Shown: piece by piece, positions 1 to 31,465 of the stretch | Position numbering within the stretch: the stretch's first letter is position 1 | Layout of the letters: every line of letters starts with the position of its first letter | Source of the DNA: an uncultured Anaerolineaceae bacterium | GTDB taxonomy: Bacteria; Chloroflexota; Anaerolineae; Anaerolineales; UBA4823 | Reading direction: 5' to 3' | Assembly (NCBI GenBank): GCA_964629965.1 | Contig: CAZVRZ010000061.1 | Coordinates: 1-31,465, forward strand | Length of the DNA stretch: 31,465 nt | The notes under the pieces: model-generated | Database searches by the model: none | Told to the model about the DNA's origin: nothing | The model's input: the letters and a program-made list of their open reading frames with translations, nothing else | Translations under genes and position numbers: made by a program

Positions 1-66
1 TTCGGCTTCTTGGCTGGGTTGATTTTAATCTCTTCTACTGCTTCGAAATCCCTTTTTATCTGATAT

Positions 67-113
67 TTGACAAGCCGGCATTTCTTTGTTAAACTGTATT
101 TGTCAGACAAATA
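67..113 (+). promoter_or_regulatory. sigma70-like promoter (-35 TTGACA 67-72, 17-bp spacer, -10 TTAAAC/TAAACT 90-95) with an overlapping perfect palindrome TATTTGTCAGACAAATA (97-113), a candidate GntR/HutC-type operator
   Basis: Read directly from the sequence: TTGACA-N17-TAAACT, then an 8-1-8 perfect inverted repeat containing a GTC-N-GAC core typical of GntR-family operators. It lies ~65 bp upstream of the first gene of an operon that encodes a GntR regulator. A related half-site ATATTTGACAAG overlaps the -35. Confidence 0.45.
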
Positions 114-177
114 ACAAACAACTGCATTCCTTTCAGAAAAACATAACCAGGCAATTGAATAAATTTCTGAATATACG

Positions 178-1566
178 ATGACTACCCAATTAATCCATCA
201 CGCGCAGTGTTTGGTAACCATGGATTGCCATCGCCGGGAGATTCCCGACGGTGGCGTTTTTATCCGCGATGGCTTTATCGAGCAGGTTGGTGCGAGCCCT
301 GAGCTGCCTGGAGTTGCGGACGAGATCTTGGATCTGTCCGGGCACGTGGTTTTGCCGGGCCTGGTCAATACACACCATCACTTTTATCAAACACTTACCC
401 GGGCAGTGCCTGCCGCTCAAAACGCCAATCTTTTTAACTGGCTGAAAACCTTATACCCTATTTGGGCCAGGTTAAGACCGGAAGACATCTTCGTTTCTAC
501 GCAGATCGCCCTGGCAGAAATGGCGCTTTCTGGCTGCACCACGGCTTCTGACCATTTGTATATTTATCCCAACGGTTCTCGGCTGGATGATGAGATCGAA
601 GCAGGGCGCGCCATGGGAATGCGCCTGCATGCCTCGCGTGGTTCGATGAGCCTGGGCGAGAGCCAGGGCGGGCTGCCGCCAGACGCGGTGGTTGAGAGCG
701 AAGCATTCATTCTCAAAGATTCCCAGCGCTTGATCGAAACGTACCACGATCCAAACCCGGGCGCAATGACCCAGATCGTGTTGGCGCCGTGTTCGCCTTT
801 TAGTGTCACTGCGCAGTTAATGCGCGCCAGTGCTTCTCTGGCGCGCGAGTATGGCGTACATCTCCATACTCACCTGGCAGAGACGCAAGATGAAGAAGTA
901 TTTTGCGAACAGAAATTCGGTTACCGTCCGGCGGCCTACATGGATGTGTTGAATTGGACCGGCTGCGATGTGTGGTTTGCCCACTCGGTTTATGCGAATA
1001 AGGAAGAGATTGCCTTATATGCCAGGACGGGCTGCGGTGTGGCGCATTGCCCTGCTTCAAACATGCGCCTGGCTTCGGGGATCGCTCCAATCCAGGATAT
1101 GTTATTGGCAGGTGTGAAAGTGGGTTTGGGCGTGGATGGTTCAGCCAGCAACGATGGTTCTAACCTGTTGGAAGAGACTCGCCTGGCTATGTTGGTCGCC
1201 CGCCTGCGCTCCGGTTTGTCGGGTGCGTCCTTGTCTGGTTCGGATGCATCTGCCCTGATGACAGCCCGCCAGGCCCTGGAGATTGCCACGCTCGGGGGAG
1301 CGGCAGTCCTGGGCCGCCAGGATATCGGTTCGTTGGAACCTGGCAAATGTGCGGATCTGTGTGCATTTCGCCTGGATCAGATCGAATATGCCGGCGCCCT
1401 GCATGATCCTGTGGCGGCATTGGTCTTTTGTGCGCCTGCGCGGGCAGCCTATACGATGGTGGGGGGAAGGTTTGTTGTGCGAGAAGGGCAGATCACCACC
1501 ATCGATCTTCCGGTTATGATCGAGCGTCACAACCGGGCTGCCAGGAGATTGGTCGCCGGAGAGTAA
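178..1566 (+). CDS. Metal-dependent amidohydrolase, COG0402 family (SsnA / 8-oxoguanine deaminase / AtzB-like chlorohydrolase-like)
   Basis: 462-aa ORF. N-terminal HxH metal-binding motif (LVNTHHHFYQTL), later HTHLAE and a GVDGSASND Asp motif typical of cytosine/guanine-deaminase-type amidohydrolases. Sits in a nucleobase-catabolism gene context. Confidence 0.75.
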   Translation: MTTQLIHHAQCLVTMDCHRREIPDGGVFIRDGFIEQVGASPELPGVADEILDLSGHVVLPGLVNTHHHFYQTLTRAVPAAQNANLFNWLKTLYPIWARLRPEDIFVSTQIALAEMALSGCTTASDHLYIYPNGSRLDDEIEAGRAMGMRLHASRGSMSLGESQGGLPPDAVVESEAFILKDSQRLIETYHDPNPGAMTQIVLAPCSPFSVTAQLMRASASLAREYGVHLHTHLAETQDEEVFCEQKFGYRPAAYMDVLNWTGCDVWFAHSVYANKEEIALYARTGCGVAHCPASNMRLASGIAPIQDMLLAGVKVGLGVDGSASNDGSNLLEETRLAMLVARLRSGLSGASLSGSDASALMTARQALEIATLGGAAVLGRQDIGSLEPGKCADLCAFRLDQIEYAGALHDPVAALVFCAPARAAYTMVGGRFVVREGQITTIDLPVMIERHNRAARRLVAGE

Positions 1567-1601
1567 GCGTAGAGGCTGGAGATATAAGGAAGGATTGGAT
1601 A

Positions 1602-3404
1602 GTGGAGTTCCATGCGGTAAATTCCCTGGTAAACGTAGCTATGGGACGCGAGCCGGCTGATTTGGTGATCCGCAACGGTAAATGGGCTTGCGTACAATCT
1701 GGCGAAGTTGTCGCCCAGACCGATATTGCTATCAAGGATGGACGCGTTGCCCTGGTTGCCTCTGATGCGAGGTATACAGTGGGAGATAAAACCCGGGTGA
1801 TCCAGGCCGATGGCCGTTATCTGGTTCCCGGCTTGTTGGATGCCCACATGCATGTTGAGTCGGGTATGCTTACCATCACTGAGTTTGTGAGGGCAGTGAT
1901 CCCCCATGGAACTACGGGCATGTTCATCGATCCGCATGAGATTGCCAATGTGTTCGGTCTACAGGGTGTGCGCCTGATGGTTGATGAGGCTCGCCACCAA
2001 CCGATCCACGTATGGGTGCAGGCTCCTTCGTGCGTGCCGTCTGCGCCCGGATTGGAAACTCCGGGGGCAGAGATCCGTCCCGAGGATGTGGCCGAGGCGT
2101 TGAGTTGGCCGGGGATCATTGGCCTGGGCGAAGTGATGAATTTTCCAGGTGTGGCTGCTAACGAAGCCTGGCTGCACCAGGAACTGGCTGCAACGCGCAA
2201 GGCCGGCAAGGTGATTGGCGGGCATTATGCTTCGCCGGACCTGGGTCGCCCTTTTGCCGGTTATGTGGCCGGCGGTGCCCAGGACGATCACGAAGGCACT
2301 CGCCTCGAAGATGCCGTTGCCCGCATTCGCCAGGGCATGAAGGTGATGATGCGCTTTGGCTCTGCCTGGCATGATGTGGCCGAGCAGGTGCGGGCCGTGA
2401 CAGAATTGGGCCTGGATCCCAGGCATTTCTTATTATGCACCGACGATTCGCATTCGTACACGTTGGTCAAAGAAGGTCATGTCAACCGTGCGCTGCGCGT
2501 GGCGATTGAGAGCGGTGTACCGCCGATGACTGCCCTGCAAATGGCTACTTTGAATACGGCTGAACATTTCCATGTCGACGGAGATATAGGCCAGATTGCC
2601 CCCGGGCGCTTTGCGGATATTCTGATCATGTCTGAATTGCCGGGAGTGGCGGCCAACCCGCCGGAGATGGTCATTGCAAAAGGAACCGTGATTGCCAAAT
2701 CTGGAAGGGTTTTGGTGGATCTGCAGACTTTTACTTATCCAGATTGGGTGCGGCAGTCTGTGCGGTTGGCTCGAGAAGTCAATACCGGCGATTTCCGCCT
2801 GGCAGTGAGCGGCGACCAGGCGCAGGTCTCTGCCAACGTGATCGGGATCATTGAAAACCAGGCTCCCAACCAGCGCCTGAGATATACTTTACCGGTGATG
2901 GAGGGGGAGGTGCAGGCAGATCTGCGCCAGGACATTGCTAAGATCGCTTTGCTTGACAGGCATCGGGGCGCCGGTGTGGTGCAGGTTGGCCTGGTGCACG
3001 GCTTCGGTTTCACGGTTCCATGCGCGGTTGGAACCACCGTGGCTCACGATTGCCACCAGATGGTAATCGTAGGGACGGATGACGGCTGCATGGCGATGGC
3101 TGCCAATGAGCTAAAACGCATTGGGGGCGGCCAGGTTGTGGTGAAAGAAGGCGAAGTGATTGGCAAGATCGAACTTCCCATCGCGGGGTTGATGTCTTCT
3201 GGCCGCGCCGAAGAAGTGGCCCGCCAGGCAGCTACCATCCTGGATGGATTCCGGCTGTGTGGCTGCTCATTGAATAACCCCAACATGCAGCTTAGTTTGA
3301 GTGCTTTACCGGTCATCCCTGACCTGCGCATCACAGACTTGGGTTTGGTGGATGTAAACCGGTTCTCATTGATCCCTGTAATAGAAAGTGAAAACATACC
3401 ATGA
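1602..3404 (+). CDS. Adenine deaminase family amidohydrolase (COG1001, Ade-like)
   Basis: ORF frame is open from 1428, but the likely start is GTG 1602, preceded by AGGAAGG (1586-1592). Translation has ADLVIRNGKW...DIAIKDGRV, then LLDAHMHVESGM (the HxH...E metal site of adenine deaminase) and a long C-terminal domain (~600 aa total), as in Ade. Substrate specificity is not provable from sequence. Confidence 0.7.
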   Translation: MEFHAVNSLVNVAMGREPADLVIRNGKWACVQSGEVVAQTDIAIKDGRVALVASDARYTVGDKTRVIQADGRYLVPGLLDAHMHVESGMLTITEFVRAVIPHGTTGMFIDPHEIANVFGLQGVRLMVDEARHQPIHVWVQAPSCVPSAPGLETPGAEIRPEDVAEALSWPGIIGLGEVMNFPGVAANEAWLHQELAATRKAGKVIGGHYASPDLGRPFAGYVAGGAQDDHEGTRLEDAVARIRQGMKVMMRFGSAWHDVAEQVRAVTELGLDPRHFLLCTDDSHSYTLVKEGHVNRALRVAIESGVPPMTALQMATLNTAEHFHVDGDIGQIAPGRFADILIMSELPGVAANPPEMVIAKGTVIAKSGRVLVDLQTFTYPDWVRQSVRLAREVNTGDFRLAVSGDQAQVSANVIGIIENQAPNQRLRYTLPVMEGEVQADLRQDIAKIALLDRHRGAGVVQVGLVHGFGFTVPCAVGTTVAHDCHQMVIVGTDDGCMAMAANELKRIGGGQVVVKEGEVIGKIELPIAGLMSSGRAEEVARQAATILDGFRLCGCSLNNPNMQLSLSALPVIPDLRITDLGLVDVNRFSLIPVIESENIP

Positions 3405-4138
3405 CAACGGCAAAAACACCCATCGCGTATAAGCTTTATGAAAATTTACGGCGTATGATCGCAGGACTGGAAACAGGCCAACGATTACCATCTGAGCCAG
3501 AACTGGCGCGCAAGTTAGGAGTTTCCCGGGCCACGCTGCGGGAGGCCATGCGCACATTTGAAACGCAAGGCGTGATCTACCGGCGCCAGGGCTCGGGGAC
3601 ATTTGTCTCGCGGCCGCCCCAGGTGATCCAGAGCGGCCTGGAGATGCTGGAAAGCATCGAGAGGTTGGCAGAACGGATTGGATTGCCGGTTTCCTTGGGA
3701 GAGAATATGGTCTCGCCGGACAATGCCAGCGAGGATGATGCTTTGGCTTTGGGCTGCCAGCCTGGCGATAAAGTGCTGCGGGTGTCGCGGGTCATCCTGG
3801 CGGAAGGGCATCCGGCGGCATACTTGATCGATGTTTTGCCCGGAGACGTTTTGGCTCCTGCCGAGTTGGAGAAGGGTTACAAAGGTTCGGTTTTAGATAT
3901 TATCCTGAAGCGCGGCTCGCCGGTATTGAGCTCCTCACGCTGCGAGATCAAAGCAACAACCGCCTCGCCGGACATTGCTCGGGCGATGGGAATCCAGCGC
4001 GGCGATGTGTTGCTGTGCTTTGTGGCATACCTGTACACCATTGAGGGGCGCGTGGTAGATTACTCTTACAGCTATTTCTTGCCGGGACATTTTCGTTTTC
4101 ATGTTGTCCGGCGAATTGAAACCGGCTATTCCGGTTGA
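3401..4138 (+). CDS. GntR family transcriptional regulator, HutC subfamily (wHTH + UTRA effector domain)
   Basis: N-terminal winged-HTH signature (RLPSEPELARKLGVSRATLREAMRTFETQGVIYRRQGSGTFV), ~245 aa with a C-terminal UTRA-like domain. Its ATG overlaps the stop of the upstream gene (ATGA coupling). Confidence 0.8.
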   Translation: MTTAKTPIAYKLYENLRRMIAGLETGQRLPSEPELARKLGVSRATLREAMRTFETQGVIYRRQGSGTFVSRPPQVIQSGLEMLESIERLAERIGLPVSLGENMVSPDNASEDDALALGCQPGDKVLRVSRVILAEGHPAAYLIDVLPGDVLAPAELEKGYKGSVLDIILKRGSPVLSSSRCEIKATTASPDIARAMGIQRGDVLLCFVAYLYTIEGRVVDYSYSYFLPGHFRFHVVRRIETGYSG

Positions 4139-4169
4139 TTGGTGAAGTGTTTGATGACTGAGTGGATTC

Positions 4170-4200
4170 CAGGGATTAATGATCCCTGTTCTCTAATTTC
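4170..4200 (+). terminator. Hairpin CAGGGAT-TAATG-ATCCCTG followed by a T-rich tract (TTCTCTAATTTC): possible intrinsic terminator or attenuator between the regulator gene and the carbamoyltransferase genes
   Basis: Perfect 7-bp stem with a 5-nt loop read from the sequence. The T-tract is imperfect and the stem short, so termination strength is uncertain. Confidence 0.35.
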
Positions 4201-4235
4201 AAAATCATGTAGTTTCAAACTTGGAGGATCAATTT

Positions 4236-5186
4236 ATGCGTAGTTTTATGGGACGTGATATTCTGTCGTTGAAAGAATTTGGTAGAGAAGATTACTATCG
4301 GGTGTTCGAAGTGGCAGACGACCTGGCGCCGATCGCCCGCAACCGCCGGAACAGCGACTTGTTGAAAGATAAGACCCTGGTTACCGCTTTTTATCAGCCC
4401 AGCACCCGCACCCGCCTGGCGCACGAGGCTGCCATGCATCGTTTGGGAGGGCATGTGCTGGGCTTTTCGGATGCCAAGATGACGCGCGCCGGCGATTTTT
4501 ACCAGGAATCGATCAAAGATACGGTGCGTATGTTGGAATTCTATGGCGATGTCTTGGTGATGCGCCATTTTCAGCAAGGAGCGCCCCATGAAGCGGCGCG
4601 TTGGTGCAGTATCCCGGTGATCAATGCCGGCGACGGTTGGGGAGAGCATCCCACCCAGGTACTGACGGATATGTACACAATCCTCAATGAGAAGGGCGGG
4701 CTGGATGGACTGAATTTCTTGTTGATTGGTGATATGCGCATGCGCACCATGCATAGTATCTCTTATGCCATGACCCAATTTGATATTAATGCGTTTTATG
4801 TGGCTCCTCCCGATATGCGCCTGACGGATGACTTCAAGCAGGAGCTCCGCTCGCTGAACCTGAATTTCAAGGAAATCGAGCATGTCGAAGAGGCCATTGC
4901 CGAGGCAGACGTCATCTATATGGAACCGGTGGTGCAGCCCGATTACACCAAATCCCGCGATGAGCGCACAGGGTCAGAAGGCCAGACTCCCGCGAATTAC
5001 AAGGTTACGAAAGAACTGCTGCGAAAAGCACGCCAGGATGCCATTGTGCTGCATTCACTGCCGCGCATGGACGAGCTGCCTGCGGAAGTAGATGACACCC
5101 GCCACCAGCGTTACTGGATCGAGGCGTTTAACGGCGTTGTGGTCCGCATGGCTTTATTGGCTCTGGTCTTAGGGGCGGTTGAGTGA
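4236..5186 (+). CDS. Carbamoyltransferase, aspartate-carbamoyltransferase-like (PyrB-like paralog; substrate uncertain)
   Basis: Start is ATG 4236 with GGAGGA 6 nt upstream. The ORF track's 4221 is an in-frame upstream TTG. STRTR carbamoyl-phosphate motif, HPTQ motif and a C-terminal HSLPR (ATCase-type HxLP) motif. N-terminus DILSLKEFGREDYYRVFEVADDL resembles PyrB. Confidence 0.8.
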   Translation: MRSFMGRDILSLKEFGREDYYRVFEVADDLAPIARNRRNSDLLKDKTLVTAFYQPSTRTRLAHEAAMHRLGGHVLGFSDAKMTRAGDFYQESIKDTVRMLEFYGDVLVMRHFQQGAPHEAARWCSIPVINAGDGWGEHPTQVLTDMYTILNEKGGLDGLNFLLIGDMRMRTMHSISYAMTQFDINAFYVAPPDMRLTDDFKQELRSLNLNFKEIEHVEEAIAEADVIYMEPVVQPDYTKSRDERTGSEGQTPANYKVTKELLRKARQDAIVLHSLPRMDELPAEVDDTRHQRYWIEAFNGVVVRMALLALVLGAVE

Positions 5187-5218
5187 GATGCTCACTATAG
5201 TTTTTCAAGGAGAAAACG

Positions 5219-6208
5219 ATGCAAACAGACCTTCGTAATCGAGATTTGATCGGCGACCTTGACTTTTCGAAAGAAGAAGTTGAAACGGTTTTGGAGGTGG
5301 CCTTTGACCTGAAGCGCAAGCGGGCCTTGGGCGAACCGCATGCTTATTTACGCGACAAGGTGCTGGCGATGTTGTTCTTCTTTAGCAGCACCCGCACGCG
5401 CGGCTCGTTCGAAGCGGGCATGGCGCAATTGGGCGGGCACGCGGCCTTTATCGAAAGCAAAACTACTCAGATTGCACATGGCGACACGCCGAAGGAAATC
5501 GGCGAGATCTTTGGACGGTATTACGATGGTATTGCCATCCGCCACTGCGATTGGGGCGTGGGCAATGGCTACCTGAACGCGGTTGCCAGGGCGGCACGGG
5601 TGCCGGTGCTCAATATGCAATGTGATATCTATCACCCTTTCCAATGCCTGGCTGACTTGATGACGATCATTGAGAAGAAGGGCCGCGATTTGCGGCGGAA
5701 AAAGATGGTTGTATCGTGGGCGTATGCGGCCTCGTACCAGAAGCCCATGTCGGTGCCGCAGAGCCTGATCCTGCAAATGCCGCGCTTTGGTCTGGATGTA
5801 GTGTTGGCGCACCCGCTCGAATTCCGCCTAATGCCTGACATTATGGACCAGGCCCGCGAGCAAGCGCGCAAGTACGGTACGGGCTTTGAAGTGATCTCGG
5901 ATCCGGATGGTATGGAAAAAGCTTTTAAGGATGCCGATATCGTTTATGCCAAGTCCTGGGGCGCGATGGTACATACGCCCGACTCGGATGAAGGCGCCAG
6001 GATCATCAAGAAATATGAAAGCTGGATCACAGATGAGCGCAAAATGGCCGCGGCGAAAACAGATGCTATTTACATGCACCCGCTGCCGGCGGATCGCAAC
6101 ATTGAAGTAACCGATGCAGTGATCGACGGGCCTCATTCTGTGGTCTATGATGAAGCTGAGAATCGTATGCACGCTCAAAAAGCTGTCATGGCTTTGACCA
6201 TGCGCTAA
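5219..6208 (+). CDS. Carbamoyltransferase, OTCase-like fold with atypical motifs (HPFQ, HPLP instead of HCLP); unknown specificity
   Basis: AAGGAG sits 8 nt upstream of ATG 5219. SSTRTRGSFE carbamoyl-phosphate motif, HPFQCLADL and C-terminal MHPLPADR. The N-terminal DLIGDLDFSKEEVETVLEVAFDLKRKRA resembles OTC/PTC-type enzymes, but the second-substrate motif is non-canonical. Confidence 0.8.
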   Translation: MQTDLRNRDLIGDLDFSKEEVETVLEVAFDLKRKRALGEPHAYLRDKVLAMLFFFSSTRTRGSFEAGMAQLGGHAAFIESKTTQIAHGDTPKEIGEIFGRYYDGIAIRHCDWGVGNGYLNAVARAARVPVLNMQCDIYHPFQCLADLMTIIEKKGRDLRRKKMVVSWAYAASYQKPMSVPQSLILQMPRFGLDVVLAHPLEFRLMPDIMDQAREQARKYGTGFEVISDPDGMEKAFKDADIVYAKSWGAMVHTPDSDEGARIIKKYESWITDERKMAAAKTDAIYMHPLPADRNIEVTDAVIDGPHSVVYDEAENRMHAQKAVMALTMR

Positions 6209-6219
6209 AGGAGTGAAAT

Positions 6220-7185
6220 ATGTCCGAACAGGCGCGTAAATTTGCGGTAGTGGCTATCGGTGGCAATTCTTTGATCAAGGATAAGCAGCACCAGACGGTG
6301 GAAGATCAATACACGGCTTCTAAAGAAACCACATTTTACATCGCGGATATGATCGAAGCCGGCTGGGATGTTGCTGTCACCCATGGGAATGGCCCACAGG
6401 TGGGTTTTATCCTGCGGCGATCAGAGATTGCTTACCGGGTAGAGGGGATGCACGAAATCCCCCTGGATGTTTGCGGTGCGGACAGCCAGGGAGCGATTGG
6501 TTATGCCTTGCAACAAACCCTGCAGAACGAGCTTTACCGGCGGGGCATCAAGAAAAATGTGGCGACGGTCATAACCCAGGTATTGGTAGATCGAGATGAT
6601 CCGGCATTTAAGAACCCCACCAAACCGATCGGCGGCTTTATGGACCAGGCCGAGGCGCAGCGCCGTGCCAAGGAAATGGATTGGGCGGTCGTTGAAGACG
6701 CCGGCCGCGGCTGGCGGCGTGTGGTGGCCTCTCCGCAGCCCAAAGAAGTCGTTGAGCTGGATACGGTGAAAGCTTTGCTGCAGAGCGGCGTGGTGGCAAT
6801 TGCCGCCGGCGGTGGGGGCATCCCGGTCATTGACGTCGGCGAGGGCGAGTATCGTGGCACGGCTGCGGTGATCGATAAAGACTTTGCCAGTTCCCTGCTG
6901 GCCCAGGCGATCAGAGCCGATCTTTTCCTCATCTCCACTGCGGTGGAGAAGGTGGCGATCCATTTTGGATCGCCACAGCAGCAGTGGTTGGATCGAATCA
7001 CACTGGCGCAAGCTAAGCAGTACCTGGCAGAGGGCATCCATTTTGCCAAGGGTTCCATGGCGCCGAAGATCGAAGCGATCATCTGGTTCTTGGAAGCAGG
7101 TGGAAAGCAAGCCTTGATCACCAATCCCCCCAACATCAGCAAAGCATTGCGCGGCGAGACGGGTACCTGGATCGTTAATGAGTAG
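6220..7185 (+). CDS. arcC: Carbamate kinase
   Basis: AAGGAG RBS. VVAIGGNSL N-terminal motif and THGNGPQVG motif characteristic of carbamate kinase (amino-acid kinase family). 321 aa. Confidence 0.85.
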   Translation: MSEQARKFAVVAIGGNSLIKDKQHQTVEDQYTASKETTFYIADMIEAGWDVAVTHGNGPQVGFILRRSEIAYRVEGMHEIPLDVCGADSQGAIGYALQQTLQNELYRRGIKKNVATVITQVLVDRDDPAFKNPTKPIGGFMDQAEAQRRAKEMDWAVVEDAGRGWRRVVASPQPKEVVELDTVKALLQSGVVAIAAGGGGIPVIDVGEGEYRGTAAVIDKDFASSLLAQAIRADLFLISTAVEKVAIHFGSPQQQWLDRITLAQAKQYLAEGIHFAKGSMAPKIEAIIWFLEAGGKQALITNPPNISKALRGETGTWIVNE

Positions 7186-7242
7186 AGGTAATTATTTTAT
7201 AAGTAGTATAGACAATCTCGTCCGAAGGGTGTATCCTTGTAC

Positions 7243-7373
7243 ATTGTGCATGGTAGATGCTGTGTGATTGGCCGAAAATTATTTAACTAAATAGATGCGT
7301 AAAATCGGCCAATCACTTGAGCAAACCGCTATGTTGGCTGTAAAGTTGTTCAAAAACATTTAGCGATTTGCTA
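7243..7373. repeat. Copy 1 of a ~125-bp structured repeat: two tandem hairpins (GTGATTGGCCGA-29nt-TCGGCCAATCAC; AGCAAACCGCTA-30nt-TAGCGATTTGCT)
   Basis: ~92% identical to 24016-24143. The perfect 12-bp inverted repeat was read directly. Located in the 340-bp intergenic region upstream of the BMP/ABC transporter operon. Confidence 0.8.
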
Positions 7374-7524
7374 ACATGTATGGAGCGCTATAGAGAGGCT
7401 CTGCCCCGGAGGCGTTTTCACGAAAGGAGGTGCCCTCAACCTGTTTGCCGTTTTGCATTGATGGAGAATGCTAGAAATGTCTGGTTTGAATCGACCAATT
7501 TAGATCATCTTGATGGAGGAGTAA

Positions 7525-8715
7525 ATGCGTACCAAAATATTGACAGTGCTGCTAATTCTGGCGATTGCCCTTTCGGGCTGCAGCCAAAAGCCCGAGGAAG
7601 TGGGCGGTTTTCAGATCCCGAATGTGGAAAAAGGCAAATTCAACGTTGGCATGGTTCTGATCGGCCCCCATGATGATGGCGGTTGGTCTCAGTCCCACTA
7701 TGAGGGACTCGAGTATGTTGCCAAGAATGTGCCGAACGTACATGTGGCGTATATCGAGAATGTGCCCGAAGGCGCTGACTCGGAGCAGGTTTTCCGCGCT
7801 CTCTCGCGGAAAGGTTTTGACCTGATCATTGGTACATCTTTCGGTTTTGGCGACCCGATGGAAATCGTGGCTGGTGAATTCCCGAAGAGCATGTATGTCC
7901 ACATTAGCGGCATCAAGTCCAATTCAACCAACTTCGGCAACCTGTTCGGCGCCATGGAAGTGATGAAGTATGCGGCTGGGATGCTGGCCGGGGCGCGCGC
8001 TAAGATGGATGGCAACCCCAAGCTGGGTTATATGGCGACCTTCCCCATTCCGGAGGAACTGCGCCTTGGGAATGCCATTGCCCTGGGTATGAAGAAGACC
8101 TGCCCGGAGTGCACCATGGATGTGCGCTGGATCAGTACCTGGCATGATCCCGTGATTGAAAAAGAAGCGGCTGCTTCCCTCTTCGATGCCGGTGCTCAGG
8201 TGGTTTTCACCGGCGCAGATACCCCGGCGGTTGCCGATGTGGCTCAGGAAAAGGGTAAATGGGGCGTGACCTATGACTGGTATGGTTCCTGCAAGGTGGA
8301 TCGCTGCTTGACCGTTCCTTATTGGAATTGGGGCCCGATCTATGCCAAGATCACCGAACAGGTGGCTGCGGGCACCTATAAGCCAGGTTGGGATTATTTC
8401 GATGCGGAAACAGGCGCACTGGGCCTCTACGGCTTTATGGAAGGCCAGTCGCTGCCCATGGGCGTCAAGGAATTACCCGCTGAGGTTGTGGATGAAGTGC
8501 GCTCTATCATTGACAAATCTCTCAAGGGCCAATTCACGCGCTTCGATGTGTTTACCGGCCCGATCATGGATAATCAGGGCAATACCATTGTGCCTGCTGG
8601 CTCGAAGATGGACCAGGCTGACCTGGATCAATTCCCGGAATATGGTTTGGGTTGTAAGTACTGCATGAAGTGGTGGGCAGAAGGCATTACTGCTGAACTG
8701 CCAAAGACCGATTAG
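7525..8715 (+). CDS. BMP family (PnrA/Med-like) ABC transporter substrate-binding lipoprotein, likely a purine-nucleoside-binding protein
   Basis: Lipoprotein signal MRTKILTVLLILAIALSGCSQ (lipobox LSGC). GGAGGAG RBS. ~396 aa periplasmic binding-protein fold with BMP-family hallmarks. Followed by a duplicated-ATPase ABC protein and two permeases, the classic nucleoside-uptake arrangement. Confidence 0.75.
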   Translation: MRTKILTVLLILAIALSGCSQKPEEVGGFQIPNVEKGKFNVGMVLIGPHDDGGWSQSHYEGLEYVAKNVPNVHVAYIENVPEGADSEQVFRALSRKGFDLIIGTSFGFGDPMEIVAGEFPKSMYVHISGIKSNSTNFGNLFGAMEVMKYAAGMLAGARAKMDGNPKLGYMATFPIPEELRLGNAIALGMKKTCPECTMDVRWISTWHDPVIEKEAAASLFDAGAQVVFTGADTPAVADVAQEKGKWGVTYDWYGSCKVDRCLTVPYWNWGPIYAKITEQVAAGTYKPGWDYFDAETGALGLYGFMEGQSLPMGVKELPAEVVDEVRSIIDKSLKGQFTRFDVFTGPIMDNQGNTIVPAGSKMDQADLDQFPEYGLGCKYCMKWWAEGITAELPKTD

Positions 8716-8732
8716 TCAATCCAGTTGAGTAC

Positions 8733-8779
8733 GGTCAGGGTCCGGTTGGCTGCGCAAGCACCCAATCCGGATCCTGACC
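8733..8779 (+). other. Imperfect 13-bp-stem hairpin (GGTCAGGGTCCGG ... CCGGATCCTGACC) between the binding-protein gene and the ABC ATPase gene: possible intra-operon attenuator or mRNA-stabilising stem
   Basis: Inverted repeat with one mismatch and a 21-nt loop, read from the sequence. A weak T-tract follows. Confidence 0.3.
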
Positions 8780-8798
8780 TTGTCTCCGAATATTAGCG

Positions 8799-10439
8799 AT
8801 GGAACAAATCATAGACGGATCAAATCCCCACGACGGTTTAAAATCCCGCGAATCAAGTGAGAGCCAGGAGCTGCCCACGCAAACGCTGGTGGTGGAGATG
8901 CGCGGCGTTATCAAGCGTTTTCCGGGCGTGCTGGCTAATGATCGCGTCGATTTTGAACTGCGCCGGGGTGAAATCCATGCCCTGCTGGGAGAAAACGGCG
9001 CCGGCAAAAGCACGTTGATGAATATCCTGGCGGGTCTCTATCAGGCAGAAGCCGGCAAGATCCTGGTTAAAGGAAAACTGGTCACGTTCCATTCGCCTCG
9101 CGATGCGATCGAGGCCGGGGTGGGGATGGTGCACCAGCATTTTATGCTGGTGCCATCACAATCGGTGACGGAAAATATCTTGCTAGGGTTGAAAGAACCG
9201 CGCTTCCGGCTGCGCCTGGCAGATTATGATCGCCAGATCAATGAGATGGGAGAACACTTTGGGCTGCGTGTAGATGCGCAGGCCAAGGTGTGGCAGCTTT
9301 CTGTTGGCGAGCAGCAGCGGGTGGAATTGTTAAAAATGCTTTACCGGGGGGCAGATATCTTGATCATGGATGAGCCCACCGCCGTGCTGGCTCCTCAGGA
9401 AATCGAGGGTTTGTTTGATACGCTGCGCTCCATGACAGCCGAAGGAAAGTCGGTGATCTTTATCAGCCACAAACTGCATGAAGTGATGGCGATTGCAGAC
9501 CGGGTGACCGTTCTGCGCAAAGGACGGGTGACCGCCGCAGGCGTCAAAACAGCCGATACCAGTCTGCAGGAATTGGCGCGCTTGATGGTTGGACGCGAGG
9601 TTTTGTTCCACATCGAAAGGAAACCTCAGCAGGCGGGAAACGTGGTGCTTTCGATCGACCATGTGCATGCTGAGAATGATAAAGGCCTGGAGGCGCTGAA
9701 GGGGATTTCCCTGGACGTTCACAGCGGCGAGATCGTGGGCCTGGCGGGCGTGGCGGGCAACGGGCAGCGAGAGCTGGCCCAGGTGATCACCGGGCTGCGC
9801 CGCTGCACTCAAGGCAAGATCATGATGAATGATAAAAATATCACCAACCGTTCGGTGGAATACAACATCCGCCAGGGGATTGGTTATGTGCCGGAAGATC
9901 GCACCCAGGTGGGGTCGTCTCCGAATTTGAGTATCACCGATAATGTTATTATGAAACGTTTTCGCCAGTCGCCCATTGCGCGCGGCTGGATGTTGGATAT
10001 GATGCAGGCTGCCCAGTTTGCCTCTGGTTTGCAGAAGGATTATGCCATTGTGGTTCCTTCAGTAGAAACGCCGGTGCGCTTGCTTTCTGGCGGCAACTTA
10101 CAGCGCGTGATCCTGGCGCGTGAGATTTCCGGTGAGCCGGCTGTGATGGTGGCTGTGCAGCCCACTCGAGGCCTGGACGTGGGGGCAATCGAGGGTGTGC
10201 AGCGCTTGCTGCTGCAGCAGCGCGAGGCAGGCGCAGCGATCCTGCTCATGTCTGAAGAATTGGAAGAATTAATCGCTTTGAGCGACCGCATCTGCGTGAT
10301 CTACGAAGGCCGGATCATGGGCGAAATCCGCCAGGGAGCTTTGGACGAAAAGACAGAAATCGAAACGATCGGTTTGATGATGTGCGGCACCCAGCTTGCT
10401 GATATTGACCCGAGTACGGGTGGCCCGAGTACGGGCTAG
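8799..10439 (+). CDS. ABC transporter ATP-binding protein with two fused ATPase domains (nucleoside/sugar type)
   Basis: Walker A GENGAGKST, signature LSVGEQQRVELLK, Walker B ILIMDEPT, a second P-loop GVAGNGQRELAQ and a second signature LSGGNLQRVILARE. The start is uncertain because there is no clear RBS. Confidence 0.8.
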   Translation: MEQIIDGSNPHDGLKSRESSESQELPTQTLVVEMRGVIKRFPGVLANDRVDFELRRGEIHALLGENGAGKSTLMNILAGLYQAEAGKILVKGKLVTFHSPRDAIEAGVGMVHQHFMLVPSQSVTENILLGLKEPRFRLRLADYDRQINEMGEHFGLRVDAQAKVWQLSVGEQQRVELLKMLYRGADILIMDEPTAVLAPQEIEGLFDTLRSMTAEGKSVIFISHKLHEVMAIADRVTVLRKGRVTAAGVKTADTSLQELARLMVGREVLFHIERKPQQAGNVVLSIDHVHAENDKGLEALKGISLDVHSGEIVGLAGVAGNGQRELAQVITGLRRCTQGKIMMNDKNITNRSVEYNIRQGIGYVPEDRTQVGSSPNLSITDNVIMKRFRQSPIARGWMLDMMQAAQFASGLQKDYAIVVPSVETPVRLLSGGNLQRVILAREISGEPAVMVAVQPTRGLDVGAIEGVQRLLLQQREAGAAILLMSEELEELIALSDRICVIYEGRIMGEIRQGALDEKTEIETIGLMMCGTQLADIDPSTGGPSTG

Positions 10440-10460
10440 ACTTACAGAGGGAAGACATGC

Positions 10461-11612
10461 ATGAGCAATCGTGAAGAAGGGCGTGTGCGGTTCAAGTCAC
10501 CGCGGTTCAAACCACCGCTGCGGATCTATTTTGAACCCCGCTTACAGGAACCGCCGAAATGGTATCCGTTGGTGGTGTCGTTAGGCGCAATTGTCTTCGC
10601 CTTATTATTGGGCGCGATTGTGATCGCCTTTGCTGGTGGCGATCCGTGGCGTTCCTATGCTCACATTGCCCAGGCTTCTTTCGGCAGCCTGGGGGTTTTT
10701 TCAGACACCCTGGTGAAGGCTACTCCCCTGATCCTGGTGGGCCTGGCCTGTTCGCTGGCTTTCCGGATGCGCTTGTGGAATATTGGCGCGGAGGGACAAT
10801 TTTTCTTGGGGGCGTTTGGAGCCAGTGCCGTGGTCTTGCTGCCCATTTTGCCGGCAGAGACCTCGCGGTGGATCTTCATCCCGGTGATGATGGTGGTGGG
10901 CACGCTGGCTGGGGCTTTGTGGGGCTTTGTGCCAGGCTTTTTGAAAGCGCGTTTTAATGTCAACGAAGTGATCACCACGTTGATGATGAACTATATTGCT
11001 GTGGCGTGGAACAACTACTTTATTTTCGCCGTGTGGAGCGAAGGCGGTTTTCAAATGAGCCATGTCTTTCCAAAAACGGCCTGGCTGCCGCGCCTGACAG
11101 ACTACGCCAGGCAGGTTCCCTGGCTGTCTGGTTTGACCACCCACCTGGGCTTGATCTTTGGCTTGATGGCGGCGATTGTGGTCTGGCTGATCTTATATCG
11201 TTCTCGCCTGGGGTATGAGATCCGCTTGATCGGCGATAATCCCAAGGCTGCCCGGTATGCGGGTTTGTCTATTACGCGCAATACCGTGCTGGTGATGATG
11301 ATTTCCGGTGGGCTGGCAGGATTGGCAGGCATGTCTGAGATCACGGGGGTGGTGCATCGCTTACAAGGTGCCATTTCGCCGGGATACGGGTTCACCGGTA
11401 TTATTGTGGCCTGGCTTGCTAAGCTCAATCCATTCGTCGTCATCGTTGTTTCGATCTTGTTCGGTGCTCTGATCCTGGCAGGGCGAGAGATCCAGCCATC
11501 CGGCATTCCCAAGATGATCCAAGGGATCATCCTGGTATCTTTGATTGCCAGTGATTTTTTCTTGCGCTATCGTGTGCGCATTGTTCGAGTTGAAGAGCGC
11601 GAGGAGGCCTGA
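10461..11612 (+). CDS. ABC transporter permease (BMP/nucleoside uptake system)
   Basis: 383 aa, multiple hydrophobic helices. Follows the ATPase. GAGGGAAG RBS. Confidence 0.75.
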   Translation: MSNREEGRVRFKSPRFKPPLRIYFEPRLQEPPKWYPLVVSLGAIVFALLLGAIVIAFAGGDPWRSYAHIAQASFGSLGVFSDTLVKATPLILVGLACSLAFRMRLWNIGAEGQFFLGAFGASAVVLLPILPAETSRWIFIPVMMVVGTLAGALWGFVPGFLKARFNVNEVITTLMMNYIAVAWNNYFIFAVWSEGGFQMSHVFPKTAWLPRLTDYARQVPWLSGLTTHLGLIFGLMAAIVVWLILYRSRLGYEIRLIGDNPKAARYAGLSITRNTVLVMMISGGLAGLAGMSEITGVVHRLQGAISPGYGFTGIIVAWLAKLNPFVVIVVSILFGALILAGREIQPSGIPKMIQGIILVSLIASDFFLRYRVRIVRVEEREEA

Positions 11613-11615
11613 TCC

Positions 11616-12584
11616 ATGGATCCGATCATCATACTTCAGGCAGGGGTTGGCACGGGTACGGTGCTCTTGTTTGCCACCCTGGGTGGAATATTCTCGGAAC
11701 GGTCGGGCGTGATGAACCTGGGGATGGAGGGGATGATGCTGATGGGCGCCATGACCGGTTACAGCGTTGCGCTGGCAACACATAATCCCTGGTTGGGTGT
11801 GATCGCGGCGATGCTGGCGGCAGGATTGATCAGCCAGGTGCATGCCTTCATCAGTATTACTCTTCAGGCCGATCAGGTGGTGAGTGGGCTGGCGCTGACT
11901 TTTCTCGGTGCGGGCATGAGCCTGGTGTTGGGCGAAGGCTTGAGCAAGGCGGGAACCGTTTCGCTGCTGCCCAACTTCTCAATCCCTCTATTGCAATCTA
12001 TCCCCTTGCTGGGCCCGATCTTTTTCAAAGATCAGAGTGTAATGGTCTACCTGGGCTACCTGCTGGTACCGTTATCCTGGTATTACATCAATCACACCCG
12101 GCCCGGCTTGCACTTGCGTGCGGTGGGGGAGCATCCTGCAGCAGCCGATTCGCAGGGCATTAACGTTTACCGGCTGCGTTACCTGTATGTATTCGTGGGC
12201 GGCGCCCTGGCCGGCGTGGCTGGCGCCACCATTAGCCTGGCGGTAGCTCCCGGCTGGTTCAGTGAGTTGACCACTGCCGGGCAAGGCTGGATTGCAGTGG
12301 GCCTGGTCATCTTTGCCCAGTGGGACCCTTTCCGGGCTGCTTTTGGCTCTTATACTTTCGGCGCGCTGCGCCGGCTGATCCTGGATATCCAGGGACCCAT
12401 GACGCTGCTGGGTTTTCGCAATCCTTTTTATTACAATCCTTATTGGGGTTTTTTCCTGCAGATGCTGCCCTATGCGTTCACGGTGATCGTTTTGGTGCTG
12501 GTCTCTCGAGAGGCCATGCGGAAGAGGCTGGGCGCCCCGGCAGCTCTGGGCGTCCCCTATATTCGCGGTGAGCGAGGTATGTAG
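11616..12584 (+). CDS. ABC transporter permease (second permease of the BMP system)
   Basis: GAGGAGG RBS. 322-aa polytopic membrane protein. Paired with the preceding permease. Confidence 0.75.
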   Translation: MDPIIILQAGVGTGTVLLFATLGGIFSERSGVMNLGMEGMMLMGAMTGYSVALATHNPWLGVIAAMLAAGLISQVHAFISITLQADQVVSGLALTFLGAGMSLVLGEGLSKAGTVSLLPNFSIPLLQSIPLLGPIFFKDQSVMVYLGYLLVPLSWYYINHTRPGLHLRAVGEHPAAADSQGINVYRLRYLYVFVGGALAGVAGATISLAVAPGWFSELTTAGQGWIAVGLVIFAQWDPFRAAFGSYTFGALRRLILDIQGPMTLLGFRNPFYYNPYWGFFLQMLPYAFTVIVLVLVSREAMRKRLGAPAALGVPYIRGERGM

Positions 12585-12588
12585 CTTT

Positions 12589-13419
12589 ATGGCGCGTTTC
12601 CGGTTGGTAACGCTCAATCTTTCTGTTGACCTGACCTATTGGAGCCAGCGCAAAGAGCTTTTGCGGGAGGGGTTGGCCGAATTAAAGGCGGACGTGATCG
12701 CCCTGCAAGAAGTAAAACTGCCGGAAAACCCCGCTCAATGGCTGGCGGATGCGTTGGCCGAAACCGGCCTGATTTACCAGGTGCACCTGTGTCCTAAGTC
12801 GGGCGAGAAATCGCGACAAGAGGCAATTGCTATTCTGAGCCGGCTGCCGGTTGAGCGGCATGCGATGCTTGACCTGCGGACGCAAAATCGCGTGGCGCAG
12901 TCTGTGCGGGTCGGTTTGGCTGAGGGAAAGTTTGTGACGATCGTTAACGGGCATTTTTATTGGCAGCCAGGCGAGTCTCCTGAGCGTTCCCAACAACTGC
13001 AGCGTTTGCTGGTTTGGTTGGGAACCCTGCCGATGAAAGCGCCATTGGTGGTGTGCGGCGATTTCAATGGATTGCCGGAAACCACCGCAATCCAGTTAAT
13101 GCGCCGTTATTTTAATTCTGCTTATGCCAAGGTGCACGGCCGCGAGCCTGAATATACCTACCCAACGCCTCTGCCGCGTTCCTGGAAGGCCAACGCGATG
13201 GCGTTTTACCAATACCTGCGCCTGTTTCAGCGGTTTCCCGGAACGCAGCAGTCTCAGTCGCACTCCTGGCAGGGCACGCTGGATTATATTTTTGTCAGCC
13301 AGATGCTTGGAGTGAAAGATTGCCAGGTGGTGTTGAACCGGCCTTCCAGTGAAAATGCGCTGATCTATCCAGCGGGTCACTTTGGCCTGATGGCTGATTT
13401 GGAATTGGCTGCTTTATGA
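12589..13419 (+). CDS. Endonuclease/exonuclease/phosphatase (EEP) family protein
   Basis: N-terminal motif VTLNLSVDL...ADVIALQEV (catalytic Glu of the EEP fold) and C-terminal ...DYIFVS...H motifs. The ORF is open from 12568, and the first ATG is 12589. Confidence 0.6.
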   Translation: MARFRLVTLNLSVDLTYWSQRKELLREGLAELKADVIALQEVKLPENPAQWLADALAETGLIYQVHLCPKSGEKSRQEAIAILSRLPVERHAMLDLRTQNRVAQSVRVGLAEGKFVTIVNGHFYWQPGESPERSQQLQRLLVWLGTLPMKAPLVVCGDFNGLPETTAIQLMRRYFNSAYAKVHGREPEYTYPTPLPRSWKANAMAFYQYLRLFQRFPGTQQSQSHSWQGTLDYIFVSQMLGVKDCQVVLNRPSSENALIYPAGHFGLMADLELAAL

Positions 13420-14678
13420 AAGAAAAATTTTTAGGATACCGTTGTTCGTTGTGTCAAAAAGAATACGCTGCGGGTGAGGTCACCTATGTTTGTCCGGCTG
13501 ATGGGGGTAATTTGGACGTGGTGTACGATTATACCGCCCTCAGCAAATCAACTTTCCTGCAAGATACCGCTCAGGATTCCCTGTGGAGTTACCTGCCGCT
13601 GCTGCCGGTGGCGGACCCGGGCGGGTGGGGCACGCCGCTGCGGGCGGCAGGCGGCACACCGGTGTATGCCGTCGAACGCCTGGCGGCTCGCCTGGGACTG
13701 CGATCCCTGTGGGTCAAGGATGAAAGCCGCAACCCCACCGCTTCGTTCAAAGATCGTGCCAGCGCGGTGGTGGTGGCGCGGGCGCTTCAGGTGGGCGCCG
13801 AAGTGGTGGTCACTGCTTCGACCGGCAACGCTGGCGCGGCTCTGGCAGGCATGGCGGCTGCAGTTGGGCAGCGTGCTGTGATCTTTGCCCCGCGCACGGC
13901 GCCCCCGGCCAAGGTGGCGCAACTGCTGGTCTTTGGCGCTCGAGTGATCCTGGTGGATGGCAGCTACGACCAGGCTTTTGACCTGACCATCCAGGCGGCG
14001 CAGGAATTTGGCTGGTACTGCCGCAATACGGGCTACAACCCGTTCACCGTGGAGGGGAAGAAAACCGCGGCGTTGGAAATATGGCATTGGCAGCAGCAAA
14101 ACCAGCAGAACTTGCCGGCCGGCCGGCGCCTAAACATTTTCGTATCCGTTGGGGATGGCAATATCATCTCTGGCGTGCACAAGGGCTTTAAAGATCTGCT
14201 GGCCCTGGGCTGGCTGGATGCCATGCCGCGCCTTTTCGGCGTGCAGGCCGAAGGCTCGGCGGCGGTGGCCAATGCTTTCCGGGCAGGCGTGGAGACGATC
14301 ACGCCGGTGGCGGCGAACACCCTGGCCGACAGCATCTCGGTCGACCTGCCGCGAGATGGCGTGCGGGCGGTGCGGGCGGCCCGCGAGACGGGCGGCGCTT
14401 ACCTGGTGGTCAAAGATGAGGATATCTTGCGGGCTATCGGCGAGCTAGGTGGGGTGGGCATCTTTGCCGAGCCCGCCGGGGCCGCCTCATATGCCGGCGT
14501 GGCCGAAGCGCTGCGCCAGGGGCTGATCGAACCGGACGAGCCGGTGTTGGCGATCAATACGGGCAGCGGTTTGAAAGACGTGCGCGCCGCGATGCAGGCT
14601 GTGCAGCCCGCACCGGTGATCGAACCGGATATGAAAGCCCTGCAGAAGCTGCTTGGGACAACTCACCGATCAATTTGA
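13416..14678 (+). CDS. thrC: Threonine synthase-like PLP enzyme with an N-terminal zinc ribbon
   Basis: CxxC...CP zinc-ribbon (YRCSLCQKEY...YVCPADGG) and the PLP-lysine motif NPTASFKDRAS matching the threonine synthase NPTGSFKDRG signature. ATGA start/stop overlap with the upstream gene. Confidence 0.6.
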   Translation: MKEKFLGYRCSLCQKEYAAGEVTYVCPADGGNLDVVYDYTALSKSTFLQDTAQDSLWSYLPLLPVADPGGWGTPLRAAGGTPVYAVERLAARLGLRSLWVKDESRNPTASFKDRASAVVVARALQVGAEVVVTASTGNAGAALAGMAAAVGQRAVIFAPRTAPPAKVAQLLVFGARVILVDGSYDQAFDLTIQAAQEFGWYCRNTGYNPFTVEGKKTAALEIWHWQQQNQQNLPAGRRLNIFVSVGDGNIISGVHKGFKDLLALGWLDAMPRLFGVQAEGSAAVANAFRAGVETITPVAANTLADSISVDLPRDGVRAVRAARETGGAYLVVKDEDILRAIGELGGVGIFAEPAGAASYAGVAEALRQGLIEPDEPVLAINTGSGLKDVRAAMQAVQPAPVIEPDMKALQKLLGTTHRSI

Positions 14679-14689
14679 TGTGGATTAAT

Positions 14690-15643
14690 ATGACAGAACA
14701 ACCAACTTTCTCAATCATTGCTCCAATATTCAACGAAATAACCAACCTGCCCGAGCTGTACCGCAGGGTGAAAGAGACGATGGAATCGACCGGCGAGACC
14801 TGGGAACTGCTCTTGGTCGACGATGGCTCTACCGATGGCTCCACGGATAGTATCCGCGCATTGGCCGAACAGGATGCCCGGGTGCGCCCGGTGATCCTGG
14901 CACGCAATTTTGGCCACCAGATCGCGGTCACAGCCGGTTTAGACCGGGCACTCGGCCAGGCGGTGACGATCATTGATTCCGACTTGCAAGATCCGCCGGA
15001 AGTGATCCTGGATTTGATCGCGCAATGGCGCCAGGGATATGAGGTGGTCTATGCGGTGCGCGCCGAACGCGAGGGAGAATCCTGGTTCAAGCTTTTCACT
15101 GCATCGCTGTTCTATCGTTTGATCTTCCGCATCACGGATGTCAAAATTCCATTGGATACGGGCGACTTTCGCCTGCTAGACCGGCAAGTGGTTCAGGTGA
15201 TGCAGCAGATGCACGAGCACCATCGTTTCTTGCGCGGTATGTCGGCCTGGGTGGGGTTTCGCCAGGTGGGCGTCCCGTACAAACGCGCCGCTCGCCATGC
15301 CGGCGAGTCTAAATATCCCTTCCGAAAAATGCTCAAGCTGGCGATGACGGCGATCACCGGTTTTTCGTTTTTACCGCTGCAGGTGGCTACCTGGATTGGC
15401 TTTATCGCCGCGGGAATATCACTGGTGGCTATCCCGGTGGTGACGATCTTGCGATTGGCCGGTTCTCAAGCTTTTTTTGGACAGGCTTCGGTGCTGATTG
15501 CGGTGCTGTTCTTTGGCGGCGTGCAGTTGATTTCCCTGGGAATCTTAGGGGAATATATTGGCCGGATCTATGATGAAGTGCGCGGCCGTCCGTTGTACAT
15601 TGTGAGGGATGATTGCGGAAGCTTGCCAACAGTGGTAAGATAG
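14690..15643 (+). CDS. Family 2 glycosyltransferase, polyprenyl-phosphate sugar transferase type (GtrB/ArnC/DPM1-like) with C-terminal transmembrane helices
   Basis: FSIIAPIFNE...LLLVDDGSTDGS GT-A motifs, a DxD-like IIDSDLQD, and two C-terminal TM helices. Alternative in-frame starts are ATG 14678 or TTG 14675. Confidence 0.75.
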   Translation: MTEQPTFSIIAPIFNEITNLPELYRRVKETMESTGETWELLLVDDGSTDGSTDSIRALAEQDARVRPVILARNFGHQIAVTAGLDRALGQAVTIIDSDLQDPPEVILDLIAQWRQGYEVVYAVRAEREGESWFKLFTASLFYRLIFRITDVKIPLDTGDFRLLDRQVVQVMQQMHEHHRFLRGMSAWVGFRQVGVPYKRAARHAGESKYPFRKMLKLAMTAITGFSFLPLQVATWIGFIAAGISLVAIPVVTILRLAGSQAFFGQASVLIAVLFFGGVQLISLGILGEYIGRIYDEVRGRPLYIVRDDCGSLPTVVR

Positions 15644-16227
15644 TAATACCTCGGCGGTACAGAATACTGCGGCTGTGTTGGGTGTGGTTAATCCTTGCGG
15701 GAGTATTTTTGTCGTCCTGTGAGTTGGGCGGGGATGCTTCTAAGCAAGATAACTCGGTTGTCCTGGCAGAATTCGAAGAGAATCATGTGCAGGTCACCAT
15801 CCGGCTTGAGTGGCAGGACAGCGGCGCTTCAGAGTACCGCAGCGATATGGTTTTGGCAGGCGTTTTTACGCCCAGCCGGGCAGGATATCATCTATACAGT
15901 AAGGATCTGCCTCGCAACGGAGTGGATGGCTTGGGTCGTCCAACTTTGCTGGAGTTGGCGACTGGTTCAAAAATGCAGGTGGTTGGCGCTTTGCAAGAAA
16001 GCCCGCCCATCCAGGCAGAGCCGGCTGTTGTGGATTATCCCGATCTGAAGGTGTATCCTGCCGGCCCGGTGACGCTGCGCTTGCCAGTCCAACTGCCGCA
16101 AACCGGTGCGGAGCTGGTTGACGAGGTATCTGTAACCTATATGGCATGCAAGAACACGGTCTGCGATCGCCCGGTGATCGATAAGATCATCACCGTAACG
16201 ATCCCGGCGGATCTTGGGTCAGAGTAA
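15613..16227 (+). CDS. Hypothetical secreted lipoprotein
   Basis: Predicted signal peptide with a positively charged n-region, hydrophobic core LCWVWLILAGVFL and lipobox LSSC. Two conserved-looking Cys near the C-terminus (ACKNTVCDRP). The start (TTG 15613 or GTG 15682) is uncertain. Confidence 0.45.
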   Translation: MRKLANSGKIVIPRRYRILRLCWVWLILAGVFLSSCELGGDASKQDNSVVLAEFEENHVQVTIRLEWQDSGASEYRSDMVLAGVFTPSRAGYHLYSKDLPRNGVDGLGRPTLLELATGSKMQVVGALQESPPIQAEPAVVDYPDLKVYPAGPVTLRLPVQLPQTGAELVDEVSVTYMACKNTVCDRPVIDKIITVTIPADLGSE

Positions 16228-16254
16228 ACGCTGGTAACGAAGAGGGAATGCTAT

Positions 16255-16965
16255 TTGAGGAAAAATTTGGTTCCCACCGCCTCGTTGGGGAGTGCGGCCA
16301 TCTTCCTGGTTGGATTGAGCCTGGCTTGTGGCATTGTCCCTCAGGCGCTTTTGCCTAATTCCACACCGACCATCACAACCGTATTCACCGGTACTGCCTT
16401 GCCCACCTCGACTGCCATGATCATGGCTGCGGTCATGCCCACCTTGACTCTCACCCAGGCGAACACGCCTTCGCCAACATTTACCGACACGACCGCGCCG
16501 CCCACGGCAACTGCTACGAAGACTGCCACCGTGGCGCTGACGCCTCCTCCCGAAGGTTTCCTGGCGTGGGATATCTATCCGGACAACGGCGCCCTGACCG
16601 AACAATTGTTTGCGCATACGCAGCTTGCCCTGGCGATGGGTCTGATGCCTTATGTTGAATTTACTGCCACCTGGTGCCCGGCCTGCCAGGCTATTGAAAG
16701 AAGCCTGTCTGATGGGAATGAATTGATGGTGGATGCTTGCCAGGGCACTTATATCATCCGGGTGGATGTGGATGCCTGGGATTGGAACGAGCGGGAAAAG
16801 GCTGGCTTCGAAGTGGAATTTATTCCCATCTTCTACTTGCTCGATCGAGAAGGCCAGCCAACCGGAAACACGATCGGGGGCGACGCCTGGGGTGACAATA
16901 TCCCTGCGAACATGGCCCCACCTTTAAAGGAATTCTTTCAGGCCCATGGTGTGATTGGCCGATAG
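16255..16965 (+). CDS. Secreted or membrane-anchored thioredoxin-fold protein (WCPAC active site) with a Thr/Pro-rich linker
   Basis: N-terminal signal/anchor, a ~70-aa low-complexity T/P/A-rich region, then FTATWCPACQAIE, a CxxC thioredoxin-like motif. TTG start with AGAGGGA upstream. Confidence 0.6.
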   Translation: MRKNLVPTASLGSAAIFLVGLSLACGIVPQALLPNSTPTITTVFTGTALPTSTAMIMAAVMPTLTLTQANTPSPTFTDTTAPPTATATKTATVALTPPPEGFLAWDIYPDNGALTEQLFAHTQLALAMGLMPYVEFTATWCPACQAIERSLSDGNELMVDACQGTYIIRVDVDAWDWNEREKAGFEVEFIPIFYLLDREGQPTGNTIGGDAWGDNIPANMAPPLKEFFQAHGVIGR

Positions 16966-16987
16966 TCATTAAACGAAAAGGAGATCT

Positions 16988-18451
16988 ATGAACATTGATT
17001 TGACCGTTAATTCAAGTCGCCGCTTGCGATCGATCCAACGTGCTCGCGAGCGAGGGATTGTCATCCCTACTTTTGCCCAGATGAAGAACCCGGCATTGAT
17101 CCCGGCGCGGGTGAAAGAAGCGCTCTCCAAGATTGGGCTGTGGGATGTTCACCCGCTGAACCTTTTCCGCATTACCTGGCACAACCAGCCGCAGGAGATG
17201 GGCGGGGGGTTTGGCGGCTTGAACTACCTGGAATTGCCTTCCAGCCTGACGGGGACGCCTGCCCGCATCCTGGTTTTGGTCGGTAAATGGTTCCCCACCG
17301 GTGCTCACAAAGTTGGCGCTGCCTTTGGCTGCCTGGTGCCGCGCCTGGTGACGGGGCAGTTCGATCCCACCACGCAGAAAGCCGTCTGGCCTTCCACCGG
17401 CAATTACTGCCGGGGTGGCGCGTACGATTCGGCGCTGCTGGCATGCGAATCCATTGCGATCCTGCCCGAGGGCATGAGCCGCGAACGCTTTGAGTGGTTA
17501 TCAAAGATTTCGGGCGAAGTGATCGCCACGCCGGGCAGCGAGTCGAATGTCAAAGAGATCTTCGATAAGTGTTGGGAACTGCGCCAGTCGGGCCAGGATC
17601 TGATGATCTTCAACCAGTTCGAAGAGTTTGGCAATTACCTGTGGCATTACGAAGTCACCGGGCACGCCATGGAAGAGTTGTTGGCCCAGGTGATGGGGCC
17701 GAAGGATGCTTACCGCGGTCTGGCTTCGGCGACCGGGTCGGCCGGTACGATTGCCAGCGGCGACTATATGAAGCAGTTGTTCCCTGGTTCTAAGATTGCT
17801 GCCAGCGAGGCCGTGCAATGCCCTACCTTGTTGGAGAATGGTTTTGGCGCCCACCGTATCGAGGGGATTGGCGATAAGCACGTTCCCTGGATCCACAACG
17901 TCAAGAACACCGATATGATCGTCGCGATCGACGATGAAGCCGTAGTGAGCCTGGCCCGCCTGTTCAATGAGCCAGTTGGGCATGCATACCTGGCAGGCCA
18001 GGGTGTTGCGCCGGAATTGGTCGCTCAGTTGGATCTGTTGGGCTTCTCGGGCATCTCCAATGTTTTGACTGCTATCAAGATGGCGAAGTATTACGAGTGG
18101 AACGAGCATGACATTGTTCTGACGGTGCTGACCGATTCGATGGAGCTGTATGGCAGTCGCTTGCTGGAAATGCGCCAGGAATATGGCCAGTATACAGAAC
18201 GCGACGCGGCGGCCCACTTTGCCCGTTTCCTTCAGGGGCAGTCAACGGACCACTTGTTAGAGTTATCGTATGCTGATCGCCGGCGAGTGCATAACCTGAA
18301 GTATTTCACCTGGGTTGAGCAGCAAGGCAAAACATACCAGGAGATCCAGGCGCAGTGGTACGAGCCTGATTATTGGGAGAGCGTGCAGCGAATGACTCCT
18401 GAAATTGATGCATTGATCGAAGTGTTCAATGCTGATGTTGGCCTGGGCTGA
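16988..18451 (+). CDS. PLP-dependent enzyme, fold type II (tryptophan-synthase-beta/cysteine-synthase superfamily), unusually long, function unknown
   Basis: AAGGAG RBS. PTGAHKVGAAFG (PLP-lysine region, analogous to PTGSFKDRGA), STGNYCRGGAYDSA (analogous to SSGNHG), a glycine-rich loop GSAGTIASG, and a ~150-aa extra C-terminal region. Confidence 0.55.
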   Translation: MNIDLTVNSSRRLRSIQRARERGIVIPTFAQMKNPALIPARVKEALSKIGLWDVHPLNLFRITWHNQPQEMGGGFGGLNYLELPSSLTGTPARILVLVGKWFPTGAHKVGAAFGCLVPRLVTGQFDPTTQKAVWPSTGNYCRGGAYDSALLACESIAILPEGMSRERFEWLSKISGEVIATPGSESNVKEIFDKCWELRQSGQDLMIFNQFEEFGNYLWHYEVTGHAMEELLAQVMGPKDAYRGLASATGSAGTIASGDYMKQLFPGSKIAASEAVQCPTLLENGFGAHRIEGIGDKHVPWIHNVKNTDMIVAIDDEAVVSLARLFNEPVGHAYLAGQGVAPELVAQLDLLGFSGISNVLTAIKMAKYYEWNEHDIVLTVLTDSMELYGSRLLEMRQEYGQYTERDAAAHFARFLQGQSTDHLLELSYADRRRVHNLKYFTWVEQQGKTYQEIQAQWYEPDYWESVQRMTPEIDALIEVFNADVGLG

Positions 18452-21400
18452 AAACTGGATGGATCGATTAACTACAGAGCTATTTGATATTACTCGCCTG
18501 GAACGATACGTGGGCCAGGCTGTTTTTGAGCGCGGCCAGACTTACTACCAGCAAAAGCGCGTCGAGATCGATTATGTAGATCCGAAGTATGCCAGTTGCA
18601 CGGTGGTAGGCCGCAGTGGGGTTTATGATGTTCGCATCGAATTAGATCGCGGCACTTTGCTGTTCTATTGCGATTGCCCGTTCGCTGCGGATGGACGGAT
18701 TTGCAAGCATATCGTGGCCTCTTTCATAGCGGTCAAGAAGTCTTTGCAGACGAGCCACGCCACCCGCTGGCAGACCCATCTCTCCAAAGTGATCCAGTCT
18801 GCGCAGAGTGATGCGACCAAGTCCTCCGCCAATGTTATAGATCATGGTAGTACAGATCACCGTTTGCAGTACCTGTTGTTCTTTAGCTTGCAGCACGAAA
18901 GCGGATTCACCTGGAAGCTGACGCCATACCAGGTGTTAGCCAGCGCGTTACCTGCCGATGTGCGCAGTACGCTTGTTCCAGGGCGGGTCACGCCCGAACA
19001 GATCGAACAGGCCCTGAGCTATTCGGCGTCAGTGCGGCAGCCGGCTGGCCGCCTTGATTCGCGCGGCTGTATCAACGCCGGCGATGCCGTGGTCAACATG
19101 GCCAACCTGTTGATCACGCGCTCGTATGTGTACTACACCTTCATCCCCTTGGGAGATTTCTTGACTTTCTTGCAGGGCGGCCAGGCCTACATTTACCTGG
19201 GTGATGAGCGCAAGCCTTTGAAAACGCGTTTGCAGATGGCGCCAGAAAAAGGCCGCTTGAAGATCAACATGCACCGCGAGCCAGATGGGGTACACCTGAC
19301 GGCCAGCCTGGTTGCGGGCGGCCTAAGCATAGCGATCCAGCAGGAAGATGGCGGGGAGAGCGCCCGGGGCGGGGAAAGCGCCCGGGGCGGGAATGGCGCC
19401 CGGGACAGTGAGAATGCCCAGGTTGGAGAAAACCTCCACGAGGGGGATGCTGCCCGCATGCAAATCCTGTCGGTGTCGCCGCTGTGGGTGCTGGCGGATC
19501 GCTGGCTGGTGCAGCTAGATGAAGAGAATGTGACGGCTGTTTTTCGCACCTTCATGGATGTGCCTGAGCTGATAATCCCTGCCGCAGAGCAGGAAGAATT
19601 CCTGGAACAGTACTACTTGCCTTTGGCCTTGAGCGCCGACCTGGAAGGCGACGCGGTTTCCTGGGAAAGCGTGCAAGACGCCAAGCCGGTGGGACAGTTG
19701 TATCTAAGCGAAAATCGCAAAGGCGAGCTGCAGGTTCAGCTTCGCTTTAATTATGCCGGGCAGGTGGTCAGTTATGAGCCGCAGCTGCCCGTGGAAAGCA
19801 TACAGCGCTTGCCTGGAGAGTGGAAGCTGGTGCGCATCCAGCGCGATCCTACCCTGGAGCAGCTAATGTTCCAGAACCTGGCCTCGCACGAATTTGGTTT
19901 AAAGCGTTCTACAAGCCCTTCTTCGCAAAATCAACTGACACTGCGGGCGCGGATTGAGCTGATAGATTTTCTGATGAAATATGTTCCTCGCCTGGTAAAA
20001 GCCGGTTTTGAGATCTTTGGCGAAGAACAGTTGAAGACCGCGCGGGTCAATCGTCACCAGCCGACGATCTCGTTCCACATTGCTACAAACATCGATTGGT
20101 TCGATGTGAAAGCGGCGGTGAACTTTGGCGAGATCGAAGTCTCGCTCAAGGAAATTCGCCGCGCTTTACGCAAAAAGGAACGCTATATCAAGCTGGCGGA
20201 TGGCACGATCGGCGAGATACCGTCAGATTGGCTGAACCGTTACAAACATTTGTTTGCCCTGGGCGAGGAGACCGGCGACAGCTTGCGCCTCTCCAATTAC
20301 CATGTCACCTTGCTGGATCAGCTCCTGTCGGATGCCGATCGTGAGCGGGCGGGCGATGAGTTTCAAAAACGCCTGGACCGGCTGCGTAATTTCGATGGCA
20401 TCACCCCCAAACCGCTGCCGGCGGGCTTCTTGGGCGAGCTGCGTCCTTACCAAAAATCGGGCTTCGATTGGCTCCACTTTTTGCATGAGTTTAAGTTCGG
20501 CGGTTGCCTGGCGGATGACATGGGCCTGGGTAAAACGGTGCAGGTGCTGGTGTTCCTGCTCTCTCTGCGCGAGCAGCAGCATTCCCCAAAAGCCGACCTG
20601 ATTGTGCTGCCGCGCTCGCTGCTGGTCAACTGGCAGCGTGAAACGGCCCGCTTCACGCCATCACTGCGCGTGATGGAGTATTTTGGCAACTTGCGAGATA
20701 AGGACACTTCTATTTTTGACCAGTACGACCTGGTGGTCACCACGTACGGCACCATGCTGCGGGATGTGGAACTGCTGCGGGAATATCCATTTCACTATGT
20801 TGTGCTGGATGAGTCCCAGGCGATCAAAAATCCAGTGGCGCAAACCACCAAAGCGGCGCGTTTGCTGCGCTCGGAGCACCGCCTGGCGCTGACGGGTACA
20901 CCGGTGGAAAACTCAACCTTGGAGCTCTGGTCGCAGTTCTCGTTCCTGAACTCCGGTTTGTTGGGCAACCTGGAATATTTCCGCGACGAGTTCACCAACC
21001 CGATCGAACGAAGAGGCAGCGAGCAGCAGGCGCAATTCTTGCGAAAGTTAGTGTACCCTTTCATCTTGCGGCGCACGAAAGCTCAGGTGGCTCCCGACTT
21101 GCCGCCGCGCACTGAGCGGGTGGTTTACAGTGACATGGAAACGGCTCAGCGCAAGATGTATAACCGCACCCGGGATTATTATCGCGGGATGTTGTTGGGC
21201 ATGCTGGAAAACCAGGGCCTGAACGATTCTCGCATGAAGGTCCTGGAAGGCTTGCTGCGCCTGCGCCAGATATGCAATCACCCCGCGCTGGTAGAACGTG
21301 AGTTCCGCGGCGATTCGGCCAAGTTCGATCTGCTGATCGAAACACTGGAAACGCTGAGAGCGGAAGGGCACAAAGCTCTGGTGTTTTCGCAGTTCGTCGA

Positions 21401-21821
21401 GATGCTCAAGCTGGTGCGCCGCGCGCTGGATCTGCGCCAGATACCTTACCTGTACCTGGATGGGCAAACCAATGACCGGCAGGAACGCGTAGATCAGTTC
21501 CAGAGTGACAACGGCGTGCCTTTCTTTTTGATCAGCTTGCGAGCGGGCGGGCAGGGGTTGAACCTGACGGCGGCGGATTACGTGATCTTGATCGACCCCT
21601 GGTGGAACCCGGCGGTTGAAATGCAGGCCGCGGACCGCACGCATCGCATCGGGCAGGAAAAACCGGTATTTATTTATAAACTGGTGGCGCGCGATACGAT
21701 CGAAGAGAAGATCTTGCAGCTTCAGGAACGCAAGAAGAACCTGGTCGATCAACTGATCACAACCGAGAGCAGCTTCCTCAAATCTCTGACGGTAGATGAT
21801 GTGAAGGTCTTGTTCAGCTAG
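18429..21821 (+). CDS. SWIM zinc-finger / SNF2-family DNA-dependent ATPase (helicase-like)
   Basis: SWIM CxC-x9-CxH (YCDCPFAADGRICKH). SNF2 motifs LADDMGLGKTVQ (I), DESQAIKN (II), LTGTPVEN (III), and HELICc with QAADRTHRIGQ (VI). 1130 aa. The start (18429, 18435 or 18459 ATG) is uncertain. Confidence 0.85.
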   Translation: MLMLAWAENWMDRLTTELFDITRLERYVGQAVFERGQTYYQQKRVEIDYVDPKYASCTVVGRSGVYDVRIELDRGTLLFYCDCPFAADGRICKHIVASFIAVKKSLQTSHATRWQTHLSKVIQSAQSDATKSSANVIDHGSTDHRLQYLLFFSLQHESGFTWKLTPYQVLASALPADVRSTLVPGRVTPEQIEQALSYSASVRQPAGRLDSRGCINAGDAVVNMANLLITRSYVYYTFIPLGDFLTFLQGGQAYIYLGDERKPLKTRLQMAPEKGRLKINMHREPDGVHLTASLVAGGLSIAIQQEDGGESARGGESARGGNGARDSENAQVGENLHEGDAARMQILSVSPLWVLADRWLVQLDEENVTAVFRTFMDVPELIIPAAEQEEFLEQYYLPLALSADLEGDAVSWESVQDAKPVGQLYLSENRKGELQVQLRFNYAGQVVSYEPQLPVESIQRLPGEWKLVRIQRDPTLEQLMFQNLASHEFGLKRSTSPSSQNQLTLRARIELIDFLMKYVPRLVKAGFEIFGEEQLKTARVNRHQPTISFHIATNIDWFDVKAAVNFGEIEVSLKEIRRALRKKERYIKLADGTIGEIPSDWLNRYKHLFALGEETGDSLRLSNYHVTLLDQLLSDADRERAGDEFQKRLDRLRNFDGITPKPLPAGFLGELRPYQKSGFDWLHFLHEFKFGGCLADDMGLGKTVQVLVFLLSLREQQHSPKADLIVLPRSLLVNWQRETARFTPSLRVMEYFGNLRDKDTSIFDQYDLVVTTYGTMLRDVELLREYPFHYVVLDESQAIKNPVAQTTKAARLLRSEHRLALTGTPVENSTLELWSQFSFLNSGLLGNLEYFRDEFTNPIERRGSEQQAQFLRKLVYPFILRRTKAQVAPDLPPRTERVVYSDMETAQRKMYNRTRDYYRGMLLGMLENQGLNDSRMKVLEGLLRLRQICNHPALVEREFRGDSAKFDLLIETLETLRAEGHKALVFSQFVEMLKLVRRALDLRQIPYLYLDGQTNDRQERVDQFQSDNGVPFFLISLRAGGQGLNLTAADYVILIDPWWNPAVEMQAADRTHRIGQEKPVFIYKLVARDTIEEKILQLQERKKNLVDQLITTESSFLKSLTVDDVKVLFS
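19353..19406 (+). repeat. Three tandem 18-bp repeats (GGGGARAGCGCCCGGGRC) inside the SNF2 gene, encoding GESARG-GESARG-GNGARD in the inter-domain linker
   Basis: Read directly: ggggagagcgcccggggc / ggggaaagcgcccggggc / gggaatggcgcccgggac. Confidence 0.8.
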
Positions 21822-21841
21822 GGAGGGTTAAGGAGTACCTT

Positions 21842-22024
21842 ATGGCAATCACACCCACTGCGCTGGTGCTGGTGGCGATCATGAACAACCAGCGAGATTT
21901 CGAGATCGCCCGCCTGTTGGGCTGGTACCGCATTCCGCTGCGCTCGGCGCCCAAGGTGGTGGCGGTCGATTACCTGGCGTTTTACCAGACGGAAGCATTC
22001 GATGAAGAGAAGTGGCGCATCTAG
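21842..22024 (+). CDS. Small hypothetical protein (60 aa) with a strong RBS, terminated by a TAG that is in frame with the next ORF
   Basis: GGGAGGGTTAAGGAG sits 6 nt upstream of ATG 21842, immediately after the SNF2 stop. Coding-like composition. Confidence 0.4.
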   Translation: MAITPTALVLVAIMNNQRDFEIARLLGWYRIPLRSAPKVVAVDYLAFYQTEAFDEEKWRI

Positions 22025-22027
22025 TAC

Positions 22028-22276
22028 GTGGCGCCGGTGCGCGGTCACGAGCTGACCACGCGGCTGGAATTGCTGCAGGATGAGCCGGATCACCCACATG
22101 CCAGGCATGAATACTATAAGATCCAATTAGGCCCGCTCGAACGCCTGGCGCGGCCAATCCTGGCAGACCAATGGCGGCGTGTTACGTTTTTCTATACCCT
22201 GGGAGAGCATATCCTGCGGGCGCACACATTGAACGACCTGATCATTGCTTCGGGCGAGCGCATCGTGCTTTGGTAG
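22028..22276 (+). CDS. Hypothetical protein (82 aa) in the same frame as 21842-22024. It is either the C-terminal part of an interrupted ~144-aa gene (pseudogene or readthrough) or a separately reinitiated small ORF
   Basis: GTG lies 3 nt after the TAG. The frame is continuous except for that single stop, and there is no independent RBS. Confidence 0.3.
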   Translation: MAPVRGHELTTRLELLQDEPDHPHARHEYYKIQLGPLERLARPILADQWRRVTFFYTLGEHILRAHTLNDLIIASGERIVLW

Positions 22277-22367
22277 GCGCTGCGCGAGCGCGGCCTGCAG
22301 TCACAGCAGCAGTCCGACCTGCCTGAAGCGGATATCGACCCCGCTTTGTTGGCGCTGCTGCTGGGGA

Positions 22368-23885
22368 TCAAAGATGAGCGATCGTCGTCTTGAACTTAAC
22401 GCCGTCTTCCTGGCACAGCGCCTTGACCAGCCGGCGCCCAGACATCACCCCGGTCGGCAGTCCGCCGCCCGGCTCGACCCACTGCCCGCACATGTAAAAG
22501 TGTGCCAGCCCGGGCAGCCTCTGGCTCATGGGTTTCATCACGGTCTGGGCGTTGTCAGGTGTGATCAGCCAGCCCTCAAAACTGCCCTGCCAGTTGCCGG
22601 TGAACTGCTCGAAGGTCAACGGCGTAGCCACATCTACCATTTCTACCTGCTGCGAGATACCGGGGAAGCGCTGGTCCAGGGCATCTACCACGATGCGGGC
22701 GATCTGATCCTTTTTCTCTTCGTAAGAGGCCTGATCCTGCGCCAGCTCTTTCCAGTAATCATATTTGCTGGGAAACATCACCACCAGGCTGGTTTTTCCG
22801 GGCGGCGCCAGGGTGGGGTCCTGGTTGAAAATATGCACGGATAAGGTTTTACGGACGGCGTCGCCGATCTCCACCGGCTCTTTCAATGGGTAACTGATAC
22901 CGGACACCGTTTGGGGCTGGTCGGAGAAATCCCGATTCACTCCCACGCCCACGAAGATCAGCGGCGGGAAGATCGGCCATTTTTCGTATGGCTCGCGCAC
23001 CTTCTCGTCGGCATACTTGCCTTCGAGCATCTTGAAGATGGTGGTATGGCCGTCCGCGGCAGAGATCACGCGCCCGGCGCGGCGCTCGCTGCTATCCGTT
23101 AGGACGATACCTACGGCCTTATCATCTTCCACCAGGATCTTTTCCACTTTGCTCTTGTAGTTGATCTTGCCGCCCAGGTCGCGGTAGCGCTTTTCCAATG
23201 CCTTGGACATGGGCATTGAGCCGCCGATGGGATAACCGGCGTTCTTTGTATGGAAGTAGGCAAAGGTGAACAGCATGAAGAAGATGGAAAACTCGCTGAA
23301 CCACATCTCTTCGAATGCCCGGCGGAGGAGGGGATCCTTGAAGCGCGCCGCGAAGTGGCCTCCAGTTTCTTTTAACCATTCCTGGATCTTCTTACCTTTG
23401 GTCGCCATCACCACAACCAACTTCAAGCTCTTCACCAGGCGCGTGGGCAACGGATCGGACTCGCCGGGTGCGTCGAAGCGAACACAGGTGCGAATACCCT
23501 GAATGAATTCGCGCGTTACCTCGGCATCTTGCGGTGAAAACTCAAGCAAATGTTTTTCTAACTTGTCCACATCGGTATACATGATCAAGGTGCGCCCATC
23601 CGCGTCCTCGAAGCGGGCATATTCGTCCAGGTTCACGAATTCACGCTCCTGTGCAATGCCCACCTCCTGCCAGAAACGGTACATGGCGCTGCTGGGCGAT
23701 GAGCCAACCAACCAGTGGATACAGCCATCGATGGTATATCCCCGGCGCTTCCAGGAAGTGCACAACCCGCCTGGAAGATCTCCCATTTCGAAGATCTCGG
23801 TCTGATATCCGTTCATCTGGGCATAGATGCCTGCCGAAAGCCCGGCGAAGCCCGCGCCGATGATGGCGATCGATTGGTTGGTCAT
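22368..23885 (-). CDS. FAD-dependent oxidoreductase, phytoene desaturase (CrtI/CrtN/CrtD) family
   Basis: N-terminal Rossmann dinucleotide motif IAIIGAGFAGLSAG...EIFE...GGLCTS typical of CrtI-family amine-oxidase-fold desaturases. 505 aa. Confidence 0.7.
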   Translation of the reverse strand: MTNQSIAIIGAGFAGLSAGIYAQMNGYQTEIFEMGDLPGGLCTSWKRRGYTIDGCIHWLVGSSPSSAMYRFWQEVGIAQEREFVNLDEYARFEDADGRTLIMYTDVDKLEKHLLEFSPQDAEVTREFIQGIRTCVRFDAPGESDPLPTRLVKSLKLVVVMATKGKKIQEWLKETGGHFAARFKDPLLRRAFEEMWFSEFSIFFMLFTFAYFHTKNAGYPIGGSMPMSKALEKRYRDLGGKINYKSKVEKILVEDDKAVGIVLTDSSERRAGRVISAADGHTTIFKMLEGKYADEKVREPYEKWPIFPPLIFVGVGVNRDFSDQPQTVSGISYPLKEPVEIGDAVRKTLSVHIFNQDPTLAPPGKTSLVVMFPSKYDYWKELAQDQASYEEKKDQIARIVVDALDQRFPGISQQVEMVDVATPLTFEQFTGNWQGSFEGWLITPDNAQTVMKPMSQRLPGLAHFYMCGQWVEPGGGLPTGVMSGRRLVKALCQEDGVKFKTTIAHL

Positions 23886-24015
23886 AGTATCCTCCTGTGG
23901 TCAGTAACTCTACTGATTATACATCAAGCGATTGGTTTGCCCGAATCAGAAAAATTCCATAGATAATATGGGGGATGCAAAGCGCCGATAGATTTAGAAT
24001 AGATATCAATCACCA

Positions 24016-24143
24016 TGGTGCATGGTGCTATGTGATTGGCCGAAAGTTATTTAACTAAATGGATGCGTAAAATCGGCCAATCACTTGAGCAAACTGCTAT
24101 GTTGGCTGTAAAGTTGTTCAAAATACTTTTAGCGGTTTGCTTA
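24016..24143. repeat. Copy 2 of the ~125-bp twin-hairpin repeat (GTGATTGGCCGA-29nt-TCGGCCAATCAC; AGCAAACTGCTA-30nt-TAGCGGTTTGCT)
   Basis: ~92% identical to 7243-7373. In the divergent intergenic region between the CrtI-like gene and the flotillin gene, ending ~30 nt before the flotillin RBS. Confidence 0.8.
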
Positions 24144-24175
24144 GAAAGATCAATCGCATCACAAAGGAGTTTTGT

Positions 24176-26176
24176 ATGGACGGTGTATTGGCAGTTCTCT
24201 TGTTCCTTCTGGTTGGGCTGGTAGGTTTGGCAGTGCTGTTCCTGCTGGCTGGGGTGCGCTTTATCCCCAACAACCGCGTCGGCATTGTTGAAAAGCGTTT
24301 TTCTGGTAAAGGATCGGTAAAGTCGGGCCTGATTGCCCTGAACGGCGAGGCCGGTTACCAGCCAGGTCTACTGCGCGGTGGTCTGCATTTCCTGATCCCG
24401 ATCCAATATGCGGTGCATATTGCCCCATTGGTCACGATCACCCAGGGCAAGATCGGTTATATCTTCGCCCGCGACGGCGCGGCGCTTTCGCCGGACCAGG
24501 TGTTGGCTTCCAATGCACACACCACTGATTTTCAAGATGTGGCTGCCTTCATAAAGGCCGGCGGCCAGCGCGGCCCGCAGCGCCGGCTGCTGCGTGAAGG
24601 TACCTATGCCATCAACCTGGTCCAGTTCGTGGTGATCACGGAGGAAAAGGTTTACAGCCTGCCCCTCAGCCGTGAGGATGATGACATCGTCCGGCGCATG
24701 GCCAGCGTGATTGCAGATCGCGAGGGATTCCGCCCAGTGGTCATTAAGGATGTGGATGATAAGATCGGCATAGTGACGGTACACGATGGCCCTTCGCTGC
24801 CCCAGGGCGAGATCATTGCTCGGATTGTCGGCGATGATCCTTCTACGACGAATGATTATCACAACAACTTCCAGGATCCAGATCGCTTCCTGCATGCCGG
24901 TGGGATGCGCGGCCGCCAGTTGCAAACCCTGGTGGAAGGCACGTATTACATCAATCGCCTGTTTGCCACGGTGGAGATGATCGCCAAGACGATCATCGAG
25001 GTGGGCATGGTGGGCGTGGTGGTTTCCTACACAGGCGAGATCGGCGCAGACCTGTCTGGCTCAGAATATCGCCATGGCGAACTGGTGCAGACGGGCAGAC
25101 GCGGCGTTTGGAGTGAACCACTTCTGCCCGGCAAGTATGCCTTCAATACCTATGCAGGTAAGGTGGTGCAGGTCCCAACCACCAATGTCATCCTGAAATG
25201 GATCCATGCTGAAGTTGGCTCGCACTATTACGATGAGAACCTGACCGAGGTTTCATTGATCACCAAGGATGCCTTTGAGCCCTCTCTGCCGCTTTCGGTT
25301 GTTATCCATATTGACTACCAGAAGGCTCCGCTGGTGATCCAGCGCTTTGGCGATATCAAACGCCTGGTCGAGCAGACGCTCGACCCGATGGTGGCGGCGT
25401 ACTTCAAGAATGTTGGTCAAACTCGCACGCTGATCCAGCTCTTGCAAGAGCGCAGCGCCATCCAGCAGCAGGCCAGCCAGGAAATGAAGGAAAAGTTTAA
25501 ACACTATAACTTGGAGCTTGAAGAGGTGTTGATTGGTACGCCGACCTCGACCAAGGCTGATCAGCAGATCGAGGCCATCCTGACCCAACTCCGCACGCGC
25601 CAGATCGCGGCCGAACAGGTAGAAACTTACAGCCGGCAGCAGAAAGCTGCAGTGCAAGAACGCGAGCTGCGTGAAGCGGAGGCGCGTGCTCAACAGCAGC
25701 AGTTCATCACCGAATCGGAACTGAGTATTACGGTTCAGAGTAACCAGGGTAAGGCTGAGTACCAGCGTGCTTTGCAGCAGGCTTCGCAGATCCGCGCCCT
25801 GGCCGAGGCTGAAGCGGAAAAGATTGCCCGGATTGGTATTGCCCAGGCAGTCGCTACCGAAGAACAGGTCAAGGCCTATGGCGGACCGCAATATCAGGTC
25901 ACCCAGCAGGTGCTGAACCGCTTTGCCGAAGCCATCCAACAGTCACGTGTCGATGTGGTGCCGCGCGTGGTGGTGGGTGGGCAAGGCGGTGAGGGCAGCT
26001 CTACCAACAGCGTGATGGAAGGGCTGTTAACCCTGCTGCTTTCTGATCGCATGGGTGTACAGATCAACCAGTCAGGCGCCGAGCGCAGTCCTGAAGTGGA
26101 AGAAATGCGCGCCCAGATCCGCGAAAGCTTGAAGAAGAGAGACGAAGGCAGCTCGAGCCCGGCTGTGGCTTCGTAA
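24176..26176 (+). CDS. Flotillin-like SPFH/band-7 family protein (FloT/YqiK-like)
   Basis: AAAGGAG 6 nt upstream of ATG 24176. N-terminal TM helix, then RFIPNNRVGIVEKRF (the SPFH domain start typical of YqiK/flotillin), and a long C-terminal coiled-coil with EA-repeat-rich segments (ALAEAEAEKIARIGIAQA). Confidence 0.8.
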   Translation: MDGVLAVLLFLLVGLVGLAVLFLLAGVRFIPNNRVGIVEKRFSGKGSVKSGLIALNGEAGYQPGLLRGGLHFLIPIQYAVHIAPLVTITQGKIGYIFARDGAALSPDQVLASNAHTTDFQDVAAFIKAGGQRGPQRRLLREGTYAINLVQFVVITEEKVYSLPLSREDDDIVRRMASVIADREGFRPVVIKDVDDKIGIVTVHDGPSLPQGEIIARIVGDDPSTTNDYHNNFQDPDRFLHAGGMRGRQLQTLVEGTYYINRLFATVEMIAKTIIEVGMVGVVVSYTGEIGADLSGSEYRHGELVQTGRRGVWSEPLLPGKYAFNTYAGKVVQVPTTNVILKWIHAEVGSHYYDENLTEVSLITKDAFEPSLPLSVVIHIDYQKAPLVIQRFGDIKRLVEQTLDPMVAAYFKNVGQTRTLIQLLQERSAIQQQASQEMKEKFKHYNLELEEVLIGTPTSTKADQQIEAILTQLRTRQIAAEQVETYSRQQKAAVQERELREAEARAQQQQFITESELSITVQSNQGKAEYQRALQQASQIRALAEAEAEKIARIGIAQAVATEEQVKAYGGPQYQVTQQVLNRFAEAIQQSRVDVVPRVVVGGQGGEGSSTNSVMEGLLTLLLSDRMGVQINQSGAERSPEVEEMRAQIRESLKKRDEGSSSPAVAS

Positions 26177-26194
26177 TTTCTGTCTTGGATAACG

Positions 26195-26234
26195 GAGCTG
26201 TCTGGCGGTGGCTGCCAGACAGCTCTTTGTTTCC
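26195..26234 (+). terminator. Rho-independent terminator: GAGCTGTCTGGC-ggtggct-GCCAGACAGCTC followed by TTTGTTTCC
   Basis: Perfect 12-bp GC-rich stem and a T-tract 19 nt after the flotillin stop, read directly. Confidence 0.8.
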
Positions 26235-26284
26235 TTACGGATCACTGTTTCCGAAAGGATCACTCCTTTGATGGTATAGACCGG

Positions 26285-26314
26285 TTGTAATAATTTCCTG
26301 GTCGGTACTATAAT
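26285..26314 (+). promoter_or_regulatory. sigma70-like promoter for the alpha/beta hydrolase gene: -35 TTGTAA, 18-bp spacer, -10 TATAAT
   Basis: Consensus -10 hexamer read directly. ~70 bp upstream of ATG 26383. Confidence 0.4.
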
Positions 26315-26382
26315 TTTTCAATGCATCCGAAAAACAGCTTGCAAGATTTCACCCATTTACAGAACAAAATACGGAGATCCAT

Positions 26383-27642
26383 ATGACTTTGAAAGGAACA
26401 TCGAACTTTACAAAGAAGAGCTTATCTATCTTGGGGCGTTCACTGGCGTTCTTGATGGGCTTTTTGTTATGTTTGCCGGTGATCCTGCTTCCCCTTTCCA
26501 CTGCTGTTCCGGCATGGATTTGGATTCCATTGGCGCTCATCAGTGCTGCTCTGATCATACTGCAGTTCCGGTTGACTCCAGCCTGGCGTGGAATCGCAGT
26601 AAGCCTGACCGGACTGATCCTGGTGAGCCTGCTCGCGGTGATCTTTTCGCAAACATTTGCCGCTACGCCTGCTATCCTGGATGCAGACGGCAAACCAATC
26701 CCTGGTTCCATCGCGACGCTGGAAAAGGTAACCCTGAATGGAACGGAGCAATGGATCACCATTCGCGGCCGAGATATCACCAAACCGATCCTGCTTCATC
26801 TTGGCATGGGCGGGCCGGGCGGCGGCGGGTTTTCTACGCGCACGCTTTTCGAACCGCTGGAAGAACATTTCGTGGTGGTGAGTTGGGATGAGCCCGGTAC
26901 GGGAAAGTCGTACAATGCGGTTCCCATCTCAGGCCTTACCCCACAAAGGTTCGTTGAAGACGCCCACGCCCTGACGTTGTACCTGCAGGAACGCTTTCAC
27001 CAGGACAAAATTTACGTGTATGGCGTCTCCTGGACGAGCATTCTGGGTATCTGGTTGGTGCAGCAATATCCAGAGTCCTATTATGCCTATGTTGGCAACG
27101 GGCAAATGGTGAATACCACCGAGAATGACATCATGGGTTATGAACTAGCGCTGCAGTACTCGCTTGAACGCGGCGATACCAAAACGGTAGAAGCCCTGCG
27201 CCACAACGGCCCTCCGCCTTACGGTGGAGAAGACTTGCTCAGTAATTATGTACTCTATTTGGATATCTTGAACGAAATTATGCAATCGCCGCACTATACT
27301 CTGGTCGTGCCGATCATTCCTTTCCTGGCGCCGGAGTATGGATTGGTGGACAAGATCAATCACACGCGCGGGCTGGTGGCATCATTCGAGGTCGTGTACC
27401 CGCAGTTAAGCAACCTCGATTTCAGGACCCAGGCTGCCAGGCTCGAAGTGCCCGTCTATATCTTTGCCGGACGGGACGATGTGAATGCCATGTCGTCACT
27501 GGTCCAGGAGTATTACAACCTCCTTGAGGCACCCCATAAGGAGCTCGTCTGGCTGAATGGCGGGCATGGCTTGGGCAGTGCCAACCTGGGCCAGTTCGTG
27601 GATGTGATGCTTAACAACGTGTTGGCGCAAACTCAGCCCTGA
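26383..27642 (+). CDS. Membrane-anchored alpha/beta hydrolase (proline-iminopeptidase / S33-like)
   Basis: GGAG RBS. Three N-terminal TM helices, then HLGMGGPGGGG (an HGGPG-type oxyanion loop) and a GVSWT nucleophile elbow. 419 aa. Confidence 0.65.
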   Translation: MTLKGTSNFTKKSLSILGRSLAFLMGFLLCLPVILLPLSTAVPAWIWIPLALISAALIILQFRLTPAWRGIAVSLTGLILVSLLAVIFSQTFAATPAILDADGKPIPGSIATLEKVTLNGTEQWITIRGRDITKPILLHLGMGGPGGGGFSTRTLFEPLEEHFVVVSWDEPGTGKSYNAVPISGLTPQRFVEDAHALTLYLQERFHQDKIYVYGVSWTSILGIWLVQQYPESYYAYVGNGQMVNTTENDIMGYELALQYSLERGDTKTVEALRHNGPPPYGGEDLLSNYVLYLDILNEIMQSPHYTLVVPIIPFLAPEYGLVDKINHTRGLVASFEVVYPQLSNLDFRTQAARLEVPVYIFAGRDDVNAMSSLVQEYYNLLEAPHKELVWLNGGHGLGSANLGQFVDVMLNNVLAQTQP

Positions 27643-27925
27643 TGTGCCCGGCGGCCGCGCCCAAATGGGGAAAATGAGGGCTGGGTGCCAGCACTGAGAT
27701 AGCGCAGTAAGTCGACTTGCATTTTTACCCCTTTTGGATCCCAAAAGGCATCCCGAGCCGCATATTCACATGCCATTAGTGCAGAATTTGCCGTTTATTG
27801 CCTCGTTTTCAGACAAGTTTATTTTAGGCAAACTCGTTCAACCCATTTCTCTGGATTGACCTCCGCTGTGCATCCCCTTTCCTTCTACTATTGGACTTAC
27901 TGCGGAATCCCGCACTAAGAATGAT

Positions 27926-27954
27926 TTGACAAATTCTCCAAAAGCGTTTACAGT
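27926..27954 (+). promoter_or_regulatory. Candidate sigma70 promoter (TTGACA-N17-TACAGT) for the hypothetical-folP pair
   Basis: Consensus -35 and an acceptable -10, ~75 bp upstream of ATG 28030. Immediately followed by the 17-bp motif copy. Confidence 0.35.
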
Positions 27955-27963
27955 ACACAGACG

Positions 27964-27996
27964 GTACAGAGCAGCGTGACGAATAGAGCGTTGTGA
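27964..27996 (+). repeat. ~1.4 copies of the 17-bp direct-repeat motif (…ACAGAGC AGCGTGACGAATAGAGC GTTGTGACC), related to the tandem array at 29467-29522
   Basis: 16 of 17 nt identical to unit 3 of the downstream array. Positioned between the candidate -10 and the RBS of the 28030 gene. Confidence 0.6.
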
Positions 27997-28029
27997 CCTC
28001 AAAATCCCTAATTTTCAAGGAGTGTGTCT

Positions 28030-28452
28030 ATGTCCGATATTGAGATCAAGCCGTTGAATTGGAAACCCGAGCCGGGGATCGGATATACTGTGGAACGCAG
28101 ATCGGATGGTGGAATGAATGTGGTCTTCACAGATTCGTTATCCCAAACGATTGCCCATTGGCGGCAATTTTCACTGGAACACTTGTATGATTCGGATCGC
28201 CTGACGCGCAACCTGTATGATTTACGCCAGATCGAAGATGTCTCCGAAGATGCCCTGCGATTTGCGATGGAAGTCAACACCGATCCTTCTGTGCGCAATA
28301 TCCGCCTGGCGGTAGTGGTTTCTAGCCCTAAAGTGCGGCAGTCGCTGGTCAAGCTTGCTGACCTGACTGCCCCGGGCGGCGTAGATATGGCGCTTTTCTC
28401 CAGTATCGATGAGGCGGAAGCCTGGTTGAACCGCCCGCTGACCTTGGTATAG
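28030..28452 (+). CDS. Hypothetical protein (141 aa)
   Basis: AAGGAG 7 nt upstream of ATG 28030. Coding-like composition. No recognisable motif. Confidence 0.5.
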   Translation: MSDIEIKPLNWKPEPGIGYTVERRSDGGMNVVFTDSLSQTIAHWRQFSLEHLYDSDRLTRNLYDLRQIEDVSEDALRFAMEVNTDPSVRNIRLAVVVSSPKVRQSLVKLADLTAPGGVDMALFSSIDEAEAWLNRPLTLV

Positions 28453-28505
28453 AGAGGCGGGCGACATAGATCGTCGCTCAACCAAGATCCGATAGGGATA
28501 TTTCT

Positions 28506-29429
28506 TTGAATTCTGTGTTAAAGATCGGCCCCCATTTGCTTGAATGGGGCCGCCGCACGTATGTGATGGGTATTTTGAACCTCACCCCAGACAGTTTCTC
28601 GGGAGACGGTCTTCTGTCTACGCCGGCGGGGGAGGGGGATGGATTGGAGCGCGCCCTGGAACAGGCGCGGCGTTTTGTGGCTGAGGGGGCTCACATCCTG
28701 GATGTGGGAGGAGAGAGCACCCGTCCCGGTGCACAGCCTGTATCGGCTCAAGAGGAAATAGAACGGGTGATCCCGGTCATTCGCCTGCTGGCGGTGGAGT
28801 TGAATACCTTGATTTCGGTTGACACGTACCGGGCAGAGGTTGCAGAGGCTGCCCTGCAAGCAGGCGCCCATATCGTGAACGATGTGTGGGGGCTGAAGGC
28901 AGATCCGGCGCTGGCGCAGGTGGCTGCCGATCACCAGGCGCTGGTTATCTTGATGCATAATCGCAGCTCGTGGGCGCATGCTGAGATCAAAGAGCGCCTG
29001 GGGGGGCGGTATGTGGGCATCCCTTACGAGAACTTGCTCGAAGATGTGCGCCGCGAGCTGTTGGAAAACGTGGCCCTGGCAAGGGCTGTCGGTATCCCTG
29101 ATGAGCATATCGTGCTCGATCCGGGCATCGGTTTTGGAAAATCTGTCGAGCAGAACCTGGAATTGATCGACCGGCTGGGAGAAATTCGGGCTTTGGGCTA
29201 CCCGGTCTTGTTAGGTCCTTCCCGAAAGTCTTTTATCGGCTACACCTTGGATCTTCCCCCCGACCAGCGCCTGGAAGGCACGGCTGCAGCCGTTGCGGTG
29301 GGCATTGCCCGGGGCGCAGATATCGTTCGGGTGCATGATGTGGCTGCCATGGCGCGCGTCGCTCGCATGAGCGATGCCATTGTGCGCAGACCGATTTGCC
29401 AAAACCGAGAAGAGAGCGCGAATAAATGA
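28506..29429 (+). CDS. folP: Dihydropteroate synthase
   Basis: VMGILNLTPDSFSGDG and DVGGESTRPGA pterin-binding motifs, and C-terminal ...RVHDV. The start (TTG 28506 or GTG 28515) is uncertain. Confidence 0.85.
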   Translation: MNSVLKIGPHLLEWGRRTYVMGILNLTPDSFSGDGLLSTPAGEGDGLERALEQARRFVAEGAHILDVGGESTRPGAQPVSAQEEIERVIPVIRLLAVELNTLISVDTYRAEVAEAALQAGAHIVNDVWGLKADPALAQVAADHQALVILMHNRSSWAHAEIKERLGGRYVGIPYENLLEDVRRELLENVALARAVGIPDEHIVLDPGIGFGKSVEQNLELIDRLGEIRALGYPVLLGPSRKSFIGYTLDLPPDQRLEGTAAAVAVGIARGADIVRVHDVAAMARVARMSDAIVRRPICQNREESANK

Positions 29430-29466
29430 GCGAGAAGAGTCGAAGCAGCGGCTTGAAATACCAAAG

Positions 29467-29522
29467 ATCGTGACGAACAGAGCATCGTGGCGATCAGAGC
29501 ATCGTGACGAATAGAGCATCGG
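29467..29522 (+). repeat. Tandem direct repeats, 3.3 x 17 bp (ATCGTGACGAACAGAGC / ATCGTGGCGATCAGAGC / ATCGTGACGAATAGAGC / ATCGG), upstream of acnA
   Basis: Read directly: perfect 17-bp periodicity with 2-3 substitutions per unit. Confidence 0.85.
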
Positions 29523-29582
29523 AGAAGCGAACCACGAAAGTGATCCGCGCAACTTAAGAGATGAACAAAGGATGAAATAAGC

Positions 29583-31465
29583 ATGGCACAAGATCTATTC
29601 AACGTAATCGATACGTTACGCACTTCTCACCACACCTATACATATTTCCGGCTGGAGCACCTGGAGCGAGATGGCCTGACCCGGCTCAGCCGTTTGCCTT
29701 TTTCGATCCGAATCTTATTGGAAACGCTGGTGCGCCAGTGCAACCAGGGCGAGATCACCCGCCAGGATGTGATCAACCTGGCCCAATGGCAGCCTGTGGC
29801 TGCCCAGCGCGTCTCCATGCCCTTCCGCCCAGCGCGGGTGGTGATGCAGGATTTCTCCGGCGTTCCGGCAGTGGTGGACCTGGCCGCGATGCGTTCTGCC
29901 ATGGCGCGCCTGGGCGGCGACCCGCGCAAGATCAATCCGCTGGTGCCGGTGGATCTGATGATCGACCATTCGGTGCAGGTGGATTTTTTCGCTAATACCG
30001 ATGCGCTGAACCGCAATACCGAGCTGGAGTTCCAGCGCAACCGCGAGCGTTATGAGTTCTTGCGCTGGGGGCAAAAGGTTTTCGATAATTTCCGCGTGGT
30101 TCCCCCGGCAACAGGCATCATCCACCAGGTGAACCTGGAATACCTGGCGCAGGTGGTGTGTGTCGAGGGCGATCCAGATCAGCGCGGCGTAGCCTTCCCT
30201 GATACGGTGGTGGGCACCGATTCGCATACCACCATGATCAACAGCCTGGGGGTGGTTGGCTGGGGTGTGGGCGGGATCGAGGCGGAAGCGGTCATGCTGG
30301 GACAACCGATGGATATGCTCATTCCAGATGTTATTGGCGTCAAGCTGCATGGGCGCATGCCGGAGGGTGTCACCGCCACCGACCTGACCCTGACGATCAC
30401 CCAGATGCTGCGCAAGAAGGGCGTGGTAGATAAGTTTGTGGAATATTACGGTCCCGGGTTGGCTTCCATCTCTTTGCCCGACCGCTCTACGATTGCCAAC
30501 ATGGCGCCCGAATACGGCGCCACCATGGGCTTCTTCCCGGTCGATGATGAAACGCTGCGTTATTTGCGTTTGAGCGGGCGTTCTGATGAACTGGTGGAAT
30601 TGATCGAGGTCTATTGCAAGGCGCAGGGTGTGTTCCGCACGGATGAAACACCCGATCCGGAGTTCACCGATACGCTGGAACTGGACCTGGGCTCGATCGA
30701 GCCCAGCCTGGCCGGTCCCAAGCGCCCACAGGATCGCGTCCCGCTGCGTGAAATGAAGCGTAATTTCCAGGCTGCCCTGGTCGGCCCGGTAAAGGAGCGC
30801 GGCTACGGGCTGACAGAAGAAGCCTTGAACAAACAGGGTGTTGTTGGCACAAATGGTTACAGCCTGCCCATCTCACACGGAGCAGTAGTGATTGCTGCCA
30901 TTACTTCTTGTACGAACACTTCCAATCCATCGGTGATGATCGCCGGTGGCCTGCTGGCCAAGAAAGCCGTTGCGAAAGGATTGAAAGTCCAGCCCTATGT
31001 AAAAACCAGCCTGGCGCCCGGTTCGCGGGTGGTGACGGAGTACTTGCAGCAAGCCGGCCTGCTCGAACCGCTGGCTGCCCTGGGCTTCAACGTGGTGGCT
31101 TACGGCTGCACCACCTGTATCGGCAATTCCGGCCCTCTGCCCGGCGATGTGGCCAAGGCCATTGCCGGCGCAGACCTGGTAGCTGCGGCGGTGATCTCGG
31201 GCAACCGCAACTTTGAAGGCCGGGTGCATCCTCATGTGCGCGCCAATTACTTGGCTTCGCCTCCTCTGGTGGTGGCTTATGCCCTGGCGGGCACGGTGAA
31301 CATCGATCTGGTGAATGAACCGCTGGGCAACGATCGGGATGGGCAGCCGGTCTACCTGCGAGACATCTGGCCCTCGCAGCAAGAAGTGCAAGAGGTGATC
31401 CAGGCCTCTGTTCTGCCGCAACAATTCCAGCAGAAATATGCCAACGTGTTCGATAGCAACGAGAT
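29583..31465 (+). CDS. acnA: Aconitate hydratase A (5' partial; continues past the window end)
   Basis: AGGA RBS. Open frame of 627 codons to the end of the window. Aconitase motifs [54 protein letters not shown]. Absent from the ORF track only because no stop falls inside the window. Confidence 0.9.

Follow-up and report, generated by a model that had tools for sequence, protein, structure and literature searches.

What function do two amidohydrolase genes and a GntR-type regulator gene serve at the head of an operon that continues with carbamoyltransferases and a carbamate kinase? The question was raised by contig CAZVRZ010000061.1 from an uncultured Anaerolineaceae bacterium, which was analyzed over 31,465 nucleotides (hereafter the window). 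The window is rather likely to represent an operon for anaerobic purine fermentation, of a kind typical of Anaerolineae, of which it contains the entry module and the exit module. The two amidohydrolases are ordinary enzymes, and no description of the operon layout was found in the literature searched. The system is a variation on a known one, and what stands out more is the two carbamoyltransferases encoded downstream.

Operon Structure and the Predicted Operator

Three genes at the head of the operon, designated as A, B, and C, were all confirmed in the window on the + strand. A and B are separated by 35 nt, the ATGA at 3401-3404 is shared by B and C, and 97 nt lie between C and the carbamoyltransferase gene D. 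The short gaps and the ATGA overlap reported in the preliminary description are thus present, and the spacing is consistent with co-transcription of A, B, and C.

A sigma-70-type promoter is predicted at 68..95 on the + strand. It is composed of TTGACA, whose first base is 68, a 17-nt spacer, and a TG-extended TAAACT. It matches 10 of the 12 consensus positions and is the top site of the promoter scan in 1-7600. Directly 3' of the promoter, just past the -10 box, is an unstranded operator palindrome at 98..114, TATTTGTC-A-GACAAATA, with the core TTGTCAGACAA at 100-110. This palindrome had been placed at 97-113; it is real, but its true position is one base off. Among 81 related sequences (1.32 Mb), 56 exact TTGTCNGACAA sites were observed against 0.93 expected. 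Of these sites, 48 precede A and 4 precede B, 52 in all, at a distance of 30-144 nt, and ten loci have paired sites, 40-50 nt apart.

The palindrome is the predicted binding site of the protein encoded by C (3401..4138, + strand, 245 aa), a regulator of the GntR/HutC subfamily. C combines a GntR winged helix with a UTRA effector domain, as do the HutC, PhnF, and NagR/DasR types. A copy of C precedes D in 47 of the 62 related loci with enough upstream DNA. Unlike HutC/GntR proteins with a name, C scores under the cutoffs of all named HutC-subfamily equivalogs. The predicted site also resembles those of HutC/GntR repressors, which are short A/T-flanked palindromes overlapping the promoter of their own operon. 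C is probably an autorepressor. The earlier proposal of a HutC/UTRA-type regulator was therefore borne out, with a conserved operator at the palindrome it had named. The position of the operator is conserved across the related loci, while the binding by C and the nature of its effector are predictions.

Two Deaminases with Intact Active Sites

Gene A (178..1566, + strand, 462 aa) encodes a COG0402 amidohydrolase with an Amidohydro_1 domain and a mononuclear Zn site, and is an orthologue of 8-oxoguanine/guanine/isocytosine deaminases. In the profile search, A showed 690.6 bits against the "8-oxoguanine deaminase" equivalog NF006055 (cutoff 532). It matches solved structures over nearly its full length, with 611 bits for the Sargasso Sea enzyme (PDB 3HPA) and 546 bits for VCZ (7WW2). 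The Zn-ligand, catalytic, and substrate residues of VCZ and Pa0142 are listed in PMC10481359. All 13 VCZ active-site residues are kept in A (H68, H70, Q73, F88, W90, L91, Y130, F210, H234, E237, H271, D322, and S326), and each is invariant in the alignment of 44 homologues. The Zn ligands and the catalytic Glu, His, and Asp are identical to those of Pa0142, 3HPA, and VCZ, and the purine contacts Q73, Y130, S326, W90, L91, F88, and F210 are the same. What sets A apart from these enzymes is its context: the host belongs to an anaerobic lineage of Chloroflexota, and A is the first gene of an operon that also encodes carbamoyltransferases and a carbamate kinase. For the "8-oxoguanine deaminase" family as such, the physiological substrate has been defined by in vitro screening alone.

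A had also been labeled SsnA-like. This assignment was rejected, as A showed 130.8 and 127.6 bits against the two SsnA profiles, below the cutoffs of 444 and 455.5. Its identity to the true SsnA of an Anaerolineae relative, encoded next to D-E-F in another genome, is 29%.

The mechanical open reading frame of B begins with TTG at 1428 and would overlap A. The GTG at 1602 is the credible start; a ribosome-binding site AAGGAAGGA is located 7 nt ahead of it, an independent gene call on a public contig uses the same start, and the homologues are 595-606 aa. B (1602..3404, + strand, 600 aa) belongs to the adenine-deaminase family of binuclear-metal amidohydrolases, with Amidohydro_1 and Adenine_deam_C domains. 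It passes one of two adenine-deaminase models, and narrowly: it showed 488.9 bits against TIGR01178, 16 bits above the cutoff of 472.5, and fails the E. coli-type (enterobacterial) model with 340 bits (cutoff 768). Its sole full-length solved homologue, Agrobacterium Atu4426 (PDB 3NQB), gave a modest match of 253 bits over residues 10-543. B shares with known Ade proteins the two domains and all metal-ligand motifs of the binuclear and third sites. None of the metal-ligand motifs of Atu4426 is lost, and across 47 homologues HxH, DPHE, E, H, H, D, and HD..H do not vary.

The active-site comparison supports the claim that A and B are purine-type amidohydrolases; the catalytic residues are complete, and hence they are not pseudo-enzymes. 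No positive evidence was obtained for the atypical specificity suggested for B, given its invariant metal-ligand motifs; because B clears a single adenine-deaminase model by a small margin, such a specificity keeps a low probability. The family assignments and the intact active sites are direct observations, and the substrates discussed below are predicted from sequence.

Carbamoyltransferases, Carbamate Kinase, and Importer

Gene D (4236..5186, + strand) encodes a "pseudo-ATCase" carbamoyltransferase, as classed by Table 1 of PMC4016543. Its start is ATG at 4236 after GGAGGA, rather than TTG at 4221. The carbamoyl-phosphate site is intact, and the motifs STRTR, HPTQ, RTMHS, and HSLPR are invariant in the alignment of homologues. 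The aspartate RxQ motif is replaced, with an invariant EPVVQPDY in place of TRxQKER of ATCase. D resembles the pseudo-ATCases of Barba et al. 2013 in keeping the carbamoyl-phosphate motifs STRT and HPTQ, and their groups 2 and 3 in the replacement of HP[LG]P by HSLP and in missing RxQ. Group 2 genes adjoin a YgeW-like gene, xdhABC, and hyuA. The EPVVQPDY motif and the Anaerolineae context of D are found in none of the three groups. The characterized ureidoglycine carbamoyltransferase Rxyl_2847, from group 1, is unlike D; it has HPLA and acts on allantoate.

Gene E (5219..6208, + strand) encodes an OTC/AOTC-like carbamoyltransferase, in which KSWG and HPLP replace SMG and HCLP. E is under every NCBIfam cutoff (OTC, 246 against 281; AOTC, 242 against 288; YgeW, 186 against 453). 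Neither D nor E is a YgeW orthologue. The closest structural matches of D and E are Pyrococcus ATCase and OTCase. Gene F (6220..7185, + strand) encodes a carbamate kinase, with 374 bits for TIGR00746 (cutoff 358) and 427 bits for NF009007 (cutoff 266).

Genes G-J (7525..12584, + strand) encode a Bmp-family ABC importer, composed of a binding protein, an ATPase, and two permeases. The nearest structures of the binding protein are AtzT with guanine (6PI5, 168 bits) and 3S99 with modeled adenine (134 bits), for which ligand data are available in PMC6834077; the nucleoside binder TmpC showed 37 bits. The binding protein thus belongs to the purine-base (guanine/adenine) branch of the Bmp family.

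Conservation of the Gene Order and Pathway Genes in Relatives

The order A-B-C-D-E-F followed by the purine ABC importer is a recurrent Anaerolineae architecture. It was found in three long metagenomic contigs and in 32 of 62 GTDB species loci, 62 being the related loci with enough upstream DNA, out of relatives all from one class. The previously noted link of the deaminases to the carbamoyltransferase/carbamate kinase module is therefore real. The A-B-C arrangement is more than chance, because A-B-C lies upstream of D in these 32 loci and the operator core is ~60-fold over-represented and located at the A promoter. An unrelated GT2 gene and FolD are likewise syntenic in this class. The relatives represent one class, and the conserved gene order may partly reflect inheritance rather than function. 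A, B, and C are all missing in ten loci, and A and B vary independently of D-E-F, which fits feeders and equally fits a looser association.

The reductive (2,8-dioxopurine) uric-acid pathway has as its hallmark genes YgeY, SsnA, HyuA, selenium-type Xdh, and F420 reductase. Among 80 related loci, 16 have one or more of them no farther than 10 kb from D, and most of the 80 have none there. The locus L038 contains an XdhD-like gene with a FAD subunit, an F420 LLM reductase, YgeY (438 bits, cutoff 321.5), D, E, carbamate kinase, SsnA (439.5 bits, cutoff 444), a second Xdh, and HyuA (543 bits, cutoff 393). L057 has D-E-F and, after them, genes for selenium-type XDH (992 bits, cutoff 830), SsnA, and the LLM reductase. 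Such neighborhoods match the report that SsnA clusters of Chloroflexota carry an F420 luciferase-like reductase (PMC12507026). In L079, L055, and L084, A, B, and C are followed by D-E-F, the ABC importer, and Xdh subunits on a single strand, and L079 and L084 also have YgeY.

The analogy with E. coli ssnA/ygeW/yqeA drawn in the preliminary description thus indicated the right pathway (PMC12507026). Its "complete" route of sensing, deamination, ring opening, decarbamoylation, and ATP formation did not hold: the window has no Xdh, reductase, SsnA, HyuA, or YgeY, leaving it without any redox or ring-opening gene, and there is no sign of ring opening by A or B. The scope here is the window, and the pathway may be incomplete in the source organism.

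Proposed Pathway and Alternatives

The probable role of the operon is to supply imported aminopurines to the anaerobic uric-acid pathway, which was discovered recently and ends in ATP. A and B are best read as feeder deaminases, not core pathway steps, because D-E-F are beside the hallmark genes in the 16 genomes above, and as optional ones because each can be missing. Purine bases would be imported by G-J, judging from the nearest solved structures. A would remove the 2-amino group (8-oxoguanine to urate, or guanine to xanthine) and B the 6-amino group (adenine to hypoxanthine), both releasing ammonia. The oxopurines would enter molybdenum-hydroxylase and reductive ring-opening reactions of the 2,8-dioxopurine ("yanthine") route, through Xdh, F420-type reductase, SsnA, HyuA, and YgeY, whose genes are absent from the window and adjoin D-E-F in relatives. 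From the gene context, D and E would phosphorolyse 2,3-diureidopropionate and mono-ureido products, and F would turn carbamoyl phosphate into ATP. C, bound to the TTGTCAGACAA palindrome that closely follows the -10 box of the only strong promoter before A, would control its own operon, presumably leaving the DNA when UTRA binds a purine or a pathway intermediate. Thermoflexus, another member of Chloroflexota, consumed adenine and adenosine and no other compound of its medium, and has an "OTCase" gene that adjoins carbamate kinase (PMC8129789); these points are circumstantial.

It is possible, though unlikely, that A and B have no role beyond salvaging purines or scavenging nitrogen, where deamination of imported bases (to hypoxanthine, xanthine, or urate) provides material for reuse or just ammonia, and that D-E-F process an unrelated ureido compound such as a citrulline-like amino acid. 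The shared promoter would then reflect general nitrogen/energy economy or inherited gene order. The independent gain and loss of A and B, the lack of upper-pathway genes in the window, and the synteny of GT2 and FolD agree with such a role, as does the type of transporter, since Bmp systems are classically importers for salvage. In the Thermoflexus study, the OTCase-carbamate kinase pair was interpreted as an arginine deiminase pathway (PMC8129789), but no arginine or agmatine deiminase was found in the window, D is without the ATCase RxQ, and E is without the OTC SMG/HCLP and under every cutoff. The repeated adjacency of D-E-F to YgeY, SsnA, HyuA, Xdh, and F420 reductase in rearranged contexts, and the single conserved operator and promoter ahead of the entire A-to-F block, also argue against salvage.

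Less probable still is the idea, raised in the preliminary description, of ring opening or atypical specificity: A and/or B would hydrolyse pathway intermediates (for instance a reduced purine or hydantoin ring, replacing SsnA/HyuA), or the aminopurine they deaminate would be an unusual one (e.g., 8-oxoadenine, isoguanine, or N6-methyladenine). SsnA and HyuA are not nearby in most A-B-C loci, few Ade-family members have been characterized, and B clears TIGR01178 narrowly and fails the E. coli-type model. However, A matches every substrate-contacting residue of the crystallographically defined isocytosine/8-oxoguanine deaminases and is distant from true SsnA, and all deaminase metal-ligand motifs of B are invariant. 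SsnA (L038 and L057) and HyuA (L038) beside D-E-F indicate that canonical ring-openers are used in the lineage, and L079 and L084 have A and B alongside YgeY and Xdh. An anabolic D-E-F, in which carbamate kinase acts as a carbamoyl-phosphate synthase feeding ATCase and OTCase (the Pyrococcus proposal) with ammonia from the deaminases, recalls the Pyrococcus structures that D and E match best and the bifunctional carbamate kinase suggested for Thermoflexus (PMC8129789), but is highly improbable given EPVVQPDY at the aspartate-binding site of D, the missing ornithine-site motifs of E, the catabolic neighbors YgeY, SsnA, HyuA, and Xdh, and the HutC-type catabolic regulator.

Read as a feeder into the uric-acid pathway, the operon can be compared with the cluster of E. 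coli, C. sporogenes, and C. difficile (XdhD/YgfM, YgfK, SsnA, HyuA, YgeW, YgeY, YgeX, and YqeA). Both would convert a ureido compound to carbamoyl phosphate and ATP via carbamoyltransferase and carbamate kinase. The upper half of the pathway, present in the known cluster, is absent from the window; in related Anaerolineae loci, D-E-F adjoin SsnA, HyuA, YgeY, Xdh, and F420 reductase. E. coli has one YgeW, whereas the operon here has two tandem non-YgeW carbamoyltransferases. YgfK/UacX is replaced by the F420 LLM reductase, and the YgeX orthologue is missing in the Anaerolineae loci, where two other PLP enzymes recur. Built-in purine deaminases, a HutC regulator, and a Bmp ABC importer further distinguish the Anaerolineae operon from the known cluster.

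Operon Architecture and Its Conservation in Anaerolineae

The operon is headed by three genes in a common orientation on the + strand: A (178-1566, 462 aa, Amidohydro_1), B (1602-3404, 600 aa, Amidohydro_1 and Adenine_deam_C), and C (3401-4138, 245 aa, GntR winged helix and UTRA domain). They are followed on the same strand by two carbamoyltransferase genes, D (4236-5186) and E (5219-6208), the carbamate kinase gene F (6220-7185), and the genes of a Bmp-type ABC importer, G-J (7525-12584). The genes are tightly packed: the gap between A and B is 35 nt, B and C share an ATGA overlap at 3401-3404, and the gap between C and D is 97 nt. The mechanical ORF of B opens at TTG 1428; the credible start is GTG 1602, which is preceded by a ribosome-binding site, AAGGAAGGA, and was also chosen by an independent gene call on a public contig. 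The resulting length of 600 aa agrees with that of the homologues (595-606 aa).

Taken singly, the deaminases A and B and the regulator C are unremarkable representatives of known families. The novelty lies in their combination with two orphan carbamoyltransferases, a carbamate kinase, and a purine-base importer in a widespread Anaerolineae operon, which appears to be a variant of the anaerobic urate route reported only recently. A literature search for this operon architecture in Anaerolineae found no earlier description.

Homologues of B with 68-71% identity were found on three long metagenomic contigs, where the order A-B-C-D-E-F-Bmp ABC is kept. Scanning of D against 185,579 species genomes revealed more than 590 species-level relatives (75% identity or higher), and the best 80 loci (75-89% identical) were examined. 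Almost all of these 80 are from Anaerolineae, including the cultured Thermanaerothrix solaris (strain 4228-RoL, locus L048). Anaerolinea thermophila is another cultured carrier. Gene combinations ahead of D were counted in the 62 loci with sufficient upstream DNA. All of A, B, and C are present in 32 of them, A and C in 6, B and C in 5, A and B in 2, A only in 3, and C only in 4, while 10 loci have none of the three. Based on these counts, D-E-F forms the core and is usually accompanied by C, and A and B are additions that can be separated from it. The 32 complete loci and the three contigs bear out the tie between A-B-C and the D-E-F module that had been proposed from the sequence.

The reductive uric-acid pathway, also called the 2,8-dioxopurine or "yanthine" pathway, was worked out in 2025 in E. 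coli, C. sporogenes, and C. difficile, and the SsnA clusters of Chloroflexota contain an F420 luciferase-like reductase instead of YgfK (PMC12507026). At least one hallmark gene of this pathway (SsnA, HyuA, YgeY, Xdh, or F420 LLM reductase) is located within 10 kb of D in 16 of the 80 loci, with the full set in L038 and subsets in the other 15. L038 (1-20954) includes an XdhD-like gene with an FAD subunit, an F420-dependent LLM reductase, YgeY (438 bits, cutoff 321.5), D, E, the carbamate kinase, SsnA (439.5 bits, cutoff 444), a second Xdh, and a HyuA-type D-hydantoinase (543 bits, cutoff 393). In L057 (76-8110), D-E-F is followed by a selenium-type XDH (992 bits, cutoff 830), SsnA, and the LLM reductase. 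L079 (3640-20949) and L084 encode A, B, C, YgeY, D-E-F, the ABC importer, and Xdh subunits on one strand, and L055 encodes A, B, C, D-E-F, the importer, and Xdh subunits, also on one strand. L038, L057, and L079 are complete or near-complete Anaerolineae reductive urate clusters around D-E-F.

The observation made in the preliminary description was confirmed, and its interpretation found support in part. The preliminary description had read the operon as a complete route from sensing through deamination or ring opening and decarbamoylation to ATP. Within the window, no gene for an Xdh-type Mo hydroxylase, a purine-ring reductase, SsnA, HyuA, or YgeY was found; with these middle steps absent, the claim of completeness fails for this sequence. 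Two further routes, the Rabinowitz xanthinase pathway and allantoin/oxamate degradation, were rejected because neither the window nor the related loci yielded genes in their support.

It is possible, though less likely, that A and B serve salvage or ammonia scavenging, with an unrelated ureido compound as the substrate of D-E-F. The relatives are all from a single class, in which gene order can persist by descent, and FolD and a GT2 gene are syntenic as well.

Deaminases A and B

By its sequence, A is a genuine 8-oxoguanine/guanine/isocytosine deaminase family protein, with the corresponding activity predicted. This assignment is based on the score against NF006055, the 8-oxoguanine deaminase equivalog in a COG0402 subgroup (690.6 bits, cutoff 532), on end-to-end alignments with the solved structures 3HPA (611 bits) and 7WW2 (VCZ, an isocytosine/8-oxoguanine deaminase; 546 bits), and on the retention of every residue named for VCZ. 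In VCZ, the Zn ligands are His68, His70, His234, and Asp322, the catalytic residues are Glu237 and His271, and the base is contacted by Gln73, Tyr130, Ser326, Trp90, Leu91, Phe88, and Phe210 (PMC10481359). All 13 residues are identical in the aligned A, and the motifs containing them are invariant across 44 Anaerolineae homologues. The likeness to SsnA, the ring-opening aminohydrolase of the reductive urate pathway, that was suggested earlier was not upheld. Of the two SsnA models (TIGR03314 and NF005540), one gave A 127.6 bits with a cutoff of 455.5, and the other 130.8 bits with a cutoff of 444. Identity between A and an Anaerolineae SsnA (439.5 bits) that adjoins D-E-F in another genome is only 29%.

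B is composed of an amidohydrolase barrel and an Adenine_deam_C domain (PF13382, 185 bits). It marginally passes TIGR01178 (488.9 bits, cutoff 472.5) and fails the E. coli/enterobacterial-type model NF007457 (340 bits, cutoff 768). In the alignment with the Agrobacterium adenine deaminase 3NQB (253 bits), all metal-ligand motifs correspond: the binuclear set HxH, bridging Glu, two His, and Asp, and an additional site formed by DPHE and the C-terminal HD..H. Across 47 homologues, these motifs (H, H, E, H, H, D, D-P-H-E, H-D..H) show little or no variation. Deamination of adenine to hypoxanthine is the default reading for B. An atypical specificity had been considered plausible; another aminopurine is conceivable from the sequence, but nothing positive points to one. 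To our knowledge, specificity determinants are poorly defined in the adenine deaminase family.

The active-site comparison proposed in the preliminary description thus found both sites intact, and the possibility that A or B is a pseudo-enzyme was rejected, every catalytic motif being invariant. The residue conservation in both proteins also makes it unlikely that either is a ring-opening enzyme or acts on an unusual substrate.

Carbamoyltransferases and Carbamate Kinase

The carbamoyl-phosphate motifs STRTR, HPTQ, and RTMHS are intact in D. At the aspartate site, where ATCase has TRxQKER (R229-x-Q231), D has EPVVQPDY, and HSLP(R) is found where ATCase has HP[LG]P; both are invariant in 74 homologues. 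D nominally passes TIGR00670 (256 bits, cutoff 237) and fails NF002032 (236 bits, cutoff 263). The replacement of both the RxQ motif and HP[LG]P speaks against D being an aspartate carbamoyltransferase. D fits the "pseudo-ATCase" class that Barba et al. described, in which one group adjoins a YgeW-like gene, xdhABC, and hyuA.

E is 28% identical to D and falls between OTCase and acetylornithine carbamoyltransferase, with the motifs KSWG and HPLP. It is under every curated cutoff, including those for OTC and PTC, and an exact look-up of E in public contigs gave no match. Neither is a YgeW orthologue: against the YgeW model (cutoff 453), E scored 186 bits and D 36 bits. F passes the carbamate kinase cutoffs. 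From gene context, D and E may, together with F, end the pathway. Two carbamoyltransferases adjoin one kinase, and it is therefore conceivable, if speculative, that both ureido groups of diureidopropionate are converted to carbamoyl phosphate by D and E; the hydrolase YgeY is retained in some loci too.

One Chloroflexota study described adenine and adenosine uptake, and an "OTCase" adjoining carbamate kinase was read there as the arginine deiminase pathway. For the present operon, an arginine or agmatine deiminase pathway was rejected, since no deiminase is present and E is under the OTC and PTC cutoffs. The substrate-site motifs of D and E and the catabolic neighbours speak against housekeeping ATCase/OTCase functions, which were rejected, and likewise contradict a Pyrococcus-like anabolic unit of carbamate kinase, ATCase, and OTCase.

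Importer and Proposed Pathway

The binding protein of the importer, G (7525-8715), is nearest to the guanine-bound AtzT (6PI5, 168 bits) and to 3S99, in which adenine was modelled (134 bits), and it scores only 37 bits with the nucleoside binder TmpC. G shares with the AtzT site its aromatic sandwich, Ser-Phe pair, and Glu. Gly and Asp replace Asn218 and Asn220 of AtzT, and thus the base specificity of G may differ. The purine-base type of G agrees with the lack of a nucleosidase gene at the operon.

In the proposed pathway, purine bases would be imported by the Bmp-type ABC importer. A would convert 8-oxoguanine to urate or guanine to xanthine, and B would convert adenine to hypoxanthine. The products would next be turned into ureido acids by Mo-hydroxylases and reductive ring-opening enzymes, and these acids would be phosphorolysed by D and E, with F producing ATP. 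Only family memberships, intact active sites, synteny, and operator conservation were observed; the substrates, how the steps follow one another, and the mode of regulation are inferred. A more extensive version is rather doubtful: imported aminopurines would be deaminated by A and B, both ureido groups of ring-opened 2,3-diureidopropionate would be harvested by D and E for at most two ATP per purine, and the whole would be under HutC-type control. Under that version, reductive purine fermentation in Anaerolineae would give up to two ATP per purine, not one, free-base import would include the oxidative lesion base 8-oxoguanine, and a single repressor would sense a purine intermediate.

In sediments, digesters, and soils, Anaerolineae rank with the most abundant uncultured fermenters, and little is known about what they use as sources of energy. 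If the operon is a purine-to-ATP route, necromass nucleobases would be a significant substrate of Anaerolineae, two orphan carbamoyltransferase families would gain functions, and the reductive urate pathway described in 2025 would reach beyond gut bacteria. The value of A, B, and C lies in the clue that ties the orphan D-E-F module to purines and in a testable regulator-operator pair.

Regulator C, Its Predicted Operator, and the Spacers

C includes an N-terminal GntR winged helix (PF00392, 62 bits) and a C-terminal UTRA domain (PF07702, 77 bits). This composition places it in the HutC subfamily of GntR proteins, and it is under every cutoff of the named HutC-subfamily equivalogs. Within the first 7.6 kb, the top sigma-70-like promoter (TTGACA-17-TAAACT) lies at about 68-95. 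Directly 3' of it is the palindrome TATTTGTC-A-GACAAATA at 98-114; the palindrome had been recognized earlier, with coordinates (97-113) shifted by one base.

Exact matches to the operator core TTGTCNGACAA were searched in 1.32 Mb of related loci and the window, with the expectation calculated from base composition. There are 56 copies against 0.93 expected, and 52 of them are upstream of A or B: 48 at 30-144 nt before A, and 4 preceding B in loci without A. These numbers support the palindrome as an operator candidate. Paired sites, 40-50 nt apart, are seen in ten loci, and the upstream copy overlaps the -35 hexamer. In the window, only the downstream site is kept (100-110), abutting the -10 box, and the sequence around the -35 hexamer, where the upstream copy sits in the ten loci, is degenerate. 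The position of the predicted operator is as expected for an autorepressor blocking initiation, and the binding assay on the palindrome suggested in the preliminary description is therefore well founded.

A FolD gene is located immediately 5' of A in 30 of the 80 loci (4998-5882 in L012, and 29 others), with the operator and the promoter in between. The window begins just downstream of the equivalent position. This adjacency may be functional, through one-carbon handling, or may only reflect conserved gene order.

No Rfam family matched positions 1-8900, including the leader and the spacers, at E ≤ 1, and a riboswitch or other structured RNA there was rejected on this ground. In the spacer between C and D (4139-4235), an 8-bp hairpin (CAGGGAUU/AAUCCCUG) with a loop of 3 nt precedes a weakly U-rich tract. 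The hairpin folds no more stably than shuffled sequence does (z = -0.56), and so it may be a weak attenuator or nothing. The spacer between F and the transporter genes (7186-7524) is unusually long, at 339 nt. It has neither an Rfam match nor an operator copy, and may therefore hold a second promoter.

Other Genes near the Operon

An endonuclease/exonuclease/phosphatase-family gene (12568-13419) lies between the last permease gene and a ThrC-like gene, with both ends overlapping its neighbours. It appears to be a lineage-specific insertion, because it was not found in any of the 80 related loci.

A 487-aa PLP enzyme whose kinship with cysteine synthase is only remote (about 60 bits for the best PDB match) is encoded at 16988-18451. 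It adjoins D-E-F in variously arranged loci: L056 (D-E-F-N), L066-L068, L078, L083, L039, and L029. The ThrC-like PLP enzyme (13416-14678) likewise recurs beside D-E-F. Either enzyme could be a functional stand-in for the diaminopropionate ammonia-lyase YgeX.

Follow-up and report, generated by a model that had tools for sequence, protein, structure and literature searches.

The window, i.e., the whole stretch of 31,465 nucleotides analyzed, contains three adjacent genes on the forward strand, namely, CT1 (positions 4236 to 5186), CT2 (5219 to 6208), and CK (6220 to 7185). They are separated by 32 and 11 nt, respectively, and each is preceded by a Shine-Dalgarno sequence (GGAGGA for CT1, AGGAG for CT2 and CK) located 6 to 9 nt 5' of the start codon. 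CT1 and CT2 both contain the Pfam domains OTCace_N and OTCace (E values of 1e-27 to 1e-45), CT2 being a compact knotted transcarbamylase. CT1 probably starts with the ATG at 4236; the ORF tool lists an upstream TTG at 4221, but this is an unlikely start, because orthologues open with MRSF. The third gene encodes a carbamate kinase (Pfam AA_kinase) that scored 374 bits with TIGR00746 (cut-off, 358) and 427 bits with NF009007 (NCBIfam). CK shares 54% sequence identity with Escherichia coli YahI, 51% with YqeA, and 37.5% with AllK; it is no nearer to YqeA than to YahI, which counts against the pathway favored below.

Three further forward-strand genes precede CT1. The first (178 to 1566) encodes an 8-oxoguanine-deaminase-type amidohydrolase that reached 690.6 bits with NCBIfam NF006055 (cut-off, 532); SsnA models reached only about 130 bits, and the protein shares 29% identity with GuaD and 25% with SsnA of E. 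coli. This enzyme would supply urate from 8-oxoguanine, and an alternative role in ring opening is conceivable. The second (about 1563 to 3404) belongs to the adenine deaminase family (Pfam Adenine_deam_C and Amidohydro_1; 488.8 bits with TIGR01178, cut-off 472.5). Its probable start, read from the ORF translation, is a GTG overlapping the stop codon of the first gene. The third (3401 to 4138), the ATG of which overlaps the stop codon of the second, encodes a GntR/UTRA (HutC-type) regulator (Pfam GntR and UTRA) that is likely a repressor of catabolic genes. A 7-bp perfect inverted repeat, CAGGGAT-N5-ATCCCTG (4170 to 4188), lies in the 97-nt gap between regulator and CT1 and is a candidate operator or small hairpin.

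CK is followed by an AT-rich gap of 339 nt, which holds a 12-bp perfect inverted repeat, GTGATTGGCCGA-N29-TCGGCCAATCAC (7264 to 7316), that had no match among Rfam families and may be a regulatory element. Beyond it, a forward-strand Bmp/PnrA-type ABC importer (7525 to 12584) comprises a binding protein (7525 to 8715; Pfam Bmp), a double ATPase (8799 to 10439; two ABC_tran domains), and two permeases (10461 to 11612 and 11616 to 12584; BPD_transp_2 in each), and probably carries purine nucleosides or bases inward. Two pyridoxal phosphate (PLP) enzymes of the Pfam family PALP are encoded further downstream on the same strand: PALP1 (13416 to 14678), a threonine-synthase-like protein with an N-terminal Cys-rich motif that scored 249 bits with NF006050, below the cut-off of 303, and PALP2 (16988 to 18451), a CysK/CBS-like protein of 487 amino acids with a weak CysK match. 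A preliminary description of this DNA had reported three adjacent genes equipped with ribosome-binding sites and the lack of an arginine or agmatine deiminase; both statements hold, no such deiminase being seen in the window. It had also placed the triad between two purine-type amidohydrolases, with a GntR regulator and an ABC importer; all these genes are present, but both amidohydrolases lie upstream and do not flank the triad.

Conservation of the triad

The triad is shared by hundreds of species of Anaerolineae, at least 523 matching stretches having been found, and gene order was analyzed in 80 species-level loci. CT1 was located 5' of CT2 in 70 of the 77 testable loci, and CK directly 3' of CT2 in 75 of 78. 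More than 20 loci have unrelated genes inserted between the two transcarbamylase genes. The triad was also present in a second genomic context, beside a YgfK-like reductase, XdhC, and MocA, to which CT1-CT2-CK has moved as one unit. The neighborhood is strongly conserved. Four loci (L017, L046, L075, and L047) contain CT2 and CK without CT1.

The regulator gene was found directly 5' of CT1 in 63 loci, the adenine-deaminase-family gene was kept in 54, and a homologue of the 8-oxoguanine-deaminase-type gene was present in 50 of 83 loci, typically just upstream. The importer lies 3' of CK in most loci and is missing from the compact loci L089, L075, L030, and L044, where PALP1 remains with the triad genes. 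PALP2 homologues (46 to 69% identity) occur alongside triad genes in L092, L089, and L075, and another (48%) lies within the urate cluster of L087, together with XDH, a YgfK-like gene, YgeW, an M20 hydrolase, and an SsnA-like gene. No YgeX (diaminopropionate ammonia-lyase) was found in this cluster, and PALP2 may take its place.

Acceptor sites of the two transcarbamylases

CT1 keeps the STRTR motif, R105, HPTQ, and R167, but the positions of R229 and Q231 in the aspartate-binding motif of ATCases (RxQxER) are occupied by P and V, the 80s loop (TRAGDFYQES) lacks S80 and K84, and HSLP (HSLPR) replaces HPLP (HPLPR). Judged by these residues, the carbamoyl-phosphate site is intact and the aspartate site is replaced. 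CT1 has an ATCase fold, its AF2 model (pLDDT 91) having a TM score of 0.88 to ATCases, and it scored above the ATCase cut-off of TIGR00670 (256 versus 237 bits). All 100 bootstraps separated its clade from the canonical ATCases; by phylogeny and motifs, CT1 is a pseudo-ATCase, of the group of Barba et al. (2013), and not an ATCase. The pseudo-ATCase clade is large, with very varied 240s loops, and CT1 forms a tight clade of its own, with at most 45 to 50% identity to the other clusters.

A CT1 homologue of Actinoplanes (68% identity) adjoins SbnA (366 bits; cut-off, 350), SbnB (386 bits; cut-off, 327), and a PALP1 homologue (40% identity), and one of Streptomyces (49% identity) is in an operon with NRPS genes and SbnA, with SbnB nearby. 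SbnA and SbnB are a 2,3-diaminopropionate synthase pair. By gene context, the CT1 family appears to be tied to 2,3-diaminopropionate, and PALP1 is a candidate for its processing. CT1-like genes also occur on their own, without CT2 or CK in the vicinity, as in L090 beside formate-tetrahydrofolate ligase, an observation that counts against the favored pathway.

CT2 contains HPFQ (139 to 142) and HPLP (287 to 290), the noncanonical motifs already noted in the preliminary description. YAKSWGAMV stands at the position of the OTCase motif DxxxSMG, and DxxxSMG, N167, and HCLP of OTCases are all missing. CT2 remained below every NCBIfam cut-off (OTC, 246 [281]; AOTC, 242 [288]; YgeW, 186 [453]). Its best match among E. 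coli transcarbamylases was YgeW (175 bits; ArgI, 131), with which it shares 34% identity and the motifs NxQCDIxHPxQ, SYxKPxSVPQ, and YxKSW; it is about 65 residues shorter and has none of the insertions found in YgeW at the N terminus, at the C terminus, and internally. Of the six acceptor residues that PMC4581275 proposes for YgeW, CT2 keeps five, Q160, S200, K203, K270, and L331 corresponding to Q134, S172, K175, K245, and L289 of CT2, and has a Cys in place of the sixth, D124; E. coli ArgI keeps none of the four YgeW-specific acceptor residues. Of 100 bootstraps, 83 placed CT2 with AOTC and YgeW and none placed it with OTC; CT2 is as near to AOTCase as to YgeW. On this basis, CT2 is not an OTCase and belongs to the knotted AOTC/YgeW clade. 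The protein is strongly conserved (83 to 90% identity) and takes the YgeW position beside SsnA, YgeY, and CK in L075, L047, and L043. The scores far under the YgeW cut-offs, the equal nearness to AOTCase, and the Cys in place of D124 count against a YgeW role of CT2.

Linkage to the reductive urate pathway

Marker genes for reductive urate degradation (2,8-dioxopurine pathway), namely, those of YgeY, SsnA, and XdhD/XdhB-like and YgfK-like proteins, were found in at least 21 of the 80 loci. YgeY was present in 12 (TIGR03526, 446 bits; cut-off, 321.5), XdhD-like Mo subunits in 10, XdhB in 5, and SsnA in 3 (above the cut-off of NF005540). An upper-pathway marker (XdhD, YgfK, SsnA, or hydantoinase) was absent within 10 kb in 59 of the 80 loci, which counts against the favored pathway. 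L075 contains an allantoinase/hydantoinase-like gene, SsnA, YgeY, CT2, CK, PALP1, and PALP2, a set that maps onto hyuA, ssnA, ygeY, ygeW, yqeA, and ygeX of E. coli.

Of the four loci without CT1, three have YgeY next to CT2. YgeY is exactly in the CT1 slot in L017 and L046, and just upstream in L075, where a reverse-strand, fully canonical pyrB lies between YgeY and CT2. Comparison of YgeY and CT1 presence by Fisher's exact test ([[3,1],[8,59]]) gave p = 0.0105, and the two appear to substitute for each other. YgeY, CT1, and CT2 occur together in eight loci. Three ureido-cleaving enzymes for two groups count against the favored pathway and point either to redundancy or to another job for one of the enzymes.

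Discussion

We propose that CT1-CT2-CK constitutes the lower, energy-conserving section of an anaerobic route for purine (uric acid) degradation in Anaerolineae, with CT2 catalyzing the YgeW step, CT1 replacing YgeY, and 2 ATP being gained; we regard this as moderately probable. YgeW, called enigmatic in the preliminary description, was assigned a function in 2025: in reductive urate degradation, it splits one ureido group off 2,3-diureidopropionate by phosphorolysis and, with YqeA, yields ATP from this compound (PMC12507026; bioRxiv 10.1101/2025.04.24.650524), although its regiochemistry is disputed (PMC12990295). Since this substrate is known, that of the triad can be inferred. A pseudo-ATCase, in turn, phosphorolyzes the diureido acid allantoate (PMC4016543). 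We infer the substrates from context and motifs only, and likewise the cleavage order, the part played by the PLP enzymes, and the amount of ATP gained.

Purines would enter via the Bmp ABC system, be deaminated by the adenine-deaminase-type and 8-oxoguanine-deaminase-type enzymes, and be converted to urate. XdhD/XdhB-like Mo enzymes, a YgfK-like or other reductase, SsnA, and a hydantoinase, linked to the triad only in some loci, would reduce and open the ring to give 2,3-diureidopropionate. CT2, with its YgeW-like acceptor pocket, would phosphorolyze one ureido group, and CT1, in place of the hydrolase YgeY used by E. coli and Clostridium, the second (2-)ureido group, giving 2,3-diaminopropionate and carbamoyl phosphate. 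CK would convert carbamoyl phosphate and ADP to ATP and carbamate; as both ureido groups would end in carbamoyl phosphate, the yield would be 2 ATP and not 1 per diureidopropionate. The unfavorable phosphorolyses would be drawn forward because PALP1 and PALP2, in place of YgeX, would remove 2,3-diaminopropionate, and the GntR/UTRA repressor would govern the pathway genes. If correct, this would be a more energy-efficient variant of the anaerobic uric acid pathway reported for gut bacteria in 2025. The preliminary description had suggested a catabolic, ATP-yielding carbamoyl-phosphate module of nucleobase fermentation with two carbamoylated intermediates, and not a biosynthetic PyrB and ArgF. 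The placement of both proteins outside the canonical clades, the loss of their acceptor motifs, the conserved neighborhood, and the transfer of the module as a unit to another genomic context support these suggestions.

The transcarbamylases may also not act in series, CT2 catalyzing the YgeW step and CT1 supplying the common kinase with carbamoyl phosphate from another ureido compound, e.g., ureidomethyl-hydantoin, 4-ureido-5-imidazolecarboxylate (xanthinase route), carbamoyl-beta-alanine (pyrimidines), or an imported carbamoyl amino acid. The eight loci in which YgeY and CT1 are not strict alternatives would fit this, as would CT1-like genes without CT2 such as that of L090, the presence of FolD upstream in about 30 loci, and the varied 240s loops of the large pseudo-ATCase clade. 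Against it stand the position of YgeY in CT1-less loci, the diaminopropionate synthesis genes beside CT1 homologues, and the 32-nt gap and conserved adjacency of CT1 and CT2; genes of the xanthinase or pyrimidine reductive routes were not seen in the loci. We consider this a minor but real prospect.

An allantoin-type route, in which CT1 would resemble the Rubrobacter ureidoglycine carbamoyltransferase (UGTCase; allantoate + Pi -> ureidoglycine + carbamoyl phosphate), CT2 would act on a further ureido compound of the route (e.g., ureidoglycine or oxalurate), and CK would make ATP, appears unlikely. Cultured Anaerolineae are anaerobes, and uricase requires O2. The window and the annotated locus gene families showed no uricase, HIU hydrolase, OHCU decarboxylase, allantoicase, or ureidoglycolate enzyme, and an allantoinase-like gene only in L075, where the cyclic amidohydrolase does exceed the AllB allantoinase cut-off (381 versus 358 bits). 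A single CH2 separates allantoate from 2,3-diureidopropionate, a carbamate kinase follows the pseudo-ATCase as in Rubrobacter (PMC4016543), and H(S/T)LP, found in CT1, was assigned to UGTCase in PMC4581275; however, the 80s loop of CT1 (TRAGD..YQES) lacks the S/K pair listed there, its nearest relatives lie beside diaminopropionate synthesis genes, and the linked markers (SsnA, YgeY, YgfK-like, and XdhD-like) are of the reductive type.

It is very improbable that CT1 and CT2 assemble into a mixed trimer or a joint complex, perhaps including CK, for a single substrate or for carbamoyl phosphate channeling. The near-constant adjacency of their genes and the unusually high conservation of CT2 are circumstantial support, but each occurs without the other, unrelated genes often split them, they are only about 26 to 28% identical, and known family members are all homotrimers (PMC4581275). 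An anabolic set of PyrB, ArgF, and a carbamate-kinase-type carbamoyl-phosphate synthetase, as proposed for Pyrococcus, would agree with the TIGR00670 score of CT1, the strong conservation of CT2, the public annotation of such genes as aspartate and ornithine carbamoyltransferases, and the closest PDB sequences (Pyrococcus ATCase and OTCase), but is extremely unlikely given the lost acceptor motifs, the noncanonical clades, the absence of pyr, arg, and pyrI genes nearby, the canonical pyrB of L075, and the setting of purine deaminases, HutC-type repressor, importer, and urate pathway genes.

The closest known system to the proposed diureidopropionate pathway is the YgeW-YqeA step of E. coli and Clostridium sporogenes (Liu et al. 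2025; Li et al. 2025, PMC12507026), in which a knotted transcarbamylase and a carbamate kinase likewise gain ATP from a ureido group of 2,3-diureidopropionate. Links to purine deaminases, Mo hydroxylases, SsnA, YgeY, and a diaminopropionate-acting PLP enzyme are shared, as are the acceptor-site residues. The triad differs in its shorter, divergent CT2, in having CT1 where E. coli has YgeY and two other PLP enzymes instead of YgeX, in its GntR/UTRA regulator (sigma-54 YgeV in E. coli), and in upper-pathway genes that are not adjacent in most loci. CT1 resembles the pseudo-ATCases (PMC4016543) in its ATCase branch, intact carbamoyl-phosphate site, missing RxQ, altered HPLP, carbamate kinase neighbor, and link to purine catabolism, and Rxyl_2847 of Rubrobacter xylanophilus, the ureidoglycine carbamoyltransferase, also phosphorolyzes a diureido acid (PMC4016543); the CT1 clade is distinct, and its context suggests 2,3-diaminopropionate derivatives and not allantoate. 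In Nocardioides JS614, the only group-2 genome cited, a pseudo-ATCase gene lies beside a ygeW homologue and xdhABC (PMC4016543), a pairing noted in 2013, without a function.

The arginine and agmatine deiminase pathways (catabolic OTCase or PTCase plus CK) also combine phosphorolysis of a ureido compound with substrate-level phosphorylation by carbamate kinase, but here the deiminase is missing, the setting is one of purines, and the two transcarbamylases differ from each other and both lack the motifs of OTCase and PTCase. L-2,3-Diaminopropionate transcarbamylase (DPTCase) of the viomycin and zwittermicin pathways carbamoylates diaminopropionate and belongs to the OTCase branch with an HDLP motif (PMC4581275), whereas CT1 is of the ATCase branch with HSLP; its position outside the branch of CT1 counts against the favored pathway. 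DPTCase serves biosynthesis, and CT1 would serve kinase-coupled catabolism; the CT1-like genes of Streptomyces and Actinoplanes, with their diaminopropionate synthesis and NRPS genes, resemble the DPTCase setting.

Genes of the module and their surroundings

The three core genes are all on the + strand: CT1 (4236-5186) and CT2 (5219-6208), each with both Pfam OTCace domains, and the carbamate kinase gene (CK, 6220-7185), with the Pfam AA_kinase domain. These positions agree with the preliminary description, which had also reported ribosome-binding sites on all three genes and the absence of an arginine or agmatine deiminase. Shine-Dalgarno sequences indeed precede CT1, CT2, and CK, the intergenic gaps being 32 and 11 nt, and neither deiminase was found within the window. 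The ORF tool started CT1 at TTG 4221, but the orthologues begin at the methionine of MRSF. Upstream of CT1 are three genes with overlapping stop and start codons, which encode an 8-oxoguanine-deaminase-type amidohydrolase (NF006055, 690 bits; cut-off 532), an adenine-deaminase-family protein (TIGR01178, 489 bits; cut-off 472.5) and, as the third, a GntR/UTRA regulator. A Bmp/PnrA-type ABC importer is encoded downstream of CK.

The kinase passes the carbamate kinase cut-offs of TIGR00746 (374.4 bits; cut-off 358.25) and NF009007 (427 bits; cut-off 266). Its assignment as a specifically YqeA-type enzyme was rejected, since its identity to YahI (54%) is about the same as that to YqeA (51%). In its logic, a carbamoyltransferase coupled to a carbamate kinase, the module follows the ADI, agmatine, and YgeW/YqeA systems, and we consider it very probable that the CT1-CT2-CK triad is a catabolic, ATP-yielding purine module.

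CT1 retains the carbamoyl phosphate site of ATCases and lacks their aspartate site

The best solved relative of CT1 is the Pyrococcus abyssi ATCase (249 bits), and the AlphaFold model of CT1 (pLDDT 91) superposes on ATCases with a TM of 0.88. Low confidence in the model is confined to the 80s and 240s loops, the very elements of acceptor binding in which CT1 differs. With respect to the curated ATCase HMMs, CT1 scored above the cut-off of TIGR00670 (256 bits; cut-off 237) and below that of NF002032 (236 bits; cut-off 263).

For the inspection of motifs, CT1 was aligned with E. coli PyrB and 97 full-length cluster representatives obtained by an exhaustive HMMER search. The carbamoyl phosphate site is intact, with QPSTRTR, an arginine at the R105 position, and HPTQ; R167 is also kept. 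The aspartate site is absent: CT1 reads YMEPVVQPDY, with P and V at the positions of R229 and Q231, which bind the aspartate beta-carboxylate, and the RxQxER motif is gone. The 80s loop, TRAGDFYQES, contains neither S80 nor K84, and HSLPR is found in place of the HPLPR of ATCases. In the same alignment, nearly all of the ~55 canonical ATCase representatives carry RxQxER and KKGE-type (K/xKGE) loops. The R-AGD 80s loop of CT1 is common to ~40 of the 97 top cluster representatives, which are without RxQxER and match the group that Barba et al. 2013 named "pseudo-ATCases" (PMC4016543).

The preliminary description had considered both carbamoyltransferases distinct from the biosynthetic PyrB and ArgF enzymes, and phylogenetic placement bore this out. 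In neighbor-joining analyses, all 100 bootstraps separated CT1 and its relatives from the canonical ATCases, and CT2 grouped with OTCases in 0 of 100 and with AOTC and YgeW in 83 of 100. Judged by its predicted active site, CT1 is not an aspartate carbamoyltransferase. It has the features of the pseudo-ATCase/UGTCase group, namely, a position on the ATCase branch, no RxQ, HSLPR, and a carbamate kinase gene two genes downstream. A pseudo-ATCase of this group, Rxyl_2847, phosphorolyses the diureido acid allantoate, and its gene is followed by a carbamate kinase gene (PMC4016543).

CT2 is a minimal relative of AOTC and YgeW

CT2 scored below every curated cut-off, including those for OTC (TIGR00658, 246 bits; cut-off 281), AOTC (NF003384, 242 bits; cut-off 288), and PTC (202 bits; cut-off 500), as well as the YgeW family models TIGR03316 (180 bits; cut-off 500) and NF005538 (186 bits; cut-off 453). 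OTCase motifs have been lost: YAKSWGAMV replaces DxxxSMG, the NNV asparagine (N167) is missing, and HPLP replaces HCLP. On these motifs and its placement, CT2 is not an ornithine carbamoyltransferase.

The best match of CT2 among the E. coli carbamoyltransferases is YgeW (34% identity, 175 bits), as compared with 131 bits for ArgI. Motifs shared by CT2 and YgeW and missing in ArgI include N-x-QCDI-x-HP-x-Q, WAY..SY-x-KP-x-SVPQ, Y-x-KSW, and AHG(E/D)T, and the predicted counterpart of the proline-rich loop of knotted transcarbamylases reads KPMSVPQ. Shi et al. proposed six acceptor-site residues for YgeW (Q160, S200, K203, K270, L331, and D124) (PMC4581275), five of which are kept in CT2 (Q134, S172, K175, K245, and L289, respectively); the sole difference is Cys110 at the D124 position. 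In ArgI, the four YgeW-specific acceptor positions are occupied by L, D, N, and D. At the position of AOTCase E144 (NMET), CT2 has a glutamine (NMQC), as does YgeW. YAKSWGA and DERKMA are common to CT2 and AOTCase, a sign of kinship only, and within the knotted group CT2 is no nearer to YgeW than to AOTCase. Four YgeW-specific segments are absent from CT2, namely, the N-terminal 15 residues, an 11-residue insert, the 240s-region inserts, and the C-terminal tail. The AlphaFold model of CT2, built from input homologues of only 85-90% identity, was poor (pLDDT 59), and for the assignment of CT2 to the knotted group motifs were used instead.

The triad is conserved and probably mobile

Metagenomes contain many CT2 homologues with 83-90% identity; in the few cases with a named source, the annotation is Anaerolineae/Anaerolineales. 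A scan of one genome per species with CT2 returned at least 523 matching stretches, corresponding to CT2 relatives in at least ~500 species-level genomes, of which 80 loci were retained. Nearly all of these are labelled Chloroflexota/Anaerolineae, a few carry other phylum labels, and the cultured Thermanaerothrix solaris is included. The neighborhood proved to be conserved beyond the window, as the preliminary description had expected of a genuine module: of the loci that could be tested by tblastn, 70 of 77 have CT1 as the immediate upstream neighbor of CT2, and 75 of 78 have the kinase gene immediately after CT2. The genes most often follow the order FolD, 8-oxoguanine-deaminase-like, Ade-like, GntR, CT1, CT2, CK, the four-gene Bmp ABC transporter, PALP1 (13416-14678 in the window, a threonine-synthase-like PLP enzyme), a glycosyltransferase, and PALP2 (16988-18451, a CysK/CBS-like PLP enzyme). 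PALP1 and PALP2 still adjoin the triad in the transporter-less loci L089, L075, L030, and L044; in locus L092, a PALP2 homologue is found with a triad that is itself more divergent (~62% identity).

The triad alone, 77-88% identical to the Anaerolineae genes, was found in a genome labelled Candidatus Eisenbacteria (L001/L002/L035 and L086; contigs of 0.8-2.4 Mb), as if the three genes had recently been transferred horizontally together. Its neighbors there encode a 686-aa protein, XdhC, a MocA-like cytidylyltransferase, and a GlnA-like protein. The 686-aa protein is a YgfK-N-terminal/Fe-S fusion, the first 400 residues of which match the catalytic part of YgfK (TIGR03315, 387 bits), which in the E. 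coli pathway serves as 2,8-dioxopurine reductase (PMC12507026).

CT1 apparently takes the place of YgeY and has relatives linked to diaminopropionate

Among the loci with a readable region upstream of CT2, CT1 is absent from four. In three of these four, a YgeY gene is present, either exactly in the CT1 position (L017 and L046) or just upstream (L075), whereas YgeY occurs in only 8 of the 67 CT1-bearing loci (Fisher's exact p = 0.0105). To judge from these eight loci, with YgeY and both carbamoyltransferases, the hydrolytic and phosphorolytic reactions may occur side by side. The YgeY of E. coli hydrolyses the ureido group left by YgeW, whichever that is (PMC12990295).

The nearest CT1 relatives outside the triad are both tied to 2,3-diaminopropionate. 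The first, a protein of Actinoplanes sp. (L091) with 68% identity to CT1, adjoins SbnA (366 bits; cut-off 350), SbnB (386 bits; cut-off 327), and a PALP1-like gene. The second, from Streptomyces griseoflavus (L088), is 49% identical to CT1 and shares an operon with NRPS, SbnA, and phosphopantetheinyl transferase genes, SbnB being close by. Because of these relatives and of the apparent YgeY substitution, the acceptor of the CT1 family would most simply be diaminopropionate or a close derivative. Diaminopropionate is what remains once the second ureido group of 2,3-diureidopropionate has been removed. Gene context likewise argues for a diaminopropionate-type acceptor of CT1 rather than the allantoate of UGTCase, and the loss of R229 and K84 would fit a neutral ureidomethyl or aminomethyl group in place of the beta-carboxylate of carbamoyl-aspartate.

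In both of these loci, the ATCase-branch CT1-like genes are within small natural-product clusters (NRPS, SbnA/SbnB, PPTase, and SfmD-like peroxidase). These clusters suggest an undescribed ATCase-type diaminopropionate carbamoyltransferase of antibiotic biosynthesis, unlike the HDLP-type DPTCases. CT1-like genes are also found solitary, for example in L090.

Linkage to genes of the reductive urate pathway

At least one marker of the reductive urate pathway was present in ~21 of the 80 loci. YgeY-family hydrolases are encoded in 12 loci (TIGR03526, 446 bits; cut-off 321.5), XdhD/XdhA-like molybdenum subunits in 10, and XdhB in 5; SsnA exceeded the NF005540 cut-off in three (L075, L047, and L043), and a YgfK-like gene is present in L001 and L086. 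Most of the 80 loci have no upper-pathway genes within 10 kb.

The gene order in L075 is allantoinase/hydantoinase-like, SsnA, YgeY, a canonical pyrB on the other strand, CT2, CK, PALP1, and PALP2. With the exception of pyrB, these genes map to E. coli hyuA, ssnA, ygeY, ygeW, yqeA, and ygeX, with CT2 in the place of YgeW. The pyrB gene (8660-9709, - strand), in a MAG labelled Myxococcota, encodes a fully canonical ATCase (KGES loop, RVQKERF, and HPLPR). It is head-to-head with CT2, between YgeY and CT2, the slot taken by CT1 elsewhere, which may be a coincidence or a hint to the origin of CT1. A classical cluster, L087, contains XDH, YgfK-like, YgeW (44% identical), M20 hydrolase, SsnA-like, and XdhD-like genes; there is no YgeX in this cluster, and a 500-aa PLP enzyme encoded in it is 48% identical to PALP2 of the window.

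In L092, two CN-hydrolase genes, at 9036-9875 (- strand) and 12951-13880 (+ strand), lie on either side of a divergent CT1-CT2-CK. Their products belong to the nitrilase superfamily, which includes carbamoylases, and genes for an adenosine deaminase and an Xdh-type molybdenum subunit are nearby. This locus is possibly another pairing of hydrolytic with phosphorolytic ureido cleavage.

Proposed scheme and its implications

In the scheme that we propose, the YgeW-like CT2 would phosphorolyse 2,3-diureidopropionate, CT1 would then phosphorolyse the mono-ureido product, and the carbamate kinase would convert both carbamoyl phosphates to ATP. The linked PLP enzymes would destroy diaminopropionate, thus drawing the equilibria forward. 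The reverse order, in which CT1 acts first on the 2-ureido group and CT2 then acts on albizziin, is equally compatible with the data: a first step by CT1 parallels the action of UGTCase on allantoate, and albizziin is a shorter homologue of citrulline. On the regiochemistry of YgeW, the two pathway studies of 2025 disagree. We regard as somewhat favored the specific scheme of phosphorolysis at both ureido groups of diureidopropionate. The chances appear even that CT1 is an undescribed phosphorolytic (2-)ureido-aminopropionate/diureidopropionate carbamoyltransferase derived from the ATCase branch, which replaces YgeY and, together with a minimal YgeW-type enzyme, raises the ATP yield of the ureido steps from one to two.

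It was only in 2025 that the reductive (2,8-dioxopurine) urate pathway was elucidated; in the gut bacteria studied, one ureido group yields ATP and the other is hydrolysed (PMC12507026; bioRxiv 10.1101/2025.04.24.650524). The supplement of one of these studies (PMC12507026) contains no mention of Chloroflexota clusters. The CT1 class was named in 2013, in a study that remarked on a ygeW homologue next to such a gene in Nocardioides and offered no explanation (PMC4016543); a literature search on "pseudo-ATCase" found nothing beyond that article by Barba et al. In the literature searched, there was no account of a pseudo-ATCase and a minimal YgeW-type enzyme combined in a conserved, mobile unit of three genes, nor of such a unit substituting for YgeY, spreading through Anaerolineae, or doubling the ATP yield.

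If the scheme is true, a class of environmental anaerobes would conserve the energy of both ureido groups by means of an ATCase-derived enzyme and a stripped-down YgeW relative, and the Anaerolineae, which are very abundant in sediments, soils, and digesters, would draw significant energy from purine fermentation, a source overlooked so far. Genes that are usually annotated as pyrB and argF would gain a function, and pathway surveys based on BLAST cut-offs (e.g., YgeW at ≥63% identity) would overlook these organisms. The module would also represent a natural experiment on the regiochemistry of the two ureido cleavages, in which the disputed order and regiochemistry would be settled by the way in which an ATCase-type enzyme and one of the AOTC/YgeW type share the work, and it would provide enzymes for engineering more energy-efficient uricolytic probiotics.

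Insertions and further elements around the triad

In more than 20 loci, the CT1-CT2 spacer has acquired small genes of selfish appearance, and the pair thus tolerates separation. Within the operon, this spacer is a hot spot that has received insertions repeatedly. In L018, L019, L024, L031, L032, L034, L037, L043, L058, L073, and L089, it contains four-helix-bundle genes (23S rRNA IVS/bAvd-like, 120-180 aa), sometimes with a nucleotidyltransferase-like ORF. The idea that the small ORFs encode a PyrI-like regulatory chain was rejected, as they are four-helix-bundle and nucleotidyltransferase-like insertions. A different insertion, encoding a protein of ~680 aa with 27-48% identity between loci, was found within or just after the triad in 17 loci, either between CT1 and CT2 (e.g., L065:7849-9885, L013, L026, L029, L042, L046, L064, and L074) or after CK (L060, L062, L070, L071, L076, L079, and L083). 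This protein had no Pfam or NCBIfam match and is unrelated to the YgfK-like protein; it often occurs with a GT2 glycosyltransferase or XrtA-type deacetylase/FemAB envelope genes and was treated as unrelated to the module.

FolD, a methylene-THF dehydrogenase/cyclohydrolase, is encoded directly upstream of the 8-oxoguanine-deaminase-like gene in ~30 loci (e.g., L078:3941-4825), and the lone CT1-like gene of L090 adjoins a formate-THF ligase gene. These neighbors point to a possible C1/folate link.

Between the GntR gene and CT1 of the window, a perfect inverted repeat (CAGGGAT-N5-ATCCCTG, 4170-4188) is a candidate operator of a HutC-type regulator or a small hairpin. The AT-rich gap of 339 nt between CK and the transporter (7186-7524) contains a perfect 12-bp inverted repeat, GTGATTGGCCGA-N29-TCGGCCAATCAC (7264-7316), and, overlapping it, an imperfect 23-nt repeat (7309-7383). 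An Rfam search of the window revealed no riboswitch or other known RNA, and the gap repeats had no family match; promoter and terminator scans gave counts near those of shuffled sequence. The gap repeats could be an operator pair or an RNA element. Finally, an endonuclease/exonuclease/phosphatase-family gene (12568-13419) separates PALP1 from the last permease gene, with an overlap at either end. None of the 80 related loci has a counterpart of this gene, which might encode a nucleotide or nucleoside phosphatase or represent an insertion.

Follow-up and report, generated by a model that had tools for sequence, protein, structure and literature searches.

The twin-hairpin element at positions 7248-7375 of the window (the whole stretch of 31,465 nt of contig CAZVRZ010000061.1, from an uncultured Anaerolineaceae bacterium, that was analysed here) is, with a probability of roughly 65%, a copy of a ~115-140-bp non-coding, non-autonomous MITE-like transposon that occurs, as far as seen, in Anaerolineales and related Chloroflexota. 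This reading fits the small size of the element, its lack of conserved coding capacity, its inverted-repeat ends and the 3-bp direct repeats enriched at its flanks, combined with a dispersed multi-copy distribution, genome-specific subfamilies, absence from orthologous loci, heterogeneous neighbouring genes and the existence of decay products. The initial annotation, prepared from the letters of the window alone, had hesitated between a structured cis-regulatory RNA or DNA site and a small non-autonomous repeat inserting near promoters; it is the latter option that the dispersal of the family, the terminal inverted repeats (TIRs) and the enriched 3-bp repeats support.

The ~125-bp element and its two copies, reported at the outset, are real. 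Pairwise alignment traces their homology over roughly 7243-7375 and 24013-24145, at an identity of ~96% (96% over the 98 ungapped nt of 7258-7355 and 24026-24123), and a covariance model built from ten copies of the family matches copy 1 at 7248-7375 with 109.1 bits (E = 9e-24) and copy 2 at 24016-24145 with 119.3 bits, both on the forward strand. Within copy 1, the family core covers 7263-7373, and the remaining ~15 nt on the left (7248-7262) form an extension that is found in both window copies and is absent from other family members. Still further left, TTGTACATTGT (7236-7246) is common to the window and to the orthologous spacer of another genome (locus L073) and thus belongs to the flank, outside the element. 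Each copy carries, as originally described, two 12-bp stems, perfect or with one mismatch, that enclose A/T-rich loops of ~29 nt. Hairpin 1 extends over 7264-7316 in copy 1 (arms 7264-7275 and 7305-7316, 29-nt loop) and over 24032-24084 in copy 2 (arms 24032-24043 and 24073-24084), again on the forward strand, and its arms, GTGATTGGCCGA and TCGGCCAATCAC, pair perfectly in both window copies. Hairpin 2, which occupies 7320-7372 in copy 1 (arms 7320-7331 and 7361-7372) and 24088-24141 in copy 2 (arms 24088-24099 and 24130-24141) of the same strand, is built from the arms AGCAAACCGCTA and TAGCGATTTGCT around a loop of 29-30 nt, with a single mismatch in each window copy, C.A in the former and a T.G pair in the latter. 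For RNA and DNA alike, the structure of minimum free energy is the twin-hairpin fold, which is far more stable than dinucleotide shuffles; the RNA fold reaches -41.6 kcal/mol with z = -3.8 on the forward strand and z = -6.6 on the reverse strand, and the DNA fold z = -4.3 and -5.9.

A third, truncated copy, overlooked at first, lies at 16951-16982 of the forward strand, so that two full copies and one partial copy are dispersed over 31 kb of a single genome. Copy 3 consists of the exact left arm and the first ~20 bases of the loop (GTGATTGGCCGATAGTCATTAAACGAAAAGGA), has neither the partner 3' arm nor hairpin 2, and sits 5 nt 5' of the start codon of the gene at 16988. A thioredoxin-like ORF (16255-16965) runs into this copy and derives its last ~5 codons (GTG ATT GGC CGA plus TAG) from the element, its TAG stop being an A-to-T change within the conserved CCGAAAGT motif; the next gene begins 22 nt downstream. 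The window also contains a 17-nt tandem repeat, ATCGTGACGAACAGAGC, present in 3.2 copies at 29467-29521 directly after a gene for a pterin-binding enzyme, with a related single copy at 27967-27989, 1.5 kb upstream of the tandem array.

How far does the family reach beyond these three copies? A scan of one genome per species with a pattern for hairpin 1 that left the loop free returned 31 loci, many of them chance palindromes, and a locus was regarded as a true relative when it had the same loop start together with a second hairpin. True relatives were thereby found in the Chloroflexota metagenome-assembled genome (MAG) CAVPMW01, in one Anaerolineae MAG, in one Anaerolineales MAG (two loci) and on one contig labelled as alphaproteobacterial; CAVPMW01 contains at least six copies on five contigs. 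A similar pattern scan of metagenome contigs yielded 34 further loci. With the covariance model, ~30 distinct full copies score 85-126 bits, and ~11 copies with one hairpin only are picked up as well. All family members come from Chloroflexota MAGs and from sediment or wetland metagenomes, a sampling that is biased in that both search patterns fixed the arms of hairpin 1. The contig with the deviating label (CAWHYZ010000004.1, locus L003, 'uncultured Alphaproteobacteria') bears an element that closely resembles, in sequence, the copies of the Chloroflexota MAG. Those homologues of the GH1 beta-glucosidase on this contig that carry a taxon name are from Anaerolineae or Chloroflexota, so the taxon label is probably wrong. 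Throughout the family, the element measures 115-140 bp, well within the limit of about 600 bp for MITEs, and has no conserved coding capacity. Several of the Chloroflexota loci contain, in addition, long perfect palindromes between genes, with 20-24-bp stems and 4-6-nt loops (L003, 5692-5745; L019, 2806-2860 and 3304-3357; L070, 18818-18872; L073, 7434-7486), which may be terminators or another class of repeat.

The breadth of this distribution bears directly on the simplest explanation of the window itself, namely that a local duplication, limited to this contig, produced two copies that are 96% identical and only 17 kb apart. Rather than just two copies existing anywhere, there are ~40 relatives at unrelated loci of other Chloroflexota genomes and of metagenomes, which refutes the duplication scenario and leaves it with practically no probability. 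Rfam gave zero matches at gathering thresholds for the window and six related loci, and chance-level matches only at E <= 10 for the region 7150-7540. A literature search by keywords and by sequence string found no description of the element.

The architecture of the ends becomes apparent once the family is aligned. The left end has the consensus (T/G)GTGATTGGCCGAAAGTAAyTTwAyAAA, which comprises the outer arm of hairpin 1 and the first ~18 bases of its loop, and the right end, read as its reverse complement, has the consensus GCAAwyCGyCGAAAGwAwyTTwAyAAA, comprising the last ~18 loop bases and the outer arm of hairpin 2. When the left end is compared with the reverse-complemented right end, 15-28 of 37 positions are identical per copy (25 copies), with CGAAAGTA..TT.A.AAA as the core common to both. 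The element has imperfect TIRs of ~30 bp, and the two-fold pseudo-symmetry that they impose is visible in the family alignment and not discernible from two copies alone. Because the outermost 12 nt of each end are repeated in inverted form ~29 nt further inward, a single strand folds into two adjacent 12-bp hairpins; these are joined by a short linker (CTTAA, CTTGA or CTCGA), and the inner parts of the loops are variable.

Departures from the twin arrangement occur in both directions. In two loci of the same MAG, L011 and L015, an extra small palindrome, CTGAAGTTAG...CTAACTTCAG, is found between hairpins 1 and 2 (775-800 in L015; about 560-585 on the reverse strand of L011), and a second hairpin-2 unit is present in L033, L037 and L053. 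The resulting triple array, at 462-633 in L053, is composed of hairpin 1, a hairpin 2 of AACC type and a hairpin 2 of AATT type, and is flanked as a whole by ATT..ATT, suggesting that a hairpin unit was inserted or recombined within a twin element. At the other extreme, several of the one-hairpin copies keep the first bases of hairpin 2 and are accordingly seen as deletion remnants; that solo hairpins are independent insertions was considered and ruled out by this retained start and by the absence of flanking repeats.

Evidence for insertion as a discrete unit comes from the bases immediately outside the element. With TGATTGG and TTGC as left and right anchors, the 3-mer ending two bases before the former was compared with the 3-mer starting one base after the latter, and in this single fixed register a perfect 3-bp direct repeat was present at 8 of 27 independent loci (ATT, TAT, AAT, ATT, AAT, ATA, ATA and ACT). 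Permutation of the right flanks among loci gives an expectation of 0.93 matches, and none of 20,000 trials reached eight; with one base of slack, the count rises to 15 of 27 loci against 5.2 expected, a value attained in none of 5,000 permutations. An inverted-repeat control showed no enrichment, the flanking repeats being direct only, and closely related copies bear different flanking triplets. Such an enrichment of 3-bp, A/T-rich flanking repeats is the pattern that a short target-site duplication leaves. Neither window copy is itself cleanly flanked by a duplication, which is likewise absent or degraded in the remaining loci of the 27, and the candidate repeats ACAT(T)GT at copy 1 and ATCAATC at copy 2 imply inconsistent element ends, for which reason they are taken as chance. 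The original argument that the element has neither TIRs nor a target-site duplication, and so is no classical MITE, hence holds for the missing duplication at the window copies and gives way at the level of the family, where a ~30-bp TIR and enriched 3-bp repeats are both seen.

The hairpins raise a different question. Pairing in hairpin 2 amounts to 90.7% over 26 distinct full copies, and 5 of its 12 pairs vary on both sides (for example, U-A/A-U in 13:12 copies, U-A/C-G in 14:11 and C-G/U-A in 20:5); none of 500 column shuffles reached the observed covariation score, and slid controls collapsed. For the most part, these changes set two or three subfamilies apart and thus represent few independent events, and G.T and A.C mismatches are equally rare, so that neither RNA strand is favoured. 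For hairpin 1, the ten scored pairs are invariant, which is uninformative given that the arms were fixed by both search patterns; the two outer pairs that the patterns left free are poorly kept.

Could the hairpins then be the mobile entity in their own right? A REP/BIME-like or IS200/IS605-derived palindromic element would move as single-stranded DNA hairpins under the action of a tyrosine HUH transposase of the RAYT or TnpA-Y1 type, and several of the observations just described sit well with such a route: the stable hairpins are conserved better than any other feature and form as readily on one strand as on the other, the pairing of hairpin 2 survives changes on both sides, the balance of G.T and A.C counts between the two RNA strands fits a DNA-level constraint, and the mosaic arrays (solo, twin and triple, with the extra palindrome of L011 and L015) recall BIMEs. 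Like the present element, REPs, BIMEs and REPINs are extragenic palindromes that occur singly, in inverted pairs and in mosaic arrays, the pair seeming to be the unit that spreads. They make no target duplication, however, whereas the element has long conserved loops, TIRs and, at the level of the family, enriched 3-bp flanking repeats; the REP and IS200/IS605 families show neither target-site duplication nor terminal inverted repeats. REPs measure 20-40 nt, have short loops and bear a GTAG or CGTC tag (PMC3733652), whereas the hairpins of the element are 53 nt long, have 29-nt loops and start with GTGA(TTGG). Nor do the bases to the left of the element conform to the fixed 5' tetra- or pentanucleotide that, together with subterminal hairpins, defines IS200/IS605-derived palindromic elements (PATEs), as they vary among copies. 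No HUH gene was seen at any fetched locus, and no RAYT gene in the fetched loci. A RAYT or IS200/IS605 mechanism is consequently less likely than a MITE, as those systems lack inverted-repeat ends and duplications and REPs are much shorter; taken by itself, it appears quite improbable.

Searches for a mobile partner, beside the copies and elsewhere, were negative. No transposase was seen beside any copy, including the one-hairpin copies, which might have been insertion-sequence ends and which adjoin genes for UvrC, an ABC ATPase, MttB, a nucleotidyltransferase and similar proteins. Isolated inverted-repeat ends in 550 kb of fetched loci included none that was convincing, and neither viral contigs (three patterns) nor plasmids and phages (blastn) gave a match.

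The placement of the copies among host genes is informative in its own way. The flanking genes are functionally unrelated and stand in mixed orientation relative to the element; their products include enolase, a short-chain dehydrogenase (SDR), a methylthioadenosine-type (MTAP-type) phosphorylase, MarR, arginase, PfkB, an L,D-transpeptidase and SCP2, as well as a periplasmic binding protein, a methyltransferase, UvrC, methylmalonyl-CoA mutase, ribosomal protein L25, MttB and a beta-lactamase-fold protein. By crude ORF calls, ~10 copies in co-directional spacers are sense and three antisense to the downstream gene, and, by the same calls, eight copies lie within divergent gene pairs and one within a convergent pair. 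At nearly all loci, the element adjoins the 5' end of at least one gene, and many copies end 11-45 nt from a start codon. The family thus shows a preference for, or a tolerance in, promoter-side spacers, without a fixed orientation.

Both full window copies conform to this pattern. Copy 1 resides, as first reported, in an untranslated gap, here 339 nt long between the end of an amino-acid-kinase gene at 7185 and the start at 7525 of Bmp, the substrate-binding gene in the operon of an ABC transporter. Copy 2 is situated between a divergent amine-oxidase gene (reverse strand, start 23885) and a gene on the forward strand (start 24176) whose product, previously called a flotillin, is an SPFH/Band-7 protein by Pfam assignment. 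A consensus promoter scan found a single site in the Bmp spacer, TAGACA-17-TATCCT, at 7209-7237 of the forward strand, outside the element and just upstream of copy 1, and the same site is present in an orthologous locus without the element; in this light, copy 1 appears to have inserted on the downstream side of a conserved box that resembles a promoter, which places it in what is probably the 5' leader of the Bmp operon. Coinciding with this site, AGTATAGACAA-N12-GGTGTATCCTT (7203-7238) is common to the amino-acid-kinase/Bmp spacers of the window and of L073, and its GT.TA.AC-like core is what we take to be a candidate operator for the GntR/UTRA regulator encoded at 3401-4138. Downstream of copy 1, a conserved AAGGAGGTG at 7420-7428, ~100 nt upstream of the Bmp start codon, recurs in the orthologous spacers of L070 and L073; it may serve a short upstream ORF as ribosome-binding site, or it may belong to the leader of the Bmp operon itself.

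These orthologous loci also allow the window to be compared with genomes in which the same genes are found. In three related genomes with ~80% protein identity, the gene order around the Bmp operon is conserved (amidohydrolases, GntR/UTRA, carbamoyltransferases, amino-acid kinase, Bmp, ABC, permeases, PALP, GT2, PALP and SNF2), yet their amino-acid-kinase/Bmp spacers measure 116, 189 and 227 nt versus 339 nt in the window, and the covariance model found no copy over 152 kb of these three loci. The closest relatives of the SPFH gene (78-85% identity) have other gene neighbourhoods with ordinary short upstream regions, and here, too, the model found no copy, over 85 kb of related loci; together, the orthologous Bmp and SPFH loci amount to 238 kb without a copy. 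As the nearest relatives are only ~80% identical at the protein level, the insertion point is not readable to the base, and no base-exact empty site was recovered among the related Bmp and SPFH loci.

It is on these observations that a regulatory interpretation has to be judged. It holds that the element is a functional cis-regulatory module, be it a structured RNA of the 5' leader or a DNA site bound by a protein, that a repeat has spread or given rise to by exaptation and that co-regulates many genes of unrelated function, whether by way of mRNA stability, for example, or by way of a global factor that binds the conserved CGAAAGTAAyTTwAyAAA motif of the loop. Its attraction is evident from the location of nearly all copies beside a gene 5' end, often 11-45 nt from the start codon, from the eight divergent settings against a single convergent one, from the conservation of the loop motif and stems across subfamilies, from the compensatory changes in hairpin 2 and from the fact that both full window copies are sense and in probable leaders; a 5'-leader position, stable stems and some compensatory changes are, moreover, what the element shares with the leader RNAs and riboswitches of Rfam. 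Unlike those, it is not conserved at orthologous genes and keeps to no consistent gene class or orientation. Absence from the orthologous loci, adjoining genes that have no common function, the occurrence of both orientations, the lack of conserved promoter hexamers at proper spacing within the conserved parts and the lack of an Rfam family all count against the module, and insertion of a 120-bp element into a short spacer would by itself bring it close to a start codon. We consider a family-wide regulatory module unlikely, and the structured cis-regulatory RNA envisaged by the initial annotation is left unsupported, there being no Rfam match, no element at orthologous loci, unrelated neighbours, mixed orientation and, in relatives, shifts in the frame of the short ORF discussed below; individual copies may nonetheless have a secondary regulatory role.

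More specific variants of a cellular function were also considered. A regulon or transcription-factor site is ruled out by the heterogeneous neighbours and the absence at orthologous loci. A promoter carried by the element was rejected, in that the conserved loop contains TTTACA/TTAACA, which resembles a -35 hexamer, without a -10 hexamer at usable spacing, and no conserved hexamer pair points outward; the promoter consensus scan, for its part, detected no site inside either full window copy. Finally, the 22-codon ORF (MRKIGQSLEQTAMLAVKLFKNI) that had been noticed to start in loop 1 without a Shine-Dalgarno sequence is indeed present in copy 1, and likewise has no ribosome-binding site in the present analysis. 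If it were the functional part, the locus would encode a small protein or a type I toxin. In copy 2, however, a 1-nt indel alters the C-terminus of the ORF and removes its stop codon, and in relatives such as L003 the ATG of loop 1 reads the shared TCGGCCAATCAC arm in another frame. With the reading frame not conserved across family members and no ribosome-binding site in front of it, a coding function is contradicted and must be deemed exceedingly improbable.

Returning to the MITE-like transposon as the preferred reading, its movement can be pictured as follows. A DDE-type transposase encoded elsewhere in the genome would bind the conserved ends and move the hairpin pair as a unit, and insertion would take place into A/T-rich intergenic DNA with duplication of 3 bp (sometimes 2). 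Old copies would then decay to single hairpins or single ends, of which copy 3 is a likely example. In the Bmp nucleoside-transporter operon, copy 1 would have landed downstream of the conserved promoter-like box and upstream of the ribosome-binding site; copy 2 would have entered the spacer of the divergent gene pair, 28 nt upstream of the start codon of the SPFH gene. Given these leader positions, both are probably transcribed as passive 5'-leader hairpins, and any effect on expression, be it on mRNA stability or on translation, would be a side effect.

Which autonomous element could supply such a transposase? PIF/Harbinger-ISL2EU DNA transposons are reported to generate 0-, 2- or 3-bp duplications, and the bacterial IS5 family falls into one transposase phylogeny with the PIF/Harbinger-ISL2EU superfamily (PMC12730594). 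As a candidate parent, IS5/PIF-Harbinger-ISL2EU resembles the element, whose putative duplications are of 3 bp and A/T-rich, and duplication length is the one feature that links the two; with no parent element found, it is only a lead.

Among established bacterial families, MITE-type elements include Correia/NEMIS of Neisseria, RUP, ERIC and Nezha. With these elements, the present family shares a length of 100-150 bp, non-coding sequence, TIRs, a very short A/T-rich duplication (putative in the present family), dozens of dispersed intergenic copies that are often near gene starts and, probably here too, co-transcribed, stable RNA hairpins and an apparently patchy presence among related genomes. 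It differs in its unrelated sequence, in its phylum and in a putative duplication that is mostly of 3 bp instead of TA. Most conspicuously, each of its ends folds on itself, giving two 12-bp hairpins with ~29-nt loops, whereas Correia/NEMIS-type elements form one long end-to-end hairpin. A further difference is that no parent insertion sequence was found for the element.

What, then, is the significance of the self-folding ends? An ordinary cut-and-paste transposase has no need of complements internal to the ends, and the simple MITE model leaves them unexplained. The maintenance of the complements of hairpin 2 by compensatory changes hints that single-stranded DNA or RNA is subject to a further constraint; the internal complements may reflect this constraint or may have been inherited from the ends of the parent element. 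Two more far-reaching possibilities, a hairpin-dependent route that would be novel for elements with inverted repeats and 3-bp duplications, or a promoter-proximal, factor-bound module recruited by the host to tune dozens of unrelated Anaerolineales genes, are best seen as long shots.

In terms of its kind, the element adds one more MITE-like family to those known, and its unusual trait, the self-folding ends, would be of interest only if the hairpins proved to be needed for movement or regulation. The analysis provides a model, in sequence and structure, of a family of repeats in the Anaerolineales, which are widespread, poorly studied and known mostly from metagenomes. Repeats of this type break assemblies and may pass for riboswitches or small-RNA genes when intergenic regions are screened, and they can alter the expression of adjoining genes, which in this genome are a nucleoside-transporter operon and a flotillin-type gene.

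Follow-up and report, generated by a model that had tools for sequence, protein, structure and literature searches.

We found that copy 2 of a twin-hairpin repeat, located beside a flotillin gene in a contig from an uncultured Anaerolineaceae bacterium, is most probably one insertion of a non-autonomous MITE family of ~110 to 120 bp that occurs in Chloroflexota, mainly in Anaerolineae-type genomes. Comparison of the copies shows that the whole twin is the unit of insertion, that it carries an AT-rich direct duplication of 2 to 3 bp, that it is dispersed in either orientation, and that it decays to truncated relics. We concluded that the hairpins of copy 2 are part of the way in which the element's repeats are built and do not act as an RNA switch for flotillin. 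The coordinates are collected in Table 1; the window is the whole stretch of DNA that was analyzed (31,465 nucleotides), which makes up a complete NCBI contig.

Copies of the element in the window

The window contains a repeat of ~118 nt at 7258-7375 and 24026-24143, with 96% identity between the copies. Copies 1 and 2 agree even in their variable loop sequence, which points to a recent duplication within this genome. A covariance model matched copy 2 at 24024-24085(-) and 24088-24148(+). We found that hairpin 2 is homologous to hairpin 1 read as its reverse complement, so that the element consists of two related units set back to back. Each unit runs from the inner arm through ~15 variable nt and a conserved block (TTGTAAAAT-TACTTT) to the outer arm, and the loops measure 29 to 31 nt across the family. 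The arms of stem 1 (GTGATTGGCCGA/TCGGCCAATCAC) pair perfectly over 12 of 12 bp in both full window copies. Those of stem 2 (AGCAAACTGCTA/TAGCGGTTTGCT) have the window form AGCAAAC(C/T)GCTA/TAGCG(A/G)TTTGCT. The family-level stem of hairpin 2 consists of the inner 11 pairs, and the single wobble of stem 2 in copy 2 is at pair 8 (T24095.G24134). The right terminal inverted repeat is made up of the last ~14 nt of the hairpin 2 loop and the 3' arm.

Table 1. Features of the window copies, their surroundings, and the family-level flavours of hairpin 2
Feature	Position (strand)	Description
Probable MITE, copy 2	24031..24141 (+)	111 bp; terminus TG-TGATTGG to TTGC-T; from the family-wide target-site-duplication analysis and the filled/empty alignment
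Left target-site duplication, copy 2	24029..24030	TA; copy 2 reads TA/TG/TGATTGG ... TTGCT/TA
Right target-site duplication, copy 2	24142..24143	TA
Hairpin 1, copy 2	24032..24084 (+)	arms 24032-24043 / 24073-24084; 29-nt AT-rich loop
Hairpin 1 loop, first ~14 nt		AAGTTATTTAACTA; conserved block, part of the left terminal inverted repeat
Hairpin 2, copy 2	24088..24141 (+)	arms 24088-24099 / 24130-24141
Left extension	24003..24030 (+)	common to copy 1, partly to the truncated copy (CATGGTGCATGGT..GCTATG); outside the family-wide terminus
Amine-oxidase/CrtI-like gene	22368-23885 (-)	divergent from the SPFH/flotillin gene
Flotillin RBS	24164-24169 (+)	AAGGAG; ~21 nt 3' of the element
SPFH/Band_7 (flotillin) gene	24176-26176 (+)	ATG 24176
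Probable MITE, copy 1	7263..7372 (+)	between a carbamate-kinase-like gene (6220-7185) and a Bmp/PnrA binding-protein gene (7525-8715)
Truncated third copy	16943..16982 (+); 16950-16982 without extension	CCATGG extension remnant, terminus TG, hairpin 1 5' arm, ~20 nt of loop 1
Hairpin 2 flavour		arms AGCAAACCGCC / GGCGGTTTGC
Hairpin 2 flavour		arms AGCAATTCGCC / GGCGAATTGC
Hairpin 2 flavour		arms AGCAATTCGTCG / CGACGAATTGC

The first-pass annotation of this DNA placed copy 2 between the divergently transcribed CrtI-like and flotillin genes, with the flotillin RBS ~20 nt past the end of the element; the gene coordinates and the measured distance agree with this. Measured from the start of the CrtI-like gene, the distance is 143 nt to the left target-site duplication (24029) and 145 nt to the terminus of the element. 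At 21 nt from the flotillin RBS, the insertion probably falls within or beside the flotillin 5' leader or promoter. A consensus scan of the copy 2 region found no σ70-type promoter and no terminator. The closest named relatives of the SPFH protein are from Anaerolineales. An ORF within the loop had also been reported to run on for 62 codons into the flotillin start without conservation of the peptide. We found the 62 codons (24036-24224), with a TTG start that is inside the 5' arm of stem 1 and not in the loop. The copy 1 counterpart meets a stop after 8 codons, and the peptide is thus not conserved.

A 7-nt direct repeat, ATCAATC, brackets copy 2 at 24005-24011 and 24150-24156. Two Logan contigs that carry the window SPFH gene (L059 and L060) both start within the first hairpin of copy 2, at a point 105 nt upstream of the ATG, and these starts are consistent with assembly breakage at the repeat. 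Over all metagenome loci, the enrichment of copies at contig ends was weak (p about 0.07).

Copy 1 has no intact target-site duplication, and its flanks read TG and AA. Upstream of it, at 178-7185, is an apparent nucleobase-catabolism cluster with genes for an amidohydrolase, an adenine deaminase, a GntR/UTRA regulator, a carbamate-kinase-like protein, and two paralogous carbamoyltransferases (4221-5186 and 5219-6208). The ORFs at 178-1566 and 1428-3404 overlap by ~140 nt, and the second therefore probably starts later. A Bmp/PnrA ABC transporter operon lies 3' of copy 1.

A thioredoxin-like ORF (16255-16965) takes its final five sense codons and its stop codon (H G V I G R and stop) from the truncated copy, which also abuts the RBS of a PALP-enzyme gene (ATG 16988). 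This relic of the element, at 16943-16988, is now a gene end and an intercistronic junction. Apart from it, no solo arm was present in the 388 kb searched, and on these grounds we rejected solo arms as independent binding sites. A covariance-model search with filters off found no further degenerate units in the window. Elsewhere in the window, an SNF2/SWIM helicase ORF (18429-21821) contains an 18-nt unit (GGCGGGGAGAGCGCCCGG) repeated three to four times in tandem at 19350-19421; the repeat is in frame and encodes six residues per unit.

The three window copies also share 20 to 35 nt to the left of the family terminus. This extension (CATgGTGCATGGT..GCTrTG / CCATGG) occupies 7229-7262, 24003-24030, and 16943-16949 in copy 1, copy 2, and the truncated copy, respectively. 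Simple end-to-end transposition does not explain it. It could be an extension peculiar to a subfamily, the trace of a nested insertion in a different repeat, or flanking sequence that was duplicated along with the element.

Insertion hallmarks and distribution of the family

We searched species-representative genomes and metagenomes with a gapped stem 1 pattern. The genomes yielded 9 loci, mostly in Chloroflexota MAGs: four in one 'Chloroflexia' MAG (exact stem, three contigs), three in Anaerolineae/Anaerolineales MAGs, one in a MAG labelled Alphaproteobacteria, and one that is an unrelated Sphingobacteriia palindrome. The metagenomes yielded 49 loci. Overall, about 50 related copies were found in Chloroflexota MAGs and metagenomes. 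The covariance model found one extra twin and no more in ~270 kb of flanking DNA, and the copy number looks low. The twin on the contig labelled Alphaproteobacteria (L001, CAWHYZ010000004.1) and one from a Chloroflexia MAG of the same project (L008) are nearly identical, variable loops included, which points to an error in binning or labelling or to horizontal transfer. A scan of viral contigs with the left terminus gave 23 matches, each of them a chance hit in unrelated coding sequence. Searches of the literature, made with the sequence and with the type of repeat, returned no description of this element. The MITE family, which is absent from Rfam and from these literature searches, is previously uncatalogued.

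To look for target-site duplications, we set the left boundary of the element at NG-TGATTGG and the right one at TTGC-N. In 25 of 31 independent twins, the dinucleotide at positions -4 and -3 to the left of TGATTGG occurs again 0 to 2 nt past TTGC. When the flanks were permuted, the mean number of matches was 11.05 (standard deviation, 2.3), with a maximum of 21 in 20,000 permutations, and neighbouring control positions gave 4 to 15 matches. A TA on the left flank predicts a TA on the right (11/0 versus 6/15; Fisher p = 1e-4). The non-TA cases match in 15 of 21 instances, and they do so as direct and not as inverted repeats (TT, AG, GT, AA, CT, TC, and TG). Apparent offsets of two bases were all 3-bp duplications (ATA, AAT, ATT, GAA, and ACT).

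A filled and an empty version of one site were found through homologues of the protein beside the L029 copy. The filled site (L029, L067, and L040) reads ...AAAATCTT-ATA-(TGTGATTGG...GAATTGCC)-ATA-GTCGAAT..., with the element in parentheses; its left flank ends in ...AAAATCTTATA, and its right flank begins with GTCGAAT. The empty site (L066, L068, and the more distant L069) reads ...AAAATCTTATAAAGTCGAAT..., and the flanks are otherwise conserved. L067, which is filled, and L068, which is empty, were recovered from a single sample. The two forms of the site differ by the entire twin, with the cuts no more than a few bases from the feet of the hairpins. Relative to the prediction from the filled site, the empty site carries two additional A's.

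The ends of the element are imperfect inverted repeats of ~28 nt, (T/G)GTGATTGGCCGAAAGTAAnTTTACAA ... TTGTAAAnnTACTTTCGGCGAATTGC(N), with the terminus forms (T/G)GTGATTGGCCGAAAGTA and GCAAYYCGCCGAAAGTA. The left end and the reverse complement of the right end have a mean identity of ~74% in 28 twins. The conserved block lies within the aligned terminal repeats, so that what appeared to be a loop block is the inner part of each terminal inverted repeat. In addition, the outermost 11 to 12 nt of each end are repeated in inverted orientation ~30 nt inward, and each end can therefore fold as its own hairpin. The element is non-coding and shorter than ~600 bp, has inverted repeats and a target duplication, is polymorphic for insertion between close strains, and is present in dispersed copies. 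In every respect tested, this is what is expected of a MITE.

We also found that the family is modular. Hairpin 1 occurs by itself at some loci; others have three hairpins, or else an additional hairpin or a 10-nt tandem repeat between the two units. Hairpin 2 comes in at least three flavours, with both arms co-varying (Table 1). Within a flavour, identity is 84 to 97% in the arms and 64 to 88% in the block; the rest of the loop is saturated (32 to 45% identity) in two of the three flavours and reaches 71% in the third. In three loci (L012, L015, and L039), the appended third hairpin is a second unit of the hairpin 2 type but of another flavour. An unrelated extra hairpin (GAAGTTAGGCGACTAACTTC) lies between the units of L004 (750-830), and a 10-nt unit (AGCGATAGCC) is repeated three to four times in tandem between those of L055 (372-420). 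In L016, twins in the same orientation (2385-2521 and 2953-3086), ~430 nt apart, flank a small ORF at 2525-2836 (-).

Back-to-back homologous units of this kind resemble REP heterodimers, and the occurrence of one, two, or three hairpins, together with pairing that is conserved without strand bias, would also suit a REP/BIME-like palindrome moved as folded single-stranded DNA by an HUH/Y1 transposase of the RAYT or IS200 type. We consider this origin very unlikely. We know of no HUH-type element that makes a target-site duplication, and such a duplication is present in 25 of the 31 twins. Solo units give no sign of independent insertion: solo hairpin 1 units mostly have no target-site duplication and resemble truncated twins, and the truncations are visible in L030, L054, and L051. 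A tblastn search of 388 kb for a Y1-transposase ORF returned nothing below E = 1, although this was a weak test, with two unverified Y1 queries and a small sample of sequence. The family shares with REP, BIME, and REPIN sequences its inverted pairs of related hairpins, modular mosaics, intergenic location, and stems of 11 to 12 bp; it differs from them in its target duplications, its loops with a conserved block, its apparently low copy number, and the lack of a RAYT link in the 388 kb searched. REPs are defined by stems of 5 to 13 bp, loops of 2 to 20 nt, and a GTAG or CGTC tetranucleotide at the foot of the hairpin (PMC3733652). In contrast, the loops here are 29 to 31 nt long, and neither tag is present, the information content of the flanks falling to ~0.3 bit within 3 to 5 nt.

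Stem pairing and the flotillin gene

The first-pass annotation had read the stem 2 changes as the pattern expected of structural selection at the RNA level. We compared the predicted folding with that of shuffled sequences, and both window copies fold far better: the RNA z scores were -4.6 (copy 2) and -4.1 (copy 1), and the DNA z score was -6.6. Across 76 hairpin units, 97.7% of the cells hold standard pairs, and 9 of the 11 pairs have changed on both sides; none of 500 shuffles reached this. When the register was slid, pairing in the 76 units dropped to 18 to 45%. Among 28 aligned twins, 5 of the 12 stem 2 pairs covary. The stem 1 search pattern otherwise fixed the stem 1 sequence among the copies; a twin that was found by the covariance model and not by that pattern (L016, 2385-2521) has the compensatory stem 1 GGTCGA/TCGACC. 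Thus, the expectation that the stems would show covariation across copies was borne out for both of them. Covariation by itself cannot separate RNA from DNA-level repeats.

Two other folds were tried and rejected. A fold with paired outer ends and a central hairpin is 71.5% paired, is reached by 242 of 500 shuffles, and has no covariation. Pairing of the flanks into a third stem that encloses the element is no general property of the family (mean z, -0.33; p <= 0.05 in 3 of 30). The flanks are mutually complementary in L013 (9 to 10 bp) and L001 (~13 bp, with two G.U pairs), where the element may have inserted into a pre-existing palindrome.

The central observation of the annotation was a compensatory double change between the window copies, in which one stem 2 pair went from C.A to U.G. 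We found that this was a register error and that the two substitutions are in adjacent pairs. The C-to-T change is the 5' base of pair 8 (7327 versus 24095), and the A-to-G change is the 3' base of pair 7 (7366 versus 24135). Copy 1 therefore has C7326.A7366 at pair 7 and C-G at pair 8, and copy 2 has C24094-G24135 at pair 7 and T24095.G24134 (U.G) at pair 8. At pair 7, 19 of the 28 aligned twins have U-A and 8 have C-G, copy 1 being the one unpaired case; at pair 8, 27 have C-G, and copy 2 alone has U.G. The consensus of the window flavour is C-G at both pairs. Each window copy has one independent single substitution relative to the family flavour, and the C.A and U.G pairs would be independent point mutations that followed insertion. 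Each of the two changes is a wobble when read on one strand, plus for one change and minus for the other. The lowest-energy RNA fold predicted for copy 1 drops this stem 2 register. A pair-by-pair listing did place the remaining differences between the copies in loops or flanks, as had been described.

The number of wobbles also bears on the strand that is read. On the outward strand we counted 8 G.U and 14 A.C combinations, so that neither strand is favoured, although the numbers are small. Strand-independent conservation, which the annotation itself had named as the observation that would argue against an RNA-level function, is what we found.

A structured cis-regulatory RNA in the 5' leader of flotillin and other genes, with both hairpins under selection as RNA, would account for the covariation in both stems and the significantly stable fold. 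Consistently with such a role, the element is often 12 to 60 nt from a start codon, and a weak σ70-like site (TAGACA-17-TATCCT, 7209-7237) lies just 5' of copy 1, at chance level. The genes next to the copies do not fit it. The 44 adjacent proteins are mutually unrelated and belong to 61 different Pfam families, with functions that include enolase, GcvT, arginase, SDR, PNP, and MFS; we therefore rejected a regulon or shared gene theme. The genes around 35 copies are divergent in 15 cases, co-directional in 17, and convergent in 3, and in co-directional contexts the hairpin that faces the gene is either one (8 versus 10). No copy is present in ~90 kb around SPFH homologues of 82%, 85%, and 78% identity, but their gene neighbourhoods also differ, and this comparison is not a strict test of orthologous sites. 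The target-site duplications and the filled/empty polymorphism indicate arrival by insertion, and the between-copy compensation that had suggested RNA selection was a misreading of the register.

Comparison with known RNA families gave no support either. Rfam 15 had no match in the window at gathering thresholds, and at E <= 10 it returned only eukaryotic snoRNA and miRNA noise. The Chloroflexi-1 RNA motif of Rfam, reportedly described by Weinberg et al. in 2010, is said to occur in Chloroflexota and to have two hairpins. Because there is no match to E = 10 beyond the spurious ones, the element is not the Chloroflexi-1 motif. Taken together, these data make a flotillin-directed RNA regulator highly improbable, and the RNA-level role that had been assigned to copy 2 is unsupported. 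An effect of the insertion on flotillin expression, if there is any, would be a by-product; the sequence context does not indicate a selected regulatory role.

The same gene contexts could be read at the DNA level. A promoter/operator cassette would have one outward promoter in each loop, within the TTGTAAAAT..TACTTT block, bracketed by two half-sites for a protein, and a MITE may have been co-opted as such a portable promoter. The block is AT rich and has TAnnnT-like hexamers 6 to 12 nt before the outer arm, gene starts lie 12 to 60 nt beyond the arms on one or both sides, and divergent contexts are enriched (15 of 35). However, the consensus scan of the copy 2 region gave no σ70-type promoter, no -35 element occurs at a consistent spacing, and the presence of several arm flavours in one element would call for several regulators. 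Membership in the terminal inverted repeat accounts for the block more simply. We regard this cassette as most unlikely. Resemblances to σ28, σ54, CRP, HutC/GntR, and attC sites were dropped by eye, as their spacing or core motifs did not fit.

Relation to known elements and mobility

The Correia element of Neisseria (CREE/NEMIS) and the pneumococcal RUP are non-coding MITEs of ~100 to 150 bp with inverted repeats of ~26 to 28 nt. They have a very short AT-rich or TA duplication, lie between genes and near gene starts, can fold into stable hairpins as single strands or transcripts, and vary in presence and absence among related strains. The Chloroflexota element resembles them in size, lack of coding capacity, repeat length, short duplication, location, foldability, and polymorphism. 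It differs in that its ends are only ~74% alike, its duplication is 2 to 3 bp and not strictly TA, and its hosts are Chloroflexota. It also pairs locally, each terminus with an internal complement, whereas the usual MITE forms one long hairpin from end to end. Conserved local hairpins at the ends are the unusual feature of this MITE.

Termini that begin with GG or TG resemble the ends of IS5-family elements. IS30 and ISL2 are further candidates for the source of the transposase. Like the IS5 and PIF/Harbinger groups and the 'Tourist'-like MITEs, the family has duplications of 2 to 3 bp in AT-rich targets, and IS5/PIF-type elements come nearest among the known makers of such duplications. IS5 and PIF/Harbinger elements make 3-bp duplications, ISL2EU makes 2-bp duplications that are typically AT, and AT-rich targets are preferred (PMC4122938). 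The duplications of the present family are varied (TA, AT, TT, ATA, AAT, ATT, TAG, GAA, and others), in contrast to a single motif. An IS5/PIF assignment, drawn by analogy, is only a lead.

We propose that the MITE would be moved by a DDE-type transposase that acts in trans and makes staggered cuts of 2 to 3 bp; our best guess is an IS5/PIF-like or IS30-like enzyme. A very limited search turned up no autonomous element or transposase with matching ends. If the terminal repeats, loop block, and inner arms are cis-acting sites, only elements that retain them would propagate, and this would keep these parts in place; the within-flavour identities of arms, block, and remaining loop fit such selection. 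The covariation of the hairpins would then reflect co-evolution of the element's own repeats and not selection on a host RNA, either through the folding of each end or through repeated binding sites for the transposase.

Pairing of the inner arm with its own outer arm (97.7%) is far stricter than the likeness of one end to the other (~74%), which suggests that local hairpins or paired binding sites probably matter for mobility. A plain terminal-repeat model does not demand such strict matching of the arms, which leaves room for some role of folding. The end hairpins could themselves be the functional substrate, either of a transposase that recognizes a folded terminus and makes 2- to 3-bp cuts or as a domesticated, symmetrical leader/promoter cassette; we give this only a slim chance. 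To our knowledge, recognition of a folded stem-loop has not been described in combination with staggered target cuts of 2 to 3 bp for a bacterial IS family. A domesticated cassette, if true, would account for constant arms and block beside saturated loops and for the one moderately diverged orthologous pair (L029, 500-626; L040, 10689-10815). There, the element is identical at 127 of 127 positions, and the downstream 5' leader and genes are ~87% identical. Such identity may be a sign of strong constraint, as opposed to recent transfer or faulty assembly. The L040 copy lies where its contig ends, however, and recombination or an artefact of consensus assembly is a possible explanation.

The identification of copy 2 as a probable MITE insertion removes a false lead, as hairpins located 5' of the flotillin gene are not evidence for a riboregulator. 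The case also shows that adjacent single substitutions can pass for a compensatory change. The analysis defines a MITE family in the poorly studied Anaerolineae/Chloroflexota by its termini, its target duplication, and a filled and an empty site. This definition aids annotation, explains some assembly breaks, and offers a strain-level marker and a handle on the transposase responsible. The locally paired, covarying ends of the family pose a small mechanistic puzzle for the biology of transposition.

What the first reader, a model, noticed from the sequence alone, without database searches (positions are those of the whole stretch)
29467..29522. Iteron-like 17-bp tandem direct repeats upstream of acnA, with a related copy in the leader of the hypothetical-folP pair
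Three and a third head-to-tail 17-bp units (consensus ATCGTGACGAAYAGAGC) lie ~60 bp upstream of the aconitase start. A 16/17-identical unit with part of a second lies between the candidate -10 and the RBS of the gene at 28030. A shared direct-repeat motif in the leaders of two adjacent transcription units suggests a common regulator binding cooperatively to direct repeats, or a small dispersed repeat family. The motif does not resemble Fur, IdeR/DtxR or PerR palindromes, so classical iron regulation of acnA is not indicated. A 17-bp spacing (~1.6 helical turns) is unusual for OmpR/PhoB-type direct repeats.
Basis: seen in the sequence. Interest (0 to 1): 0.5.

Follow-up and report, generated by a model that had tools for sequence, protein, structure and literature searches.

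The report
Private 17-bp repeats before aconitase
A real 17-base sequence repeated head-to-tail sits between the folP and aconitase genes of an uncultured Chloroflexota bacterium, with a near-identical copy at the start of the same gene cluster. No relative or public collection has it, so it is a lineage-private repeat, possibly a protein-binding site, and not a new kind of element.

Summary
Tandem Repeats Finder reports 3.2 copies of a 17-bp unit at 29467-29521. A 22/23-identical copy lies at 27967-27989, flanked by decayed partial units, just downstream of a promoter-like site for the gene at 28030. Both are far beyond chance: 5 motif hits against 0.13 expected.

- **Absent elsewhere.** There are no further copies in the 31-kb window. 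None were found in 122 kb of related Chloroflexota loci, nor above chance in the genome, metagenome, viral or plasmid collections.
- **Not conserved.** The nearest relatives (AcnA 77-78% identical) keep the order STAS-fold protein, folP, acnA. Their folP-acnA spacers (27-112 bp) are unrelated in sequence and share no motif with the leader.
- **No close relatives.** Five window proteins checked are each the only member of their 90%-identity cluster, so close-range comparison is impossible.
- **No RNA signal.** There is no Rfam match and no folding signal.
- **No origin features.** There is no Rep gene, DnaA box or AT-rich tract.

The folP-acnA spacer has no promoter-like or terminator-like site, so the two sites probably lie in one operon, not two units.

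Best guess (0.4): an operon-specific direct-repeat operator. Nearly as likely: a functionless product of slippage and gene conversion. Interest is low.

The parts
29467..29483 (+). Array unit 1, ATCGTGACGAACAGAGC
   Evidence: 26.3 bits
29484..29500 (+). Array unit 2, ATCGTGGCGATCAGAGC. It differs from unit 3 at three positions (7, 11, 12).
   Evidence: 23.2 bits
29501..29517 (+). Array unit 3, ATCGTGACGAATAGAGC
   Evidence: 26.4 bits
29518..29522 (+). Partial fourth unit, ATCGG. The ATCG repeated at the end of the array is the microhomology expected of slippage duplication.
   Evidence: the slippage reading is inference
27960..27972 (+). Degenerate leading unit of the upstream site, GACGGTACAGAGC. 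It carries a 1-nt insertion relative to GACGAACAGAGC.
   Evidence: D3 covers CAGAGC
27973..27989 (+). Full unit of the upstream site, AGCGTGACGAATAGAGC, 16/17 identical to unit 3. With the preceding CAGAGC it is 22/23 identical to 29495-29517.
   Evidence: (24.8 bits)
27990..27997 (+). Partial trailing unit, GTTGTGAC (6/8 to ATCGTGAC, with GTGAC in register)
27926..27954 (+). Promoter-like site TTGACA-17 nt-TACAGT (10/12). It places the upstream repeat site at about +1 to +37 of the transcript.
   Evidence: a consensus match only, and the transcription start is inferred
28030..28452 (+). Gene for a 140-aa STAS/SpoIIAA-fold protein, first gene after the upstream repeat site. It is not a DNA-binding fold.
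28515..29429 (+). folP (dihydropteroate synthase). The start is GTG at 28515 as called in public assemblies; TTG at 28506 is also possible.
29430..29582 (+). 153-bp folP-acnA spacer that holds the array. It has no promoter-like or terminator-like site.
29583..31465 (+). acnA (aconitate hydratase), 5' part. It runs off the end of the window.

Best explanation
The repeat is a lineage-specific cis-element of a single hyp-folP-acnA operon. It most likely acts as a multi-site operator for a sequence-specific DNA-binding protein that binds 17-bp units head-to-tail.

Proposed mechanism, all of it inferred:
- One strong unit with two weak neighbours overlaps the transcription start (about +1 to +37). 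Binding there would block initiation or early elongation of the whole operon.
- The three-unit array 1.5 kb downstream, in the folP-acnA spacer, would act as an auxiliary or looping operator, or as a roadblock. That would let aconitase output be set separately from the folate genes.
- The array itself grew by slippage duplication of a single ancestral unit, using the ATCG microhomology at the unit boundary.

Shown: the repeats, their positions, their shared orientation, their restriction to this operon within the window, and their absence from relatives. Inferred: the promoter, the single transcript, the binding protein and the direction of regulation.
For: 1. The motif occurs only at two non-coding sites of one gene cluster, and both sites point the same way as the genes. 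There is nothing else in 31 kb, which includes about ten other intergenic regions. A randomly dispersed family would rarely place two loci 1.5 kb apart and none elsewhere.
2. The upstream site starts immediately after a 10/12 sigma-70-like promoter, the classic position for a repressor operator.
3. Three units (units 1 and 3 and the upstream unit) differ from each other by only 1-2 of 17 positions. Unit 2 has 3 changes, and the flanking units of the upstream site have decayed to about 50-70%. Decayed neighbours next to near-perfect units suggest that some units are maintained by selection or conversion.
4. There is no similarity beyond the repeat core between the two regions. What is shared is the motif itself, not a duplicated segment.
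5. RNA-level alternatives get no support: no Rfam family, folding z-scores of -0.27 and +0.44, and different folding registers at the two sites.
6. Contiguous or closely packed direct repeats bound cooperatively by proteins are a known design. One example is the four 17-bp direct repeats bound by ParR in Clostridium perfringens parC (PMC9426499). MetJ boxes, omega-repressor heptads and lambda 17-bp operators are further examples from my own knowledge.
Against: - No candidate binding protein was found. The adjacent gene product has a STAS fold, not a DNA-binding fold. The only regulator in the window is a GntR/UTRA protein 24 kb away. The region downstream of acnA is outside the window.
- The motif is absent from all available relatives. 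None of them shares any motif between the two corresponding regions.
- 22/23 identity between the two sites is higher than is usual for independent sites of one regulator. It fits recent copying or gene conversion at least as well.
- The variable positions (2, 7, 11, 12) do not define a core-plus-spacer pattern.
- A 17-bp period (about 1.6 helical turns) fits no well-known family of direct-repeat binders.
- Most short intergenic tandem repeats in bacteria have no demonstrated function (own knowledge).
- The promoter is only a consensus match. The scan found 2 sites in the region against 1.5 expected.
Confidence: 0.4

Rival explanations
1. A functionless local repeat. A 17-nt stretch in a fast-evolving intergenic spacer was amplified by replication slippage between ATCG microhomologies. 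The copy in the leader 1.5 kb away results from ectopic gene conversion or template switching. Nothing binds it and it has no effect beyond lengthening the spacer.
For: - The array ends in a 4-5 nt partial unit (ATCGG), the usual footprint of slippage duplication.
- The folP-acnA spacer is highly variable among relatives (27, 103-112 and 153 bp, with unrelated sequences). Relatives carry their own small repeats there: an 8-nt unit three times and CTGATTACT twice in L101/L102.
- The motif is private to this lineage.
- 22/23 identity between the sites fits recent copying.
- The same window holds other intergenic repeats, so this genome tolerates or spreads them.
Against: - Copying a roughly 23-40 nt patch between two spacers of the same operon, in the same orientation, is not a common neutral event.
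- The upstream site has its own decayed flanking units in register (GTGAC). It is therefore not a simple recent patch.
- If the family were old and neutral, three units would not be expected to stay within 1-2 changes of each other.
Confidence: 0.3
2. One locus pair of a genome-wide family of short dispersed tandem repeats. This would be like the mycobacterial interspersed repetitive units in behaviour: selfish or neutral, sitting in spacers within operons and co-oriented with the genes.
For: - Both sites are non-coding, lie within or ahead of an operon, and are co-oriented with the genes.
- Both are tandem.
- An unrelated, roughly 130-nt hairpin-bearing repeat occurs at three further intergenic sites in the same 31 kb. 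This shows that dispersed intergenic repeats exist in this genome.
Against: - Only two loci were found, 1.5 kb apart, and none in the other ~30 kb. Random dispersal would rarely give that pattern.
- No copies appear in any public collection beyond chance: 83 single hits against roughly 140 expected in the genome collection, 6 in metagenomes and 0 in viral contigs.
- The unit is not palindromic and has no folding signal.
- The unit length is far below the 40-100 bp of the mycobacterial units (own knowledge).
Confidence: 0.12
3. An RNA-level element. Both sites are transcribed on one hyp-folP-acnA mRNA, in the 5' leader and the last intercistronic spacer. They would serve as unstructured repeated binding sites for an RNA-binding protein or a small RNA that controls stability, processing or translation of the flanking cistrons.
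For: - Both sites have the same orientation relative to transcription.
- No terminator-like or promoter-like site lies between folP and acnA, so both sites are probably on one transcript.
- The region is purine-rich and predicted to be unstructured, as a single-strand binding platform would be.
Against: - The sites end about 20 and 45 nt upstream of the Shine-Dalgarno sequences, so they do not occlude them.
- There is no Rfam match.
- There is no complementary partner of 12 nt or more in the window.
- No conserved structure is shared between the sites.
- No known RNA-binding protein motif (TRAP, CsrA, Hfq ARN, iron-responsive element) fits (inspection, own knowledge).
Confidence: 0.1
4. Iterons or a partition centromere of an integrated or former plasmid-like replicon.
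For: The shape resembles one: 17-bp direct repeats in a cluster, plus a further copy at a promoter. ParR of Clostridium perfringens binds four 17-bp direct repeats.
Against: - No Rep, Par or other mobile-element gene is present. The flanks are a STAS-fold protein, folP and acnA, in an order conserved on relatives' contigs of up to 379 kb.
- No DnaA-box-like site lies within 27000-31465, and there is no AT-rich tract (GC 0.49-0.54).
- There is no meaningful plasmid match.
- GC skew does not change sign across the window.
Confidence: 0.02

Closest known systems
Tandem operator arrays bound cooperatively by small repressors (MetJ met-boxes, omega-repressor heptads of pSM19035, lambda OR/OL 17-bp operators) - own knowledge
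   Same: Several adjacent copies of one short sequence at or just after a promoter. The number of copies and their closeness to consensus would set affinity. A second cluster lies at a distance, as with lambda OL and OR or lac O1 and O2.
   Different: - Here the units are 17 bp, contiguous and non-palindromic.
- No cognate protein is known.
- The element is not conserved in any relative.
- Binding is untested.
ParR-parC plasmid centromeres with 17-bp direct repeats (Clostridium perfringens pCW3 family, PMC9426499) and plasmid iterons
   Same: Direct repeats of 17 bp in a small cluster.
   Different: - The setting is chromosomal and housekeeping: folP and acnA, in a gene order conserved in relatives.
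- There are no par or rep genes, no DnaA boxes and no AT-rich region.
- The sequence is unrelated (AAACATCACAATTTTAC in pCW3).
- There is no plasmid match.
Mycobacterial interspersed repetitive units and other VNTR loci - own knowledge
   Same: Tandem copies of a unit located in spacers within operons, co-oriented with the flanking genes, at more than one locus, and with no proven function.
   Different: - The unit is 17 bp, not 40-100 bp.
- Only two loci are known.
- Copy-number polymorphism could not be assessed: three assemblies are identical.
Spo0A '0A box' TGNCGAA of endospore-forming Firmicutes - own knowledge; a lead, not a test
   Same: Three of the four full units contain TGACGAA, and unit 2 has TGGCGAT. 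Spo0A also binds tandem direct boxes near transcription starts.
   Different: - Spo0A is known only from Firmicutes, and this organism is a Chloroflexota.
- 0A boxes are spaced about 10 bp apart, not 17.
- A 6-specified-base match inside a 17-mer is weak evidence.

Membership tests
Plasmid iterons / replication origin | Initiator (Rep) gene next to the repeats | tested here: not met
   The flanking genes encode a STAS-fold protein, FolP and AcnA. No Rep-like domain was found in the Pfam scans of 25 window ORFs.
Plasmid iterons / replication origin | AT-rich unwinding region and DnaA boxes beside the repeats | tested here: not met
   GC is 0.49 in the spacer and 0.54 in the array. No DnaA-box-like 9-mer (up to 1 mismatch) lies in 27000-31465. 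GC skew does not switch sign.
Plasmid iterons / replication origin | Carried on a plasmid or other mobile replicon | tested here: not met
   The hyp-folP-acnA order is conserved on relatives' contigs of up to 379 kb. The only plasmid matches are short hits inside coding genes at E about 0.9.
OmpR/PhoB-type response-regulator direct repeats | Half-sites repeated every 10-11 bp (or 21-22 bp), on one face of the helix | tested here: not met
   The period is exactly 17 bp with no internal sub-repeat.
Contiguous tandem operators (MetJ / omega / ParR type) | Head-to-tail units without spacers, overlapping or adjoining a promoter | tested here: inconclusive
   Contiguity is met. The upstream site adjoins a promoter-like consensus match, but that promoter is only predicted. 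The larger array has no promoter-like site next to it.
Contiguous tandem operators (MetJ / omega / ParR type) | A cognate DNA-binding protein that binds the units | not testable with these tools
   No candidate is encoded nearby. The downstream flank and the rest of the genome are unavailable.
MIRU / VNTR-like dispersed minisatellites | Tandem units in intergenic or intercistronic spacers, co-oriented with the genes | tested here: met
MIRU / VNTR-like dispersed minisatellites | Many loci across the genome | not testable with these tools
   Only 31 kb of this genome is available, and it holds 2 loci. The genome is not in the species collection.
MIRU / VNTR-like dispersed minisatellites | Copy number differs between strains | tested here: inconclusive
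   Two independent sample assemblies are identical to the window over 27858-30247. No other strains exist in the collections.
REP/BIME or MITE-type dispersed repeats | Palindromic unit or terminal inverted repeats that form a stable hairpin | tested here: not met
   Folding z-scores are -0.27 and +0.44. No inverted-repeat pair involving the sites was reported.
Structured cis-regulatory RNA (riboswitch, leader, protein-binding hairpin) | Match to a described family, or a stable structure shared by the copies | tested here: not met
   No Rfam match at the gathering score or at E up to 10. There is no folding signal, and the two sites fold in different registers.
Iron-responsive-element-like aconitase binding site | CAGUGN hexaloop on a 5-bp upper stem with a bulged C below it | tested here: not met
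   Only one hairpin forms, between units 1 and 2, with an 8-nt loop ACAGAGCA and no bulged C. The leader site does not form it.
Spo0A 0A-box sites | TGNCGAA heptamer | tested here: met
   TGACGAA is present in units 1 and 3 and in the leader unit. Unit 2 has TGGCGAT. This is a weak match.
Spo0A 0A-box sites | Spo0A encoded by the organism | not testable with these tools
   The genome is unavailable. The organism is a Chloroflexota, and Spo0A is known only in Firmicutes (own knowledge).

The most novel reading that the evidence does not exclude
The repeats act on the RNA. One copy in the 5' leader and three copies ahead of acnA on a single hyp-folP-acnA transcript would form an unstructured, repeated landing platform for an RNA-binding protein. 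That protein could be aconitase itself in its cluster-free, RNA-binding form. Aconitase would then regulate its own synthesis and couple it to the folate genes through a recognition element unlike the classical iron-responsive hairpin. The evidence does not exclude this: both sites are co-oriented and probably co-transcribed, and the unit contains CAGAGC, one base away from the CAGUGN loop. Nothing positively supports it either.
Probability: 0.04. Interest if true: 0.6.

Novelty: new member of a known kind. Interest (0 to 1): 0.2.

Why it matters
If the units are an operator, they would show how one uncultured Chloroflexota lineage rewired an inherited folate-aconitase operon. A private regulator site would sit at the promoter and again in front of the last gene. 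That is a small example of fast regulatory turnover in a phylum where almost no transcription-factor sites are known.

If the units are only a slippage product, the finding has no consequence beyond serving as a strain-typing marker.

Either way it is a local, lineage-private feature. Nothing found here suggests a new class of element or bears on a long-standing question.

Tried and rejected
- **Known RNA families.** No Rfam match in the whole window at gathering scores or in the local region at E up to 10.
- **RNA structure.** Folding both regions gave no signal.
- **Exact 17-mer in 185,579 species genomes.** This gave 83 single-copy hits in unrelated phyla, at or below the roughly 140 expected by chance. 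The three hits in Chloroflexota were inspected. Two look like chance matches inside coding-like sequence, and one is a lone copy in an AT-rich spacer. The source genome is not in that collection.
- **Degenerate 1.3-unit pattern.** JGI metagenomes gave 6 isolated hits. One of them (L093) has two 17-bp units, but these are part of a long GC-rich palindrome in an unrelated organism. Viral contigs gave 0 hits.
- **Plasmid BLAST of the array.** Only matches inside coding genes at E about 0.9.
- **Orthologous regions.** Loci for the closest homologues of the STAS-fold protein (73% or less) and of AcnA (78% or less) carry no motif, no conserved spacer and no shared leader/spacer motif.
- **Closer strains.** Exact-protein look-ups and cluster membership found only two identical short contigs, and the five proteins in the collection are all singleton clusters. 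One look-up failed because the ORF start differs from the gene call on record.
- **Extended homology between the two regions.** None beyond the 23-nt core, so a duplicated promoter is not supported.
- **Promoter inside or after the array, and ECF or sigma-54 spacing.** Checked by the scan and by eye. Nothing convincing.
- **Antisense partner in the window.** None of 12 nt or more.
- **The adjacent small protein as the binder.** Its model (pLDDT 85) has a STAS/SpoIIAA fold, not a DNA-binding fold, and it has no sequence match in the Protein Data Bank.
- **Motif resemblances checked by inspection.** LexA, Rex, RipA, ArcA, DnaA and parS: none fits.

Full report
**What is there**

The window is a 31,465-bp contig of an uncultured Chloroflexota bacterium, probably Anaerolineales. 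The homologues of its proteins that carry source names come from that group.

At 29467-29522 the plus strand reads ATCGTGACGAACAGAGC / ATCGTGGCGATCAGAGC / ATCGTGACGAATAGAGC / ATCGG. Tandem Repeats Finder reports period 17, 3.2 copies and score 89, the best score in the window. Successive units agree at 28 of 34 positions. No dinucleotide shuffle of the window produced a three-copy tandem of period 12-30 above 0.79.

The array lies in the 153-bp spacer between folP (ends at 29429) and acnA (ATG at 29583). Both genes are confirmed by Pfam.

A second site at 27967-27989 matches 29495-29517 at 22 of 23 positions (score 41, reached by 0 of 300 shuffles). It is itself a short array:
- a degenerate unit at 27960-27972;
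- the full unit at 27973-27989;
- GTTGTGAC at 27990-27997, with GTGAC in register.

Allowing three mismatches, the motif has 5 hits against 0.13 expected. In a weight-matrix scan the four real units score 23-26 bits and everything else is at shuffle level.

**Context**

The upstream site begins right after a promoter-like TTGACA-17-TACAGT at 27926-27954. It ends 20 nt before the AAGGAG ribosome-binding site of a 140-aa gene (28030-28452).

That protein belongs to a large Chloroflexota family of 2,504 homologues. Its model (pLDDT 85) has a STAS/SpoIIAA fold, so it is not a DNA-binding protein.

The folP-acnA spacer contains no promoter-like or terminator-like site. In a relative, acnA follows folP after only 27 bp. 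The simplest reading is one hyp-folP-acnA operon, with one repeat site at about +1 to +37 and the other between the last two cistrons. The promoter and the single transcript are inferences.

**Comparison with other sequences**

- The exact 17-mer gave 83 single hits in 185,579 species genomes, scattered over unrelated phyla. About 140 are expected by chance from the size of the collection. The Chloroflexota hits were inspected and are isolated.
- A degenerate pattern covering 1.3 units gave 6 isolated hits in JGI metagenomes and none in viral contigs.
- Plasmids gave nothing meaningful.
- The nearest homologue of the STAS-fold protein is 73% identical, and the nearest AcnA 78%.
- Five window proteins looked up in the 15-billion-protein collection are each the sole member of their 90%-identity cluster.
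- The only other contigs with the same genes are identical over 27858-30247.

Close-range comparison and polymorphism analysis are therefore impossible with public data.

In the more distant relatives the gene order is kept. The spacers are 27 bp or 103-112 bp, unrelated in sequence, and partly carry their own small repeats and a GC hairpin. The motif is absent from 122 kb of fetched loci, which include all the relatives' loci. No relative shares any motif between its leader and its acnA spacer. The element is private to this lineage.

**What it is not**

- *A known or structured RNA.* There is no Rfam match. Folding z-scores are -0.27 and +0.44, and the two sites fold in different registers. 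The one hairpin that forms has an 8-nt loop ACAGAGCA, not an iron-responsive-element loop.
- *An origin or centromere.* There are no Rep or Par genes, no DnaA boxes, no AT-rich tract, no skew switch, and the housekeeping gene order is conserved.
- *A duplicated promoter segment.* The flanks share nothing beyond the 23-nt core.
- *A palindromic REP- or MITE-type repeat*.
- *A target of an antisense partner in the window.* No complementary match of 12 nt or more exists.

**What it most likely is**

Two readings remain close.

The operator reading (0.4) rests on four points:
- The motif is restricted to two co-oriented non-coding sites of one operon.
- One site adjoins the promoter.
- Only the motif is shared between the two regions.
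- Three units stay within 1-2 changes of each other, while unit 2 has 3 changes and the flanking units have decayed.

This suggests an operon-specific protein-binding element, a head-to-tail operator whose array grew by slippage. Contiguous or clustered direct repeats bound cooperatively are a known design. Examples are ParR on four 17-bp repeats (PMC9426499) and, from my own knowledge, MetJ, the omega repressor and the lambda operators.

Five points count against it:
- No binder is in sight.
- There is no conservation in relatives.
- The identity between sites is higher than is usual for independent regulator sites.
- The variable positions define no core-and-spacer pattern.
- The 17-bp period matches no known family.

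The neutral reading (0.3, plus 0.12 for a genome-wide dispersed family) rests on the slippage footprint (terminal ATCG), the extreme variability of this spacer among relatives, and the presence of other intergenic repeats in the same window.

An RNA-level role is possible but unsupported (0.1). The iteron reading is effectively excluded (0.02).

**Verdict**

This is a real, statistically solid but lineage-private short tandem repeat with a second copy in the same operon. It is a new member of a known kind: an intergenic direct repeat that is either a putative operator or a minisatellite. Its function cannot be decided from the available sequence. Interest is low.

Noticed in passing
window 7243-7378 and 24011-24146; partial third copy 16945-16982: A repeated intergenic element of about 130 nt, 96% identical over a 98-nt core. 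It has two hairpins: a perfect 12-bp stem GTGATTGGCCGA...TCGGCCAATCAC, and AGCAAACYGCTA...TAGCGRTTTGCT. It lies upstream of three unrelated genes: a Bmp/PnrA ABC binding protein, a Band-7 protein and a PLP enzyme. It has no Rfam match and no promoter-like site. It looks like a REP/MITE-type or small-RNA-type dispersed element, and at three loci in 31 kb it is more abundant here than the 17-mer.
   Followed up: partly
window 28030-28452 and relatives L086, L089, L090, L099-L102: The 140-aa STAS/SpoIIAA-fold protein (2,504 homologues, many invariant residues) sits immediately upstream of folP in every relative examined that shows the downstream gene, and directly after folK (HPPK) in L086, L087 and L090-L092. 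It could be an unrecognised folate-pathway component or a regulator. It has no sequence match in the Protein Data Bank.
   Followed up: partly
window 26195-26264: A strong terminator-like hairpin GAGCTGTCTGGC...GCCAGACAGCTC followed by TTTGTTT lies after the Band-7 gene. It is followed directly by an 18-bp unit repeated 2.1 times (TGTTTCCTTACGGATCAC / TGTTTCCGAAAGGATCAC), upstream of the alpha/beta-hydrolase gene.
   Followed up: no
window 27858 (start of L001 and L002): Two independent Logan assemblies of this organism, from different sequencing runs, both begin at exactly window position 27858, about 70 nt upstream of the promoter-like site. This suggests a branch in the assembly graph there, from a repeat or a strain-level rearrangement. 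In relatives the gene upstream of hyp is folK or a large CarboxypepD_reg protein, not the hydrolase seen here.
   Followed up: no
L101 3393-3500, L102 3398-3500: The folP-acnA spacer of the nearest relatives has its own small direct repeats (CGACGGAC / CACGGAC / AACAGAC, and CTGATTACT twice) and a GC-rich hairpin GGGCGCAGCG...CGCTGCGCCC. This spacer seems prone to lineage-specific repeats.
   Followed up: partly
L093 900-1000 (minus strand): A JGI metagenome contig from an unrelated GC-rich organism has two tandem 17-bp units CGTRACGATCAGAGCCG that resemble the window's unit. They form the start of a long perfect palindrome (CAGAGCCGCGACCGTGAGGGAGCGG...CCGCTCCCTCACGGTCGCGGCTCTG). The resemblance is probably coincidental.
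   Followed up: partly
window 19350-19404: An 18-bp unit repeated 3.1 times in frame (GGCGGGGAAAGCGCCCGG) inside the 1,130-aa SNF2-family helicase gene. It encodes a short peptide repeat.
   Followed up: no
window 178-7185: A gene cluster encoding an amidohydrolase, an adenine deaminase, a GntR/UTRA regulator, two carbamoyltransferase-like proteins and a carbamate-kinase-like protein. It is followed by a Bmp-type ABC transporter, and resembles a purine or ureide catabolic island.
   Followed up: no
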